A stretch of DNA of 63,967 nt, the filler included, from Pelomyxa schiedti (taxonomy: Eukaryota; Protista; Evosea): the NCBI GenBank assembly GCA_020536535.1. It is 11 parts of 11 records of this genome, joined end to end, with 100 filler letters (N's around TTAATTAATTAA, not from the genome) between each part and the next. Parts side by side here need not be neighbours in the genome. Positions count along the whole stretch, not along the records: positions 5,652 to 21,304 come from JAHLWZ010001153.1; 10 more parts are not named here. One strand, 5' to 3'. Every line of letters starts with the position of its first letter. Position 1 is the first letter of the stretch. Below are positions 1 to 63,967 of the stretch, in pieces. The notes under the pieces are model-generated. The model worked only from the letters and a program-made list of their open reading frames with translations, did no database searches and was not told where the DNA came from. The position numbers were made by a program, and so were the translations under genes.

Positions 1-1
1 T

Positions 2-330
2 GTCCAGAATCTGTGGAGGAGGATTGTCCTCCACCAGGAGGTCAATTCTCCCTTCGGTTTCATTGGAAACCTCCTTCTGCACTGTCACACCTGCCTGCTT
101 TGCCAGCTGGTAAAGCAAGTTCTTTTTTGTAGTGCTAAAATGTATCCCCACACAGAGGAGTGCACATTGTGGGTCTTTGGGATGGATTGGCACAAAGGGG
201 TCGGAGGAGTGTGACCCACGCGTGGGACGCTCAGGAGTGTTTTTGGTTCATTAGAACCGCCGCTTCCAGCGGTGTTAGAAGGTTGAGATGGTTCTAATCG
301 TTTTCGCAGATCCCACGACATAGCAATGGA
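2..330 (-). pseudogene. Possible degenerate fragment of an RLE-type (CRE/R2-like) non-LTR retrotransposon endonuclease
   Basis: One minus frame (about 2-130) reads NLLYQLAKQAGVTVQKEVSNETEGRIDLLVEDNPPPQILD, resembling LA..AG..V..E......R.D....D. Cys/His remnants lie upstream in other frames. Cut by the window edge. Confidence 0.35.
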
Positions 331-829
331 TAACGTTCGAAGTTGGGGCTGGTCATCAAAGGGTGAATTTGATCAAATCGATTCTGAAACTCACTAGTAT
401 ACGGCCCTAGAAGACAGTATTGATGGCAAGCTTTCATGGTCAAAAAGGTCAGAGTGGCCGCATGCTCCAAATGTTCCATTAAACGACAAAACAAAAAGTA
501 AAAATTCCAACAGGAATTTCCTCATTTTTACCCTGATCTTTTCAAAACGCCAGATAACCAAATGTAAGGAAGGGAGAGGCTGAGGGCTGCTCCAGGTGGC
601 TGATGCTTGTTGAGTGTGAGGCAAAAATCATCCTGCCGTTGCGGGTTACCCGTCGTGGCGAAAATTTGAGGGGTGGGAGCGGCCGATTCCCTACCCTTCA
701 GAGCGATTGCACCAAACTCTCTAGTATCCAGTCTGTGGGCTGCGTTGCCCCATAAATTACCAATTTTTTTTTTAATTTTCTATTCTCTATTCGTCACTTC
801 AATTTATCGGAAAGTGGGCTCCTTTGATT

Positions 830-1969
830 ATGGGTGACACATTGTCTACGGAGTGCAGCACAAGCATAGCCAATTCACGTGTGCATTTATTATTGTAACA
901 CGTCTTATTTCTGTAGACATTTTTTTTTTTTCCAAATTAACCAATAAAACGCGCAGAGTTACAGTCAGCAACAAAGGGATTCTCAAGGTATTGCATAGAC
1001 TTGGCACGTGAGGATGTGTGGTCTGACGCCAAAACGCAAAAGTCGCTTACAATGATGCACGCTACTCTGGCTGATGTGTGTATATCCAACCATTGTCTCA
1101 TTCTAACTTCCACAGTTGAGTGAGAGGGCAAATCACCTTACTCCGGAATCGGAGCCTGAGTGGAAAACAGGGATTAATAATATATGCTCTGAAATCAAGG
1201 ATTTCTTTATGTTGCACCCTATGACACCGGTAGAATGGAAAAAAAGCTTACCCTTGGGAAACTAACGTTTTTCTGTGCAGCCACACCCACTTTCTGCTGA
1301 CCATAAGCAAGCCCTTAAAAGGGTGTTCACTCCTTTCATATACCCAACTACCAATGCAAAACTTATTGCCAACCTCCCGAAAAACCCAGACACGGAAGCA
1401 GAACCTCACAACATTGACGCAAACAATTGTATTACATTGAGAGACTTACCTACAGTAATGAGGCTCTTGGGAGACAATCCTTCTTCCTTTATATTACGAT
1501 GCATAATGTGTGGCTGGGACAAGACCAATGTTTCTCCCTTATGTCGTGCAAACAATCCTAACTTGTAATCAGGAAGGTGTTGTTGAATGGGATGAATTCG
1601 TTGATATCTACACCCACAAGGGAATGCCCTCCAGAAAGCGAGAGGAATCTGTACTGCGGAAAGCTTTTACCGTTTTTGACAAGGTTCACTTTTTCACTCT
1701 CACCGCCAATGACCACTCATGTCCTTGCACATACATAGAATAAAGAAGGTTTAGTTCCGGCTTCGGAACTACGTGCTGCACTGACCACGAGATGGTATAG
1801 GGTTTATCTTACACAGAATATATTATAATAAAATAGTAGTTAATAAGTACCTTGAGTAATGTTTAACAGTGAGAGACTGACTGAGGAGGAAGTCGATGAA
1901 CTATTTACCCTTTCCCCAACAACTAACGGAAGAATCAACTACGAGGACTTCATACAGAAGTTATTGTGA
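830..1969 (+). CDS. Calmodulin-like EF-hand protein, multi-exon, with N-terminal extension (5' exons uncertain)
   Basis: Spliced exons give LKRVF...ITLRDLPTVMRLLGDNP...GVVEWDEFVDIY...VLRKAFTVFDK..EGLVPASELRAALTT..ERLTEEEVDELF...NGRINYEDFIQKLL*. Confidence 0.8.
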
Positions 1970-2012
1970 AAAAACAACTTTGTAAAAAAAAAAGATAATA
2001 TTAGAACATTTT

Positions 2013-2942
2013 TTAGAGCTCCGACTCGTCAATAGCACCAAGGAACAGCAAAAGGGACGGAGTCCGGGCACCAACCTTTTGTTGTGAATTTGCCGGTTAG
2101 TTCTTGACGAGATACATTAAGAAACATACAGAAACCCATCTCTCACGGGTTACATTTCCTGATCCACCCTCAGCCTCAAGTTTCCGGAGAACTCCTTCAA
2201 CAAAGTCCCTTGTCTTGGGGCCACTTCGGCCAAGTGCATCGGCAACACACAGCATGTGCTCAAGGATTTTTACAACCTGTTAATTGTAAGGGACAAAACC
2301 AAAAAAAGTAAAACAAAAACCTCAGGTCTCTCAAGTGTTCCGCTGCCATCAGTATCAAATACACTGAACAAGTAGTTGAGCTTTGATTCAACGGTCCCCT
2401 GTAAAATGTGAGGCGTAGATTTCAAGAAAAGCAAAGGGGGAGTTTAACCTTGCCAAGGGTTGACAGTGCTACAGCCAATTCCTTGAAGGACACTGAGCCA
2501 GAGTGGTCAGTATCAAATGTGTCAAACCTAATGGGATTTTGAGTGCGCGGAGCATTATTAATTATTAAAGGTACAGACAGGCGATTCATGGATTCCGGAG
2601 TAGCACGCTTGAAAATAGGTCGATACTTGAACAACTGCTGGAACTCCTGGAAATATAGGGTCGATAAGCGTGTAGTTTTTCATTTAATTCTTTACTTAAT
2701 GAATTACATTTACTTCAGTTTTACATTTGTTTAAAAAAACAAAAACAAAACACAAGACACAAGACACAAGAGAACAACAACCACACATATATACATACAG
2801 TGCGATCTAGCTCGCCACTGTGGTCGGTGTCCAGCGCGACGAACACCTTGTGCAAGTCGTCCAGCTCCTTCGCGTCAAACGCCGTCACGTGTGTGAGCTC
2901 ATGCACCTCAGACTTGCTTAGACTCGCTGGTTGATTCCCCAT
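2013..2942 (-). CDS. N-myristoylated EF-hand calcium sensor (NCS/frequenin or calcineurin-B-like)
   Basis: Starts MGNQPAS. EF loops DTDHSGELDRTE, DTDHSGSVSFKE and DTDGSGTLERPE; GTVESKLNYLFSVFD. GT-AG introns; ends LLLFLGAIDESEL*. Confidence 0.88.
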
Positions 2943-3214
2943 TACTAGTACTGTGTGCCTCGGGTGGTACAAACGCCGGACAAGCGAGGGGGTTTTTTTT
3001 TTGTTTTGTTTGCCTTCTGTTGCCGTTGAAACGAAACCCGAGGACAACTGCGAAAATCTTCGCAGATGAGATTCCTTGACCCAGAACCCTGCCCCGTAGC
3101 CGACGTCGGGTGTACTCTACTTTTGGAATCTTTCCCCCTGATGAACTTCTCCTCAGTGAATCAATCCCCACCAGGCCTTCTCCGACAGGCAAATCGTCCC
3201 TATTGATTTTGTGA

Positions 3215-5551
3215 ATGTCGAGCCACGACACCCCCTCGTCGTCGTCGTCAGGCGGTGCAGTAACTGCGGCGGCACCAGCACCCCTTCCCCCCACCACCGC
3301 TTCCACATCGACCACACAATCAAACCAACAACAGCCACAAGCAACGACCGCCAGCACCACCACCACCACTACACCCTCATCGGGCATCAACAGTAGTAGT
3401 AGTAGTAGCACTAGCACCGCAGCACAACCCCAGCCCCAGCAGCATAGTGGTGTTGGTGTTGGTGTGGGTGTGGGTGTAGGTGTAGGTGTGGGTAGCAGTG
3501 GTGGCGACGTGGCGATGGTAGGGGTGGGGGTGGGGGCCGGGGCGACCGGTGCGGGTGCGGGGGCGGGTACAGGCACAGGCACAACAACACCGGGGGACGG
3601 TGGTGGTGGTGGCGGGGAGGCCGACCCCGACCCCGATGACGATGCTGACATCGCCCGAGATGATGATGATTACAAGGTGCGTGCGTGCGTGTGTCGGTGT
3701 GTGTCGGTGTGTGTGTAGTGATGGGGGACACTGTGGCCGTGTGTTGGGTGGTAATGTGAAAGCCAAACAAAAGGTGTGGAAGAAACACGTGCCGCTGTTG
3801 TATGAGTTGGTTGTTACTCACGCTTTGGAGTGGTCGTCCCAAACTGTGCAGTGGTTCAGAGAACTGTACGAGTATGTGGTGGTGGTTCTTTTTTCGCCCT
3901 CTCTTTGCGAGATTGCCTTTCGGCTTAAAACCCTCTAGCAATGAAGAAAAGCAGCTCAGAGAGAGGAAGATACTACTGGGCACTATAACGGGACAACCAA
4001 GTGCTCTACCACCCGTTCCTGCTGATCCTGCGGTACCCCCAGCACAACCAGTGGAGGACACAAATAACTATCTCGTCGTCGCCAAAGTGAAGTTGCCCCA
4101 CCCGAATATTCTGCATAATGCTGCTGCCTCTTGTTCTTTCAGTGATTTGAGAGGAGGCATGAAATACCCAAATTCTATACCCAATAAGCATAACACACCT
4201 CAGAGTATGGCGGATACCAAACAGTGGCAGAGAAAGTAGAAACCTTCAGAAAGATACGTCATGATGGGGATATCAATTCGTAATCCCGTGTTCCTTTCTC
4301 CAATTCGCACTAAAAAGTGTGGTAGAGCGAGGTATATGCCCCAAGACACATGCAAAGTTGCCACCAAATCCTCGCCTGATCCCGTGGTGAAGATTTTCGA
4401 TACCGCTTTAACCGACAGTGACACTCCATCCATGATGCTGACAGGACACACCCAAGAAGGGTACTCAAAACCACCAGTACACATAGTATCCTTATCGCAA
4501 AACAGTTTCAGCCTCTCTTGGAGCAACCTTCATCGCGGGGAATTGCTCAGTGGTGCCCAGGATCACTCAATCTGTAGTTGGGATATTGAGGGTGGGACCA
4601 CATCTCCGAAAATAAAAATTGATGAGGCCCACACGGACACTGTAGAGGTTTGTGCCTTTTCTCATCTTTTCTTGCCCCTTTTCTTGTCCAATAGCAAATA
4701 GCACAATTCATTCTCCAAAGGATGTAAGCTGGCACCCAAAGCACGGATCCATATTTGGGTCTGTGGGAGATGATAAAGCATTGAAAATGTACTTCTTCCG
4801 TGGTCTATGCTTTCATTCACTTGTGCTACATAGATGGGACTCAAGAACACTGAAGCAAGTCAAGGTTGTCACTAAAGCTCATCTCAGTGATATTCATAGT
4901 ATAGCATTTAACCCTCAACACGAATTTCTGTTTGCAACTTCGAGTGCCGATTCAGTATACCCGTTTTCTTATTGGCACTATATTTACTCGTATACAGACA
5001 GTAGCTTTATGGGATCTTAGAAATCTCAGTTCAAAGTTGCACACTCTTGTTTCTCACACAGCACCCGTGTTTCCTATTGCCTGGTCTAACTTCAATTCAT
5101 CTGTTCTTGCCTCAGGGTCACAGGATAGGTACCAAATGCCCTTATGATTCCGGTCCGGCATTAACTCCGTTTTAGGCGAGTGCACATTTGGGACCTATCA
5201 CACATCGGCGATACACAGACACCACTACAATCAGTTGATGGTCCTCCAGAACTTATAGTATGAAATTTGCTGCCGTTTTAGGGACGGATTTCTCAATTTA
5301 GCACACAGTTCATACACTGCGGCCACATTGGAGCTGTGACTGACATTGCGTGGGATTGGTATGATCCATGGTTGATTGCCAGTGTTGCAGAAGGCAATAT
5401 GTTGCAGATATGGAAGATGGTATAGACCCCTCCTTTTTCTTCCAGCACTCACACAACGCAGTCTGAGCAATGTATCAATGCGTGCTATTCATCCTGACAT
5501 AAGCCAAGAGTTCTCGGTTTCAAAGAACAACAACAAAAAAAACAGTGGCTG
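3215..5551 (+). CDS. RBBP4: Histone-binding WD40 protein RBBP4/RBBP7/MSI1 (CAF-1 p48 family); 3' end at contig edge
   Basis: KVWKKHVPLLYELVVTHALEW, RARYMPQ, LTGHTQEGY.LSW, VALWDLRNLSSKLHTL, DGPPEL, FTHCGH..AVTDIAW, across many short introns. Confidence 0.95.
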
Positions 5552-5651
5552 NNNNNNNNNNNNNNNNNNNNNNNNNNNNNNNNNNNNNNNNNNNNTTAAT
5601 TAATTAANNNNNNNNNNNNNNNNNNNNNNNNNNNNNNNNNNNNNNNNNNNN
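5552..5651. other. Artificial contig spacer
   Basis: 44 N + TTAATTAATTAA (stops in all six frames) + 44 N. Confidence 0.99.
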
Positions 5652-6962
5652 AATCATGCCAGATGGATGGCAGCTTCTGGAACAACAGCAGGACCGCTTT
5701 GCCTTGGGTGGGATCACTGCAGCCGCCACAGCAATAGGCGGGAGCCCCACCCACTCCCACACCCTCAATGGATCCACTCAGCCTGATGGTGGCCACTCTC
5801 ACGGAAGCTTCGATGGCAGTTTTGGAGTGTACGACGGCTGGGGCCGCGGAGGGCGCCCCGCGTTCGGAATCATTGACAGGAACGGCAGGAATGCGCCTTC
5901 ACTCCGCACGAGTGGTCCCGATGGAATTCACACTCACACCTTTGCCGCCACCACATCCACGGTGAGCAACATCCCTGACTTCATCAAGTTGCCATTTATC
6001 GCATCCAACAGGGACAAGACAAGTGAGTGACAACTCTCCCAATCCTCCTTTTATTCTCACTGACTTTTTTCACAGTGATTCCCGAGAGAGCGATCATTGC
6101 ATGCAGAACCGATTCATTGAACAGGCCCGGGTGGTTATTGTGTGATGGGCAGAATGGAACTCCTGACCTTCGTGACCGATTCGTGCGTGGAAGCAACACC
6201 GGGTTTGGAGAAACCGGTGCAGCCAGTTCCACAACCCACAAGCATGACTGGAGCGCCACAACATCTACCGATGGTAATCACTGCCACACGAGCCTCGGTG
6301 ATTCCGGGTGCTACAAGCGCAACGTGGACAACGGCGGCCTCACTGCCATAGACACGAACGGGCGTGACGTCCCCACGTTGAACACATCGTCAAATGTGGT
6401 CCACAACCACGGCCTGACCGGCTCCACTCAAGTGGCGCCGCCGCTCCCGCCGTTCTGGTCAGTTGCATACTTCATGAGGCAGCCAGGGGCCGGGCCCATC
6501 CACTGCCTGGATGACCTCCCAGAAGGCGTGATCCTCATGTTCCAGGGCGCCCCTGAGGCTATTCCACGCGGCTGGGCCCTGTGCGACGGCAAGGACGGGA
6601 GGCTGAACCTCGTGGGGAGGTTCCTGCGCGGGAGCTCCGCCGCCGCCAGGCCCGACTGCCCAGGGGGCGCCGACGCGACCGTGCACGCCCACGCGGTGGA
6701 CGAGACGAGGATGGTGGGGAGTGGGCAGCACTCGCACAACACGTTCGACCCTGGGTACGGGGTCTACATGAGGAAGATCGTGGGAGGGGACCACCGCGGC
6801 ATCAGCGTGATAGACGCCAACGGCAAAAACCCGGCGGCGTTCGTCACCACCGCGGACGGAGTGCACGGCCACGCCGTCACTGGAGTCAAGACCGCCGAGG
6901 CTGATTCGATGCCCCCGTTCTTCGCCATTCTCTTCCTTCAAAGAACACCCCAGCAGCCGTAG
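5652..6962 (+). CDS. Protein of three tandem phage tail-collar/fibre-tip repeats; 5' truncated by contig edge; one intron at 6023-6075
   Basis: Repeats of P.GW.LCDG..G..DL..RF.RG followed by three HxH motifs and PPF. The intron GTGAGT...CTGAC...CACAG joins ORFs 5656 and 6027 in frame. Confidence 0.85.
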
Positions 6963-7302
6963 TTGTTGTTCACCAAGCACAGGCGCTGTTGTTTGCGATT
7001 CAACACCAACACACTAACAGCTGTTCTGAATTTAAAATCAAATGAAATAATTTGTCGATGTTTTCTACCTGACTCCACTCCAGCACCGTCCAACGACCAT
7101 CGGATCGGGGTATCGCCACTTACGCTCGTACGGGTTAATCTGGGAAGACATTTTGTTTACAAGTCTGTAAGGAGTTCTGGCAAATGTCAAGTAACGACCT
7201 TGAGACCGTACACCCTGTGTCCGAAACATCACCCCGTTTTCAGGGAAGGTTCTTGGAAGAGAACAGTTTTAATATTTCAGAAGCGGTTAATAGTGATTTA
7301 TT

Positions 7303-10300
7303 GTGATGGAAGTTGTTGGGTGTTTTGTGTATCGACCAGACACGCGCGTTGTCCTCGCGTCCCTTGTCAACCAGAAATCAAGCCTCGTCGTGCCCAGAGA
7401 GGCCTCATTCTTCGCCCTATGTTCCTCAGCACTCCTCGACTCTCCCATAATACCCCGCGGGGAGCCGTGCACCGTCGACACTGCCCAGCCGTCGCCGTCA
7501 CCAAAGCGGCACGGCTCCGACTTTTACCAGGCGGTCAAACAGACCATGTCGCTGGGCACCGAATCCCCGTCGAGCACAGTCGCCGAGATCCCGTGGGAAT
7601 CTCTGTCCGCGATCGGCGTCCCTCCCCGCGACGTTTTCTTCGTGGCCGCGGCCGTCCCCTTTGACCCGCCGATTTCGTCCGGCGAGCACGGCCCACTTTG
7701 GGTTGGTGTCGTATCTACGAGGCCGGTCGCTGGCGGCTTACGCGAAGCGGAGCGGGACTCTCTGGTAGTCAGGAGTGTGCTCTATGCGGGGAGATTTGAG
7801 CTCCAAGTTGAACTCATTCCTACTACTACAGAGATGGTATTCAGCATTTGGGTTACAAAAACACAAACCTAAATTTAAAAAATACTCAAAAAATAGAGCT
7901 CTGAAAAAGTTGCGTTCAGTGACCACGTCTAGTGGGCATTGTTCTACTTCTCTTACAATACTCTCTAGAGCTATCCTGCCAATGTGCGGCATTTAATGGA
8001 AGTATTTGTAAATCAGCTGACAATTGATGAAGAAGAGGGAGTGAGGCAGGAAGAAATGTGTGGCTTATTCCATGAAGAAAACCGAATTCCACTTGTTTCA
8101 GTGCAGGTCGAGGTAGAAATTTTAGATTTCATTGCCAAGGTATTTTCACTCAAGGAGCGTGCACTGACAGTAACCACCTGTAGGTTAATCTAAGGCACAC
8201 CTACGTTAATCATGGCGCAACCCATCCTATTGAATGCATTTTCTTTTTCCCACTGAGTGACAAATCCACAATATGCAAGTAGGTAATTTCGATTTCGTAA
8301 TGTCTTACAATTGACCAAATAAAGGTTCTTTGTTGTTGTTGGAGGCAATACCATCAACGGAGTTTTAGAAGAGAAAGGGAAAGCAGAAAACGTGTATAGT
8401 GATGCCATTTCCTCGGGACATAGTGCCTTTTTAATCGAATACATCAGTGAAGGTAAAGTGTGCTGCTCCTAAGTTTCTGTCACTGATTCTCTTCAAAAGA
8501 TCTGTTCAAAGCAAGTATCGGCAACCTCGCTCCAAAAGAGGAAGTTGTTGTAAACATAACATATCTTTGTGAGCTAGGTACTGGCAAGAATAATTCCGTT
8601 TTTCATCTCCCAACCTCATACACACCGAAATATCAGACAGCATTCTCCCCACCTGAAGAGCCATCAACCTCCTCAGTGTGCGACTATATCGTCACCATGG
8701 CAGTCACAATACAGAATAGCACGCCTATTACTGGATTGAGTTGCCCCAATCTATCTGATACAAAAATTTCCAAACATATAAATGGTTGTACTGCAACGCT
8801 CACAGCAAGGTTATCTCCAGGTGACCTCGCACATGACTTCACATTGTTGATTGCTCAAGACAATGTGACAACCCCAAGAATCTTAATTGAGCGTGATACA
8901 GTGAATGTAAATTCTCTGGCCGTAATGATAACCCTCCAGCCAAGCATTGTAACCTCTACTGTCAATTCCGAGATTATTTTCATTGGTACCATGAACTAAT
9001 TATTTATTCAACAAAGGCTGAGTTCTCACTTTAACCAAAAAACAAAAAAAGTTGACCAATCTGGAAGTATGCTTAATACAATTTACTATGTTTCCCGGGC
9101 TTTGATACACTTTCTCTCGATTTTACCACCGGAATGCATGTTTAACATCATTGGATTTGGAACTACATGGGGGAGTTTATTTCCCAACAGTGTGTTTGCC
9201 ACTTCTGAGAACCTTGTGGCGGCAAAGAGGCATGTGCACTCCCTAGCAGCCTCTCTTGGCGGCACAAATATATTGGAACCACTGAAGCATGCCCTTGGCT
9301 CGGCTCCAATTGAAAATTACAGCAGACAGATAATACTTTTCACTGACGGTGCTGTTGATAATACCCAAGAGGTTTGCGAGTGTGTGAGACAGAATTGCGG
9401 GGATTCCAGAGTGTTTGCGTTTGGTTTAGGTGCCGGCGTCTCCAGAAGTTTGGTAAGAGGAATTGCGTATGCCGGGCATGGACAAGCTGAATTCATTGCA
9501 CGTTCCTCTGATATAGAGAGTTCTGTCGAAGCTCAGTTAAGTCGGGCTCTGGAATCTGCCCACACACAAGTCTCTGTCAGATGGGATGGGGACCATCCCT
9601 TGTGGACAGCACCAGCACATATTCCAGCTCTGTTCAACAATTCCAAGGTTGTTCTGTATGGAGTTTTTGCAAAGTCTCTTCCACTATCTGGAACAGCGAC
9701 AGTATCAGCAAGAGGCACCAATACAAGCAAACCAATTGAGTGTATGATCAACTTCGGAGGTCTTTTATTTGGGTTTTTTTATTATTTCGAAACTAACGTA
9801 TCACAGAGTCAACACCGCTTACAAGTTGTATCATTCACGCCTTGGCAGCAAAAGAGCGTATATGTGACCTAGAATTCCAAGGAGAGAGTGCAAAGGAGCA
9901 AGTTATCGCCATTTCTAAGCAATATAGCATTCTATCGAAATACACTTCGTTTGTATGCATATCGAAGCGTACCTCGGCAGTCACTACATCTATGCAAACG
10001 CATCACATTCCAGTTGCAAAGCCAACATCAACGTACGGGCTCGCCGGACTTGTTTCCTACTTACTCTTCCAGGGCTATAACAGGTTGCGTTTGTTGGAGA
10101 GCTGCCTCTATTGTATACAAGAAAAATGAGCTCCTTCTTGACTTTAATGAGCATGTGATTGTGCAAATATCACCTGCGAACATTGCCAAGTGCAGTGAAG
10201 TTTGGCTCGGTACCACTAAATAAGCTCACAAAATCAAATGTAAGGTCTGTGGAAATGTTGTGGCAACTTCTCGTCTGTCTTATTTCCCTGAAGTCAAAAT

Positions 10301-11001
10301 GGCATTAGCTGGAGGTGAACTTGGAACTGCTTTCCTCTCTGAATCAAATTCCACCCACCAGTGTGTAAGGTGGCGCAATGTAGTGCCAGGAGCACCAGTG
10401 TTTAACTTTGAATTTACCCCGCCGGATGGAAAGTTTGAACTGATGACTTATCACCTTACCCCACCACCAACTCACCCTCTCCCAGTGAATGCCTCTCTTG
10501 TCTGGCAGCCTGTCAATAGGTTCACCATTAAAATCAAAGCACACATTACAACCGGCACATGCTCAGCGCTCTCCACTGCAACCAACAAGCCAACACCGAA
10601 GGGGATAACTCTGGTTCTTACTGTTCCGGGATGCATTTCTGTTCCCTGTAAGTCACGTCATTCCGATGGAACTGTTGCATTGGATGCCGGGAATCAATGC
10701 GTACATTGGATACTCAAATCGGCAGCCTGGAACCATTCCTACTCCAGTGAGTTCACTGTTGACATTGCCGAGGAAATACATTCCCTTCCTCCAGCCGAAG
10801 TAAACTTCACAGTGAGCATTCCACCCCTCCCGTAATTCGTTATTTCCACTGACAGGTTTCTCACAGATAAGCCAGTGGCTCTTCACCGGAGTTCACGTTC
10901 AACAAATTGACGTGATAGGAAAAGGCCTTGAAAAAGTGACCAAAATGGCTCGGTTTGAAACCACAGTCACAATCCACCTCCCTTGCACCAAGGCCACTTA
11001 A
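7303..11001 (+). CDS. Multi-exon fusion: unknown N-terminal domain + VIT + VWA (VWA5A-like) + mu homology domain
   Basis: VIT: HPIECIFFFPL..GVLEEKGKAENVYSDAISSGHSAFLIE..FKASIGNLAP. VWA: IIFIVDQSGSM, LGGTNI, ILFTDG, VFAFGLG. VWA5A tail: SKQYSILSKYTSFVCI. MHD: SYFPEVKMAL, HQCVRW, FTPPDGKFELMTY, VHWIL, VNFTISQWLFTGVHV. Confidence 0.75.
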
Positions 11002-11057
11002 TTCGTAATCAAAATTTTCATTACGTCCTTTTTTTTTTTATCAGAATTTGGTACCAA

Positions 11058-11910
11058 ATGACTGCCACTGAAGTACCACGACCGAAATTGGACGAAGAGA
11101 CGTTCAATAAAGTAGTAAAACTGCTTCGACGACCCACAATTACAATGTGTTAAGAGCGTCTTCAACCCTGTTTAAGCCTGTTTGCTTTTCGTCGAGCTTT
11201 CAATCGTAGTGTAGGTTTGTGACTTTGTGGAATGTGAAACGGACGAAGAATGTAGAGACTTTTTACAAAAGAACCCATATTTAATACAACAACCTGTTGT
11301 GCAAGCCTTGTTTGAAAGAGGTTGTTCCCAGCTCCATCCCTACAAAACGAAACAATTGGTCAAAGATATGAATGTATTTGATATTTGATCCGTAAGTCAC
11401 TAACACAAAATTTCCTTCCCTCCTTATTTGTATCTTCTCAAATTGGACCTTTCAATGCAATAGCGTTTGTAACGTTTCCGACTCACCCTCGTGAATTTCC
11501 AAGGAGATTTTTGAGGAACGGTCAAATGCTCAAATGGATGTTAGATCTTCAAGCTGCTACGGGAGGCCAACAAGACATCACTCTCTTCTTTCACAGGTTC
11601 GTGAAAAACCAATAAAAATATTCTGGTCTAATGTAATCCCGTTTGTTGCGGCAGGCTCATGAGTCCCGATCCTTCTTTCAGGACTTGGTTCGAGTCACAA
11701 GTAGATGACTTAATGGCCGGTATCTCAATCTCGATTCGCACCCTTGTTCCATTCACCATTTCACACCAAAACAGCACTAGAAAGAAAGCACAAGACTCCC
11801 AAACAAACAACCCAGTGTGCAACTCATCGTTCCTAGAATCTTGCCTAGCCTGTGGTGTGGTCCCACACCGTACCTCCAAAAGATCCAAAAAACATTTCTC
11901 CGAAATCTGA
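11058..11910 (+). CDS. Cdc37 middle (Hsp90-binding)-domain-like protein, multi-exon (3' end approximate)
   Basis: ECRDFLQKNPYLIQQPVVQALF...GQMLKWMLDLQAATGGQQDITLFFHR.LMSPDPSFRTWFESQVDDL aligns by eye to the Cdc37 M domain (SQKYLSDNVHLV...QFILELAK...FRQFFTKI). Confidence 0.5.
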
Positions 11911-12033
11911 TCAGACCACCCAACAACCCCGATCGAGGTTCGTCAAAGTCAAACAAACGCACAGGGAAACACCGGAATTCGCACCGGTAGCCAAACACAA
12001 AACACCGAAACACAAACAACCAAACAAACAACG

Positions 12034-12713
12034 GTGACATCGCCATCTCCCATAATGATGCTGGGTTCGGTGGGCTTGGGGCGATTATGCGCGGCGGACG
12101 GGAGCGGCTTCGGGTGGTGCGCGTGGTGGTGGGTGTGCTGCGTGGCAGGAAGCGCATTATGGGCCACCATAGCCACGATTGGCAAGCCCGCGGTAGTTCT
12201 CGCCGTGACTGCCTTTCACGTGGTTCTACACGTTCTTCTGTTGTGGCTCCGAATGCCCTTCTGGCAATGTACTTTTCACTTAAATTTCATTTTTTTAAAA
12301 AAAAAAAATTAAGTTGCCGTGTATAATAATAGGAGGAACACAAGCTCCGCATCCTAGTACAAATAAAAACAAAACCCTCGGAATAACAAACAACAAGAAA
12401 TCGGATTGGGATTTGGGGATGTCTTCTACCTATTTAGATTGTGTTTTTTGTCTTTTCTTTTCCCCCTCTGCTTGTCGTGATTTTCGTTTTTCCTCCAATA
12501 GATGTGGAACATTGGTACTTGACAACCCTGAGTGCATTTACATTCACTTGGTTACTAAGCGTCTTCTGGACAAGGCAGCCCCTATCTAAAAGAACTCTGT
12601 TCATTGCGAACAAGGACACCAACGTGCACGCCTCTGCTATAACCACCAGCCTCATTTATGCCATAGTTGGTGCTCTTGTATACACATTTGCCTGGCTGTT
12701 TGGATGGTGGTGA
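12034..12713 (+). CDS. Small multi-pass membrane protein with weak PIG-F/Gpi11 resemblance
   Basis: Hydrophobic exons FHVVLHVLLLWLRMPFW, LPCIIIGG, YLTTLSAFTFTWL and SLIYAIVGALVY. The PIG-F PLDW motif is absent. Confidence 0.35.
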
Positions 12714-12907
12714 TTGCACAACCCACTCACAAAATCCCCAACAACACACCCCCTTTGACCTTGATTTGGTTCATTGACCAAAGTACAAACCTACACCTAC
12801 ACTTATGCTGATTTCAACAAACCAAGCAAACCCCCAAACCACACCAAGTTTCTTAATTTCTTCTTGTTCCTAGTAGATAACAGATCCGTGTGTAAATAGA
12901 CTCCGTC

Positions 12908-14227
12908 ATGATGCAACAGCAGCCCGGAGTTGGTGGCGTGGTTGGTGTTGTGCCTGCGCAGTACCAACAAATGCCCGTGTCTCACCACATCCAAATGCAG
13001 CCAGGCCCAGGCGTCGGCGGAGGGGGCGTGCCTCCCTCCATTATGGGAGCGGCGCAACCACCCCCGCCCCAACCCGTTATGGCCCTCCAACAACAACAAA
13101 TGCAAGCCCAACAACAGCAACAACAACAGCAGATGCAACAAATGCTGGCACAACAACAACAGATGGCACAAATGCAGACACAACAACAACAGCAGCAACA
13201 GCAACAGTCAGCAGGGTATCCTGGTGTGGTTATGGGACAACAACAACAACAACAAATGCAACAGGCACCGCAGTCACAGCCACAGCAGGTCACTTATGTG
13301 GCTCAGATGCAGCAGCAACAGCCTGCCTCGATGCAACAGGTTATCCAACAGGGGAATTCCGCTGCCCAGGCACAACAACAACAAATGCAGCAGCTGCAAC
13401 AGCAGCAGCAAGGGCAACAGCAAACACAGCCGCAGACACAGCAACAACAATATGTCAATGTGGGTGGGCAGGCACAACAGCTAAAGCAGGACACCCAAAT
13501 GAAACAAGAAATGGTGGGAGGGGCACCTCAAATTAGACAAGAAACAACACCTTGGAACCAGCAGCAACTCCAGCACCATCAACAGCAACAAATGATGCAA
13601 CAACAACAACTTATCCAACAGCAACAGCAACAACAACAGCAACAACAGCAGCAACAAGTAATAGCCCAGCAACAGCAACAGCAACAACAACAGCAGCTGG
13701 TAATGGCGCAGCAGCAACCACTAGATCCACTCTCAGCCAGGACACTGGCAGTAAAGGCATCACTGTTCAACTGTGTGAAGTCCGTATACCTGTGCCTAAG
13801 TGACACCCCCGGCGGCGGCGGCGGCGGCGCGGGCGCGGGGGGCTCCTCGCCGTCGCCGATGGTGGGGGGCGTCGGCTCCCCGACCGCGGCGGCGGCGGCC
13901 ACTTTCCCGCAGTACCACCACCCGGCGTACCCGTCGAACCCGCCGACGCAGGACCTGATGGCCAGCGTCGCTAGGTTCGACCTGGGCTGCGACAACCTGT
14001 ACCAGCTGTTCAACACGCTCAAGATACTGACGCCGCAGAGGGCGCAGAAGCTGGAGGAGACCAGGCTGGGGTTCGAGGCACTGGCCAATGACATGCACTC
14101 GTTTGCTGCGTCCCTGGCTTCCCCTGATGAGCAGCTGCAACAACAACCTGGCTCTGGGGGGCTGTCTGGGGCTGTGTCTTCTGCCTCTGTGGTAGTACCG
14201 CACACTACAGCAGACAGAAAGTCCTGA
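12908..14227 (+). CDS. Poly-glutamine protein with a short helical C-terminal domain (possible Mediator tail subunit, Med29-like)
   Basis: Single 439-aa ORF with CAA/CAG runs. C-terminus LDPLSARTLAVKASLFNCVK...ARFDLGCDNLYQLFNTL. Confidence 0.7.
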   Translation: MMQQQPGVGGVVGVVPAQYQQMPVSHHIQMQPGPGVGGGGVPPSIMGAAQPPPPQPVMALQQQQMQAQQQQQQQQMQQMLAQQQQMAQMQTQQQQQQQQQSAGYPGVVMGQQQQQQMQQAPQSQPQQVTYVAQMQQQQPASMQQVIQQGNSAAQAQQQQMQQLQQQQQGQQQTQPQTQQQQYVNVGGQAQQLKQDTQMKQEMVGGAPQIRQETTPWNQQQLQHHQQQQMMQQQQLIQQQQQQQQQQQQQQVIAQQQQQQQQQQLVMAQQQPLDPLSARTLAVKASLFNCVKSVYLCLSDTPGGGGGGAGAGGSSPSPMVGGVGSPTAAAAATFPQYHHPAYPSNPPTQDLMASVARFDLGCDNLYQLFNTLKILTPQRAQKLEETRLGFEALANDMHSFAASLASPDEQLQQQPGSGGLSGAVSSASVVVPHTTADRKS

Positions 14228-14419
14228 GAAAAAAAAACCCTTTGTTTCGGTTATTGTGTCCGGGCGTCGGAGCTCATCTCCGCAACATCTCCTCAGTTCT
14301 TAGGTGAAGTCATCAGAGCTCACTGTAGTTCCGTGGCCATCGGGCAAAAAACAGAGGAGCCTTTGGCAGCGGAAGTGGACTTCCTGTGGGGCGTTATGGG
14401 ATGACTTTTTTTAAAAAAT

Positions 14420-17058
14420 ATGCAGTTTGGAGGCAGGCTTGGAGCTGGTGGTGGCGTGCGGTGGAGGCAACACAATCTCAGGTACTTCAAGATCAAGAGA
14501 GTACTCTCTCGTATCAAGGCAGCTTACTCGTCGTCGGGCGTCTCGATGGCATCGTCGGCGGGCATGAGGCTCTCGTCCGCGTGCCGTCCCATAATGGACA
14601 CCACCCCGTTGGACGTTGTCGAGGAAGAGGAGTGGGGGAGGAGGCCTTCCCACAATCGTGGGACGCGAGGGAGTGAAGTCGACCAAATTGGGGGCAACAA
14701 GGACGCGTTCTGGAGGTTGGTGCGCGAGGATGTGAGGACTGTGAATACTTTCTTTGAGGGAATGTGTGCTGATGCCGCTGCCAAGGTTGGTGTTCGCTGT
14801 TGTGTACAACATCATTAATTATGGGTGTACTATTCCAAAACCACCAGGTTATGCACCAAAGGAAACTTCAGGATAACACTCAAATGATTGAGGCATATGA
14901 AGAGCTGTTGCACTTGAAAGATTACGTTTCATTGAATGTTGAGGGATTTAGGAAAGTTCTCAAGAAGGTATTTTTTTTTTTTTTGATTCTTTGTCTTTCT
15001 AAGCAACAATGATCATCAGTATGACCACATAACTGGAGAAACCTGGGGCGCACAATTCATTGAGTCTCTGAAGAAACAGCCTTTTTATTCTTGTCAGCAC
15101 GTAAATACTCTGATTTCTGAACTGGAGGCCCTGAGATCACCGGAATTCTTTGCCGTTGTGAAGATCGAACCCACCAGTCAAACTAAAGTTGACAAGCTGT
15201 TCCAATCAAGTCATTTCATATAATATGTTTCAGGTGCATTTGGTCACGCCGTGGATAAGACTCCTACTTCTGGCTCTCTCATGCGGCCTTGGAATACTGG
15301 CGTTCTTCACCCCTTTCGAAAATGTAACTTCAGTCTCCGTCTACCAAGCACGGATATGTTTTTCCATGTTCATTTTCGTGTCTTCTCTGTGGGTGTGTTA
15401 TATATGCATGACATTCTGCAAGCTAATAAGTGCTTTTTTTATTTCAGGTCACACATGCATGCCCACTGTTTGTTGCAGGACTTCTTGTCCCTGTTCTCGT
15501 TGTTGTACTTGGACTCAAGTTTGACCCGCATGTTCCCCAAAATCATCCCGACGCAGGCAGTCACTCCTTCTTGTACTTGTACAGCTTGGTGAGGGAAAGT
15601 CCTACCGGCAGTGATGACCAAGTTTCCATGCTTGCCAGGGAGGTGCTGGGTTCGTTGTTCAACAACGTCAGCATGCTGTTGCTCAGCAGTTATGCCCTTT
15701 CTGCTTGTTTGAGGTGCACCCGCTCTGCAATTTCTTGACCACCTCCTTTTTGATAGTTGTAATACTCAATGTACATTGACAGCCGGTGCCAAATTGAACG
15801 GGACATATGTTACAAACTGCATCAGCGACTGGAAAATCACCCAAGACTTTTCCTCCTCGGTGTTATGATAGTCTCTACTTTCATATCGTTTTGGACGAAC
15901 AATGTACACCTGATTGACTCTGATTGGAGAAGTGGGAATTTCAATTTTCTTTTGCTTAATCAAGTTTCACTGATGTGAGCCCTGCAGGTCACAGGGTCAA
16001 CTTTAATGGTGGCCACTCTAATGCCACTACTGCGGGAGCTTCCAACAACATCCACCTACGCTCGCGGTCTCCTTTTGGGGGTTTCATTTGGTTGCAATCT
16101 GGGTGGAATGATCACACCTGTTTCTTCACCACAAAATGTAATTGCCGTCATGGCTCTTCAACTGCAGCAAGGCCAACACCGCGAGTTGCTTCAATTTGGC
16201 AGCTGGGTGCTTGTTGCCACGCCATGTGCCTTCGTTCTCTGCGGTGTATGTTGGATTTCACTGGTTCTGGCATTCCCTCCAGATGTGAACCGGTTGCCTG
16301 CCTTCATAACCACGGCGAAGACCTCTCAAGGAAAATTTCAGAGCAAGACCACTCTTGCTCTTTGCGCTACACTGGCTGCGGTTACCGTGACTATTTGGCT
16401 CTGTGACTCACTTGTAAATCCCTTTCTAGGTGGTTCCGCTATTGCTGGCTTGGCTTTCACTGCACTTGTTTTTGGAGTCGGCGTTCTGACTCAAGCTGAT
16501 TTAAATTCCTTCTCCTGGCATATAATACTTCTTATTGGCTCAGCAAATGTGCTGTACTGTGCTCTGGCTTCAAATGGAATTCTATCCTCTGCAGATGAAT
16601 TCCTCAGCGGGATACTAACAACCAGCCGCTTTGGGACTGTCTCTCTAGTTACGTTGCTATCCCTGCTTATGACCCTATTCAGCGCAATTGCATCACACAC
16701 GTCCGCGGCACTTGTCCTCATGCCCTTTGTTGCTGCTGTTGAATTGAAGCAATGCCGGCGGTGCACACAATCTCACGCGGCGGAATCACTGGAATCATTG
16801 ATAGCGCTACCGGCAACAGCACCAACTTCACCACCCCTGATGTGGGGATGCACACGGGCTGTGTTCGTGGCTGCAATGGCAAACAGCTGCGCGATGTCAT
16901 TCCCGTGGGTTTCATTCCCAAACATGAGCTCATACACGGTGGTGGATGACATTGGGAGGAAATACTTGCGCACTAAGGACTTCATCTTTGTTGGTGGGGT
17001 TGTTTCTTGTCTTGCCAGTATGTTTGTTGCCCTGTACTGCTACTTGGTGTTGCTGTAG
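14420..17058 (+). CDS. SPX-domain SLC13/CitMHS-type phosphate transporter (Pho87/90/91-like)
   Basis: SPX: MQFGGRL..W...LRYFKIKR and LKDYVSLNVEGFRKVLKK|YDH. Transporter: GVSFGCNLGGMITPVSSPQNVIA, SHTSAALVLMP, SCAMSFPWVSFPN. Confidence 0.92.
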
Positions 17059-17281
17059 ACCAGAAAAAGTGATACAATCTCGCTAAAAAAAACTATTTTT
17101 GGCGCACACTGTTGCGGGAAATCCCCAGGGGTATTCCTTGGCGGTTTCATCACCAAGATGTGGTGCACACTCACCCAAGATTATGGGAAGTTACCTTGGT
17201 TGCTCACCACTTCAAAATAAAACAAAATTGGAAAACAGGTTTGATCAGCATTTTTTGAAAATTGTGGTAACACAAGTCGTA

Positions 17282-18582
17282 TCAGTGTCCAAGGAGGTCC
17301 TTGATGTGAGCAATGGAAAGTGCAGGATTGAGTTTTTTGGGGCACGCTGGTGTACAGTTCAGGACTGTGTGGCATTTGAAGACTGTTTGTATGATATGTG
17401 TGTAAGTGGTGACAGTTGTTTTGAAAGAAAAGAGCCACCTTTGAAGTTATCTGTGTCCAATTCTGCAAGTCGTTGTTTCCTTTTGCTGTCTCTTGAGTCT
17501 GATATCCACCGGTAAGCCTCAAGACATTTGGGTCAGTATTCCATGCATGTGTGGTGTGGTACTACCTGTTGAAGAACACTTGGGCCAAGGTAACGTTTGT
17601 CACCACCCTCAGACCACCAAAAGCTTGGGCATGATGTGGAGCAGCACGCACACAGTATGCACTCGTACAGACTGTCGAGGCGCTTGCGCTGCTCTGGACT
17701 CTGTGGAATCTATTGTGTATTGCACAAATGATGATGAGTGCGACATTTGCGACATTTTTCATGAGGAAAAAGGAACTAAAGGTAACAGAAGGTTACCTCT
17801 GTTTTCAAAGCTTGTTGCTCAGGTGTAAGCTCCAGCCACGGCTTGATAGATTTCAAGTGTTTGTAGAATCCGGACATGTCCGTCACCAAATCCTGCGTTG
17901 ATTACCGTGAAAAGAGAAAAATATATTTGAGGTGGTTGTGGGATCACACTCACCCTTATGACAGGCATGTGTGGCAGTGGTTTGATATTCACAACACCGT
18001 TCTTTGTGCAGTCAGAAAGTTTTGTGATGCAGGCCAGTCCATTCGTCCCGCTGTCACATTAGTTATTAGATTCAACATACAAAATGTAACCAAACAAATA
18101 AAACAGGGGGAAAAAAAAAAAAACACCCTAACAATCAAACAAAAAACAAAAGGGGAAACACCAACAATAACACCCCTGACACCCAACCAAAATGATAACA
18201 ACAGCAACAAACAACTACGATAAACCCAAGATATGAACTTGATGTTCACCGCACATGATCCACAAATCCCCTCGCGGCAGCTTCGGCGAAACGACAGCGT
18301 GGGGTCGACCGTCTTCTTCACGTGCATCAGCGCGTCCAACAACATCGGCCCCCCGCACTCGTCTGGGTCCACTACGTAGTTGGACGCGGTGGCGCGCACG
18401 CGGTTATGGGAGGAGGTGGTGGTGGTGGTGGAGGTGTCCGGCTGCGGTTGCTGTTGTTGGTGGGATCTGAAAACCCTGAGAGTCACTGGCAGTGTCTGTT
18501 CGCGACACGAAACGTGCATGAACCGCCACACAGACGACGTAATCAACCGGTTGGTGTCGATGTGCCCCACGGTGCCCAGCAT
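17282..18582 (-). CDS. SDHB: Succinate dehydrogenase/fumarate reductase iron-sulfur subunit
   Basis: [19 protein letters not shown]|..[15 protein letters not shown]|[41 protein letters not shown]. All three Fe-S motifs are present across introns. Confidence 0.97.
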
Positions 18583-18724
18583 CTTTTTTTTTTTCCTTGT
18601 TCTCCGAAATCACCCGACATACTTGAACGTCGCAGTGACGAGGCCTCGCCAAAAAAGCTAAAAAAAGCCAACACAAAGTGTATGGACAACTAGCAGTTAT
18701 TTGGCTTCTCAAAAAAAAAAAAGC

Positions 18725-20329
18725 CTAAGAATTGAATGTTGTGAATGCCTGCCAAGATTTGCTCCAGAATGCCTTGAGAATTGTGACCTGTTCATTGCTT
18801 TCTGGGGGCAGGAACAGAGATGCATGTTTTGCCGTGACAAGAATGGGCTGACTGTGGGATGTTGTCCTCCTCAAACGATTTATCTGAATGACATCTCCCT
18901 TCCTCAGGAGGTTGGTGATAGACTCAGTGGCCAGCCAGTCCCTCAACTCTATGCCTAGAACCATGCCCGAATTGTCAGCCAGATAAAGCATCCTGGGTAA
19001 AAAAAAGTTAAGCACAGCCTAGAAGGCAGGACAGCAAAAAGAATAACCTTTTTGTCTCTTCCATCCGACGTCCCCTATTGTCGGTATACTTCAGACGCTC
19101 CACAGGTGTCAAACAAACCACAATGCCCATAATGCCTGCAAGCCGATTCCCCAAGTGAGTGTTGTTGTTATAATTTTGGACTCATACGGTGTAGGGTGCC
19201 TTCAGCTAGATTGTGCAGTGGACCTATACGACTCACTGGCCAGGGTTTAAGTATTCCATTGTAAAGCCTAGAAATTTGGCTAGCCGGGGTCAACTTAATG
19301 TCCGCTGGGGCCTGAGGTGTTCGCTCCCGCTCTGCGCAAGGAGCAAGAGAGAAACAGGAAATCAGAAACACCTATGGTAGGGGTAGAATAGGCTGAGGCT
19401 GCGTTGGTGCATACATCTCCTGGCCAGAACTCATTCATCATCGGAACAGTATCCTCAAACCCGACAATCCTGACTGTAGTGCCCTGCGTCAGTGTTACTC
19501 CGAACATGTGAAGTAGGGAAACTGTACCTCACAATCTACAGCCAGTGTAGAGCACATTCCCCCTGCTCTTCCTTTTCTTGTTGTGAAGCTTTGATATCTA
19601 TTCATCTCCGTTATTTGAAGTTGCACATGCTGCTCTCTGGTGTTAGTGCCACTATTCAAAGATCTGACGGCTAGCTGAAGAGTGCCTAGTTCCATTTTAC
19701 TGCTTTTACTGGGAGGAAAACCGGCCGCCACAAAGTGGACCCTTTTCACCAGGAGAATGGAATTCCTTTTTATTGTAAGAGAAGTAAAAGAAAAAAAAAA
19801 AAGAAAAAGAAAGCGAAATAGCACACCCATTATTGAGATGGGACATGATCCCCTCTTTGCACCGGGAGAGCTTAAACCAATACCCTCGCTGAAGCATGAC
19901 TTCACTACGCACATAGCAGAATCGAGTCTCCTCCTCATTACAGAAGACACAGTTCCACACCCTCGGACTGTCAGTGGGCTCGATGGAGATAAGGGCCATT
20001 GGCTTCGGGATGTGAACACGGCGGAACTGGTAAATAGCACCGTCCGCACCCTTAAGGACAATGGGTGCCGACACAGGCGCCTGCTTGTCCGACACGTCGG
20101 CAAAGCTCTCAAGGTCAATGTCGAAATCGCACTGAAAGTCGCACGAAATGTCGGAGCACAATTCAGGCGGTGCGTCCGATACAAAACCAGGAGGCTGAGG
20201 CGATATTTGTTGCTCAATTGGGGGTGGTGCAGGTTGGGGCACGGGGACCAACAACGGCGTGACAACGTGTGGGTCCGCGTGTGGCTGGGCGACGAGAGAC
20301 AGCGGGTCGGTTGCGTTCCCTGACTTCAT
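18725..20329 (-). CDS. Divergent RPA1 (RPA70)-like OB-fold protein with DBD-F, DBD-A and DBD-B but no visible DBD-C
   Basis: F: PMALISIEP..RVWNC..HLNNGNSILLVKRV. A: QITEMNRYQSFTTRKGRAG..LAVDCE.TTVRIVGFEDTV. B: GIMGIV..TK|RMLYLADNSG..LFLPPESNEQVTILKAFW. Confidence 0.7.
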
Positions 20330-20612
20330 TTCGGTGGCAACGTGACGATACGCAGAGGTGAAAACTTTTCAAAATTGTCTCCGTTTTACTCAGATCTGGT
20401 TTTTCAATTGAAGACGTGAAACCGGTTCCGAACAATTGAAACCTTCTCGCCTTCGCCGAGATTAAACCACACGTAATTTTCAAACTACGCACAATAGCCA
20501 CACCGGCACACGAAAAGCTAGGTACACACCCACTGCCCCACAAACGATTTTTCTCAGTTCGCCACGCTACAGGTACCAAAACCCGCAAAAAGACTTCCGT
20601 TTTTTCGTGTTT

Positions 20613-20898
20613 ACTTTGCCTCATGCACGATTTAATCCAGACTTTCCTTCCCCCGATTGTTGTGGAATCCAGACTTTGCCTCATGCACGATTTTTTGGTG
20701 CTTTCTTTTCCCCCTTCCTGAGACCTTTGCACATGGTATTACAGCTACTCCTCCCTTCCCTTTTGCCATTCGTTTATCACTTACCAACTCTTCTCCCCAA
20801 TAAAATACAGTTTTGGTTTGTTGTACTGTTCTTTTCTTCCCGACTTTGTTGCGCAAATCCAGACTTTGTTGGCCTTATTATTACCAACTCTTCTCCCC
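20613..20898. repeat. Cluster of short interleaved direct repeats
   Basis: ACTTTGCCTCATGCACGATTT at 20613 and 20673; AATCCAGACTTT at 20634, 20666 and 20856; TTACCAACTCTTCTCCCC at 20781 and 20881. Confidence 0.9.
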
Positions 20899-21304
20899 TT
20901 AGACTGACTCTTTTTCACCCTTTGGTGCTCCTATTTGCCTTGGGAGGTATGTTCCCTCCTTCCACTGTGCCCTGCCTTTAAATCCTCTTCAGTTTTACAG
21001 TGGTGAATAACCCGGCTCTGCAGCTTCATATACTTCCTGTCGTCTCATTTTTTTGGCACAATGTGACGTCCCCTCCCAAATAACAACCTCTAAGCTGGAT
21101 CTCCTGATTCAAAAAGTTGATGTACTGACCGACCTTGTGCAACATTTACCCCAAGTCCACAAAATGTCCAGCTGCAACCACCTCAATTTTTATTTTTCAC
21201 ACAAGAAACAGCTCCACGGTCCCGAAGGGGCACGAAAGGCGGAGACGACGCAGGCGTGTGGGTCGCGGTGGTTGCTCCAGTTATGGGTGACTTACTGCCG
21301 CTTT

Positions 21305-21404
21305 NNNNNNNNNNNNNNNNNNNNNNNNNNNNNNNNNNNNNNNNNNNNTTAATTAATTAANNNNNNNNNNNNNNNNNNNNNNNNNNNNNNNNNNNNNNNN
21401 NNNN
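21305..21404. other. Artificial contig spacer
   Basis: 44 N + TTAATTAATTAA + 44 N. Confidence 0.99.
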
Positions 21405-22826
21405 CCTTTGCTCATTAGACATGACTATTGGCTGGTAATTCACTCGGAAGCATGCCAGAGTGGAAACTTGGGTGTTGTGAAGTGGTGCTTCGAAAATATT
21501 CCACTGGGCAGTGAGATCACATGTTTTAAACTGCTCCCCTTGGTTGATGGGGAAACACCAGAGTACATGAAGGTTTGCCAGTTCATCAAGGATCATACTC
21601 CTGATTGCCCTGCTGACTCCAGTCCCTTGGATGAAATTGGCTGCTTGGATGTCCTGAAGTGGGCCACATCAGCGTTTCCTGAACTGGTACTCTCAGAGGA
21701 AAATGTAGAGCACCTGTGTGAAGTGGTCTCAAGGGCACATGAGATGGCCAAGTGGGTGGTTGAAGAGAAGGAAATCCACCCAAATGTGGCTATGTTCCAA
21801 CATGCTTGCAGCAACTGGGAAGGTAACGTTAGTCTTGTTGAATTCCTGGCACCAAAGGTTGAACTTTCTGATGTGATTCTCCTCGACGCTTTCATCACCT
21901 CAGTGGCAAGAAACAACACAGCAATTGCGTCGTGGTTGGATGACACCTTCCACATTGTGGAAAAATCTGGTGCCGTCTCAATTCTCATGAGTGTCTGCAA
22001 GAAAATTAGTTTTAGTGAAAGAGGGGAAGGTGTGGTATGGCTTCTGAATCATCCAAGGATGGTCAGTGTTGATGATACCTTGATTGTGAAAGCAGTGAGG
22101 CACCTTGTGTTCAGAAAAAGATTGTCAGAAACACCACTCATCATCATCCAGGAGTTCCCTTCAATCTTCAAGGACCCAACACGCACTGAGCTTCTCAATG
22201 AGATTCTAAATCTTACTGCCACTCAAGGTGGCAACCTCACACAAGTAAAGAAGGTGATTTCCATTGGTGAATTCACAAAAGACGCCGTTGCACAGAGCCT
22301 TACACACACGTATTTTGGTCGTGTCTCAAGCAAATCAGTGAAGTGGTTGATCACACACTTCCAACTAGAACGTGAGCACATCACACTCGACAACATTGCA
22401 ATACTGAGGAATTTGCTGGGCAATGATCATCCAAGTTGTGCTGAGTGGGTCATCAACAGGTTCCACATCACCTTGGATGAGGTTAATAACTTCCTTCATT
22501 CCTCACCCTAAACCTTCTGTTATTGCTCACCTTTTGTCTCGCAGGTGATTGGATTCGAGTGGCAGGCCTTCCCACTCACAGGATTTTGTCTCTTCACATG
22601 GCAGATGATGCTGAGGATGTTCCCAGGGATCACTGCAGGTCTAATCAAGCAACACTTGATGAACCTTGTGACAACAACACCAGTGATGGCACAGTTCACC
22701 ATGCAGATGTTCCCTGACATCACAACCACTGACATTGAAAACTACTGGTCTCACAGGCCAACATACCAGGTCCCCCTCAGTGTCCGGCTTTGGCTTCATA
22801 GCTGGTTCCCAACGGCACACTTTTAA
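21405..22826 (+). CDS. Expanded-family ankyrin-like helical repeat protein (5' partial)
   Basis: ACQSGNLGVVKWCF, NVSLVEFL, SSKSVKWLITHF, SCAEWVINRFHITLDE. An intron at about 22490-22544 leads to a final exon ending VRLWLHSWFPTAHF*. Confidence 0.75.
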
Positions 22827-22954
22827 CAAGATACCAACAGTACCAGCGATTGCACTTTTTGTTCCGCTCCACCAACCAAAATGACAAGTGAGTACCGCTT
22901 CTTCTTTTTTCGTAGAAACACAATCAAAGCATCACTTCTGCTTCAAAACATCTT

Positions 22955-24100
22955 TTGATGATACGAGACAGTTCTACGGGAGCAGTGGAGCACCACAACC
23001 GAGCTGTGTGGTTGTCGAGGCTATTGTGGGACAACGTTGTCCCGTGGCTTGTCGTGTCCCCAACCGACGATGGTGATGATGATCCCACAATTTCAAGTGA
23101 GGACAGTGTGACCCTGATGAATGTCGGCGAGGGCATCTTTCCTCTCGTGCCCCGCATGTGTCGCCTGGTGCTGGCCCACGACAACAAGTACTACAACGCA
23201 CTCGAGGCGGCGGCCGAGGCCGGAGCCCAGTCGTGCCTCAATTGGCTCATCGCTAACCACACCAACACCAACAACAACGCCTACGTCGAGGTCAGCGACC
23301 AAGCAGGGAACCGTAGGAACGAGACCAAGGAGTTTATTCGCGTCCTTGGGGGCCTGTGCCGTGCTGGCCACCTGGACGCCGCAACAAGGCTCGTGGACTG
23401 TGCCTGTGGTGGTGGTGGCAGCTGGCCAAGCAGTGGGATCACGTGGGGGGGCGGTTGTGGTGAAGGGCGGGAGGCATGCATTGCTGAGCACGTGAGGATG
23501 GCGGATATACTTTCTGAGGTCTGTGGGAGGGGTCACTTGAATGTGGATGGTTGCCAGGTTTGAGTACACAGGCCACCCTTGGGAGCTGTATGGGCCACTG
23601 TCAGCCGCACTTTCCAAGGGAAACCTGGAAGTGGCCAAGTGGATTGTGGCATCAATTGCTGACCCGCAGAGCCTAACAAAGTACTATGGCCATTCAAGGA
23701 AAAGCATGCATGAGTGGAAACGTGGAAGCTGTGAAGTGGGTGCTTGAAGTGTTCCCTTTGGACAGTAGTACAGTCAGTGGAAGCAAGTTCTTCCGTTACA
23801 TCAGGAAAAATTGCGCTGCAGTGTGTGAGTGCATCAAAGAGCACACTCCACTTCCATTTTATCCCGTTGACGTTGACACCATTGTAAATGCAGAGGTAAT
23901 GAGGTGGGCAACTTATGCATTTCCATTCGCCGCCACCATCACCAGTGAAACTGTTCGGAAGGTTTGCCCCAAAGAAGGTGGGTAAGCCCACACAACTGGG
24001 CATTTATTAAATTTACTTCTTGGGAACAGAATAAAGGGGGGTTGGGTTTTGAGTGGTGTCTGTTATGGGTGGAGTCTGGTGTGATTGGTTTCTGCTATGA
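22955..24100 (+). pseudogene. Same ankyrin-like family, with two apparent frameshifts (about 23545 and 23690); 3' partial
   Basis: AVWLSRLLWDNVVPW..VGEGIFPLV..AAAEAGAQSCLNWLI. The repeats GHLNV, GNLEVAKWI and GNVEAVKWV fall in three different frames. Confidence 0.65.
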
Positions 24101-24200
24101 NNNNNNNNNNNNNNNNNNNNNNNNNNNNNNNNNNNNNNNNNNNNTTAATTAATTAANNNNNNNNNNNNNNNNNNNNNNNNNNNNNNNNNNNNNNNNNNNN
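24101..24200. other. Artificial contig spacer
   Basis: 44 N + TTAATTAATTAA + 44 N. Confidence 0.99.
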
Positions 24201-25000
24201 AACAGCGAGAAAACAAATATTACGTAGCTCTCTATGTGATCATCTTGCCGATTCCACACTGCGTCGAGTGTGGCGGATGATTATATTGTGCAGAGGCAAT
24301 TTCACACATCCACAAAGAAATTACCGAGATGTGTCCAGCCGGATGTTGGGCTCTTGTACTGCCACCGCGCAAGGTACTGTTGCACAGTTTCGTGGTTCTT
24401 CTCCCAACTCACCCCAATCAACAGTCGTCTTGACAACCAATGAACAAGAATCTACTTCGGCGGTCAAATTCCCGGCGACGAGGAATTGCCTCTCCAAGGG
24501 AGCTAGCTAGCGCTCATTCTACTACAACTACAAACTGGGTTTTTGATCCAATGTAATATCAAAAAAAATATCTCTGCAAAAAATGCAACCGGACAAGCAG
24601 CAGCAGACGGGTGACTCTCTAAAAGGCACAACACAAGGTATTGTAATGAACACGCCATGTGTGCTTATTTGTCCCAACTCACAATTTTACAGCCGGCTCA
24701 GTGAACTCTTTCGCTCTTTTACCGCGGGGTTCCCGGCTTCCTCGGGGTGCAAAGCAGTTTTTCACATGACATTCCGGCAAAATCCATCCTCTCCTATCCC
24801 GGTGACTCGACCACAAAACACAAGGTATTTTAATGAACAGCTCTGGTTTTTTTCTCCAGCTCACAATTTCACAGTGCCGTCATGGGTGCCCAAAGCAAAA
24901 TTCTGCAATTCCATCCTGGTCCAATGCTATCAATCCCGGTGGTAATCTCCAGCCATGTCTTGACCATTTCAAATGGCTACCGCTTGCACACACCCCCAAA

Positions 25001-25226
25001 GAGAAATCAGAATTGGAGGGTCGGCTCCCCATGAGCACCCTTCCCCTGTTGTCACACCCAAGTTCCGCGGGGGTCTTTGGTAACCCCAAACAATTCCCAG
25101 ACCAAACCCAACTGGGCTGGGAATCCCCCGCGGAGTACTGGGTGTAAACGGGGGGTTGTTGGGTGGGTGCTCGTGGGGTAATCCAGCTGTAATCCCCCAT
25201 TCAATGCCACCCCAATTCTGATTCTC
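25001..25226. repeat. About 225-bp imperfect fold-back (nested inverted repeats)
   Basis: Paired arms GAGAAATCAGAATTGG/CCAATTCTGATTCTC, CCCCATGAGCACCC/GGGTGCTCGTGGGG, ACACCCAAGTTCCGCGGGGG/CCCCCGCGGAGTACTGGGTGT, and an inner ATTCCCAG/CTGGGAAT. Confidence 0.85.
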
Positions 25227-25585
25227 GTGCAAAACCCCCAATGCGCAGCCTGTTGGTCACAATGAGACATCCCCCCCAATCAAATACCACCAACCAAGGC
25301 ACCCACTCCCAATCATGTGAATATGGACATATTGTACAAAAAGACCCTTTTTTTTGCCAAAAACAAAGGCGTTGTCTCTTTTCTGTGGGTAATAATCAGG
25401 GTGGGTTTTTCGTACTGTCACTGTTTATTGGTTGTCTTTTTTCGATGAGGGTGCCTGTCAGGAACACAGTTTTATCAAGATCTCAAACAGAAGATTCGGG
25501 AAACTGGCGAAACGGCACTTCCCTGCCAAAACGAAACAATGGAAGAAACACCGAAATCCACATAAACATAAAATAAAACAACGAG

Positions 25586-28500
25586 ATGGGAGATGGCGGT
25601 GCTGCGGGTGTTGTCATGGACGAGAACGTGGTGGAGGAGTGCGTGGTAACGACTACGTTCGGCGTTATGGTGTCGTGCACCCTGCTGTGCCTGATGATCT
25701 ACACCCTCCCTAAAACAATACGGCTCTGGAACATCCCTGTCTTTATTGTGGGTGTGCACTGCCATCCTTGACAATTTTTGTTTTTTTTGGTTTTTCTTTC
25801 CTTCCCCTCAGACAATGGAATAATCGTTTGGTCTCCTAGGAATCTTGCTCTCTTTAACTTCACTTGGTGTCATTGTGTTGATTAAAGAGCTGGATCCTTA
25901 TGTTATTGTCTTGGTGTTCTTGCCACCCATTTTGTTCCAGTCTGGGTTGGAGATTGACTTCCACATATTTAAGAGACTGGCTTTCCAAGCGATCCTCCTG
26001 GCGGGTCCAGGTTTTTCCCTTTTCTGCCAATATCTCGCTTCTTGTTTGCCAATGAGTGGTTTTTTAGGAGTATTAGTATCCGCTGCTATCACTGCCATAA
26101 TGGCTAAATACCTTTTTATTGACTATAATTGGGGTTGGGCTGAAAGCTTCCTATTGGTGTGATCTTCACTTTTTACTTCCCTGTTTTCTAATTACTCAGG
26201 GAGCTGCCTTGTCGGCCACAGACCCTGTCTCCACTATTGCAACTGTGAAGAAGCTGAAAGCTTCCCCCAGGTTGAGTGTGCTGATTGAAGGTTTTTCTTG
26301 CTATGGACGACTTCTATTCACTTAAATGCTATTTGTGAGTTAAGGAGAAGCACTACTGAACGATGGGACTGCTTTTGTGCTCTTTTCAATTGTTGAAAGT
26401 GCAATGATTGAGAACTCCGTCAATGCACTTGATATATTTGTATCATTTATGCGTGTAAGAGTTTGAGGGTAATTTTTTCTGCTCACATTTGTTTCCAATA
26501 GCTTACAGTGGGAGGCCCTCTCTTTGGACTTGCCGTGGGAATTGCTACCTATTTATGGTTACGGACTCTGAGAAAGAAACCAATCTTGGAGATCACAATA
26601 TTGATGATAGCAGTGTTTAGTACGATGTTCCTGTCAGGTTTGCGCTTCCCACGCTGTGCCGAGCTTTACCTTGATCCAAGAGTGGATGGACACATCTGGA
26701 GTTCTTGCAGTTGTAACTTTAGGACTCTGGATGGCGTACAAAGGAAAATTTGGTCTCAGTCCTAACACACTAGAGGTTCCCCTCAACTTAATTTTGTCGT
26801 TGTAACTCGTTTCCAGCCAAACTCTGTTGTTTGGGAAGAATTGGAATACATAATCAACTCCCTCATTTTTTTCTTCTCCGGCGTGATCGTTTATCACTCG
26901 TTGTCCGTAACGAACGCATGGGATTGGGTAAATATGTTGATACTTTTCATCGCTCTGCAGGTACGCCTTGAATGAATGGAAGGTCAATCAACAACCAATA
27001 GATTTCCCGGGCAGTGGCAATATTACTTCTTTGGCCAGCTCTTCGTTACACTGGCTACGGATTTAATTACAAGAAATTTATTATGCTTTGGAGTGCTGGT
27101 TTGCGAGGGGGTGTGTCACTATCACTGGCACTATTTGTATCAAACAACACCGAATTTGACCCCACATTCCGCCTGCAGTTTGTCACGCAGGTACAGTACT
27201 GCTGAATCTTGAGCAGCAGTTCAACATATCAATCAGGTCATTGGGACGGTGTTCCTCACATCTATTATTAATGGCATTGCTGCCAAACCACTTTACCAAC
27301 TCTTGAAGTTTGAGCAGTTCAACCCCAACTCTGTTGCGCTCTTTTCTCATGCTCTTCGTGATCTTGAGAAGTATGGATGTAATTTCCTTCTCACCCATTG
27401 ACACTTTACATAGTGATACGAGTGCGTTTATCAAACAGCTTGAGACCCAGTCGACTCTTTCTAAAGTTGAATGGTACCTCATTAACAGTGGCGTCCCACA
27501 AATGATTGGAGATGACGAAGAGCTGAGTGTAAAAATTCGCGACTGGGTTTCTGCATGGAAATCACGGCTACGTGAAGTAAGATCAGAAATATTCTTTGAA
27601 AACGTTGAGGTTTGCAGTATGTTCGTGTGGCTTTCAGCTCTTATAATTGACTGCAGGAAGAAAAAAACCGCGCTGAATCATCCTCTCATGCTTGTGAGGA
27701 AGCTAGTGATTCGGAAGGGGCAATACTGGTATATACGGCTTTTTGCTTTTGGATGATCCAAAAATCAACAGGCCCGGGCACTGTTTGTTCGTCTAATCAA
27801 AGCCAATATAATGAAAGAGCACGAATCTGCTGGCCATTTGGCTCCAGGGCGGATTATGGAGCTAATTGGTCTCGTTGATGAGACATCAGATGACCCTGCT
27901 CATATCTTTCAGCTCACACGGACAGAGCTACACAAAATGTTTTACCCTAAATATGTACGAAATCCAGGTCCCCGTTCTTCCTGATTCTCTTTAGTTGTGC
28001 CCTCTTCTTCCTGGAGTTCCTGTATTCCACCCTTTGACTGTATTTTTTACCTTCAAGCGGTTGAGGAGAATTCTTGTGCACTGCAATTCCCTTCTCAAGT
28101 GCTTCAATACTGCTGCCCAAACAGTTCAAGCAGAAACCGGGATTGGCTTTGAGAAGCAGTTGAAGGATCTCACAGAAATGATAACGCATGAGCTCACCCG
28201 CTTGCGCGGTAGATATCGCCAGGTAGGGTCTTCCCTCAGAGACTCTCCTTTTTCCAACGATATGGCAGATTTACTGGCTCGCAGTTCACTCAATTGCCCT
28301 AGTTATGGTCTTACATTACAAGAAAGAGAAGTTGGACGAACTGATGAAAGATGGTTTCATAGATGAAAAGACCAGAGATTTTACAGTTAAATGTTGCAAT
28401 AAAGTTTCTCGCGGTAATTCTGCCCCGCCGTTGCATTCTCTCACTTTAATTCTCAGGCCTCCACTCGATCCCACTTATATGGAAGTTCTGGCCTGTTCTA

Positions 28501-28644
28501 TCCCTATCCCGAGCGGAAATGCTACTACTTCCTGAAGAGCCCACAGGTGCAAAGGACTCTACCGATTTAGAATCAGTGGATATGGCTGCCTCTGTGCCTG
28601 ATGACGATGCCGGAACAGTCAAAATGGTAATTCTACGCAAGTAG
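25586..28644 (+). CDS. CPA1 Na+/H+ antiporter, SOS1/NHX7-like, many introns
   Basis: DPYVIVLVFLPPILFQSG, QAILLAGPG, GAALSATDPVS, LIEG|EALLNDGTAFVLF, SGVLAVVTLG, WSAGLRGGVSLSLAL. Confidence 0.93.
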
Positions 28645-28760
28645 AGTCTTCACCAAGAAACTCTCCGGCCCCAACAAGCAAACCCACACAACTACTACGT
28701 AGATGCAATCAGTAACTAATAAGAAACGTATTGGCGTAAGTATTTCCATTATAAAGTAAA

Positions 28761-30524
28761 TTACAACTGAAAGAGTGGCAAAATCTCCTGGAATGTGTAC
28801 TCAAGAATGAGGTGTATGGATTCCATCGGGATTGTAAATATACATGCCGTATCTCCTTTCTTCCACTGGCATAGCTTCAAGGCATTAGGGCAAGTGACAT
28901 GAAAGAACACAAACCATAAGGGATATGATCTTCTTTTGGAAGTAGGCCTCCTTTGTGTATTGGGCAAAGTCCTCCGGTGATTGCATCGTGAACTCTGTGG
29001 GGAGATAATTCCCCTTAACTGAGACCCACATTATGTGGTTTCAATGTGAGTATGATTGTTAAGGAAGTAGAACAGCGACTTTACTGTTAAGTGATTGAAG
29101 CATCGGCAAAGCACCAATGTAAGTAAGGGGTAGATCAGTGAGCCCATTCCTTGATACTGGCAAAAACGTGAGGAACATATCAGTGAAGGTAAGAACATAC
29201 AATCGAGAGTTTCCAGTGCTGTCAGGCAGCTTATGCAAGTGGGAATTTCTTCTATTTTATTGACTGACACTATTTGTATCTGAACATGTGAGGGTTTTCT
29301 TGATTTGTTTTTGCACAGGTCAGTGCATACAGTTTAGCAACTTGAGCTTCTTTAAAGTCGATATTTCCTCAGGAATTTCTCGAATCTTGTTGAACTGCAC
29401 TAGGAATCATTATGTGGGAGTGCAAACTTATACTATTGTAATAGTATTAGCATCACGTACAATGCAATTCAGCCAAGTCAACCATTCGGCTAATTGAGCA
29501 TGGAATATGTTCAATTTCATTCGATCCCACTAAGGCAATGTCAGAATAAAAAAATAGAGTAGAATGTGTCAACACACAGTTGAGGTGAGTCAAATTTGTC
29601 CTGTCCATCACAGACTGTGGTACGTGCCTAATCCCCAATCCCCTCACTGTTTTAAAGCAAACCCACAATTTAAATGTGGGTTTAAATTCTTTGCTTGTAT
29701 ATATACATAGTCTAATCCCTTTTGTTACCCACAATGACACAATTAAAAACGTAATAATAATTACGTTGTAGGCGCGAATCGGCAGGGGGCCTCGCTATCA
29801 TCCCGATAGTAGCACGACATGTCTCCGAGAAACCACCCCCAAGCCCTGCACCTGCCGTCCCATAACTCCCCGATGCCTCCTCCTTGTGATGCCCACTCAT
29901 ACCACAGAGAACCCGCCTGCGTGTGTTTTGGAGAAAACGAAAACTGATTGCAATGAGTTTTCGTCCTACGATTCGTTTGTTTTGGGCGGGGGTAAACCCA
30001 TCGCTTTAGCCTCAGCCAGTTTGATGCGCCGATCCATTTCGTCAATGTCACGACCGGAGCAATTGCCATTCTCCAGGAGTTGGGCCTTTTGTTTGATGAG
30101 TCGCAACAGTTCTTCCGCGTAGTCTATCCTGACGCGCAAGTCGTCTTTGGGTTTTCTGCAATGCAATTTAACAACAGGTGGCATTGTGAGTCAACGCATC
30201 ACCCACCTGTTGTCCATGTGTGTGCTAGGGCCTGTGGGAACAGTGATGATTAAAATTTGATTTACTGAGTTCTGTGAAGTGGCAGCCACTGCAACAGCTC
30301 GTGTGGGGTGCACACATCTACACATGGAAAGCAAAAGAGGAATGGAGGGAACAAGAGGCAACCACACAAAAGCTTGCGAAGCCCAGTAAGGACTGCAAGG
30401 GGGCCAAGTGATGGTATTTTTGAGGCAGCAACCTGTGCTGCAAGGGAGCTACCCAATCAGGCAAAAAAAAGTCTTTAACTTTCTCAAGTAAGTCCTGGAT
30501 TTCGGAGCTGTAACCACTCCACAT
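28761..30524 (-). CDS. Leucine-rich repeat protein, roughly one LRR per exon (5' end uncertain)
   Basis: Exons LRGLGIRHVPQSV, SNEIEHIPCSISRMVDLAEL, FNKIREIPEEISTLKKLKLL, VNKIEEIPTCISCLTALETL, NGLTDLP..LPMLQSL, LRGNYLP. Confidence 0.75.
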
Positions 30525-30782
30525 ACATGAAGTACTCTGTACCTACTATGCACCCTATGCACCGTGATACCCACTACCTTACAACCAACACAAATGTAAC
30601 CGCTTCACTGGCAGTGAGCCAACTGTACTTGATGTGACCCACTCCTCCAGCTGCATCTACTCTCTACAAACGAAAAACTGGATTTTTTATGGGAAATCTA
30701 CACACAAGTAGACAACCTACCTACAACGGCGACCCACAGCGAAACGATACAGGTTGAGGCACGACCTGGCCTCGCCTTCTCG

Positions 30783-31979
30783 GTGACCGCCCACACCGCC
30801 AGCGGTGCCACCAGCACGTTCCTTGCCATGGCGGCGTCGTCGCATGGTCGGTGCGGGGCCGGCAGCGCCGCGCGGCCCGTGTTCTCGTCCGCGCACCTCG
30901 CTCGCCTGTTCTGGGACTCCTTCTTCGCCGGGTCCTCGAGGGTGGCCCTGGTGGTCTCCAACCCGCCCGGGGAGCGCCCGCCCATCTCGGTTTTGTTCGC
31001 CCTGCGCACCGGGGTCGCGTGCAGGGGGCAGCTGCTGCGCCAGCCCCCACGCCGCGAATATGCGCGGTGCAGCGGGCTGCCTTATGGCGTGCAACGGTGG
31101 ATAGCACCCAACGTGGGGGTCGAGGTGCTGTGTGAAGCAGAGGGGCTTAGGTTCACCAAAGTGCCCGGCAACCCTGCGGATGCCGTTGGTGGGCGGCAGA
31201 CGGGCTATATTCTTACTGCCATTCCGGAAGAGGCCATTAATTCCAAGTGGGCAGTTTTCGTTGATCGCTCTACGAACTGCAGGACTCTGATCATCAAGAG
31301 AATTGGAGATTGGGTGCAGGTTCCACTGCAAGACTCAACTGCAGAAGAGATTGTGGGAATCGACACTGCATTGGTTCCTCTTCCTGAGAATGCGTACTGC
31401 CGAGTCGTTTTCAACAAGATGGTTGATGACGAGGCACTTCTCATTCTGTCTGGTGAAACCATTGAGATCACTCTGTTAGATGTTGAGCTCACACACAAAT
31501 CAAAGATAGTTGTGGCAGTGGGAGCCCCAGTGACAGTGTGCAATTTGGATCCCATGTTCGCAGATGGTGATTCTCTGGTGACGAGGAAGAAGAATGGCGA
31601 TGTTGTGTTCATCCTGAGTGAATGGAAGGATTTCTGTCTGGAATATGTTGGCCTGGTTGCAGTGGATGCCAAAACGGGAAATGTGGTACATCTCACAGGC
31701 AGGTGCAGCAGCCTGACGCAGGTCAGCACCTCAGTGTTTTGTGTATGGTGCAGCCCTGACCATTCATATCAATTGTGGGACTGCAACAACTTGGAACAAC
31801 CGCTGAGTACACACTGTGATGATGGGTTTGATCAGGTGGTTGGTGGCAGGGGATTCCTGTTTACAGTCTCTCGTGGGAAGATTCTCGTGATCGATTCTCT
31901 CTCCGGTGGTGTTGTGGTCACCTTTGATGCTCCATGTCAATGGAAATCGCTAACCATAGCTCCCTATTGCTTTCTATAA
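30783..31979 (+). CDS. Expanded 'RCG..S.AR' family protein (helical N-terminus + beta-rich C-terminus)
   Basis: Intronless 398-aa ORF: TFLAMAASSHGRCGAGSAARPV...LARLFW, with C-terminal FCVW...YQLWDCNN...FDQVVGGRGFLF. Confidence 0.75.
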   Translation: MTAHTASGATSTFLAMAASSHGRCGAGSAARPVFSSAHLARLFWDSFFAGSSRVALVVSNPPGERPPISVLFALRTGVACRGQLLRQPPRREYARCSGLPYGVQRWIAPNVGVEVLCEAEGLRFTKVPGNPADAVGGRQTGYILTAIPEEAINSKWAVFVDRSTNCRTLIIKRIGDWVQVPLQDSTAEEIVGIDTALVPLPENAYCRVVFNKMVDDEALLILSGETIEITLLDVELTHKSKIVVAVGAPVTVCNLDPMFADGDSLVTRKKNGDVVFILSEWKDFCLEYVGLVAVDAKTGNVVHLTGRCSSLTQVSTSVFCVWCSPDHSYQLWDCNNLEQPLSTHCDDGFDQVVGGRGFLFTVSRGKILVIDSLSGGVVVTFDAPCQWKSLTIAPYCFL

Positions 31980-32056
31980 AAATCTCCAACAGAAAGTTTA
32001 AAAACTTCATTGGTGGTGTGGCGTTGTCTCAATGCTCTATCACTTCGTTTTTCACA

Positions 32057-32921
32057 ATGGCTTCTGAAAGGAAAAAAATGAAGAATCCATCTCTGAGAAA
32101 AAAAGAACTCAGTGATGGCGGCAACCACCGAGTGTAACGGTTCGTTTATCGGAGCATTTTTTGTTTGTTGATTCCTGACAAAAAGAAAAACCACTGTTGG
32201 TTCAGGAGAGGGGGTTGGTGGAGGCACTGGGACTAAACGTGGGAAAGAGAGTGTTCAGAAATGTGAGTGACAACCATGCGAGGAAGTTTCATGCTTGTTG
32301 TGACCAAAGGCCCAACACTGATCATTGCTAAGGTACATCCTGCCTGTCGATAAAAATCACAAAACACAGTCGGTGAATGGGTTTGTCTTTGGAGGATACA
32401 CTGCACAAGATTGGGATGGTTCTCTAAGTTCTTATGTAGCAGACACAACTGGAACCAATTTCCTTTTCTCATGGAAAAGGCCAGGTATGTCTTTTCATCT
32501 TCACAACCAAGTGATAAAATGTAACCAGGCACAAGCTTCGTTGAAGGTCTTGTGAAGTTCCCAATTGTACCCAGTCCCGAAAAAGCCAAAGCAACATACT
32601 CTCGCTATGAGTTTGTATTTGTCACTTTTCCTTTTTTTTATTATTTACTGGGCATCAGCCATGGTCCATGCTTTGGTGCAGGGAATGATCTATGGATTGC
32701 CCACAATTGCTTTTCTTCACCATCTGCCAGCTCAATACTACTGAGCTCTTATGGACTTCCGCATCCTGTTCCACAAGTATGGCCTCTTGGATTTAGGAGT
32801 GTGACGATTCTTTGTTTAGGAGTTCGACACAATACGTGACACTCTGGATGTTGACTCGTGGTTGGGTGGAGCTCCTAAATTCCAACTTACTGAATATGAA
32901 GTTTACATTGTGATGTCCTGA
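32057..32921 (+). pseudogene. TLDc-domain gene with an apparent frameshift at about 32305
   Basis: KRVFRNVSDNHARKFHACCD is out of frame with KGPTLIIAK. Downstream: FVFGGYT..W, NFLFS, HGPCFGAGNDLWI, FQLTEYEVY*. Confidence 0.7.
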
Positions 32922-32965
32922 ATAAATAAGGAAATTTTTTTCCCCCCAGTATCCACCACACTTCA

Positions 32966-34574
32966 TCAGCCCTGTCTGATTGCAGGTTCATCAGGCAAGC
33001 CTATCTTGATTTTCACCTCAAGTCGCCCTGGCCTGGTCAGAGCTTCATCGATCAAATCCAGACTGTTGGTCATGCCGATTAAAAGGAGGTTGTTCAGCTG
33101 ATTCACGCCATCAAGTTTCACCAAAAGTTGGTTGACAATGCTGTCTGCCACATTGGTACCCCCAGTGGCACCACTGCCTCTGGCCCGGCATATAGAATCT
33201 AATTCATCTATGACGATGACGTGGAGTTCGGCGTCATCCCCGTTCCGCCTAAAGAAAATCATCAGAAGTGAGCACACAAGGGGAAAACATACTCGAAGTC
33301 CGCTTCAGCTTCTGCAAAGAGTTCTCTGATATTTTCTTCAGGCTTGCCAAAATAATTGTTTAACATCTCTAACTATGAGTGAGAATATAAGAGCTGCAAG
33401 AGTAAAAAAACCTGGGCCCCATTTTACGATTGGCTCCTTCCCATTGAACATTTTCCCAATTTGTCTTGCCATAAGAATTTTTCCAGGGCCTGGAGGACCG
33501 TAGAGAATGATGCCCTTCACATGTTTCTGACAAAGGTTCTTAGTCATGAAATGTGACCCAAAAAGATGCAGCACGAATGCCCGTCGAAATACTTCAGTGA
33601 ACTCTCTCTCCAGACCACCGATTCCCAAAGCATATGCATCAAGATTGTTTTGCTTGAACTGGTTACCAGGGGTTGCGCTGATCAATGTAAGGGTATCATA
33701 ATTATGAAAGGGAGGCAACCTGCTAGGATACAGGACTTTCATTGTGGAGGTTGCAGCTCGTTTTATCTCTATGATGGCGCAACGAGATAGAACTGCTCTC
33801 CCAACTTCAACTCCGAAAATCTTCGAGCCATCAGGGTTAACAGTTTCCACACGAGCAGGTGAAGCCGTTGTTGTGGACGGAGTTAGAACTTCACTCTTCT
33901 TTGGGAGTGAGGGACTCATTGGAGACGTGAGAGTGGCCCAATCAACAGCACGAATATTTGCCACTTTGAATTTCACGTTCGCTCCAGCAGGTTCAAAATG
34001 AAGGCCAATCTGGGTTGCAGGAAGTTACTGAAAAGTGGAAATGAGAAAATATAGAAATACCGTCTGTTCCCTTGATACAAACTGCTTTAAGAGTGAGTTT
34101 GTCACCAAGTCCTTGAGCTGCGAAGCATCCACTGGTGGGTAGTCCTTTCTGGCTGCCATCCAATCCACCTCCAAGGACAGATGCCAGGCGTGAACAAAGG
34201 GGTCAGTGGGAACATATGGAGCCACAGCAACAGAATCACCAAGGGCCAGTAGGAGTTGTTGTCGCTGCCAAGGAGACAAGCATATGCAACCCTGTTCCAC
34301 AGGTGGTGTGGTTTTGGAGATAGCATAATTGAACACCAAGCTCTTTATCTGTCAACAAAATTTTTTAATTAATTTCATGAATCAAAAAAACAGGTTTTAT
34401 GCATACCATGACATAGTTTCTTCCGGGCAATCCCATAACGTTGTTATTCACAACCGCGTACTCCCTCAGTGCCGTGGCCTCCAACTTGTCCGCGTCCAGC
34501 GGGTGCACGTACACCAAGTTGGTCAGTGCGCACTCGGGCGACGGCGATCTCCCCACCCTCAGCATCAGTGCCAT
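32966..34574 (-). pseudogene. NSF: Truncated, degenerate NSF/Sec18 paralogue (N domain + partial D1, no D2)
   Basis: ALTNLVYVHP; LGIGGLEREFTEVFRRAF; KHVKGIILYGPPGPGKILMARQIG; [11 protein letters not shown]; [38 protein letters not shown]. Confidence 0.8.
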
Positions 34575-34790
34575 CCTCGCTGCGTGTGTCGATGTTGAAT
34601 TAGGGGATGGTTGTATTGAGGGGTATTAACGATGTCGTTGGCCATAATTCAAGTTTTCAACCATCATTTCTGGGAAACTGGAACGTGGTAAAAAAAAGGA
34701 TTCGAGAAATGTAGGCTGAGCCCCAAACGCAAAAAAGCCCTTCTTCCTTGAGGGGCTTTCTTGATATTCCAAATAGTGGATACTTGTATT

Positions 34791-36214
34791 TTATAACTTG
34801 AGGGCTCTTCCATGAGGCTTTGATGGTGGTTGAGAGGAGTGAGTGGCAGAGGAGGGAGCAGTCTCGATGTAAAGGTGGAGGTCACCAGTGTGCTCAACGA
34901 TGTCATCATAGAACCACTGTGGGAATCCCGGCTGGTTGGGGAATGCGGCCTGGCCATAACCGTTGGTGGCAAACTCCCCGTTCTCCTCAACCTTGATGTT
35001 CCCATCCATGTATTTCATCAACAGGTACCTGTTGGTGTGTTGTTTCGGTTGGTTGGTTGGATGTGTGCAAACGCATAAATGCAAACGCAAACCTGTCAAG
35101 GTCCACCCATCTCTGGAACGCTCGGGCACCGGCTGAGACGGAGTATGATGTAAGGTATGCAACAGCGGCGTCAGGATTGGTCTTGTAAAGGCCTTGTGCA
35201 GTCGCATCGACGCTGGCAATTTGGCCAAGGAACTCTTCTTCCAACTCGCCCTGAGCAGTCTGAATGTCAGTGATCATGTAATTGTATCTCAGGTACGCAA
35301 AGTTGGAAACTCTGTTCCACAGCCAGAACCCTGACGTTTCTGTGGTTCTTGTTAGTGAGAAAAACAAGAAGGGAAAGGACGGGAAAACACCTGAATAAGT
35401 GAGCATGTCACCGTTGCCCTGCTTGAAGTTCTCGGGAACTTCGGTGATGCTGCAATACATCGGCATGTACACGCTCGTTGCTGTGTCGTCAACCCCAAAC
35501 CAGAAAATTCCTCCAATGGGATCAGGGAGCCATGATCGTTGCTAAAATTCAGTGAGGTTGGAAAGGCAAAGAGTTCTCACACCTGTGCAATAAAGGAGAA
35601 TCCGGTTTGTTGTGTGCCAACAGCTCTTTCGTTAAAATATGTTTGGCCTCCAGAAGTGAAAGTCATTGGCCTCCACCTGTATGGCCTCAAGCCATCTCCT
35701 GAACCGGGGGTGTCATGAAGATCAATGCCAGTTCCCTGTAGTTTCAGTAAATTCAAATCTGAAAAGGAAAGGGATGAACCTCAAAGTGATCGCGCATGGC
35801 ATCAAAGATATCTGCCTGTTTCAATTTACGTGAGGGAAGAACCCAAAGCGGCATTCGATTTGTGGCATAACCGTTGTCGTCCCAGGTAATATCTGGTTTA
35901 TGTTACAAATATTGGAAAGTGGTTAGAAGAAGTACCTCCATAAATATAGTTGTAGTACTGATCTATGGAGGATCCAACAACATGCCGGAAAAATGCATAT
36001 ACACGGGACTCACAAGTTCGGGCAGACATAACAGTCACGGGATTGTAGGTATCTAGTCAGCACTGTAAGTTCAGTTGTGTTATCAGGTATCGCACCAGAG
36101 AAACTGAACTCATCATCGGTTCCATCAAACCAGCCTTGAGCACGAGCAAAGGAAATCACATCGTCACCAAACAGGGTGTCGGGATCATTCTTTGGCAGTT
36201 GGGTGATTCGTGCT
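34791..36214 (-). CDS. Peptidase family C69 dipeptidase, bacterial-like sequence with introns (5' partial)
   Basis: ARITQLP..DVISFARAQGWF..FSFS, CESRVYAFF, RMPLWV, MRDHFE, PYRWRPMTF, ERAVGTQQTGFSFIAQ, GGIFWFGVDD, FWLWNRVSNFAYLRY, KYMDGNIK. Confidence 0.92.
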
Positions 36215-36314
36215 NNNNNNNNNNNNNNNNNNNNNNNNNNNNNNNNNNNNNNNNNNNNTTAATTAATTAANNNNNNNNNNNNNNNNNNNNNNNNNNNNNN
36301 NNNNNNNNNNNNNN
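36215..36314. other. Artificial contig spacer
   Basis: 44 N + TTAATTAATTAA + 44 N. Confidence 0.99.
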
Positions 36315-37308
36315 CACACTGGAATCCAATCCTTGTCCTGTTGTGAATCACGGTGCACGGGTGTACAAGGTCATCGGTTGAGAACACCTCGAGCCTGTGG
36401 TTGCAGTGTGTCACTTCAACAAAGTGCCGTGAGTCAACCTTGTGTGGTTGTGACTTGCACACCTTCAGAACCTTGTATTGGCAGTTAGGTTCCAGGCAAT
36501 GGAGGTGGTAATTTGACCCAAGAGTCAGGGCCTTGTGGTTGTTGGAGAACATTATCCCTGTTGTACCACGAAAGCCCCGCACCTGTTCTTTGATAGACAG
36601 GATTCCACAGGAATATGTTTCCTTGATGTCGACGAACATCACCCATGTTTCTTCACCCAGCAAACTACAGCAAAGTGCGGCCTCATCGTCCCCCCTCTGA
36701 GTAAAATCGATCCAAAAGGCATCGACATTCCCCATGTTCAAGGACACACAACTAACAGTGTGGTTTCCCGATGCACCCAAAGCACAAATCAGCAAACGAC
36801 CAGCTCTGACGTGCAGTGCCCACTTGTCGTTGCAAACAAACCCACCAACCGCCATGTGAGGCAGCCAGCACACAACCCTCGGCTCCGCTGTGGCGTCACT
36901 GAGATCCAGCACCTTGTGTCTGTCGTGCCCGCATAGGCCATTGACCCCCGCCAGTGTGTCGGACAGCCACCCGACGCAGCCGAGTCGCACACTCCAGGGC
37001 GCCACGTCGACCAGCCCGCCCGTCGCGGAAAACGCCGCCACCCAGAACTTCACGTCCAGCTCGTACGAGAGCCTCACTGCGATGCCTGCGTGGGGCGGGA
37101 GCACCCAGCGCCTGCCGATGTCGTCTGCGAGGAGGGAGCGGGGCAGGACGCGGGCGGGGCTGCCGCTGCCGCACCTCGGGATAACGAGGGCCGCGGCCAG
37201 GGCGACGAACTGGTGGCGGGCCCACAGAGCGTGGGCTGGCGCTGCAGACTGCGAGCGGAGGCTCACTATTGGGGGATCCTCGGATCGGCCGTCGTTGGCG
37301 TCCTGCAT
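36315..37308 (-). CDS. 'RCG..SPAR' family protein, tandem copy A (3' partial)
   Basis: WARHQFVALAAALVIPRCGSGSPARVL..IGRRWV; GFVCNDKWAL; HKVDSRHFVEV..LEVFSTDDL. Confidence 0.75.
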
Positions 37309-37709
37309 GCCTCGTGGGTTCTCTGAAATGCAATCAGAGTTTTGTGGCAGAATAGAGTTGTGGGTTCTGTGTTGGTCAGTGTACTTTCTGGATCTTTTTT
37401 GTGGTGTGTTGTTTGGCACAAGGACACCTTTCGAAAGAGCAGACTTGATTTGTGGGGTTAAGGGAAAGTAAAAACCAAAGCCGTACAACAGTGTAGTATG
37501 CATCGAGATTCCCCAACTACACTATACTTCTCCATCCCCCACATAGAAAAGCAGCCAGTTATAAGAGTAGTTGTGGGTTTGTAGTTTCCATGTGGAGAGA
37601 TTCACCCACTGACAGAGTTCTAGGCCGACTAAGAATGCATTTGTCCACCAGAACTTAACCAAGTTGTTCCTACGATGCTACAACGCCCGTGCGGAACGGA
37701 AGAGAACAT

Positions 37710-39474
37710 TCATTCTTGTGGACTTAGCATGTGTTGTTCTAAATTAAACACACCCACAGGCCAAATCCTTAAGGTATCCTCCTTAAAACCAGAGGGAACA
37801 GGTTGGTTAAGAACCACTGTGCCAGTGAGAGCATCAACAAAGACGAGCCTGTCATCCTCCTCAAGGAAGACAATGAATCCACCACCACACTGGAATCCAA
37901 TCCTTGTCCTGTTGTGAATCACGGTGCACGGGTGTACAAGGTCATCGGTTGAGAACACCTCGAGCCTGTGGTTGCAGTGTGTCACTTCAACAAAGTGCCA
38001 CGAATCAATCCTGTGTGGTTGTGACTTGCACGTCTTCAGAACCTTGTGGCACGTTGGTGTCAGAGACTGTATACTGTACTTAGACATTGCAACAATGGCC
38101 TTCTTGTCGCTGGAATGCATGATGCCTGGTAAACAAAAGTGGCCCTTCAATTTCTCCTTGATGCACAGTTTTCCACTAGAATGCGTTTCCTTGATGTCCA
38201 CGACAGTAACTGCCATGTCTCCGCCTTCCCACCAGCAAATTGCAGCCTCGTCAGAGTCCCTGTCTGTCAAACAAATCCACTGAGCATCCGCAAGGTACAA
38301 GTTCAAGTCGACAGTCTTAAGGCCCTGGTCCAAGGCACATAATCCTAATAGCAGGGTAGGATTATGATTGTGCCGGGCCAAGTGAAAATATGGTGGCAGA
38401 TGCTGAGTGTGTTGCAATAATTTCAGAGCTACTGCAGACACTTGAACTTGCACCATTCCTCATTAAAGTTGCTATAACTTTGGGGTTAATTTCTTTCTAA
38501 ACATCTGAAGGTGAACAACCGGCAATTGTTGGATTTGTACCTTAGGCACTGTGGAGTTACTCCAAACAACATCAGAACCGTGTGCAGTTCCATTGACAAG
38601 CTGGATAAGACTCGCCCCCCCGGTGTAATTTTTGATTCGTCGTCGTTATCGGTGCTGAGAGCCGGAGTTTCGTGTCTGCGGCAGTGTAAATGACATTCAG
38701 TCGGTTATTCGTTTGGGTGGTTCGGGTCGCTGCCGCTGACGCCGTCTGTACTGTGTGTTGTGTGCATTTTTTTTCTTTCGTCTGCACCAACGACAAAAGC
38801 AAAAACAAACCGCCCAACAACAGCAGCAGCAACAGCGACTGCAAAACAACAACTTCAAGTACCCATGATCAACGACCATTGCCGCGTGAACTTGGGGTAT
38901 TGCCACCGCCTTGTTTGGTGTTTCCTTTTTTTGTTGGTGTGTTTTTGGAATGTTACTCTTGAAGGAAGACTGCGCTCCGTCGTCATCTGCAGAGCCCACT
39001 TGCTGTTGCAAGCGAACCCACCGCACCTCATCCTAGGCATCTCGCACGCCACCCACAGGTCCTCAGGGTCGCGGCAGTCGATCACCACGTGGCTCTGGCC
39101 CCAGGCACAGGACCCCTTGACGCCAACCAGTGTGTCCGACAGCCACGTACACGCCCCACGGCGCCACGTCGACCACCCCGCCCGTGGCCGACAGCGCGAC
39201 CACCCAGAACACCGCACCACCACCACAGGCGGCGGCGGCGGCTGCCGTGGACGGTCGGTCGCCCGGCGACCACAGCCCGTTGCTTGGACATCACCCAGGG
39301 CCGGCCTATTTCGGATGCAACGAGGGGGCAGGGGAGGGCGCGGGCGGGGCTGCGTCGGCCGCACCTCGCCACGAACGCGGCAGCAGCCAGGGAGGTGAAC
39401 TGGTCGCGTGCCCACAGCGCACCGAGCGGTGCCGACAATGTCGAACGCAAGCTGGTGACGGGAGAACGGCGCAT
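37710..39474 (-). CDS. 'RCG..SPAR' family protein, tandem copy B (two coding blocks)
   Basis: WARDQFTSLAAAAFVARCGRRSPARAL..IGRPWV..GFACNSKWAL. The 37710-38456 block is paralogous to the C-terminus of copy A. Confidence 0.7.
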
Positions 39475-39764
39475 CGCTGATTTTTTTGTCGGCAGGGTGC
39501 GGCCGTGATGATTCGCATCACTGGTTGAATCTCTGATAAAAAGAAGGCTAAACGAGAAAAAGCTTCGAAGTCACCAGAAAAGCCACCAAACACACGTCTC
39601 TCACCAAGAACTTTTTTGCCTAGTTGGGGAAAACCCATTCATGCAATGAACTTTTTTTTTCCCTGGGAAGTTCAATTTCTGATACTTGGCAATAGTCAAG
39701 GTAGAGGCAGCCCTTCATACAGAGTTTTTACATTAAATCAAACTTTACACATAAGTTGGAAGCC

Positions 39765-41032
39765 TCATGTCAGTCCAAAATATTGCATGAATGTGTTTGT
39801 TGCAAAGTCCCTAGTTTTACAGAAGTGTGAATGCCATGTGAAAAATGTATAAAGTACCTTTGAGCAAGTGGTGTTTCATTGGGATCACATGGTGAAGGAA
39901 GATTTGTCTCAGGGATTGCAAAGCCAGTTCCTGAACTCATTGCTGAAACCTCGGCTGCATTTTGCATCAAATCCTCGTTTTCTGAATACTTTTAAAAGAA
40001 TGAATGACGAGTAAGGAGACAATCTTACCGGTGCTGGTGCTATCTGTTGTGGTTGTGGTACCTCCTCCGGCCCCAACAACTGCTGCTAAACCATTCCATA
40101 GAACTTTTTCAGGTATAATTTTCAGAACCATTGACCCCATATAAGCTGCACGATTTATATAAGAAGGCATGAGGGATCTCGGACCCATGCACCCACACCC
40201 TACTTCCTCAAATACGCTGGAGACAAACTGCTCTGAGAAGGAGTTGCAGTTCCTGGAAAGGGTTAGACAATGCGATATTTGAGGTTATATTGCCTGTGGA
40301 TAGGGTGGTAAGAGTTGCCCCGAAAAGAGAGTGTTAGAGCATCTAGTACAACTTTTATATGAGCAATGGTCCTCGGAGTATTTGGAAGGTAGCCTACAGT
40401 GATACTCTCTCTTGATGCGTAAATGAGTTTGTAGAGAGGAAAAAAAAAAGGAATTTCATGGAATACCTCAATGGCATACACATCAAAGCAGTGGTGTGAT
40501 CTATACAAACAACCCCAGTATATGGAAATGGGTGTCCCTGGAACCAATACTCTTTCCTTCCCAGTATTAGTTGCAACATAACATTCATCACAACAAGTGA
40601 TACCCATTCACTTCCACCCCAGAGTGATACAATCCAAGCCCCCAGGAATAATACCTATACAGGGGGAAAAAAGAAAAAAAAAGTCAACAACCGCTACATA
40701 CATCCCACAATAACACCACGACGCACGCACTTGTTGTTCAACTCCACGGCCAAGTCGTACACGTGCACGATTACAGGCAGCGGCCCGCCCCCGCCCGCCC
40801 CCGCTCCCGTGCTCGGCACGCCGGCGGGCTCGTCCCGCGGTGGCTCCGGCAGCGCCACCGCCGCGGGTTCCACGATCTCAGCCCCCACTCGTCGTGCCGA
40901 CACCGACCCCGGCGCCGGCCCCTCCGCGACATCGTCGTCTGTTACCTCCTCCTCGCTGGACAACAGTGGGGCTCTGTCGCCGTCTCCTACCGCCACGGCG
41001 GCGCCCTCAGCTGCATCGGTGTTGGTATGCAT
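39765..41032 (-). CDS. PPPDE/DeSI family desumoylating/deubiquitinating isopeptidase (DeSI2-like)
   Basis: VIVHVYDL, GLGLYHSGVE|..KEYWFQGHPFPYTGV, ESITVG, SFRGNSYHPIHR|NCNSFS, PSYINRAAY. Catalytic His and Cys are retained. Confidence 0.9.
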
Positions 41033-41075
41033 CACTGTAGGAAAAAAAAGGAAATCCCTGCTCACAAGAGGGGCA

Positions 41076-42093
41076 TTAATGATGGTCCGTGGCATTAGGC
41101 TTGGCAGTGGTGGTAGACTTGCGGGCCCATAATTTGGTCTCGTCTGGTACGAGTGGCGCGAGTATGCCCTCAACGAGTTGTGTGATTCTGTCCAGTGAGA
41201 TGCCGTGGTTCCTCATTGCGTACTCGATGTGAAGGGGCGATGTCGCCATCGAGAGTCCCAGCTTGCCAGAGACCAAGTTCTCGCCTGCGAGATCTGGAAA
41301 CACACGCTGCAGCACCTTCCACATTCGGAATGGAAGCGTCCTGTTTTCATGTAGCTGTGTTGTGGAATTAGTTCTAGTTTGAATGTGGGCAATCAACGAA
41401 AACGTCAACCTGATCAGAAGTTAAATGAACGTGGTTGATAAACCACTCTACTAAGCCTGTGCACCCAGTGGTAATCAGTCTACTAAGGGCAGTGCGTCTG
41501 TAGATATGTTCCTCAGTGATATGTGTATCACAGACAAGGCGTTTGAAAACTTTGCTACAGTGTATTTCAAACTGAAAAACCTCAAGGCAGGATGCACATT
41601 CCAAAGGTGTGAGAACCCCAGTAGAGACAACATGGTCCACAAGTGGGTTCCACCCAGTACTGAGCGCTTTTTCTACTATTTTCTTGAGGTTTTGGTGTCT
41701 GAATGGTAGCTGTGAAAAATTGAAGAGGCTTAACAAGAAAGACAAGGCAGAAGAATGTGAACAGCTCAACACGGTTGCTGCAGTCCCCTCGTCGATAATG
41801 CTCACAGGAACCCGGTCAAAGAACCACTTGATACCTCTTACATCACAGTGTGTGCAGTAACACTTACATATTTCCATCAGAGCGGCATTTGCTTTTTCAG
41901 TATTGACTGCCACATTCTTCTCCATAACATGGAAGTTTGCTTCCAACCAGTTTGCAACCATGATGTTGCAACATCGGAGTACTTTGCAAAGAGCTTTCTC
42001 TGTGATGGTGGGTGTGAGGTCCACCCCCTGGGACAGCACTTTCACACACTTCACATCGTCTTTAACGTTGCAACACACAGAAAGAAAAGTATC
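41076..42093 (-). CDS. Ankyrin-like expanded family protein (5' partial)
   Basis: NIMVANWLEANFH, DVRGIKWFF, SKVFKRLV, TGLVEWFINH. Final exon ends ETKLWAR. Confidence 0.7.
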
Positions 42094-42193
42094 NNNNNNN
42101 NNNNNNNNNNNNNNNNNNNNNNNNNNNNNNNNNNNNNTTAATTAATTAANNNNNNNNNNNNNNNNNNNNNNNNNNNNNNNNNNNNNNNNNNNN
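42094..42193. other. Artificial contig spacer
   Basis: 44 N + TTAATTAATTAA + 44 N. Confidence 0.99.
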
Positions 42194-42744
42194 AAACTTG
42201 TGATGGCTACGTCTTGAAGGGAATTTGGGGTGTCCTTAAACATAGTGACGACCGAGTGGTCAGTGTCCTGGTGGATGCCATTGCACTTTCCACAATTGAC
42301 AGGCTATTAAGGGCCAAGTAAGTCGAAAAGAGCAGGGACAAAAAGGGTATGGAGAATTACATCGACAGAAAAGTTCGCAAACATGCACTCATTGAAAGTG
42401 AGATCAGTGCTGCAACTTCTAAGGGAGCAATCACTCGGAACAACGTTGGAGCATCGAGACACCTATACAACTTAACTTTGGCATTTTAACGAAGGCACAA
42501 GCAGCAACCCAGCACAGTGCGCCACAACAGGAATACACCAAAACAACAATATATATGAAAAAAACGGCGATCGTACGCCGTATAGAGCAGCAGTAGCGGT
42601 CGCCAGGTTGAACATGTCATTCTCAACGGCGTCGATGAGCGCCTTGCACGCATCGTTGGGCTCCGCGTAATTGTTCGTATCCGCAACAACACCAACCGAC
42701 GTCAGTCCAACAACAACCGCAACCAACCACACCACCCCCATCAA
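42194..42744 (-). CDS. Secreted Cys-rich protein, N-terminal part (3' partial)
   Basis: Signal-peptide-like MMGVVWLVAVVVGLTSVGVVA, then Cys-rich exons (RCSNVVPSDCSLRSCSTD, NCGKCNG). Confidence 0.55.
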
Positions 42745-43049
42745 CCTCCCCTTTTTCTGGTTATGTTTCTGTGTGATGGGGCCGAAACCTTCCTCTGTAC
42801 CGAGGAAGATCTCTGCTTCTAGAGATCTCTCCCAGAAAAAATGGGGGGAATTCGAGAGGCGTGCGCACCCTGCTGAGTTGTCAAAAGGAATTTGGGTTAG
42901 AAAATAGCTGGCACTAAGGCAAAATCACTTTTTGTTTGGTTAATTAATATGTATGTACATAGTCACAGTAGTGGGATCAATGCATAACAAGTGCCTGTAG
43001 CTGATTAAGTTGTGTTTTGTCCTCATCAGGTGACATTCCGGCAAGGGCC

Positions 43050-44245
43050 TTGATTATCTGTTGGGGTTGTTAGTGCGGAATGATTGTTTGCAGGATGCAA
43101 CCTCGTTATTGAGTGAGGTTTTTTCATTCCTGGGCAATCTTCTCAGAATGGGTTCCATTGAAAGTAACAGCTCACACGCTCTGTCTCTTACATCGGGATT
43201 TATGATAGCAAGGCACTGCGAAATTTTATGTATAAATTCGATAGTTCCAACTGATTCCTAAGTAGAATTTAGTTAAACAGAAGTCGGTCAAATGTATTGC
43301 AGCCGTACCGCAAGTGTTGGTAGTAGTCTTAGCACATGTTTCAATACAAGGAGTGCTCTCATTTGAACTCCGCTATCTGGATCTGACACGAGTGTTGTCA
43401 AGGTCGCCAGATGTGGGTCCAGTGACAACAACCGGGTGGCACCAATAAGATTATCTCTGACAATGGCTGGAAAAGAAGTTAAGAATAGTGCAGGGATAAA
43501 GAAGCTCTGTACCGGAAACTGCACTCAACGCTTTCACGCGAAGTATATCCGGATTGTTCAGTAAGGTCACAGTAGCATCCAATGCCCCATGTCCGAGAAG
43601 CGAGGCTTGACCTTTTGGGTTATTCCCAGCAACAGTAGCAATAACCCAGAGAGCATTAGACCGTGCAGCAGGAGATACATTCGCATGTGTTGTGACAGCA
43701 ACAACCGGTGGTATTCCATTAATTTTCTCTAAGTCTAGCCAAAAAAGTATCAGAAATAGCCTTTTGAGTATTGAAGCAGTGCGTACCATTCGCGTTGTCA
43801 ATATCTTCTACATAGTATTGTATGGATGACAGAGCTTCCTCCACCTCACTCATATTTACAGTTGAACCAGATAAAAATGACTGCACAGTGCACACGTCCT
43901 TTATCATGTGTTGCACATCCCCCTCCAAGGAATCAAATGCCTCCCTCAACCAGCGGTAATCCTTTATAAAGTACATGTTATTTTTTGTTTGTTGTATCTT
44001 TATATATTTAATCATAATATGACTGATTGCACAAAAAAAAAAAAAAGAGAAAAAAAAACTCAACTTGGTGGTGACAAAGATTAATAGGGAGCAGGGAACA
44101 ACATGAATGAATTGTGGGGCGACAAACAAACATTAGGGTCCCTGTCAGGGATGACTGTGGGTCCATCGACCCTCCCGTGTTGCAGGCAAAACCTGAGCAG
44201 CCCCGTGTCAATGTCACTGAAGTCAATCCGACGATCTGACGCCAT
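43050..44245 (-). CDS. Hsp70 nucleotide-exchange factor, Fes1/HspBP1/SIL1 family (ARM repeats; 3' end approximate)
   Basis: GLLRFCLQH, DYRWLREAF..DVQHMIK, ALSSIQYYVEDIDNAN.LEKINGI, NALWVIATVAGNNPKGQ, RVKALSAVS|AIVRDN. Confidence 0.85.
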
Positions 44246-44379
44246 TTCGTTTGTTTTTTTTTTCCTGAAAGGTGATTTTCTTGTACTCCTTTCCTCTCTG
44301 AGAAAACCATGGTGGTTGCAAAGGGCTTCCCGACGATACTTCATCGGGTTTTCATTTAGGTGTAAGTACTGCAGCCATC

Positions 44380-44882
44380 CCTCATGATTCACACGATCAA
44401 GGGTGCTCTGGGGGAGACATGAGGGCGATTCCCTCACCAGGTTTGTTAGTCGACATGATTCTCCGGAAGCGGTTCCTGTTGATCCACAGCGCAATTGCGC
44501 CGGCAATGCCCGCTGACAACAGAATGCACCCAACAGCCACAACAACCGTCATCTTGATCACAAACTCATCAATCCCGCCACTGTCATATTCACTCCACGC
44601 TCTGCCGTTTGTTTTGTGTGTTAGGTACTTGAGTCGGTGTGGGTAAGTGTGTGCTAGTGTTGTTGTGCCGGTGTGTGATGAACAGCGCCAGTGTGCGGAA
44701 TGTGTGAAAGAGTGGAAGGAATCATTTAATCATTTAATCATATAATATGTTGTTGCCAACATACGTGCATGTAGAATTGGGCAAATCGCTCCACGGAAGC
44801 CACGCATCATACGGGTTGCCTGCCGGGTTTGAAACGTTGTCCGTTGGATACAATGTGTTGAGGTCCGGGACCACCGAGGGGT
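44380..44882 (-). CDS. C-terminal exons of a single-pass membrane protein (5' partial)
   Basis: NPYDAWLPWSDLPNSTC, then an intron, then the hydrophobic MTVVVAVGCILLSAGIAGAIALW followed by basic residues. Confidence 0.45.
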
Positions 44883-44982
44883 NNNNNNNNNNNNNNNNNN
44901 NNNNNNNNNNNNNNNNNNNNNNNNNNTTAATTAATTAANNNNNNNNNNNNNNNNNNNNNNNNNNNNNNNNNNNNNNNNNNNN
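44883..44982. other. Artificial contig spacer
   Basis: 44 N + TTAATTAATTAA + 44 N. Confidence 0.99.
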
Positions 44983-45402
44983 CTTCACAGCAGGCAATGA
45001 CTCCCCCCAATCACGACGTTGTTCGCCCGCAACTGCACAACAATCTCGAGTTGTTCCATTTCTTCTACCCTCGGTATCAGTTGCTTTGTCATTGTTGCAG
45101 TTGCAGCTGCTGTGGTTTTTGTCACAGCACGGCGCTTCCCTGTTGACTACGAGCCAGGCGACACAACGGGGGGCAGGGACACTGGCAGCACTCGTGATCG
45201 CAGAGTATCGAGACACGTTTCTAGATCGGCACAGCGCGATTGCCCTGGAGCACACGACCCCGACCAGGGGGAACATCGCCTCGCCGACACTGAACAGGTC
45301 CAGGTTGTGGCGCCAGTGTTCGTACTTGGACTTGTGGTCGTCGAGCCAACCAGGTCTCACCACCATGTCCAACACAACCCGTGAAACTTCGAGAACACGC
45401 AA
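44983..45402 (-). CDS. Ankyrin-like expanded family, N-terminal part (3' partial)
   Basis: LEVSRVVLDMVVRPGW..FSVGEAMFPLV..AITSAASVPAPRCVAWLV matches the N-terminus of the 22955 gene. Confidence 0.65.
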
Positions 45403-45586
45403 CGAAAGGTCAATACCTGGAAGTAATGTTGTTGGCGCAAGTACTACCAGAGTGATTATGGGACGACAGCTACGTACGGTTGCTTGACGCCAAGGCCATC
45501 ACAATCAACAACAGAAATTTTCAGCGAAGGGGGGAAGAAATCGATTCTTTTTGTTGTTTTGCAGACGAAAAGCTCGGTTGGGCGTC

Positions 45587-48500
45587 TCACCAGTGTTTGG
45601 CTGACCTTGTGTTGTTGTTCAGAGGGGGATGTGTGGTCTTTGGTCTCTTGGGTTGTGGTCCTGTTGGTTTGGGTTCTGATGATGGTGATGGTGGTGATGT
45701 AGTGGGGGTTGCTGCGCTTGGTGGTTGTGTTTGCTTTGTGGTTTTTATAGTAGCTAGTGCAGTCTGGCCAGGAGGTGGCAACTCTTGCAGGAGGTTACCA
45801 CCAAAAGAGTTGGGGTTCGCTGTGGATGTGGTGGCTTTGTTGGATGTGGATGCCGATGAACCAGCTCCTAGGATTTCAGTGTTCTTGGAACACATGGCAG
45901 CTTCATCCTTGAGAATTGACTGAAACTGTCTGTCTTCTGGTGGTTGTCTTTTCACTCGGGTTTTCCTTTTTGCAGGTTGTTGTGGGGAAGAGACTGCTGT
46001 TGGTGTGATGGGTTTCAGTGACAACGGGGTTGTGTTTGTACTACCGCGATGCTGTTCCTGCTGTTGTCGATAAGATTGTAATGATGTGAGTGTTGTTGAC
46101 TTCCTTTTGATTGGTGGCTTGGATGTGGATGTGGCTGCAGGTGTGAGGGTTGAACTTGAACTTGTGGCTGTGGGATGTTGTGTCTTGGTTGTTGGATGTT
46201 TGACAATTGCCCTTGACACCTTCATTTGTTGTGAAAGTTTTGTGAGCTTGGCACCCATCCTCCATTCTGGGTGTTCTTGAAGCACAACAGCACATTTCTG
46301 AATAGCCGTCTCTGACGATGCCTTGGACTCTGTGGTTCTCTCTGTGACTGTGTGGCTGAATGTGCCAGAGGACACTGGGTGTGGCCTGTAGGGTCTCTGG
46401 TGTTTCTGGTGGTTTATTCCATGCAGAATTGTTTTTTGTTGGAGGCATTCAGCCTGTGTAATGAGGCTGGGGACATGCTGCGAGCACCACTGATACAATG
46501 ATGAACATGGTGTCAACTTGAGATTGGAGTGGATGTGCTCGACACACCTGAGCCCAAGCCAGGCATCTGCCGCAGCATAGATGACCTTTTTATGGTATTG
46601 TTAGGTCAGACAAGGGCAGAGGTGGTTCTATTAAAACCATAAACATACCCCTTTGTTGGAGATTGTTGGTGACAACCAGTCTGTTTCCAGTTCCCGAAGG
46701 GTCTTGGAGTGTCCAATGAGTTCTTCTGAAATGCGTCCCAGTGATCTGATGTCTTTTTAGCATCTGGGGTGTGACGAATGGACAACACCCACAGGTAAGA
46801 TGCAGCCAAGTGGAGTTCCATGCAAGCCACTGAGACATCCCAAACACCCTGACAGTGAATGTGGTATTGCTCATCCAATTTCTCACAATCAGAAATCAAT
46901 CCCACGCCACACTGAGATTCAATGTGAGAGAAACACTAAGGGCAAGTGAGCATACCTTCAAAATCTTTGGAGACTCAAGAAGCTTCTGCAAATTTGGTGG
47001 TAACTCTGTTTGCATTTCACCCATCATCAGAACCAAAACATCATGCTTGGTGTTCCCGTTATTGTGACCAGTAAAAGCAATCTGAATTGTGCCAACTCGT
47101 TCGTTGTGTCCCTCAGTGTCAAACCCCACCACCATTCCTTTCTCTTCCTCTTCCTCACTGGCACAACAAGAGGTAGAGCGCGGCTTTCCAACAGCAGTAC
47201 TGCTGCTGTTGACAGCAGAAGAATCTTCAGTGAACAGGAATGGGCAGTATTGTATAATCAGAGCTTCTATTTCCTTGAATGCCTTCTCCTTAGTTCCACT
47301 GGTGATGAGGACCCGCCATGAGTCATCATCAGCCGTCAATTCCCTCAGCCCCCACGACCTCTCTTCAGGTGGTGATGTCACTGACAAACAAAATTCCTGG
47401 TCAGGTGATAATAATAGTACTGGCTGATGATGTAAACAGGGCTCCTGCAGTTCCTCTCCAAGCTTTGTAACCTCGTCTTCATCCATATTTGGGTGTGTGA
47501 CTGTGTGGCTGAATGTTCCAGAGGATACTCGCAGTGGTGTGGGGTGCTCTTCTGTTTTGAATTTGTTGTGTCTGTCTTCCAGGAAGGTTTTTTCCATTGC
47601 AATTTCAAGGCTTGGAACATGTTGCGAGCACCACTGGAATAGTGATAATGGGGATGAGGATTTGGCATGTATCTGCTCAGCACACATGAGGCCAAGCCAC
47701 GCATCTGCCGCGGCATGGATTACCTGAAAGTTGAGTGAGTAATGTTCCACGTTGTGGAGGTGAGGTACCCCTTTGTTGGATATTCTTTCTCCATGCCAGT
47801 CTGTTTTTTCACAAAGGGTACTTGTGTGTCCAATCAGTTTCTCAGAGAGTTGCCCTATTTGCCTGGCGAATTTAATTAATTGCCGGTTTGAGTTAAATAA
47901 ATTCTTACAAATACTCTGTGCCCAAGTGGAGCTCCATGCAAGCCACTGATACATCCCAAGCACCCTTGCATTTGATGTGGTATTGCTCATCCAGGATTTG
48001 AAAATCTTCAGCCACACCCACCCCACACTACATGATTGATTGATTGTGTGAGAACAGTGAGTGAAATATTCAAACTAGAGGAGGGATGAAATGAACAAAC
48101 TTTTAAAATCGTTGGAGACTCGAGAATCTTCTTCAAACTGGGTGGCAACTGTGCCGGCATTCCTCCCAGCAACATAACCAAAACGTCATGCCTCGCGCGT
48201 CCGTTCTGGTGTCCCGGAAACGCAATCTGCACCGTGCCTACGCCCCGTGGCGCACCTGTCGTGGCGGGTCCCCTAATGGCGAACCCGACAACCATCCCGG
48301 CTAGAATGGAGCGGCAGTACTGCGGGATGACTTGGTCCAACTGGCGGCGGCCCAGGACCGGGTACACCCCGTTTGTGGCCAGTGCCCTCCAGGAGTTGTC
48401 GTCGGCCCTCAGCTCCCTCAGGCCCCACGACCTCTGTTGGTCCGGCAGTGCTCCCGACAAGAAAAACGGGTCGCATTCAACTGCTGGCGACGGGGTCGAC

Positions 48501-48655
48501 GACGACGAAATCTGTGGGGGAATAGAAAAAGAAACCCGTTTGTTTTTTGGTTTGTTGTATTTTTGGTTGTGGTTGTGTGGTGTTAGTTGTGTCGGCGTCG
48601 ATACCTTCGGTGTTTCAGCAGTCTTCATCATCGAATGATGATACGTAGTGTTCAC
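45587..48655 (-). CDS. Protein with two tandem WRN/EXD-like DEDD 3'-5' exonuclease units and a low-complexity basic tail
   Basis: Unit 1: GMVVGFAIRG..VQIAF..LP.SLKKILESPTILK|VGVAEDF..TDW..|VIHAAADAWLG. Unit 2: GMVVGFDTEG..IQIAF..LLESPKILK..SDCEKL..TDW..|VIYAAADAWLG. Confidence 0.82.
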
Positions 48656-48702
48656 GTAATTGGAAGTGGAGGTGATGGTGGCAATGAGGTATTTTTTCCC
48701 TT

Positions 48703-49750
48703 TTAATTCAACGACATTCCCAACCAGATCTTTGTGGAATCAAGCACTTCGTAAAAGCCTTGTGCTTCCACATAGTCACGGAACTCGTCAAGAGTGATCC
48801 CAAAGGAGTGGATGGTGTGTATGGCCACATGTGGTGACCTGGAGATCATTGGAATGAAGTAACTGCGAATCATGGCAGCGTCGATTGTGGGGTAATGCCT
48901 CTCGAGCAACTTCCAGCCAACAAGGTCAATGAACCTCCCTGCACCAGGGTTGCTTGCCATTAATGTAATCTGTGTTCATTTTGTTTGGTACAAACTGATG
49001 GAGAAGTGAAGTGAAATACGCACATCAGTCAAAGGGATGTCAAAGGACTCGAGAAGCCACTGCACACACCCATTCTTTCTGCTGTGTAAGAGTTTGCACA
49101 AGAGAGCGTTGTTGTTGGATTTGATGTGATTGTATTGCAAGTTGAACTTGCAGATGACCCACTTTACAATCTTGCTGGATTCTGGCTGAAAGGAATCACA
49201 AGCCAGACACTGTGCCACAAACTCTGGTGTCAACAGCGGTGAGGAATCATCACCAACAGACTGGAAGAGGTGCTGGAGAGCAATCATGTTGGATTTCATG
49301 AATTTCACTGCAATCTTCTGGAACTGGTCAGGGTCACTCGCTGGCACAAACTGTGGGAAACTCTCAAGCACCAATGCAACATAATTTGGAAGCTTATTGC
49401 CCAGTGCTTCTGAAATTGCGCCATGGATTGCTGTATGGCTGAGCGAGGCATGGGATACATGCTCTATGAACCACCTCAAACCAGCTATATTGTAAATGTA
49501 CCCGTGGCACAGCATTTCCAATGTGTATTCCAACATCTTTGGTGTGCTTGCAATCAACTCCATCGCATGGAAGGTACCCTCCAACCACTCTGCAACTTCG
49601 GTGTTGTTCCAACAGAGTGCCTGAACCATGGAGTGAGTTATTGTTGGCTGGGAGAGTTGCACCCTTGTTGAGAGCCACTTTGCAAGTGACGAACCTCTCT
49701 TTGCTGATGTGAAACATGCTGATGTAAAGGACTCCGTTGTTGGGGCAAAG
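48703..49750 (-). CDS. Ankyrin-like expanded family protein (5' partial)
   Basis: NTEVAEWLEGTFH, NIAGLRWF, SSKIVKWVICKF, GCVQWLLESFDI. Last exon ends STKIWLG. Confidence 0.72.
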
Positions 49751-49850
49751 NNNNNNNNNNNNNNNNNNNNNNNNNNNNNNNNNNNNNNNNNNNNTTAATT
49801 AATTAANNNNNNNNNNNNNNNNNNNNNNNNNNNNNNNNNNNNNNNNNNNN
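49751..49850. other. Artificial contig spacer
   Basis: 44 N + TTAATTAATTAA + 44 N. Confidence 0.99.
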
Positions 49851-49939
49851 TAGTGACAACTCTGGTGATAGAAACTCATCAAGTTCTTCTTTGCTGTCTG
49901 TGAATTCAATTGAAAAATCCAAAGAGGTAAACCCTGCAC

Positions 49940-50083
49940 TTGTCACCACAACCATCACCGCACCCGTCGCCACACTAGTCACCGCACCCATTGCCACACC
50001 CATCACCACACCTGTCGCCGCACCTGTCGCCACACCCGTCGCCACACCCTTCACCAGACCTGTCACCACACCTATTGCTGCAC
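49940..50083 (+). repeat. Degenerate 12-nt minisatellite encoding (T/A)P(V/I)(A/T) repeats at the 3' end of a partial ORF
   Basis: About 12 units such as CACCCGTCGCCA/CACCTGTCGCCG within the ORF ending at 50109. Confidence 0.8.
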
Positions 50084-50230
50084 TTGGGAGTGCTTATTGC
50101 GACAAATAGTGGCTTTAACTGGCCTGTCAGCACTGTTAAATATTGAGTTAGATTAAGAGCAACATAAAAAAAAGTTTTTTTCTTGTGGTTAACCCAGGGC
50201 AGTGATTTTACTGACTGGCTTATGTGCTCA

Positions 50231-50356
50231 ACCACCGCCCAGGGCGGTGATCTGATTTGACTGCAAAAAGTGCATCATCACCGCCCAAAATCACCGCCCG
50301 GGCGGTGATTTTGGGCGGTGATGATACACTTTTTGTAGGGAAAAAAATCACCGCCC
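50231..50356. repeat. 72-bp loopless near-perfect palindrome built from ATCACCGCCC motifs
   Basis: 50264-50299 is the reverse complement of 50300-50335 with 1 mismatch. A further CACCGCCC-A-GGGCGGTG lies at 50233-50249 and another ATCACCGCCC at 50347. Confidence 0.97.
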
Positions 50357-51320
50357 ATTGATCCAGATATGCACTGACACCCCATCAAAACCCCAAGAAA
50401 TTACGATCGGGACTTGAATGCGGGGCGAATAACAGACAGAGAGGAAGACATTCGGAAGTTCGGATGGCAGAGTGATTCTGAAATATGGGTCAAGTTGCGT
50501 GCGGGCAGTGCTTGTCTCCAGCGGCTGGCGTTGGAGAGGTGAAGGCGACTGTTCACGGAACAGATCCAACCACTCTCAGAGCACAAGACATCGACGGAGT
50601 CTCTGACGGTATATCGCGGTGCCATGCAGGAGGTGTGTTGTTTGTGTTTTGTTACTTAAAAATGGAAAAATGTGGTGAAAACAACAAAGTGTTTGACCCA
50701 CCCATAACATTTTTTGGTTACAAAGTGTTCACAAATGACACAAACAGCACCCATAACTTGGAGTTAAGTGTGAAATTGTCTGGTAGCACCCAATGAGATA
50801 TTGTATTTATTAATTATTTATTATTAATTTACTTAAAAGTAATTTTTATGTATTTACACCTTGTCATAAGGTAATAAGGCCTACAGCATTGCTGCACCCC
50901 AAAAATGTGGCTTACTGTTTCTTTGTTTTCTTTTTCCCATAGTAGATAACGATCATTCCAGCGGGCAAGGTAAATTCCATCTGTTCTTTCAGCACTTGGA
51001 CACTGGGATGCTTTACACTTAGGTGGTCAACTTGCCTGCCACTGCTGACATGACAACCACTGACGCACATCCTTCTCCTTTTTTGTCATTGCTGAACAGT
51101 TGTAGGTACTGGACCAACCCCAACTTCCCTAACCCACTCTCCCGCTTTTCCGCTTTCCAACTACCACACTTTACTGTGACGGGTGCACAACAAGGCCCAA
51201 ATTTCCCTTCTTACTCTTTCACTCTCATGCGTACCCACAACACCCACTTCTCTCCAAAATGTGGATTTAAAATAACGATTTTGTATCCAAGGGTGCCTTG
51301 TTGTGCACCCGTCACAGTAA

Positions 51321-51490
51321 AGTGTGGTAGTGTGGTGAGTGAGTGTGAGGAATTCGGCCTGGTGCCCAGTCCGGTACCTAGTACTTAGGTAGTGTGGAGA
51401 GTGAGTGTGGTAGTGTGGTGAGTGAGTGTGGTAGTGTGGTGAGTGAGTGTGAGGAATTCGGCCTGGTGCCCAGTCCGGTACCTAGTACTT
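51321..51490. repeat. 66-bp direct repeat (period 104) with internal 21-bp GT-rich subrepeats
   Basis: AGTGTGGTAGTGTGGTGAGTGAGTGTGAGGAATTCGGCCTGGTGCCCAGTCCGGTACCTAGTACTT at 51321-51386 and 51425-51490. Confidence 0.95.
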
Positions 51491-52133
51491 TGAGTGGGAT
51501 GACGAGGGGGGGGAGGGATGTATGTTGGCGGTTGCCATCTGGCGCAGCTATAAAAAAAAAACTACATACCACCGTGCCAGTATAATAAAATACAGAAGGA
51601 AGTTACCTAGCCAGCTGGGATTACAGACACCACATCCGGCACCTAAATTATCCTACGTGAGAAAACGAAGAAAGAAGAAGCCACATACTGGTGGAAAGCT
51701 GCCATAAATACTGGTGTAATGCGGAATGGGGAAAAAAGAACTGGAGGCGTAATTAAAATTATTTATAAAGAAGTTCATACATTATAATTATTTAAAAAAA
51801 TAATTTGCACAAGCAAATAGAACAGTTGTGGCGAAGAAGACAACAAAAAGCAAATGGGAGAGTACTGCTTGTCCACTGCTGGCATGGCCACCCCTCATCG
51901 ATTTTTTTGGTGGTTGTGACGATAATCAAAAGTCACAAGCCACTGACAATCAAACCCATTTATGTTCAAGGCGCAGCCGCGGCGAGACCCGATTCAACGA
52001 ACACACACCGCGCTGCCGCCGCGCCAACCGCCCAACAAATCCCGGCAAAATCGGGCAGCTTCACGCTGCCTTGCTCACTAAAAAACATTTGACTTGCATC
52101 CCTAATACCCCTGATCAAACTGTAAAACAAATA

Positions 52134-52497
52134 ATGGCATCTCCGTCACCACAACAACAGGGCGCTGTACCTCCTTTGCCACAGTGCAGTGTGTGCGGCG
52201 GGCTGGGGTGTCCCATAACCGATCCGGTGTTGTTCCCCGTGTCCAAATCAGCTGCCTCCTCCTCCACACCGCCGTCATCGTCGTCGTCGTCGTCGTGTGG
52301 GCACGTCGTGTGCCGTGGGTGCTACCGCCACATCGCATCGGTGGCCACACTAATGATGTTGCGTGAGCGTGCCCCGCTGTGCATGCCCTCAGTCTCTCTG
52401 TCAGGAGGCAGTACTCATAATTGTAACAATGAAGACCAACAACATTCTGGCGAGATGGCATCTGTATCATCAACACCATTATCTCTGCCAGGTTTTT
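52134..52497 (+). CDS. RING-finger protein, N-terminal part (3' partial)
   Basis: CSVC..CPITDPVLFP-(Ser insert)-CGHVVCRGC. Confidence 0.7.
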
Positions 52498-52597
52498 NNN
52501 NNNNNNNNNNNNNNNNNNNNNNNNNNNNNNNNNNNNNNNNNTTAATTAATTAANNNNNNNNNNNNNNNNNNNNNNNNNNNNNNNNNNNNNNNNNNNN
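52498..52597. other. Artificial contig spacer
   Basis: 44 N + TTAATTAATTAA + 44 N. Confidence 0.99.
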
Positions 52598-53075
52598 TTG
52601 TTGGTGTTGACGAGGAACGGCTTGAGGTTGGTCAGTGCCTGGATGAGGCACTCCACTGACGCGTGTGCGCTCGTGAACCCAAAGATGTTCACTGCAAGTT
52701 GGAACGACTGGAACGGGAACCCCGCGTCCGCAAATGTGGTGCGCAGCTTGTCAAAGTTCTCAGATGATATCTCCATGAACACCACAATCACTGTGGGACC
52801 TACATGGGTTGTGTGTGTTGTTGGTTGGATTCAAGAAGACAAACAGATAGATAGATATTTTGAAACTATTTATTTAGGCATGGAAAAATTACGCCAAGAA
52901 AATCTCTCTGGAATTCCGGCAACAGTGGCTTCCGGCACTGGAAATGTTTAATTAATATGTGCGGTAACAAAAGGAAGAAAAAACTTACGTTGTGAAACAC
53001 ATCGACTGTCCACACAAGTCTGAAGATTAAGGTGGTCAATGTACAGTTCGGATTTAACAGCAAGCAAATTTCCAT
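52598..53075 (-). CDS. Hypothetical spliced gene fragment
   Basis: Coding-like exon PTVIVVFMEISSENFDKLRTTFADAGFPF...ALTNLKPFLV with flanking GT-AG introns. No family recognised. Confidence 0.4.
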
Positions 53076-54553
53076 TCGTTGCTTAGGCTTTGTTCAAGTG
53101 ATTGTGTGTGTACAACATTACTGACTAACTCCAGGCTATTGGGGGAACTCAAAGAAGAGGAATACCACTGGAATGGAGACGCATTCTGCTCCCCTCTACA
53201 ACACCGCCTGGTTTTCAAATTTGAGAAGTCGAAAAAGAAAAACAGAGAAGAGAAATGGAAACAAAACATACTGCTGTGCCCCTTCTCCTCGTCGTTGAAT
53301 CTTCAATGACCTGTGTTGATGTGAGAATAAGAACAAAAACAAGACTAAGCTGAACGAAACTTAAATAGCACGAGACAAAGAAAAACAAAGCAAAACAAAA
53401 AGAACTGAACCAAATCTGGTACATAAAGACAAACTACTTAGGTGTCCTAACTGACCTTTGTTTGTCAATTGCGTTTGCTTTGGCTTGTTGGCGCTCTCAC
53501 AACAGACGTTCACGTACCTTGTTTTGACACCTAAAACCCGCAAGCGCCTCCCTCACGAGTGAGGGCTTCTCTTGCTTTTGCTTCTCAGCCTCCGCTATTC
53601 ATTGTAGCTTCCATGATCAGGAGGGTCTGTGTGCGGGAGCTGTACGTGCATACTGTGAACCCAGGATTCATTCTGGATAAAGGAACATAGATGATTCCAG
53701 AATTGTACGGAAGGGGAAGTGGGAATGGGATGGTTACGTGATCACTGCATTAGGAAGAGTTTTCCGGTGGTTATTGTTGCGTGGAAGATACCGATCCATG
53801 ACCTCCTCAGGACCAGTCTTGGTGTCATCACCGATTATGTTGCTGGTTTTCTTAGGAATATCTGTCCTGGAACTGAGCGGCCCATGTATCTCCGACCAGG
53901 TTTGCTGTGGAAATGCGAGAATAGAACAGCAACTTCGGGGGTAATTAATATCTTGTTTTCCATTACCCATTTCTTCCATACCCCTCAGGGCACACAGGTA
54001 AAGGCTTCCAATGGAAAGTATTGGCGCCATAAATAATGCTGTTCTCCATGGGTGAATAAATTTTAAAGCTCCAGGAGTTACACCATAGAAATGACCACAC
54101 ACCCAGTGGAAGTGTTCAGATTTTCACCTGTGGTTAAACATTCTCATTGGTTTTTGGCCTATTGGCCGTGCTATCACTGCGGAATCTGGTTCTCAACCAG
54201 GACTTTGGAGGAGGATATTTCCGGTGATGAAGCGGAGTACATTTCCGCATGTATCTTGCAAGTAGGATTAGGGTGGAAATGATAATAATGATGCCATACA
54301 ACATACATGTGCATTCTGAGTCAGTAAATTGAATTTCAAGACTCTGATCAAATACAAAGCCACGTATCAATTTTCATAGGAAATAATTATCACTTTGTTC
54401 TTCCTCCTCCCCTCACTCCCCCACCATCCCCTACCCCTCCTAGATTTGTCAGTCTTATTAATATTCTTTGAAAAGTAAGGATCAAGGAAAAGGTGCCAAT
54501 GCGGGAAAGGCACCACGCACACAAGAAGCACAATAAAAGCATGAGAAATGCAA

Positions 54554-54653
54554 NNNNNNNNNNNNNNNNNNNNNNNNNNNNNNNNNNNNNNNNNNNNTTA
54601 ATTAATTAANNNNNNNNNNNNNNNNNNNNNNNNNNNNNNNNNNNNNNNNNNNN
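54554..54653. other. Artificial contig spacer
   Basis: 44 N + TTAATTAATTAA + 44 N. Confidence 0.99.
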
Positions 54654-55199
54654 AACTCTTCTTTAGACTTTGATGTTTACTATACCATGCCATTTTAATG
54701 ATATATGTGTTTCTATATATTTGCCATGGCTTTGGCCACAAGCAACACAAAGTGTGATGACACTCCCCACTTGCCTCACCTCCTAACCAAAAAAAAAAAA
54801 AAAGACCAGGTTGTTGTTTTGTGAGCCAGAACCAGAAAAGGGAAGGAAGAGGGAAGGCCTGTGGCGGGGGCTACCGAAACCGCCAGAGATCCGCCAAAAA
54901 CGAAAATTTTGGATAAGGAAGGGGACGCTTTCGTGCGCGTACTACTAGTGGTTCACTGTTCCTTCCACTGGCCATTTCCCCTCTCTTCCTCTTCACTTTT
55001 TGGAATCTCCCAATCCTGGCATTTTGGGAGCAGACAACAAGGTGATTTATCACCAACTCATGATTTTCTTTATGTTTGCCTCACACACTACATAGTTCTG
55101 TTTCAATTAGGAGAAACTTGCATTTCCAGCACATGAAATCTTGCATTCAGTGCGTCAGGAACTACGTTGGTAATCCCCTTTATGTATACATCTTTTGTT

Positions 55200-56150
55200 G
55201 GTAAGCAACTTTGTAGAGTGAGACACCATCTCCATACTTTACTGTGTGAGGCGGACATGTATCATTTAACCTTATCAATACTGCATGATCAAAATAAAGT
55301 ATCCAGGAGTGATTTTCGAGGTATTCTTAGAATCAAACAATTCCACAAACAACAGCTAATACTTCCAATTCGGTAATAGGGTAATTCTGTTTGTACTTCT
55401 TCAACTTTGGTCTTTGGAACTCCCATGACAATATAGCAACATAACTAATGATATGTCCAAGGAAATTAATTGTATCAAGACAAAAATCACACTTAGAAGG
55501 TTTCAACTTCACTCCAGCTTCATATGACCATTCAAATACTTCTAGATGCTTCACATGAGTATGTGAAAATATGATGATGTTAACAATATAAGCTAAAACA
55601 TTTGCCATTGCTTTATGTCGTTGGTAAGTCATTTACCAAACCAAATGGCATTCTTACCATCTCCAGGTGTCTAATGCACAATAAAAGCAGTTTTAGGTAT
55701 GTCTTCCTCTTTCATCTGCACTTGCCCACAGCCACTGAATGCATCTAACTTTGGCCAAAATAAATCTGTTCTCTCCTAGCAGATGTGTTGTACTCATGAC
55801 ATTGGGCATAGCAAATCCATCCTTGACATGATTGTGCTGAGATGTCAATAGTCAACACAAAAACGAATTGAACCGTGTTTCTTCACAACAACAAGAATGA
55901 CAGGTGCTGAGTATGGACTGTTGCTATATCTAACCACACCCACATCAAGTAATTTTTGCACTTCTTCTTTCTCCTTTTCACACTTATCAGGATTCACTGT
56001 CTCTTCACATTGATGGGTGCATCAGATGTCAACTTGATTTCATGTTCAACTCCCTTTATTTCTCCAAGTTCCTATGCTATTACTGTGAAAACTTTGTGAT
56101 AAGCCATTGAGGAGTTTCAACAACTTATATACTTCTGATGCTCATCCAAA
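55200..56150 (-). mobile_element. Decayed Ty3/gypsy pol (RT + partial RNase H), with many stops, frameshifts and deletions
   Basis: VEHEIKL, SNSPYSAPVILV, IRFCVDY*HL, KLDAFSGCGQVQMKEEDIPKTAF, RMPFG, AGVKLKPSKCDF...FLGHIIS, QNYPITELEVLAV. Confidence 0.92.
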
Positions 56151-56261
56151 TGTGCTCCAATCTTCCAATTGTTTATTGGTTCTCTAGGTACTGTATTCTC
56201 ATCTTTCTTGTTAATGTTAATCTCATAAACTGCAAGTCATCCTACTCGTTTCCAGCTTCCA

Positions 56262-57139
56262 TTACATCTTGGCTGGGATTTTCCCCTTGAGGGCTTGTCC
56301 TTTGTACAATGACAATTGCAAATTTCGCTTCCGGTAACTAGGTTTCGACATGCAAGCGGACCACAGCGACGGAAAACGATCGTCAATTGCCCACACGTCT
56401 AGTACGTTTATTATGAACAACAGCAACGGCAGACAAGCTCCACCATCCACCCCCGTAACTACTGGGATCGCAGTGGAAACGTCGGCAACCAGAAGGGCCG
56501 TGGGTGGAGCAAATAATAATGATCGGTCTAACCAACCCACCCGCTCCGCAACACCCAATCCAAATAACGCTAGCAAAACGCGCACCACCGAGGAACAAGC
56601 AGCAATCGTTTGGGTTCAAAATACCCAACAAACAATCGCTAACTTCCGCTCGGAAAAACCAGACTCCAATATCCTTAACCTTCTACAATCCGCTGCCGCA
56701 TGCACCAAAGCCAAAAACCTTATTTCCCAGGTTACCACCTGGGAATCCAACGCCTCAGATCACTTCCCAATCTTGCTGACAGTCACCACAAGAATCAAGA
56801 CTGAATGGAACAAGGACAGACCCCCAAGATGGACTTTCGAAAACCCAGCATACGAGTTGCACCTCCTGAGAATCCTTCCAGAAAGCCTCCCTGACAATCC
56901 AGTGGCATGCTGGAAGACCTACAAGAGGCTACTAACCAAAGCTGCATGGCAAACAATGAACAACCACAACAACACACAGCAGGACACTCTCTCAGCATTG
57001 CTTAAGTTGCAGAAGGCGTCTGCAACAGAAGCCTTGACCATCATTGAAAGAAACAAGGAGGTAGCAGATCTGTTCGACTACTATCCTCCAAGCCCAGACC
57101 AAATACAAGAGGCAATCACATGGGTTAAAACCCAATTAG
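56262..57139 (+). mobile_element. Internally deleted LINE (APE-type non-LTR) copy: ORF1 N-terminus fused in frame to the end of the ORF2 endonuclease
   Basis: 56342-56696 is near-identical to 57240-57594. It then switches to ..SNASDHFPILLTV..PPRWTF..WKTYK, the APE SDH.P motif plus linker. Confidence 0.75.
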
Positions 57140-57239
57140 NNNNNNNNNNNNNNNNNNNNNNNNNNNNNNNNNNNNNNNNNNNNNNNNNNNNNNNNNNNNN
57201 NNNNNNNNNNNNNNNNNNNNNNNNNNNNNNNNNNNNNNN
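57140..57239. other. 100-N scaffold gap
   Basis: Plain N run with no linker. Confidence 0.99.
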
Positions 57240-58761
57240 GTTTCGACATGCAAGCGGACCACAGCGACGGAAAACGATCGTCAATTGCCCACACGTCTAG
57301 TACGTTTATTATGAACAACAGCAACGGCAGACAAGCTCCACCATCCACCCCCGTAACTACCGGGATCGCAGTGGAAACGTCGGCGACCAGAAGGGCCGTG
57401 GGTGGAGCAAATAATAATGATCGGTCTAACCAACCCACCTGCTCCGCAACACCCAATCCAAATAACGCTAGCAAAACGCGCACCGCCGAGGAACAAGCAG
57501 CAATCGTTTGGGTTCAAAATACCCAACAAACAATCGCTAACTTCCGCTCGGAAAAACCAGACTCCAATATCCTTAACCTTCTACAATCCGCTGCTAACAC
57601 ATTCGCGAAACTACAACCATCCCTTCAAAACGCGGCAATTCCCAAACAAACCTTTGCTGATCTACAACGTGCATTAGAACTAACTAATCAACAACAATAC
57701 ATACAACAACAACTACAATCACAACAACAACCACGGCTGCCCACAGACCACAACAATAGCCCCCCTCAACAGACATCATCAACAACCTCTACCGCCGATA
57801 CAGGGCTCCCATTTCCTGAAGGCCCTGCAAGACTAGGACCCCCATCAAGATTCCCCAAGCCCAACATCCAAACCCCAGCACCCGAAGTCACCCAGCCACC
57901 ACCACTTGAACCCCACCTAGCCAAGATCTACCAAGCAGGGGGAGATCTGTATTCGGACTGCCCCCAATTCTCAACAAGGCATTCTCTAGCAGAACTACGT
58001 CGCTTGAACACCCAAGTAAACCCTCTTCTCCCAACCAGTTATCTCTTTGCTAGGGCTCCATCAGGACAAGACACAAGGCTAAACCTGGATGCAGCCCACA
58101 ATATTATGGACACACTGGAAGCAGAACTCCACCTCCGTGTCTACTTCTGCCACTTCGTGACCAAAAAGAAGTTCTTCTCACTTGCCATTGAACCGACAGG
58201 ATCAGAATTAGACAACCGCATCGAGGTGGTTGTCAATAATTTTTGATACACTTTTATGAACACACTGCCAGAACCAATTCCTGTCTCGTTTATTGTAGAC
58301 CCCCCGGATCATGGGTACATTAACCTCCTGCAGGAGGTATGCCCCATTATTCTGAGTACATATGACAGGTTCTACTGACAGATGAATTTACTTTCGACTC
58401 CGGCAAAACCATATACTGGCACCTACCCAAGATGAAGTGCACCAAGTGCGCAGGCATGAATCACGATGCCGCTAGGTGTCCCTTTGAGTCAGAGGAACAC
58501 CGCAAGACACGCCTACAGCTCTACCCTAAGAACAAAGGCCCCAGCCCCCCAGTCATATATTACAACAGACCAACCCCAACAATCCAACCCACCCATACAA
58601 TCCCCACTAGCACCAACACCCCTCAACCAGCCCAACAATCAACAACCGCTCCCCCAGCCCCCACTGAACTACAACCCCCAAAGCCCTTTGACTTTACACC
58701 CCCAGCCCCCAACATTCCCCCTCCTCCACCTCCTATGATTCCCTTAACTTCCCCCCCAGTA
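57240..58761 (+). mobile_element. LINE ORF1 (gag-like, CCHC zinc knuckle), decayed copy
   Basis: CTKCAGMNHDAARC = C-x2-C-x4-H-x4-C. Premature stop at about 58244 and a 23-bp deletion relative to the next copy. Confidence 0.8.
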
Positions 58762-58861
58762 NNNNNNNNNNNNNNNNNNNNNNNNNNNNNNNNNNNNNNN
58801 NNNNNNNNNNNNNNNNNNNNNNNNNNNNNNNNNNNNNNNNNNNNNNNNNNNNNNNNNNNNN
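58762..58861. other. 100-N scaffold gap
   Basis: Plain N run. Confidence 0.99.
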
Positions 58862-59389
58862 ACAAGGCTAAACCTGGATGCAGCCCACAATATTATGGAC
58901 ACACTGGAAGCAGAACTCCACCTCCGTGTCTACTTCTGCCACTTCGTGACCAAAAAGAAGTTCTTCTCACTTGCCATTGAACTGACAGGATCAGAATTAG
59001 ACAACCGCATCGAGGTGGTTGTCAATAACCTCCGATACACTTTTATGAACACACTGCCAGAACCAATTCCTGTCTTGTTTATTGTAGACCCCCAGATCAT
59101 GGGGACATTAACCTCCTGCAGGAGGTATGCCCCATTATTCTGAGTACATATGACAGGTTCAAACTCAATGGAAGAGTACCTTCTACTGACAGATGAATTT
59201 ACTTTCGACTCCGGCAAAACCATATACTGGCACCTACCCAAGATGAAGTGCACCAAGTGCGCAGGCACGAATCACGATGCCGCTAGGTGTCCCTTTGAGT
59301 CAGAGGAACACCGCAAGACACGCCTACAGCTCTACCCTAAGAACAAAGGCCCCAGCCCCCCAGTCATATATTACAACAGACCAACCCCA
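58862..59389 (+). mobile_element. Further LINE ORF1 copy (partial, frameshifted)
   Basis: Paralogous to about 58073-58577; CTKCAGTNHDAARC. Confidence 0.8.
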
Positions 59390-59489
59390 NNNNNNNNNNN
59401 NNNNNNNNNNNNNNNNNNNNNNNNNNNNNNNNNTTAATTAATTAANNNNNNNNNNNNNNNNNNNNNNNNNNNNNNNNNNNNNNNNNNNN
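59390..59489. other. Artificial contig spacer
   Basis: 44 N + TTAATTAATTAA + 44 N. Confidence 0.99.
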
Positions 59490-59764
59490 GTCATGAAAGT
59501 CTGGAGCTTCTCCAATCTGTCCCTCACGAGTGCTTCCTTGTCGTAGGAGAGCATCGCCACGAGTTGAGCTCCAGTGTTTACGTTTTGAACTCGCTTTGCG
59601 CGAGACTCCGGAAGCGCAACTGGAACTGCCGTGCTGGGCATGGCCTGTGCGCTCTCATCATTGTGGGATGATGTGGATTCACTGGTGTGATGATTACGAT
59701 GACTTGAGGCGTCGGCTGTGGGCATCATCGTTTTGCTTCCTTTGGTTGTTCTTTGAAACGACAA
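59490..59764 (-). CDS. Hypothetical gene 5' part (3' partial)
   Basis: Open frame running into the spacer (MSFQRTTKGSK...LVRDRLEKLQTFM). No family recognised. Confidence 0.4.
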
Positions 59765-59888
59765 CTCTGTGATCGGACCAACTTTTTCTCACTCTTTCGT
59801 AACAAGTTTCTCGAAAAAACTGAGGTGATGATGACTAATTGTGGGTCCACAGACCCCATAATCTGCTTTGGCGAAATCGGTTTGTTCA

Positions 59889-60423
59889 CTAATTGGTTGT
59901 GACTGTGAGCAGACCATAAATCTCGAATCCAGCTATCAAGAGGTGGTTGCTGTCACTTGAGTCGAGACCAGTGATCACCACACGAAACACACTGAACGAC
60001 GAGGTTGGAGTGGGTGGAGCAGCATCCCACGACCCAACTCCGAATCGTGCAACGATTGTCTTGTCATTTGCATGCCTCGTGATGGTTGTCCATGTTGTGC
60101 CGTCGTTTGATCCCCTCAGCTCCCAGTTCCGAATGTAGTTACTGCCGTTGGTGTCGTGCCTGATTGAGTACTTTGACGGCCTCACTGACCCGCCACATGG
60201 TCTCAGGTCCACCTGCCACCAACTGTTCGCCTCATTGGGGGTGTTGTTGCTGCTGTTGTGGTCACGTTCGAGTGCGTTCTGTGGTGCCCCTTGGTTGGTA
60301 CCGGACCACGAGGCGATGACGAGGCCCGAGTTGTGGGGGTTGACATAATTGGGAGTGTGGTTGCCGGGGTTGTGCCTTGGATCGGGAGTGGTTCCCAACC
60401 ACCACATGACACCTTGATGGTCC
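59889..60423 (-). CDS. C-terminal HECTD1-type SUN-like/galactose-binding-fold domain, paralogue of the adjacent gene (5' in gap)
   Basis: DHQGVMWWLGT..YVNPHNSGLV..NSWWQVDL..VRPSKYSIRH..IRNWELRGSNDG..W..FRVV.TG..NHL..GFEIYG. Confidence 0.8.
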
Positions 60424-60523
60424 NNNNNNNNNNNNNNNNNNNNNNNNNNNNNNNNNNNNNNNNNNNNNNNNNNNNNNNNNNNNNNNNNNNNNNNNNNNNN
60501 NNNNNNNNNNNNNNNNNNNNNNN
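60424..60523. other. 100-N scaffold gap
   Basis: Plain N run. Confidence 0.99.
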
Positions 60524-60926
60524 TTGGAGATAAGTAATCAAAGAGAAAGGAAAGGTTGCACAAGGATAATGCACTGTAACAATACAAAAATTTACCTTGC
60601 ACTTGTTTGGTGTGAGGTGGCAGCTGTTTTTTCACAAGGGTCCATATATGTTCTTCACAAAACAAAAAAATTTGCCCCTTAGAAATACCAACTGCCCACC
60701 TTGTCTACATGTTGCAGACTCAAACCTGTGAAAAACAGTGAAAAAACAATGGCCTTTTCCCCATTGGTAAAACAGCCGCCTGGGCAGCTGTTTTATTTTT
60801 TTTCGGCTGTTTGAGGGGTGGCTTTTTTTACAGGAAAGTGACATGGGGAAAAAACAGCCTCCCTTTGACCCAGATATGGGCATGCACTCGAAGGCATGAC
60901 ACAGTGTTTTGGCTTTTTTTTGTTCA

Positions 60927-63900
60927 TTAATTGGTTGTGACTGTGAGCAAACCATAAATCTCAAATCCAGCAACCATGAGGTGGTTGTAGCCACTTTGGT
61001 TGAGACCAGTCATCACCACACGAAACACACTGAACGACGAGGTTGGAGTGGGTGGAGCAGCATCCCACGACCCAACTCCGAATTGTGCATCGATTGTCTG
61101 GTCATTTGCATGCCTCGTGATGGTTGTCCATGTTGTGCCGTCGTTTGATCCCCTCAGCTCCCAGTTCCGAATGCAGTGACCGCCGTTGGCGTCGTGCCTG
61201 ATTGAGTACTTTGACGGCCTCACTGACCCGCCACATGGTCTCAGGTCCACCTGCCACCAACTGTTCGCCTCATTGGTGGTGTTGTTGCTGCCGTTGCAGT
61301 CACGTACGAGTGCGTTCTGTGGTGCTCCACCGTTGGTACCAGACCACGAGGCGATGACAAGGCCCGAGTTGTGGGGGTTGACATAATTGGGAGTGTGGTT
61401 GCCGGGGTTGTGCCTTGGATCGGGAGTGGTTCCCAACCACCACATGACACCTTGATGGTCCCAGTTGCTGCTGAACGTGAACTCGACCGTGGTGGGACCT
61501 GTGGGCCAATTTTAGTTTGATGCACAATGCCACAATGAAGCAAACATCTCATTGCAAAAAAAAAAAAAAAAAGAAGTTGATGAGCGATGAATAACAAACA
61601 ACAGTCACACATAACACATACAACACACTCACCGTTTGTGGTTGAGAGCATCTTGAAGGGGGAGTTCCTTCCGTGGATTCCATTTGACTCGGCCCTCACA
61701 CTCACCATGTATGTGGTTCCCTTCGTCAGCCCACCAACTGTGATCCTGGGGTCACTCCCACATTGGTGTTGTTGTTGTTGCTGTTGTGGTTCTTCTTCTT
61801 GTTGGTTGTTGTTGCGTTGTTCATCATGCTGTTGTTGCCTGGACACAAACACTGTGTATCCTGTCACTCTGTTTCTTGTTGCTTTTGTTGGTGGTGGTGG
61901 AGGGTCCCATGAGAGAGTGAGGGATGTTGGGCTCGCTTGGCATATCTTAGGTTGCCCTGGTGTACCGATTGCTTCTTCTGTTGACATTATTTCGGTGTTT
62001 GTATGTGGAAGGGAGCAAACCAGGAGGGAGAATGACACCCAGTGATGATATTGCTTCACAGCATGCAGTTTTGTCGAGGATGGAAAATACTTCGTCATTC
62101 TCACATGGTTCAAGANNNNNNNNNNNNNNNNNNNNNNNNNNNNNNNNNNNNNNNNNNNNNNNNNNNNNNNNNNNNNNNNNNNNNNNNNNNNNNNNNNNNN
62201 NNNNNNNNNNNNNNNGTGTTTGTATGTGGAAGGGAGCAAACCAGGAGGGAGAATGACACCCAGTGATGATATTGCTTCACAGCATGCAGTTTTGTCGAGG
62301 ATGGAAAATACTTCGTCATTCTCACATGGTTCAAGATTGTGTGACTCTCCCAAAATACTGTCTAATGTCTTTGGTGCTTGGGTTGGGATGGCCATTATGA
62401 AGTAAATACAGTAAAATGGAACCTGAAGGGTCTGAGTGGCCAGTTTCTGGGAACTAATTACAGAAACATCCGATGAAGACTGAATTGCTGCTAGTGAATG
62501 ACAGGAGGACTTTTCAAGATTTTCAGAGATTTGTGTCAACACTGATTGTTGCAAATCCAAATTTTCCACTAGCACACAAAATGAGGTACTTTCTTAATGA
62601 AAGGGAAGGAACCTGTTTTGGTACAAATCTCTACAGACTTAGCTTTGAGAGAACTGATTCGATTTTGCAGTAGCGTAATGAGTTCTGTACCAATCCTGTC
62701 CACTTCTGATTGAAATGTTTCGTGCTTCTAAATAAATTGCGTTTAGAGTTTGCACTAAAACTGCAAATGTGAACGAACTGCTGTCACAGATTTGGCTGTT
62801 TGGACTAGTTCCTGAAGAGCTACATCAATTTTTTTCTTTTGGTCACTACATCTTTTGGAAAGAGCATCTAACTCAGATTTGCTCAAAGAAGCTTGGTCTG
62901 CAAGTTCAAGGAGTTTGTGACCCTATGTGGCAATGTTTTCTTCAGGTGTTACTTTACACAACAAACCTGATGTGAAGTGAATGCACAGATGGAGCACATT
63001 AAATTCTTGCAGTTGACACAATACAACTCGACATCTTTTTTGGGATGTTTGGGGCAATTACCTGGCTAAAATTAGATTATATTCAAAGGTTTTGCTAACT
63101 TACAGGACACCTCTGAAACAGCTTGCTTGATTGGAATCTTTGGATGTCTTTGATGGGCTCCAACCCAACATGCATCACACAGAGGTCCGCAAGTTGAACA
63201 GTATGAAGCTGTTGGCTGCTGGCAGTCCACACAAGCAACTGTACCTACTGTATGAAGTGCGTCACTTTCCACTTTGTNNNNNNNNNNNNNNNNNNNNNNN
63301 NNNNNNNNNNNNNNNNNNNNNNNNNNNNNNNNNNNNNNNNNNNNNNNNNNNNNNNNNNNNNNNNNNNNNNNNNNNNNGCTCCAACCCAACATGCATCACA
63401 CAGAGGTCCGCAAGTTGAACAGTATGAAGCTGTTGGCTGCTGGCAGTCCACACAAGCAACTGTACCTACTGTATGAAGTGCGTCACTTTCCACTTTGTGT
63501 TTTATGATTTTAAAAACCTTTTGCCTGCTCTCTCTGTTGGAGAATCTCCGCGAGGTGTTTGTTTGTTTTGAGTGCCCTATCACACTGCGAAATTGGCATT
63601 GTGGTTACGATCGAACACCTTGCGCATTTCACACCAATAGTTCTTGCGATCTGAAAATCCAATCTAGTCAGTCGAGTAGCAAAACCCTTCCGTGAAATCG
63701 TGTATCATGATACATACGGGATTTAAACCAGTGCCGAGTGACGAGGCAGTGCTTGCGGCCGTAGTTCCTGGCTTCATTGTATCTGAGGATTCCTCGGGTG
63801 ATTTTGTTGGAGTGGTGACCCTCCCAGAAACTGCAGGCAGCGCCAATGCACATTCATCAGCCACGCACCTGAGCACACAATCACGGCACATGATGTCCCC

Positions 63901-63967
63901 ACACTATAACTTCCATCAAAACCCAAACGCGAACCCCAAACCCACACACACACAAAAAAAACATAGG
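60927..63967 (-). CDS. TRIM-like protein: RING (partial) + B-box + helical/coiled region + FN3 + HECTD1-type SUN-like domain (5' partial)
   Basis: GHIMCRDC..CARC; CVDCQQPTASYCSTCGPLCDACW..AHQRH; PGQPK..TSLTLSW.PP..VTGYTV..ITVGGLTKGTTYMVSVRAES; final domain as at 59889. Confidence 0.75.
62116..62215. other. 100-N gap flanked by an identical 121-bp overlap (assembly artefact)
   Basis: 61995-62115 = 62216-62336. Confidence 0.95.
63278..63377. other. 100-N gap flanked by an identical 121-bp overlap (assembly artefact)
   Basis: 63157-63277 = 63378-63498. Confidence 0.95.

Follow-up and report, generated by a model that had tools for sequence, protein, structure and literature searches.

Why would an amoeba carry an intron-bearing gene whose product resembles the tip of a phage tail fibre, and why should that tip be present three times in one chain? 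Phage fibre tips are the textbook obligate homotrimer. A single chain holding all three subunits would break that symmetry, and each face and each histidine layer would thus be free to evolve separately. The question is raised by positions 5652-6962 of the stretch of DNA from the anaerobic amoeba Pelomyxa schiedti that we analysed (hereafter the window; 63,967 nucleotides from 11 records of the genome, joined end to end). An initial annotation, made from the sequence alone, had read this locus as a spliced eukaryotic gene of three tandem collar/tip repeats encoding a candidate single-chain pseudo-trimeric bacterial adhesin.

Results

A spliced and expressed gene of the amoeba

A protein search matched the window protein (P0001) at 100% identity to 'hypothetical protein Pelo_16606 [Pelomyxa schiedti]'. 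Positions 5652-6962 are the 3' part of Pelo_16606 (417 aa as annotated), and 5652-7100 most likely represents the 3' two-thirds of this nuclear P. schiedti gene. Two exons, separated by a 53-nt GT..AG intron, encode three repeats of about 140 aa, and the 5' end is cut off by the contig edge:

5652..6022, plus strand: 5'-truncated exon, interrupted by the contig edge; codes for repeat 1 (aa 1-122 of P0001)
5752..5937, plus strand: putative metal-site region of repeat 1 (HSH 5752-5760, HSH 5794-5802, HTH 5929-5937)
6023..6075, plus strand: spliceosomal intron (53 nt, GTGAGT..CACAG, phase 1, 42% GC)
6076..6512, plus strand: repeat 2 (aa 123-268 of P0001)
6513..6962, plus strand: repeat 3 and TAG stop (aa 269-417 of P0001; stop codon 6960-6962)
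6963..7100, plus strand: 3' untranslated region (42% GC; depth of run X3 zero from 7101)

The ATG at 5656 is an internal methionine and not the true start: a paralogue on contig C233 reads ..NPIMPDGW.. there, and its reading frame continues upstream of the place matching 5652. At the other end, the cDNA-like contigs of run X3 stop at about 7068.

Removal of the intron is visible in RNA data, where a 347-nt X3 contig (depth 193) omits exactly 6023-6075, joining 6022 to 6076 at GT..AG borders with at least 160 nt on either side. Because the 11 mismatches of this contig to the window copy fit the C233 paralogue, splicing is seen directly for the sister copy; for the window copy, whose splice sites are identical and whose NCBI gene model also contains the intron, we infer it. 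The window copy itself is matched without mismatch by cDNA-like contigs at 5743-5865, 6615-6943, and 6914-7068, and the position and phase of the intron are shared by a 53%-identical paralogue (P0002). These data, together with the eukaryotic genes nearby, support the initial view of Pelo_16606 as a spliced, expressed eukaryotic gene. The 53-nt spliceosomal intron stands as annotated, but its description as in-frame does not, since 53 is not divisible by 3, the intron lies in phase 1 and splits a Met codon between A and TG, and retention brings a TGA into frame at 6028-6030.

The cells from which the P. schiedti genome was obtained, singly and by whole-genome amplification, were full of prokaryotes, and RNA was used to scaffold the assembly (PMC8887013). 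The C233 contig contains N-gaps with duplicated flanks, and the GC3 of the gene (0.64-0.85) is above that of three neighbouring genes (0.40-0.48). These features would suit a contaminant or an assembly chimera, in which single-cell assembly fused prophage or endosymbiont repeats to eukaryotic DNA. We nevertheless regard such an origin as vanishingly improbable and effectively refuted. The GT..AG intron is removed in a cDNA-like contig and recurs at the same site in the 53%-identical paralogue, three paralogous loci exist, a single X1 DNA contig covers 5652-7081 and runs further, and prokaryotic relatives reach at most about 40% identity. The same genomic contig also bears VWA, AP-mu-like, CitMHS, and SDHB-like genes, and because these neighbours are eukaryotic the window gene is not contamination. 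High GC3 was also considered as a sign of recent transfer and rejected, since the native SDHB-like exon is just as GC-rich (GC3 0.79).

Three in-register repeats

A profile HMM trained on single repeats delimits three full-length domains in P0001 (residues 1-120, 124-260, and 270-414; 53-98 bits) and three in P0002 as well; the C233 paralogue has three repeats and no more. Repeats 1-3 of the window protein are 30-37% alike. Each one opens with a collar-type start, contains three HxH motifs in register, and closes with a beta-strand; the 18 HxH motifs of P0001 and P0002, spread over six repeats, align in register and are invariant. Repeat 1 is without the CDG..NGTPDL part that later repeats have, and among its HxH motifs sit the Pelomyxa-specific GVY and IDRNGR (5872-5889). 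Repeat 2 has the collar start RPGWLLCDGQNGTPDLRDRF from 6126, followed by HKH (6237-6245), HCH (6279-6287), IDTNGR (6348-6365), HNH (6402-6410), and a closing LPPF strand from 6444. In repeat 3 (coding span 6513-6959), the collar start IPRGWALCDGKDGRLNL is the sole stretch reaching the Pfam Collar model; it is followed by HAH (6684-6692), HSH (6729-6737), IDANGK (6810-6827), HGH (6864-6872), and a closing MPPF strand from 6909.

The division into three repeats of about 140 aa made by the initial annotation is thus borne out by the nine HxH motifs located and by the three domains that the HMM scores. Its closing PxF element is likewise present in each repeat, but what had been called a helix is a beta-strand in both AF2 models. 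Its Pfam Collar domain (PF07484) is recovered marginally: the exon-2 product scores 24.5 bits against a cutoff of 24, whole P0001 (23.7 bits) and P0002 (22.7 bits) fall just below it, and the match spans only profile positions 1-21 of 57, in repeat 3 only.

A protease domain upstream of the repeats in a paralogue

Pelo_16606 is one of at least three intact paralogues, the genome holding copies on C233 (85% identity to the window gene) and C1315 (53%), plus remnants. Upstream of its repeats, the C233 paralogue encodes a metzincin domain (HExxHxxGxxH and Met-turn) and an N-terminal hydrophobic stretch. The upstream exon reads HEIGHILGWRHEH, then SIMNHH, and matches Pfam Matrixin (PF00413) at 26.3 bits (cutoff 24) and PF12388 at 21.5 bits (cutoff 21). 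The C233 paralogue thereby has the zinc site, the Met-turn, and the HMM match of a metzincin zinc protease; the corresponding part of the window copy lies off the contig. A PDB sequence search with the metzincin exon gave nothing better than E 0.25 (fragilysin, stromelysin). A further contig, C1066, ends inside a second copy of the first exon, 97% identical. The metzincin family of the P. schiedti genome occupies at least 8 loci with varied C-termini. The hydrophobic stretch has no basic n-region and is absent from other metzincin paralogues, which makes secretion uncertain.

The initial annotation had allowed that the missing 5' end may hold more repeats or a signal peptide. Contigs extending past 5652 do exist, reaching 737 nt (X1 DNA) and 911 nt (X4 RNA-Seq) upstream. 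The protease domain is read from the C233 paralogue; for the window copy, only these extensions and the C1066 fragment point to it. By analogy with that paralogue, the missing part most likely encodes a metzincin domain and a hydrophobic N-terminus, not further repeats.

Relatives among phages and bacteria

P0001 gave 893 matches in one search and 6031 in another, of which the best non-Pelomyxa ones carry Collar/Gp10_C. At E 1e-10 or better there are 376 relatives, P0003 to P0013 lie at E 7e-26 to 3e-15 with precomputed PF07484/PF21939, and the PDB tail fibre 9qgo matches by sequence at E 1e-6. With whole P0001 as query, no annotated C233 product and no other eukaryote appeared at E 1e-20 or better among the matches listed. 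Repeat 2 alone gave 13 matches with no close single-repeat donor among them (best full-length identity about 35%), and the deposited phage genomes (INPHARED) gave single-repeat matches only, none over at least 80% of the query.

These relatives comprise proteins of phage tail modules together with secreted 'microcystin-dependent' proteins of bacteria. The phage genes sit in tail modules, downstream of tape-measure and Dit genes and upstream of lysis genes, and P0003 and its two neighbours (locus L025) are secreted, non-phage proteins of bacterial chromosomes with exactly three repeats. The metzincin motif is absent from all 267 relatives examined, none of which is eukaryotic. Both the sequence matches and the fibre-tip structural matches described below uphold the proposed homology of the repeats to phage tail-fibre tip/collar proteins. 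We read the tip domain as derived from the phage/bacterial gene pool; in Pelomyxa it carries a host-type intron. The three-in-one-chain layout had been credited to the amoeba; to judge from the relatives, it is a common design in uncultured phages and secreted bacterial proteins.

Repeat numbers and the origin of the triplication

Among the 147 best relatives, an unbiased set, 92 proteins have three repeats and 38 have two; the others counted have one (6), four (2), six (3), or nine (1), and counts of 5, 7, and 8 are absent. Two-repeat genes adjoin one-repeat genes in three of the five loci checked (L020, L023, and L026). Multiples of three thus prevail, with three repeats each in P0001, P0002, and the C233 paralogue and peaks at 3, 6, and 9 among relatives, but 'three' is no absolute rule, since 38 of the 147 have two repeats, including one protein (P0244, L028) without a one-repeat neighbour.

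In the repeat trees, the six repeats from Pelomyxa group together as a single clade (support 90/95), and the AU test rejects both a clade of all first repeats (p 0.0235) and one of all third repeats (p 0.0027). Either the three-repeat design arose independently in several lineages, or repeats were homogenised. Because the Pelomyxa repeats form their own clade, their triplication appears independent of the main phage family, and it may have taken place either within the amoeba or in a donor that is not among the sampled sequences. The order of events first proposed (acquisition, intron gain, then triplication) cannot be established, given this separate clade and a possible triplication in the donor.

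Structure models

AF2 models of P0001 and P0002 reach pTM 0.65 and 0.72, respectively, with 177 residues at pLDDT 90 or above; in every repeat, the stretch from the second to the third HxH lies below pLDDT 50. The six best matches to the P0001 model out of 48,161 chains are all homotrimeric fibre tips, aligned to repeat 3 only: 6ov6 (Z 5.1, 105 residues), 9nxk (4.5), 2xgf (4.3), 8on5, 8kec, and 1ocy (3.6). The P0002 model finds the same chains in nearly the same order (2xgf Z 4.1, 1ocy Z 3.4). For a 309-aa phage cluster, superposition over 284 residues gives TM 0.73 when normalised by the length of that cluster. All fibre-tip Z-scores are 5.1 or lower, and a Foldseek search of the PDB yielded no match at E 0.001 or better (best E 4.5e-3).

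ESMFold2 docking of repeats 1-2 against repeat 3 gave an ipSAE of 0.45 (best control 0.00), a verdict of 'weak support'; in this score band, a pass is more likely to be false than true if the pairing was not already probable. Separate runs share at least 86% of contacts, and partner pLDDT is 65 or above. Of 78 solved complexes, 51 attain the docking mark, as do 2 of 108 mismatched pairs. Scores of 0.60 or less account for just 5 of those 78 complexes and for every one of the 4 passing mismatches.

Discussion

In regard to the overall architecture, we consider it reasonably probable that Pelo_16606 places a phage-derived, single-chain pseudo-trimeric tip on a nuclear-gene protease aimed at a surface structure. 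The three repeats are most likely an intramolecular pseudo-trimer in which they would pack round a pseudo-threefold axis and replace the three identical chains of a phage fibre tip. The relatives' counts at 3, 6, and 9, the pairing of two- with one-repeat genes, the monomer pTM values (0.65/0.72), and the weak docking pass together favour, if indirectly, the initial proposal of a single chain contributing all three subunits. Under that arrangement, one metal ion would be held by six histidines in each of the three HxH layers. If the full protein resembles the 85%-identical paralogue, it would have about 700 aa, with a hydrophobic signal or anchor at its N-terminus followed by a metzincin zinc-protease domain and the fibre-tip triplet, and it may act as a secreted or membrane-anchored protease directed by the tip. 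The likeliest targets would be bacteria or archaea that the amoeba eats or houses, and paralogues may differ in specificity via fast-changing residues round the HxH motifs.

Metal binding and binding to prey or symbiont bacteria are inferred. The complete scenario we put forward tentatively and consider rather less likely than not. It would combine a domesticated phage receptor-binding tip with three intramolecular His6-metal sites, a metzincin 'guided protease' recognising prey, parasite, or symbiont microbes, paralogues differing in specificity, and three-in-one tips (including the six- and nine-repeat proteins and the split 1+2 pairs) as a recurrent and so far undescribed phage design.

Alternatively, the repeats may be beads on a homotrimeric fibre: three whole chains would lie in parallel, each repeat forming its own knob with HxH layers between chains as in T4 gp37, and tandem repeats would only lengthen the fibre. 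Every solved relative is indeed homotrimeric (6ov6, 9nxk, 2xgf, 1ocy, 8on5, and 8kec), two-repeat relatives are frequent, one of them without a one-repeat partner nearby, and the HxH middles are poorly modelled in the monomer. A fibre of beads does not readily account for the absence of 5, 7, and 8 repeats while 3, 6, and 9 stand out, for split 1+2 and 2+1 gene pairs, or for a first repeat that differs by position in being without CDG..NGTPDL, and the monomer pTM and the docking of the repeats with one another, weakly passing as it is, also speak for the pseudo-trimer. We therefore think the bead arrangement unlikely.

A second alternative retains the fold with another job, namely a lectin-like or substrate-docking domain for the amoeba's own glycocalyx, for plant polysaccharide in its food, or for protease substrates. 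Nothing in our analysis ties the tip to bacteria, secreted non-phage three-repeat proteins occur in bacterial chromosomes (L025), and the metzincin family is large, with varied C-termini at its 8 or more loci; in addition, P. schiedti is reported to live on polysaccharide (PMC10579272). On the other hand, the closest contexts of known role are phage receptor-binding positions, and collar heterotrimers of a virophage bind bacterial LPS (PMC12724248). Rapid change round the HxH motifs between paralogues also resembles specificity switching, in patches that were chosen post hoc. On balance, a role of this kind seems to us quite improbable, and we prefer recognition of a microbial surface.

The comparison between copies gives dN/dS 0.068 over 308 scaffold codons of the window and C233 genes, whose differences concentrate near the HxH motifs, at corresponding sites from repeat to repeat. 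A dN/dS of 1.26 in these HxH 'patches' was rejected as evidence of positive selection, because the patches were picked after the differences had been seen.

Our findings can be set beside several known systems. The T4 gp37 needle (2xgf) and gp12 (1ocy), which are among the best structural matches to repeat 3 in both models (Z 4.3 and 3.6 for P0001; 4.1 and 3.4 for P0002), resemble the Pelomyxa repeats in their collar-type start, their HxH motifs, and their closing strand. The gp37 trimer binds axial Fe ions through HxH motifs from its three chains, and the HxH motifs of gp12 bind Zn. Both proteins are homotrimeric, each chain contributing one domain, and they sit at the ends of long fibres, whereas the Pelomyxa protein has three diverged copies (30-37%) in one chain, no fibre shaft, an intron-bearing eukaryotic gene, and probably a protease in front. 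The best structural match, C24 of Bizionia argentinensis (6ov6; Z 5.1, 105 residues), is also a sequence match, but it has one repeat per chain and was crystallised with three chains. MdpB-like 'microcystin-dependent protein' families give their name to many sequence relatives, some of which (P0003 and its two neighbours) are secreted and have three repeats.

Three-repeat proteins of about 425 aa from uncultured phages (such as P0010 and P0164) are collinear with the Pelomyxa protein over all repeats (for instance P0164 32-427 against query 2-412), have the same domain count, and likewise are without CDG..NGTPDL in the first repeat. They differ in being encoded in siphophage tail modules at 21-26% identity, with repeats that appear not to be orthologous by position (AU p 0.0235 and 0.0027), and the GVY and IDxNGR motifs are peculiar to the Pelomyxa repeats. 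The tail of virophage DSLV2 combines three different collar/gp37-like polypeptides at 1:1:1 in one threefold tip that binds bacterial LPS (PMC12724248), a likeness of design with the Pelomyxa protein and its phage relatives, which have one fused chain in place of separate gene products. A literature search for single-chain or pseudo-trimeric collar proteins found nothing relevant in the library covered.

If the pseudo-trimer is correct, it would be a compact binder that works as a monomer and lends itself readily to engineering. The counts of 3, 6, and 9 and the 1+2 pairs suggest that phages, bacteria, and this amoeba each used the single-chain trick, several times independently. For an amoeba packed with bacteria and a methanogen, Pelo_16606 is an expressed candidate for microbial-surface recognition, with a phage-derived module on a host-family protease. 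It also offers an example of a laterally acquired gene with intron gain, duplication, and fusion to another domain, the fusion being read from the paralogue. By annotation, another eukaryotic collar protein is available for comparison, a 191-aa eukaryote-encoded product that has room for little over one repeat and for which Collar is the sole domain listed.

An expressed, spliced gene of the amoeba

The repeats are encoded on an otherwise ordinary contig, and the features on which the gene model depends are as follows.

Window 5652-21304: contig C1153, one of the 5337 contigs of the 52-Mb assembly
Window 5656-6022 and 6076-6962 (+): two reading frames joined across a 53-nt GTGAGT..CACAG intron

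The spliced product has 417 aa and is 100% identical to the NCBI entry 'hypothetical protein Pelo_16606 [Pelomyxa schiedti]' (P0001). Its intron was called in-frame in the initial annotation; it is in fact in phase 1, splits a Met codon and brings a TGA into frame when retained. The genome was obtained from whole-genome-amplified single cells and scaffolded with RNA, and contains 7.4 introns per gene, almost all GT-AG (PMC8887013).

We compared Logan contigs from four runs of the genome's own study with window 5652-7700. The library type of run X3 is unrecorded, and its behavior is cDNA-like, with very uneven depth (13-470) and no coverage past ~7100. One X3 contig (347 nt, depth 193) omits exactly 6023-6075; because its 11 mismatches match the 85%-identical paralogue on contig C233, the splice is demonstrated for this sister copy. 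The window copy is matched without mismatch by X3 contigs at 5743-5865, 6615-6943, and 6914-7068. A contig from X4, a declared single-cell RNA-Seq run, matches 5652-5772 with its end and extends 911 nt upstream, and an X1 DNA contig spans 5652-7081 with 5 mismatches and extends 737 nt upstream. Moreover, P0002, the product of a 53%-identical paralogue on contig C1315, has an intron of the same position and phase, so the intron is older than the split between these paralogues. The remaining genes of C1153 are ordinary eukaryotic ones (VWA_3, an AP-complex mu-like domain, a CitMHS transporter, and an SDHB-like exon). The proposal of a spliced eukaryotic gene is thus upheld, and contamination as a source of the repeats is excluded for practical purposes because of the splicing and expression contigs, the X1 DNA contig, and the intron shared with P0002. 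Very probably, this is an expressed amoeba gene of phage or bacterial fibre-tip ancestry with three co-linear repeats.

Separately, three small runs from a second study (X5-X7) contain 6-10% of sampled words of 5652-7200; these could come from another Pelomyxa sample or reflect a shared conserved part.

Collar-type repeats and their relatives

An HMM built from single repeats places three full-length copies in P0001 (residues 1-120, 124-260, and 270-414), as the proposal of three tandem repeats had it. When P0001 and P0002 are aligned, all six repeats have an invariant GW start and three invariant, in-register histidine (HxH) motifs, and have in common G.Y, D.NG, and a closing P. The closing PxF, previously taken for a helix, is predicted as a beta-strand in the AlphaFold2 models of both proteins.

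Homology of the repeats to phage collar proteins, also proposed, is clear at the level of sequence comparison: P0001 has 893 matches in a word-indexed search and 6031 in an exhaustive one, the best of them carrying PF07484/PF21939, and the PDB tail fibre 9qgo matches at E 1e-6. The Pfam Collar model itself sits at its threshold and matches the start of repeat 3 only: the exon-2 product scores 24.5 bits where 24 are required, and the complete protein 23.7 bits.

The closest proteins from outside Pelomyxa are only ~30-40% identical and all metagenomic; only 4 matches of the exhaustive search, query included, reach E 1e-30 or better. Four relatives (P0164, P0010, P0191, and P0177) lie in phage tail modules with the order tape measure, Dit, collar protein, Sipho_Gp37, holin and endolysin genes, and deposited phage genomes give single-repeat matches only. 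Two further contexts are distinctive.

L024:8001-14069: P0121, a 2022-aa phage protein with nine repeats as three blocks of three, separated by ~130-aa spacers, on a contig that also encodes an SU10-type capsid protein and glycosyltransferases
L025:8001-13219: three-repeat genes of ~505 aa, P0003 and two neighbors, on a bacterial contig beside genes for an ECF sigma factor and a WD40 Ser/Thr kinase

P0003, the only one of these three that was read, starts with a signal-peptide-like stretch. The L025 genes, whose products would be secreted, are a cellular, non-phage use of the three-repeat design.

Three as a possible structural unit

Among the 147 best matches of a length-unbiased search, proteins with three repeats predominate (92), followed by those with two (38), one (6), six (3), four (2), and nine (1); none of the 147 has 5, 7, or 8. 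Because a three-repeat query favors three-repeat matches, we inspected two-repeat genes, and in three phage tail modules found one directly adjoining a one-repeat gene.

L020:5693-6978: two-repeat gene, then one-repeat gene
L023:5440-6840: one-repeat gene, then two-repeat gene
L026:1592-2964: one-repeat gene, then two-repeat gene

L020 has an additional three-repeat gene at 8001-9287. The two-repeat gene of L027 lies at a contig edge and is uninformative, and that of L028, a bacterial contig, is a counter-example with no one-repeat partner. A published precedent for assembly from separate chains is a virophage with a 1:1:1 heterotrimer of three collar proteins (PMC12724248).

In a tree of single repeats, those of the main phage family cluster by position, and the six from Pelomyxa group in a separate clade (support 90/95). 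A single origin is rejected by AU tests both for all first repeats together (p 0.0235) and for all third repeats together (p 0.0027). GVY/GCY and IDxNGR are common to the Pelomyxa repeats; IDxNGR occurs once among relatives (P0053), none of which carries two or more GVY-type motifs. By the separate clade and the AU rejections, either the three-repeat architecture has multiple origins or the repeats were homogenised. Independent origin, if true, would argue for selection of three. The order of events first proposed, transfer and then triplication in the host, may or may not have applied.

The models of both proteins are confident at the collar starts and closing strands and in the first and second HxH motifs. 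In every repeat, the stretch specific to Pelomyxa that precedes the third HxH falls below pLDDT 50. P0001 reaches pLDDT 67.8 and pTM 0.65 (32-row alignment); the values for the complete paralogue P0002 (80 rows) are 74.2 and 0.72, and 177 of its residues have a pLDDT of at least 90. That pTM is this high although a quarter of the chain is unplaced suggests fixed relative positions for the three confident cores. The best-matching solved structures for P0001 are all homotrimeric fibre tips and cover repeat 3 only: 6ov6 (5.1), 9nxk (4.5), and T4 gp37 2xgf (4.3), with 8on5, 8kec, and T4 gp12 1ocy as further matches; Z is weak throughout, and P0002 finds the same chains. A 309-aa phage cluster from the ESM Atlas can be superposed across two repeats, over 284 residues (TM 0.73, own-length normalised). 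ESMFold2 docking of repeats 1-2 against repeat 3 scored 0.45 versus 0.00 for the best control, rated 'weak support', with at least 86% of contacts agreeing between runs and partner pLDDT of at least 65. Of 78 solved complexes 51 attain this mark, as do 2 of 108 mismatched pairs; with a score of at most 0.60, only 5 of the 78 attain it, together with all 4 passing mismatches. Overall, we lean modestly toward an intramolecular pseudo-trimer with three His6-metal sites.

A probable protease domain upstream

The window copy lacks its 5' end, and other loci of the genome indicate what may precede it.

C1066 (L017:2-589 (-)): second first-exon copy, 97% identical, with Met, hydrophobic stretch VIGAVAAHAVAAIATAAVTVV, and metzincin domain start, in which the contig ends
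C476 (L018:1294-2292 (+)): metzincin paralogue (HELGHILGFRHEH, ..NSVMDY..) whose C-terminus becomes a collar-like start (..LIMPLWPLP..VPDGWELLEK..), then stop
C233 (L006:468-567, 1391-1490): two N runs with duplicated flanks; the sequence after the second begins with the same letters as C1153
C804 (L008:1500-1760 (-), = 130758-130985): remnant in which repeats 2 and 3 retain their collar starts (..YPGWLLCDGQNGTPD.., ..LPTGVILTFNGPPKEIPRGW..) and lack their HxH bodies

On C233, the frame runs on upstream of the 'start' Met (..NVVVLLWPPGTTNPIMPDGW..), giving the first strand of repeat 1. Further upstream lies an exon pair with HEIGHILGWRHEH and, downstream of that motif, a SIMNHH Met-turn; the zinc-site exon scores 26.3 bits against 24 for Pfam Matrixin and 21.5 against 21 for Peptidase_M57. 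The metzincin exons are preceded by a Met and a 21-residue hydrophobic stretch. Upstream of the shared point we count ~837 coding nt in the C233 model. This agrees with the RNA contig, which extends 911 nt upstream, and leaves a short leader. The C1066 copy is probably the lost 5' end of the window gene, and a protease upstream of the window copy's repeats is likely. The N runs of C233 resemble scaffolding artefacts at the boundary of a collapsed paralogue, and may be the reason why the full-length C233 product is absent from the protein collection.

The metzincin domain occurs at no fewer than eight other loci in the genome, and the C476 protein hints that the protease-collar fusion predates the three intact copies. 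The zinc motif was found in none of 267 non-Pelomyxa relatives. As far as sampled, the fusion is the amoeba's own. The C804 remnant is in the same open frame as a stretch resembling a P-loop GTPase (GNPGVGKRTLLN), and contigs of its locus appeared as loose ends at window 6129-6166 in the run-contig comparison.

Target and novelty

Lateral gene transfer into Archamoebae is ordinary. P. schiedti harbors a vesicle-enclosed clostridial bacterium, and its cytosol contains a deltaproteobacterium and a methanogen (PMC10579272). Their presence makes a microbial target plausible and is not evidence for one; the repeats might address a microbial surface, though we consider this somewhat doubtful. The collar domain is already known, as are a Collar-annotated protein listed in another eukaryote, Plasmodiophora, and collar proteins recorded for virophages and closely homologous to proteins of a giant virus (OLPV). 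A literature search for the single-chain triple as a recurrent collar design found no paper; this design, its occurrence in an intron-bearing eukaryotic gene with paralogues, and its fusion to a metzincin each appear to be new.

Constraint and composition

The window copy and C233 are 87% identical in amino acids when a one-codon gap is allowed, with dN/dS of 0.44 overall. Nearly all differences (51 of 55) fall within 107 codons around the HxH motifs and occupy comparable positions in each of the three repeats; across the other 308 codons dN/dS is 0.068, and this conserved scaffold shows that the gene is under constraint. Positive selection was rejected as a reading of the patch dN/dS of 1.26 because the patches were chosen post hoc. 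GC3 rises along 5656-6959, from 0.64 in repeat 1 to 0.67 in repeat 2 and 0.85 in repeat 3, and the intron and 3' UTR have 42% GC. These values (0.64-0.85) exceed those of three neighboring genes and are equaled by the SDHB-like exon, so we discarded GC3 as a gauge of transfer age. Elsewhere on the contig, window 12908-14227 (+) holds a 439-aa open frame that is chiefly poly-glutamine, and long antisense open frames are built from the same simple repeat.

Follow-up and report, generated by a model that had tools for sequence, protein, structure and literature searches.

Bases 7306-11001 of the window (the whole stretch of Pelomyxa schiedti DNA analysed here, 63,967 nucleotides) constitute one ten-exon gene. 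The best explanation of its sequence and transcripts, to which we assign a probability of roughly 0.6, is that a single gene product unites a VIT-VWA unit with a mu-homology domain (MHD) and works as an accessory trafficking or endocytic adaptor. On this reading the gene would encode a soluble protein of 1057 residues in four parts: an N-terminal region that is probably lineage-specific, the VIT-VWA unit, a 27-residue link and a C-terminal domain derived from an adaptor medium (mu) subunit.

The reading frame runs on the plus strand from an ATG at 7306 to a stop codon at 10999-11001 after removal of nine GT..AG introns. All ten exons are open, RNA joints support each of the nine introns, and the spliced contigs leave one frame of 1057 codons. 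These contigs were assembled from four runs (X1-X4) representing one sample and one study, and they cover the gene in pieces, with no single contig spanning it whole. Exon 1 (7306-7836, codons 1-177) has RNA cover over 7392-7835 only; its first 86 coding bases (7306-7391), which encode VGCFVYRPDTRVVLASL, were covered by no RNA contig in the four runs from one sample. The exon ends in phase 0, and joints in both X1 and X2 skip the 132-base intron 1 (7837-7968, GT..AG), where the earlier note had predicted a phase-0 intron at about 7836-7968. Exon 2 (7969-8139, codons 178-234), covered by X2 record 9 over 7968-8137 with joints on both sides, encodes the final predicted helix of the N-terminal region and, after it, the beginning of VIT (MCGLFHEENRIPL at about 8059).

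Further joints lie downstream. X1 record 5 links exons 5, 6 (which bears VWA) and 7 to the initial 41 bases of exon 8, where the MHD starts, while X3 record 15 links exons 7, 8 and 9, and X1 record 6 links exons 8, 9 and 10. Because the VWA exon and the first exon of the MHD are joined in one RNA contig, rather than appearing on separate transcripts, VWA and MHD belong to one gene. The earlier note had placed VIT, a MIDAS-intact VWA and the MHD on one strand with no intergenic gap between VWA and MHD; both points hold, the Pfam matches all falling on the plus strand and within one protein. The highest 19-residue hydropathy mean anywhere in that protein is 1.45, and it therefore has no membrane segment.

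The public gene model (P0001), whose record carries an automatic name only, contains two mispredictions. It wrongly splices out 8577-8639, the 21 residues SVFHLPTSYTPKYQT, which match IRFFIPTTYFPRYNP of a paralog on contig C238. X1 record 3 is unspliced there, as it is across the whole of 8547-8775 within exon 5 (8500-8985), an exon that holds the VIT end, the first strand of VWA and the connector between the two domains. Near 10957, P0001 leaves the frame and splices into the next gene, a false merger with a Cdc37-like neighbour that gives the model an extra tail matching Cdc37_M. No splice occurs at 10957 in RNA contigs X2 record 14 (10867-11029), X3 record 16 or X4 record 18, all of which continue past it, supporting the stop at 10999-11001. 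Restoring the skipped residues and removing the merger corrects the public model.

These two errors, together with a decayed copy of the fusion gene on contig C242, could be taken to mean that the fusion is itself an assembly or annotation artefact joining neighbouring genes, or a young and decaying chimera transcribed as an expressed pseudogene. We find this scarcely credible. The ten exons are open, their nine introns are removed in RNA, a single spliced contig leads from VWA into MHD, and the core motifs of both the MIDAS and the MHD are intact. Moreover, the fused form occurs intact a second time, in the paralog on C238, which is about 35% identical and stays colinear between VIT and MHD (31-53% identity per piece). 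Its matches break within a few residues of the exon borders 234/235, 265/266, 308/309, 781/782 and 824/825 and, less closely, of 470/471 and 706/707, and it carries DRSGS, GGTEI, TDGD, YTSFV (in KYTSFVCV) and MVTGAVSWRAEGCRYKKN. Sequence comparison of this old intact paralog, with its breaks at the same exon borders, implies that the fused form has long been retained.

The VIT-VWA unit follows the N-terminal region. On P0001, Pfam places VIT at residues 219-330 (1.9e-29, profile positions 1-111 of 111) and VWA_3 at 445-597 (6.5e-23), with VIT_2 and VIT starting at residues 212-219. In the window, VIT spans 8092-8562 (exons 2-5), with RNA joints at the three introns inside it (8140-8183, 8279-8324 and 8453-8499), and VWA spans 8970-9492 (also VWA_2 at 1.3e-09 and VWA at 3.9e-09), interrupted by an intron at 8986-9051. 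Exon-by-exon searches on the plus strand likewise recovered pieces of VIT in 8184-8550 and VWA_3 in the 9000-9869 frame (2.6e-21). The MIDAS is intact, with DQSGS at 9054-9068, GGTNI at 9258-9272 (its T at 9264-9266) and FTDGA at 9339-9353 (its D at 9345-9347). Exon 7 (9807-10032; RNA joints 9757>9805 and 10032>10073) contributes the conserved C-terminal VIT-VWA segment, bearing out the VWA5A-type ending reported earlier: YTSFV at 9941-9955, within KYTSFVCI, is a C-terminal motif common to other VIT-VWA proteins. The same or a very similar motif lies near the core end of P0003 (YTSFV), P0007 (YTSFL), P0005 (YTSWL) and P0008 (YTSYL). The 27-residue link joins this segment to the mu-derived part. 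As judged by its motifs, the VIT-VWA unit is complete and of VWA5A type, with a working-looking MIDAS metal site.

The order VIT, MIDAS-intact VWA and YTSFV is that of VWA5A (BCSC-1), PARP4 and proteins of the inter-alpha-trypsin-inhibitor type. VWA5A and PARP4 are intracellular members of this group and, like them, the Pelomyxa protein has no signal peptide, whereas the four VIT-VWA relatives that we inspected begin with a hydrophobic signal-like stretch. The closest database relatives are only 23-29% identical to the Pelomyxa protein, and the MHD was absent from all nine of the nine database VIT-VWA matches. Copines (C2-C2-VWA), which are cytosolic proteins whose VWA domain holds protein partners, likewise combine that domain with a module for membrane targeting, but in the Pelomyxa protein the membrane or cargo module is an MHD rather than C2, and we draw the likeness with no claim of homology.

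The MHD occupies 10077-10998 (exons 8-10, with introns at 10200-10244 and 10812-10866). Adap_comp_sub (PF00928) matches P0001 residues 768-1020 at 5.2e-29 over profile positions 2-246 of 259, and at exon level matches 10224-10832 at 5.3e-19; the C-terminal region, for which the earlier note had allowed that no MHD match might emerge, has a strong one. The domain begins AITGCVCWRAASIVYKKNELLLD and ends KMARFETTVTIHLPCTKAT, and its start is the mu linker motif (AITGCVCWR..YKKNE, of the general form VTGxxxWR..YKKNE). Searched against the sequences of solved structures, the domain matched AP-1 mu1 best (2.5e-14, chain residues 152-401), followed by AP-2 mu (4.3e-12), AP-3 mu (1.3e-07) and AP-4 mu (E=1). 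Except for a single unrelated chain (E 0.12), all of the 27 matching solved chains were AP-1 to AP-4 mu, and none from FCHo, SGIP1, Syp1, stonin or delta-COP appeared at E<=10. By these sequence matches the MHD is of the AP-mu type, not the muniscin, stonin, delta-COP or TSET type.

Separate canonical mu genes are present in the genome, for AP-1 mu on contig C993 (2e-35) and AP-2 mu on C821 (1.2e-27), and the C-terminal MHD strands of the fusion protein align by eye with the ends of both. We assign the domain to neither mu1 nor mu2 in particular, because the two scores are too close (56 versus 49 bits for this gene, 22.8 versus 20.5 for the C238 paralog) and each canonical gene is broken up over many exons. 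Labels of mu4 for C106 and mu3 for C970 and C942 were not backed by the solved-structure search, and these are described here only as further mu-type loci.

Although the C-terminal 275 residues are homologous to mu1 and mu2 over the whole MHD, the Pelomyxa protein differs from both in its putative signal-binding pocket. We take the tyrosine-motif (YxxPhi) pocket to consist of F174, D176, W421 and R423 in mu2 numbering. Two of these four positions are changed, with D176 and R423 kept: F174 corresponds to L, from a HMMER alignment that sets 'knellld' opposite 'knevfld' of mu1, and W421 to M, from an alignment by eye of 'KMARF' with 'PWVRY' in the mu1 and 'KWVRY' in the mu2 of this genome. The C238 paralog has A for F174 and I for W421, such that both positions are replaced in both Pelomyxa fusion proteins. 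Since two presumed pocket residues are changed, the signal read by the MHD is probably a non-standard one, and standard YxxPhi is unlikely.

The fusion also differs from mu1 and mu2 in what precedes the MHD. AP mu subunits total about 420-450 residues, and their longin domain and MHD are separated by only some 20 residues of linker. The Pelomyxa protein, at 1057 residues, does not match this size: VIT-VWA adds about 550 residues ahead of the MHD, about 575 (VIT-VWA plus links) separate the N-terminal region from the MHD, and a longin domain is not detectable. The N-terminal region comprises about 207 residues ahead of VIT, Ser/Pro-rich in the middle, and the longin-like start proposed for it in the earlier note found no support. 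Residues 1-218 had no match at E<=10 in Pfam or among solved-structure sequences, the ESM Atlas gave no usable match for the N-termini of this gene and the C238 paralog, and a genome scan with PF01217 (Clat_adaptor_s, longin) gave no match on this gene's contig. Two single-sequence AlphaFold runs returned pLDDT values of 36.6 and 33.4 for the region. At this low pLDDT, the predicted secondary structure begins beta-beta-alpha as in a longin and continues with four strands and one helix, whereas a longin continues with three strands and two helices.

Could the protein nonetheless be a true AP-complex medium subunit, with a strongly diverged longin of roughly 207 residues at its N-terminus seated in the core and some 550 residues of VIT-VWA inserted in the flexible mu linker? 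An AP-1- or AP-2-like complex would then carry a MIDAS module beside its cargo-binding domain, with the genes on C1153 (described here) and C238 serving alongside ordinary mu1 and mu2. In both paralogs, the mu part starts at the last linker residues (AITGCVCWR, equivalent to mu2 VT156GQIGWR), which is where an insertion into the linker would leave its start. Each paralog has also retained an extended open region in frame ahead of VIT (about 207 residues here, longer in C238), and in each an intron falls about 35-45 residues short of VIT. The beta-beta-alpha beginning and terminal helix of the predicted secondary structure fit a longin, and visual inspection suggests a likeness between the C238 N-terminus (VIWVALVSNNTP..VSELVMCIIQSFEKEYG..INKDHRVELTLLVDAIACGDTPETS) and strand 5 and helices 2-3 of mu. 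Against this stand the lack of any Clat_adaptor_s match at E<=10 in either paralog, the AlphaFold pLDDT of 33-37, and comparison with a profile of the genome's four mu-type N-termini (C993, C821, C970 and C106), which gave hmmsearch E values of 0.16-0.19 and an hhalign probability below 1% (profile comparisons ranged over E 0.16-0.43 overall). The N-termini of the two paralogs are not detectably alike (blastp E 0.79), exon 1 is unlike the rest of the gene in base composition, and with canonical mu1 and mu2 present, no complex is visibly without a mu subunit. We therefore regard a core AP subunit as unlikely.

The composition of exon 1 bears on another alternative, in which this exon is largely or wholly 5' untranslated and translation starts later, perhaps at the Met that opens MCGLFHEEN (about 8059), giving a protein of VIT-VWA-MHD only. 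The GC content of exon 1, 60.6%, resembles that of the gene next upstream (61.8%), whereas exons 2-10 have 40-48%. Long frames arise by chance more easily at such a GC content, and the other two frames of exon 1 are open for 105-154 codons. The lack of RNA contig cover over 7306-7391 and of a homolog, family or confident fold for the N-terminal region would also fit, and the Met at about 8059 falls where VIT-VWA proteins usually begin; human VWA5A begins MVHFCGLL, which would put the ancestral start at this Met. However, all 177 of the 177 codons are open and enter exon 2 in phase 0, a stop lies just three codons upstream of the ATG at 7306, the GC3 of exon 1 (68%) exceeds its overall GC, and a long in-frame upstream exon is kept in the C238 paralog too. 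A second allele on contig C3969 differs at only 2 sites in 241 coding bases, in contrast to many mismatches and indels in the 140 bases upstream. Taken together, these observations make an untranslated exon 1 improbable, and we retain a translated, lineage-specific N-terminal region as part of the accessory-adaptor reading.

No relatives of the fusion were found in other organisms in the searches made. A search of the main MHD exon against 1.84 billion representative proteins returned its own model and one spurious repeat protein only; the single-sequence sensitivity of this search is low, and since even the C238 paralog was missed, the result is not proof of absence. Word-indexed searches with whole P0001 and with its MHD part, both restricted to the full-protein length range, yielded no other protein combining VIT/VWA with PF00928, and a stand-alone MHD query of this kind returned nothing, ordinary mu subunits included, indicating that it is insensitive. 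A JGI metagenome scan contained no relative of the fusion. Our literature search found no paper pairing 'mu homology domain' with 'VWA domain', and the Pelomyxa and Mastigamoeba genome papers mention neither adaptors nor VWA. On the evidence of these comparisons, the fusion is a new domain architecture built of known parts.

The earlier note had proposed a non-canonical adaptor. Its central element, a single gene joining VIT-VWA to an AP-mu MHD, is retained and a trafficking adaptor is the most reasonable role for it, while the longin component is not. In the mechanism we envisage, membrane-protein tails or coat hubs would be the docking sites of the MHD, and the VWA domain would grip a partner via an acidic residue bridged by metal. 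The protein would most likely act as an accessory adaptor, much as stonins and muniscins do; we rank this above a core AP-tetramer subunit because no longin similarity is detectable. Stonins, muniscins (FCHo, SGIP1, Syp1) and the MHD proteins of TSET/TPLATE are built on this principle too: each carries its MHD at the C-terminal end of a non-adaptin body, where it binds cargo or hubs on behalf of an accessory adaptor. Stonins and muniscins differ in having a stonin N-terminus or an F-BAR domain as their body, where the Pelomyxa protein has VIT-VWA, and the Pelomyxa MHD is of AP-mu type.

To our knowledge, MHDs occur in few contexts only: AP mu, delta-COP, TSET/TPLATE MHD proteins, stonins and muniscins. 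With every further context in which an MHD was recognised, a separate cargo-to-coat link came to light. If the N-terminal region were a longin after all, the mu linker would be seen to tolerate an insertion of 550 residues. That two old paralogs have kept the fusion speaks for a genuine, selected function in Pelomyxa schiedti, an anaerobic, large, phagocytic and symbiont-filled amoeba, and the gene would offer a test case for the re-use of adaptor parts outside animals, fungi and plants.

P. schiedti is an anaerobic archamoeba, for which the genome paper (PMC8887013) gives an intron density of 7.43 per gene and single-cell Smart-seq2 transcriptomes. The assembly comprises 52 Mb in 5337 contigs, and window 5652-21304 is the entire contig that carries the fused gene (C1153, 15,653 bases). 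We mapped assembled RNA contigs from four single-cell runs (X1 to X4, all of one sample and one study) on window 6800-12500; the public annotation is probably based on those RNA data too. Nine RNA joints fall within the gene, all GT..AG given the shifts allowed in joint placement, and they define plus-strand introns at 7837-7968, 8140-8183, 8279-8324, 8453-8499, 8986-9051, 9760-9806, 10033-10072, 10200-10244 and 10812-10866. Intron 7837-7968, in phase 0, is the one predicted in the earlier note. With the nine introns removed, a single open frame of 1057 codons runs from an ATG at 7306 to a stop at 10999-11001. None of the RNA contigs runs end to end across the fused gene, and 7306-7391 is without cover.

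The earlier note had placed the VWA and the MHD on one gene, and the RNA went against separate transcripts for the two. One assembled contig (X1 record 5, 1043 bases) is spliced across both, joining the end of exon 5, exon 6 with the MIDAS-bearing VWA, exon 7, and 41 bases of exon 8 that encode AITGCVCWRAASI, with which the mu-derived part begins. Exons 7-8-9 are joined in X3 record 15 and exons 8-9-10 in X1 record 6; the joint 10032>10073 was seen in three runs and 10811>10867 in all four. Because spliced RNA bridges the VWA exon and the MHD exon, the refutation that the earlier note had named, separate VWA and MHD transcripts, fails and the observation of a fusion stands: this is one expressed, spliced gene with three recognisable domains.

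The joined RNA-based protein was used for the frame check and for local tblastn against two loci from the P. schiedti genome, and the public whole-gene protein model (P0001) was the query for whole-protein searches. As had been proposed, Pfam finds the domains on a single protein: VIT covers P0001 residues 219-330 (1.9e-29, over the whole profile), VWA_3 residues 445-597 (6.5e-23) and Adap_comp_sub residues 768-1020 (5.2e-29, over positions 2-246 of a 259-position profile). An exon-wise search located VIT pieces in 8184-8550, VWA_3 in the frame 9000-9869 (2.6e-21) and Adap_comp_sub in the frame 10224-10832 (5.3e-19). The MIDAS is intact, with DQSGS, the T of GGTNI and the D of FTDGA all present. 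The VIT-VWA unit closes with a YTSFV-type segment common to four unrelated VIT-VWA proteins from databases (P0003, P0005, P0007 and P0008), and is therefore whole and not a fragment; the mu part starts 27 residues past it.

P0001 (1164 residues) agrees with the RNA-based model save in two places. It removes 8577-8639 as an intron, a stretch across which X1 record 3 is unspliced; the dropped residues (SVFHLPTSYTPKYQT) have their counterpart in a conserved VIT-family stretch of an intact-looking paralog on contig C238. It also splices from about 10957 into the downstream gene, adding 129 residues that match Cdc37_M, against three RNA contigs that are unspliced there and reach or pass the stop codon. 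The residues lost by this splice (KMARFETTVTIHL) correspond to the final strands of P. schiedti mu1 and mu2. An NCBI entry, 'Adaptor complexes medium subunit family [Pelomyxa schiedti]', is 100% identical over the MHD exon, and the public record for the fused protein is an automatic database name only.

The downstream gene itself (window about 11058-11900) matches the Cdc37 Hsp90-binding domain (Cdc37_M, 3.6e-06), and RNA supports an intron in it at about 11319-11461. Farther along lie a 439-residue open frame extremely rich in glutamine runs (12908-14227; no match in Pfam), a frame matching a CitMHS / Na-sulfate symporter type transporter (16006-17058, plus strand; 2.9e-15) and one matching a 2Fe-2S Fer2_3 domain (17989-18582, minus strand; 8.8e-13); the last two appear unrelated to the fused gene. 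Just upstream, window 5656-6962 holds two intron-free open frames of 124 and 311 residues (about 62% GC, GC3 75%) with repeated His-rich motifs, a weak YmaF match and a borderline Phage Tail Collar domain match (3.1e-05; 24.3 bits, cut-off 24). In style these frames resemble bacterial or viral genes, and they may represent a gene gained by transfer in this symbiont-bearing amoeba.

Among solved chains, the MHD matched AP-1 mu1 best (2.5e-14, chain residues 152-401), followed by AP-2 mu (4.3e-12), AP-3 mu (1.3e-07) and AP-4 mu (E=1), while no muniscin, stonin or delta-COP chain matched at E<=10 in a search of all solved chains. The alignment with the solved mu chain begins inside the mu linker, at AITGCVCWRAASIVYKKNELLLDFNEHV. 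On these alignments, the MHD clearly stems from a true AP medium subunit. In mu2 numbering, we take a T in the linker to be T156 and the aligned D to be D176, with L at the F174 position. Aligned by eye with P. schiedti mu1 and mu2, the C-terminal KMARF corresponds to KWVRY, which leaves R423 in place and has M for W421; the C238 paralog has A at the F position and I at the W position. The tyrosine pocket is, at the level of these residues, altered, so that its signal is probably not the classical YxxPhi.

A PF00928 (Adap_comp_sub) scan of the genome found ordinary mu loci, including AP-1 mu on C993 (2e-35) and AP-2 mu on C821 (1.2e-27); C106, C942 and C970 carry other mu-type loci. Those on C942 and C970 are near-identical and share the same exon pieces, e.g. 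VTGAVAGSSSVS..MPWRRDGV.Y.NNE; they represent a recent gene duplication or else two separately assembled haplotypes. An MHD lies directly downstream of a VWA at two further places. The C238 paralog looks intact and follows the fused gene colinearly from VIT through MHD, its pieces showing 31-53% identity, with the motifs DRSGS, GGTEI, TDGD, KYTSFVCV and MVTGAVSWRAEGCRYKKN. Its alignment breaks within a few residues of the fused-gene exon borders 234/235, 265/266, 308/309, 781/782 and 824/825, with looser agreement near 470/471 and 706/707. The gene structure is therefore older than an old duplication, and the fused form is shown to have been long kept in two paralogs, beside ordinary mu1 and mu2. 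The other copy, on C242 (minus strand, about 45380-47100; 4388-6094 of the extracted locus), is close (55-87% identity in pieces) and has broken frames and deletions of the MIDAS and the MHD middle. It extends to a duplicate of the downstream Cdc37-like gene, and is thus a decayed segmental duplicate. A 679-base contig (C3969, 1-679) carries the 5' end of the fused gene in a second allele, with two differences among the first 241 coding bases, each of which changes an amino acid, and many mismatches and indels in the 140 bases that precede the ATG.

Protein-database searches and a JGI metagenome scan found no relative outside P. schiedti, at a sensitivity too low to prove absence, since even the C238 paralog was missed. 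Other VIT-VWA proteins among the database matches share just 23-29% identity with the fused protein, and none carries PF00928. Our literature search found no paper pairing an MHD with a VWA domain. The component families are all known; their combination appears undescribed as far as these searches reach.

The weakest part of the earlier note was a longin-like N-terminus (about 207 residues), which no test supported, each being negative or uninformative. Pfam at E<=10 gave no longin match for the N-terminus of the fused protein or of the C238 paralog, a sequence search of solved structures did not match the region, ESM Atlas features gave no support for a longin there, and a genome scan with PF01217 (Clat_adaptor_s) had no match on C1153. 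A profile of four mu-type N-termini assembled from P. schiedti reached E 0.16-0.19 in hmmsearch and a probability below 1% in hhalign. AlphaFold modelled exon 1 at a pLDDT of 36.6 and residues 1-218 at 33.4, and the N-termini of the two paralogs were without detectable likeness by blastp (E 0.79). Exon 1 (7306-7836) has 60.6% GC and 68% GC3, against 40-48% GC in exons 2-10, 61.8% in the upstream neighbour gene and 44-50% in ordinary mu genes (first exons); the N-terminal exon of C238 is likewise GC-richer (54% versus 45-47% for the rest). For this break, a separate origin or fast evolution fits better than an old conserved longin, and part of exon 1 is possibly untranslated.

These results bear on whether the fused protein is a core mu subunit of an AP complex. 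In favour of a longin, and so of that reading, the low-confidence AlphaFold models open with beta-beta-alpha and close with a helix, both paralogs have an intron about 35-45 residues ahead of VIT, the C238 N-terminus by eye resembles mu strand 5 and helices 2-3, and the mu part picks up exactly at the end of the linker. Yet a longin cannot be shown at the N-terminus and no AP complex is visibly short of a mu, and for these reasons we consider a core subunit less likely and prefer an accessory, stonin- or muniscin-like role (probability about 0.6).

Hydropathy revealed no hydrophobic segment in the fused protein (top 19-residue mean 1.45), and its start is without a signal-like stretch, whereas the four database VIT-VWA relatives whose sequences were read open with a hydrophobic, signal-like one. 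Together with the MHD, these features argue for a cytosolic location, and we infer that the protein is a cytosolic adaptor. In such an adaptor, the MHD would dock on membrane-protein tails, lipids or coat hubs while the VWA would hold a second partner via the MIDAS metal, and the fused protein would thereby tie the VWA partner to a sorting step.
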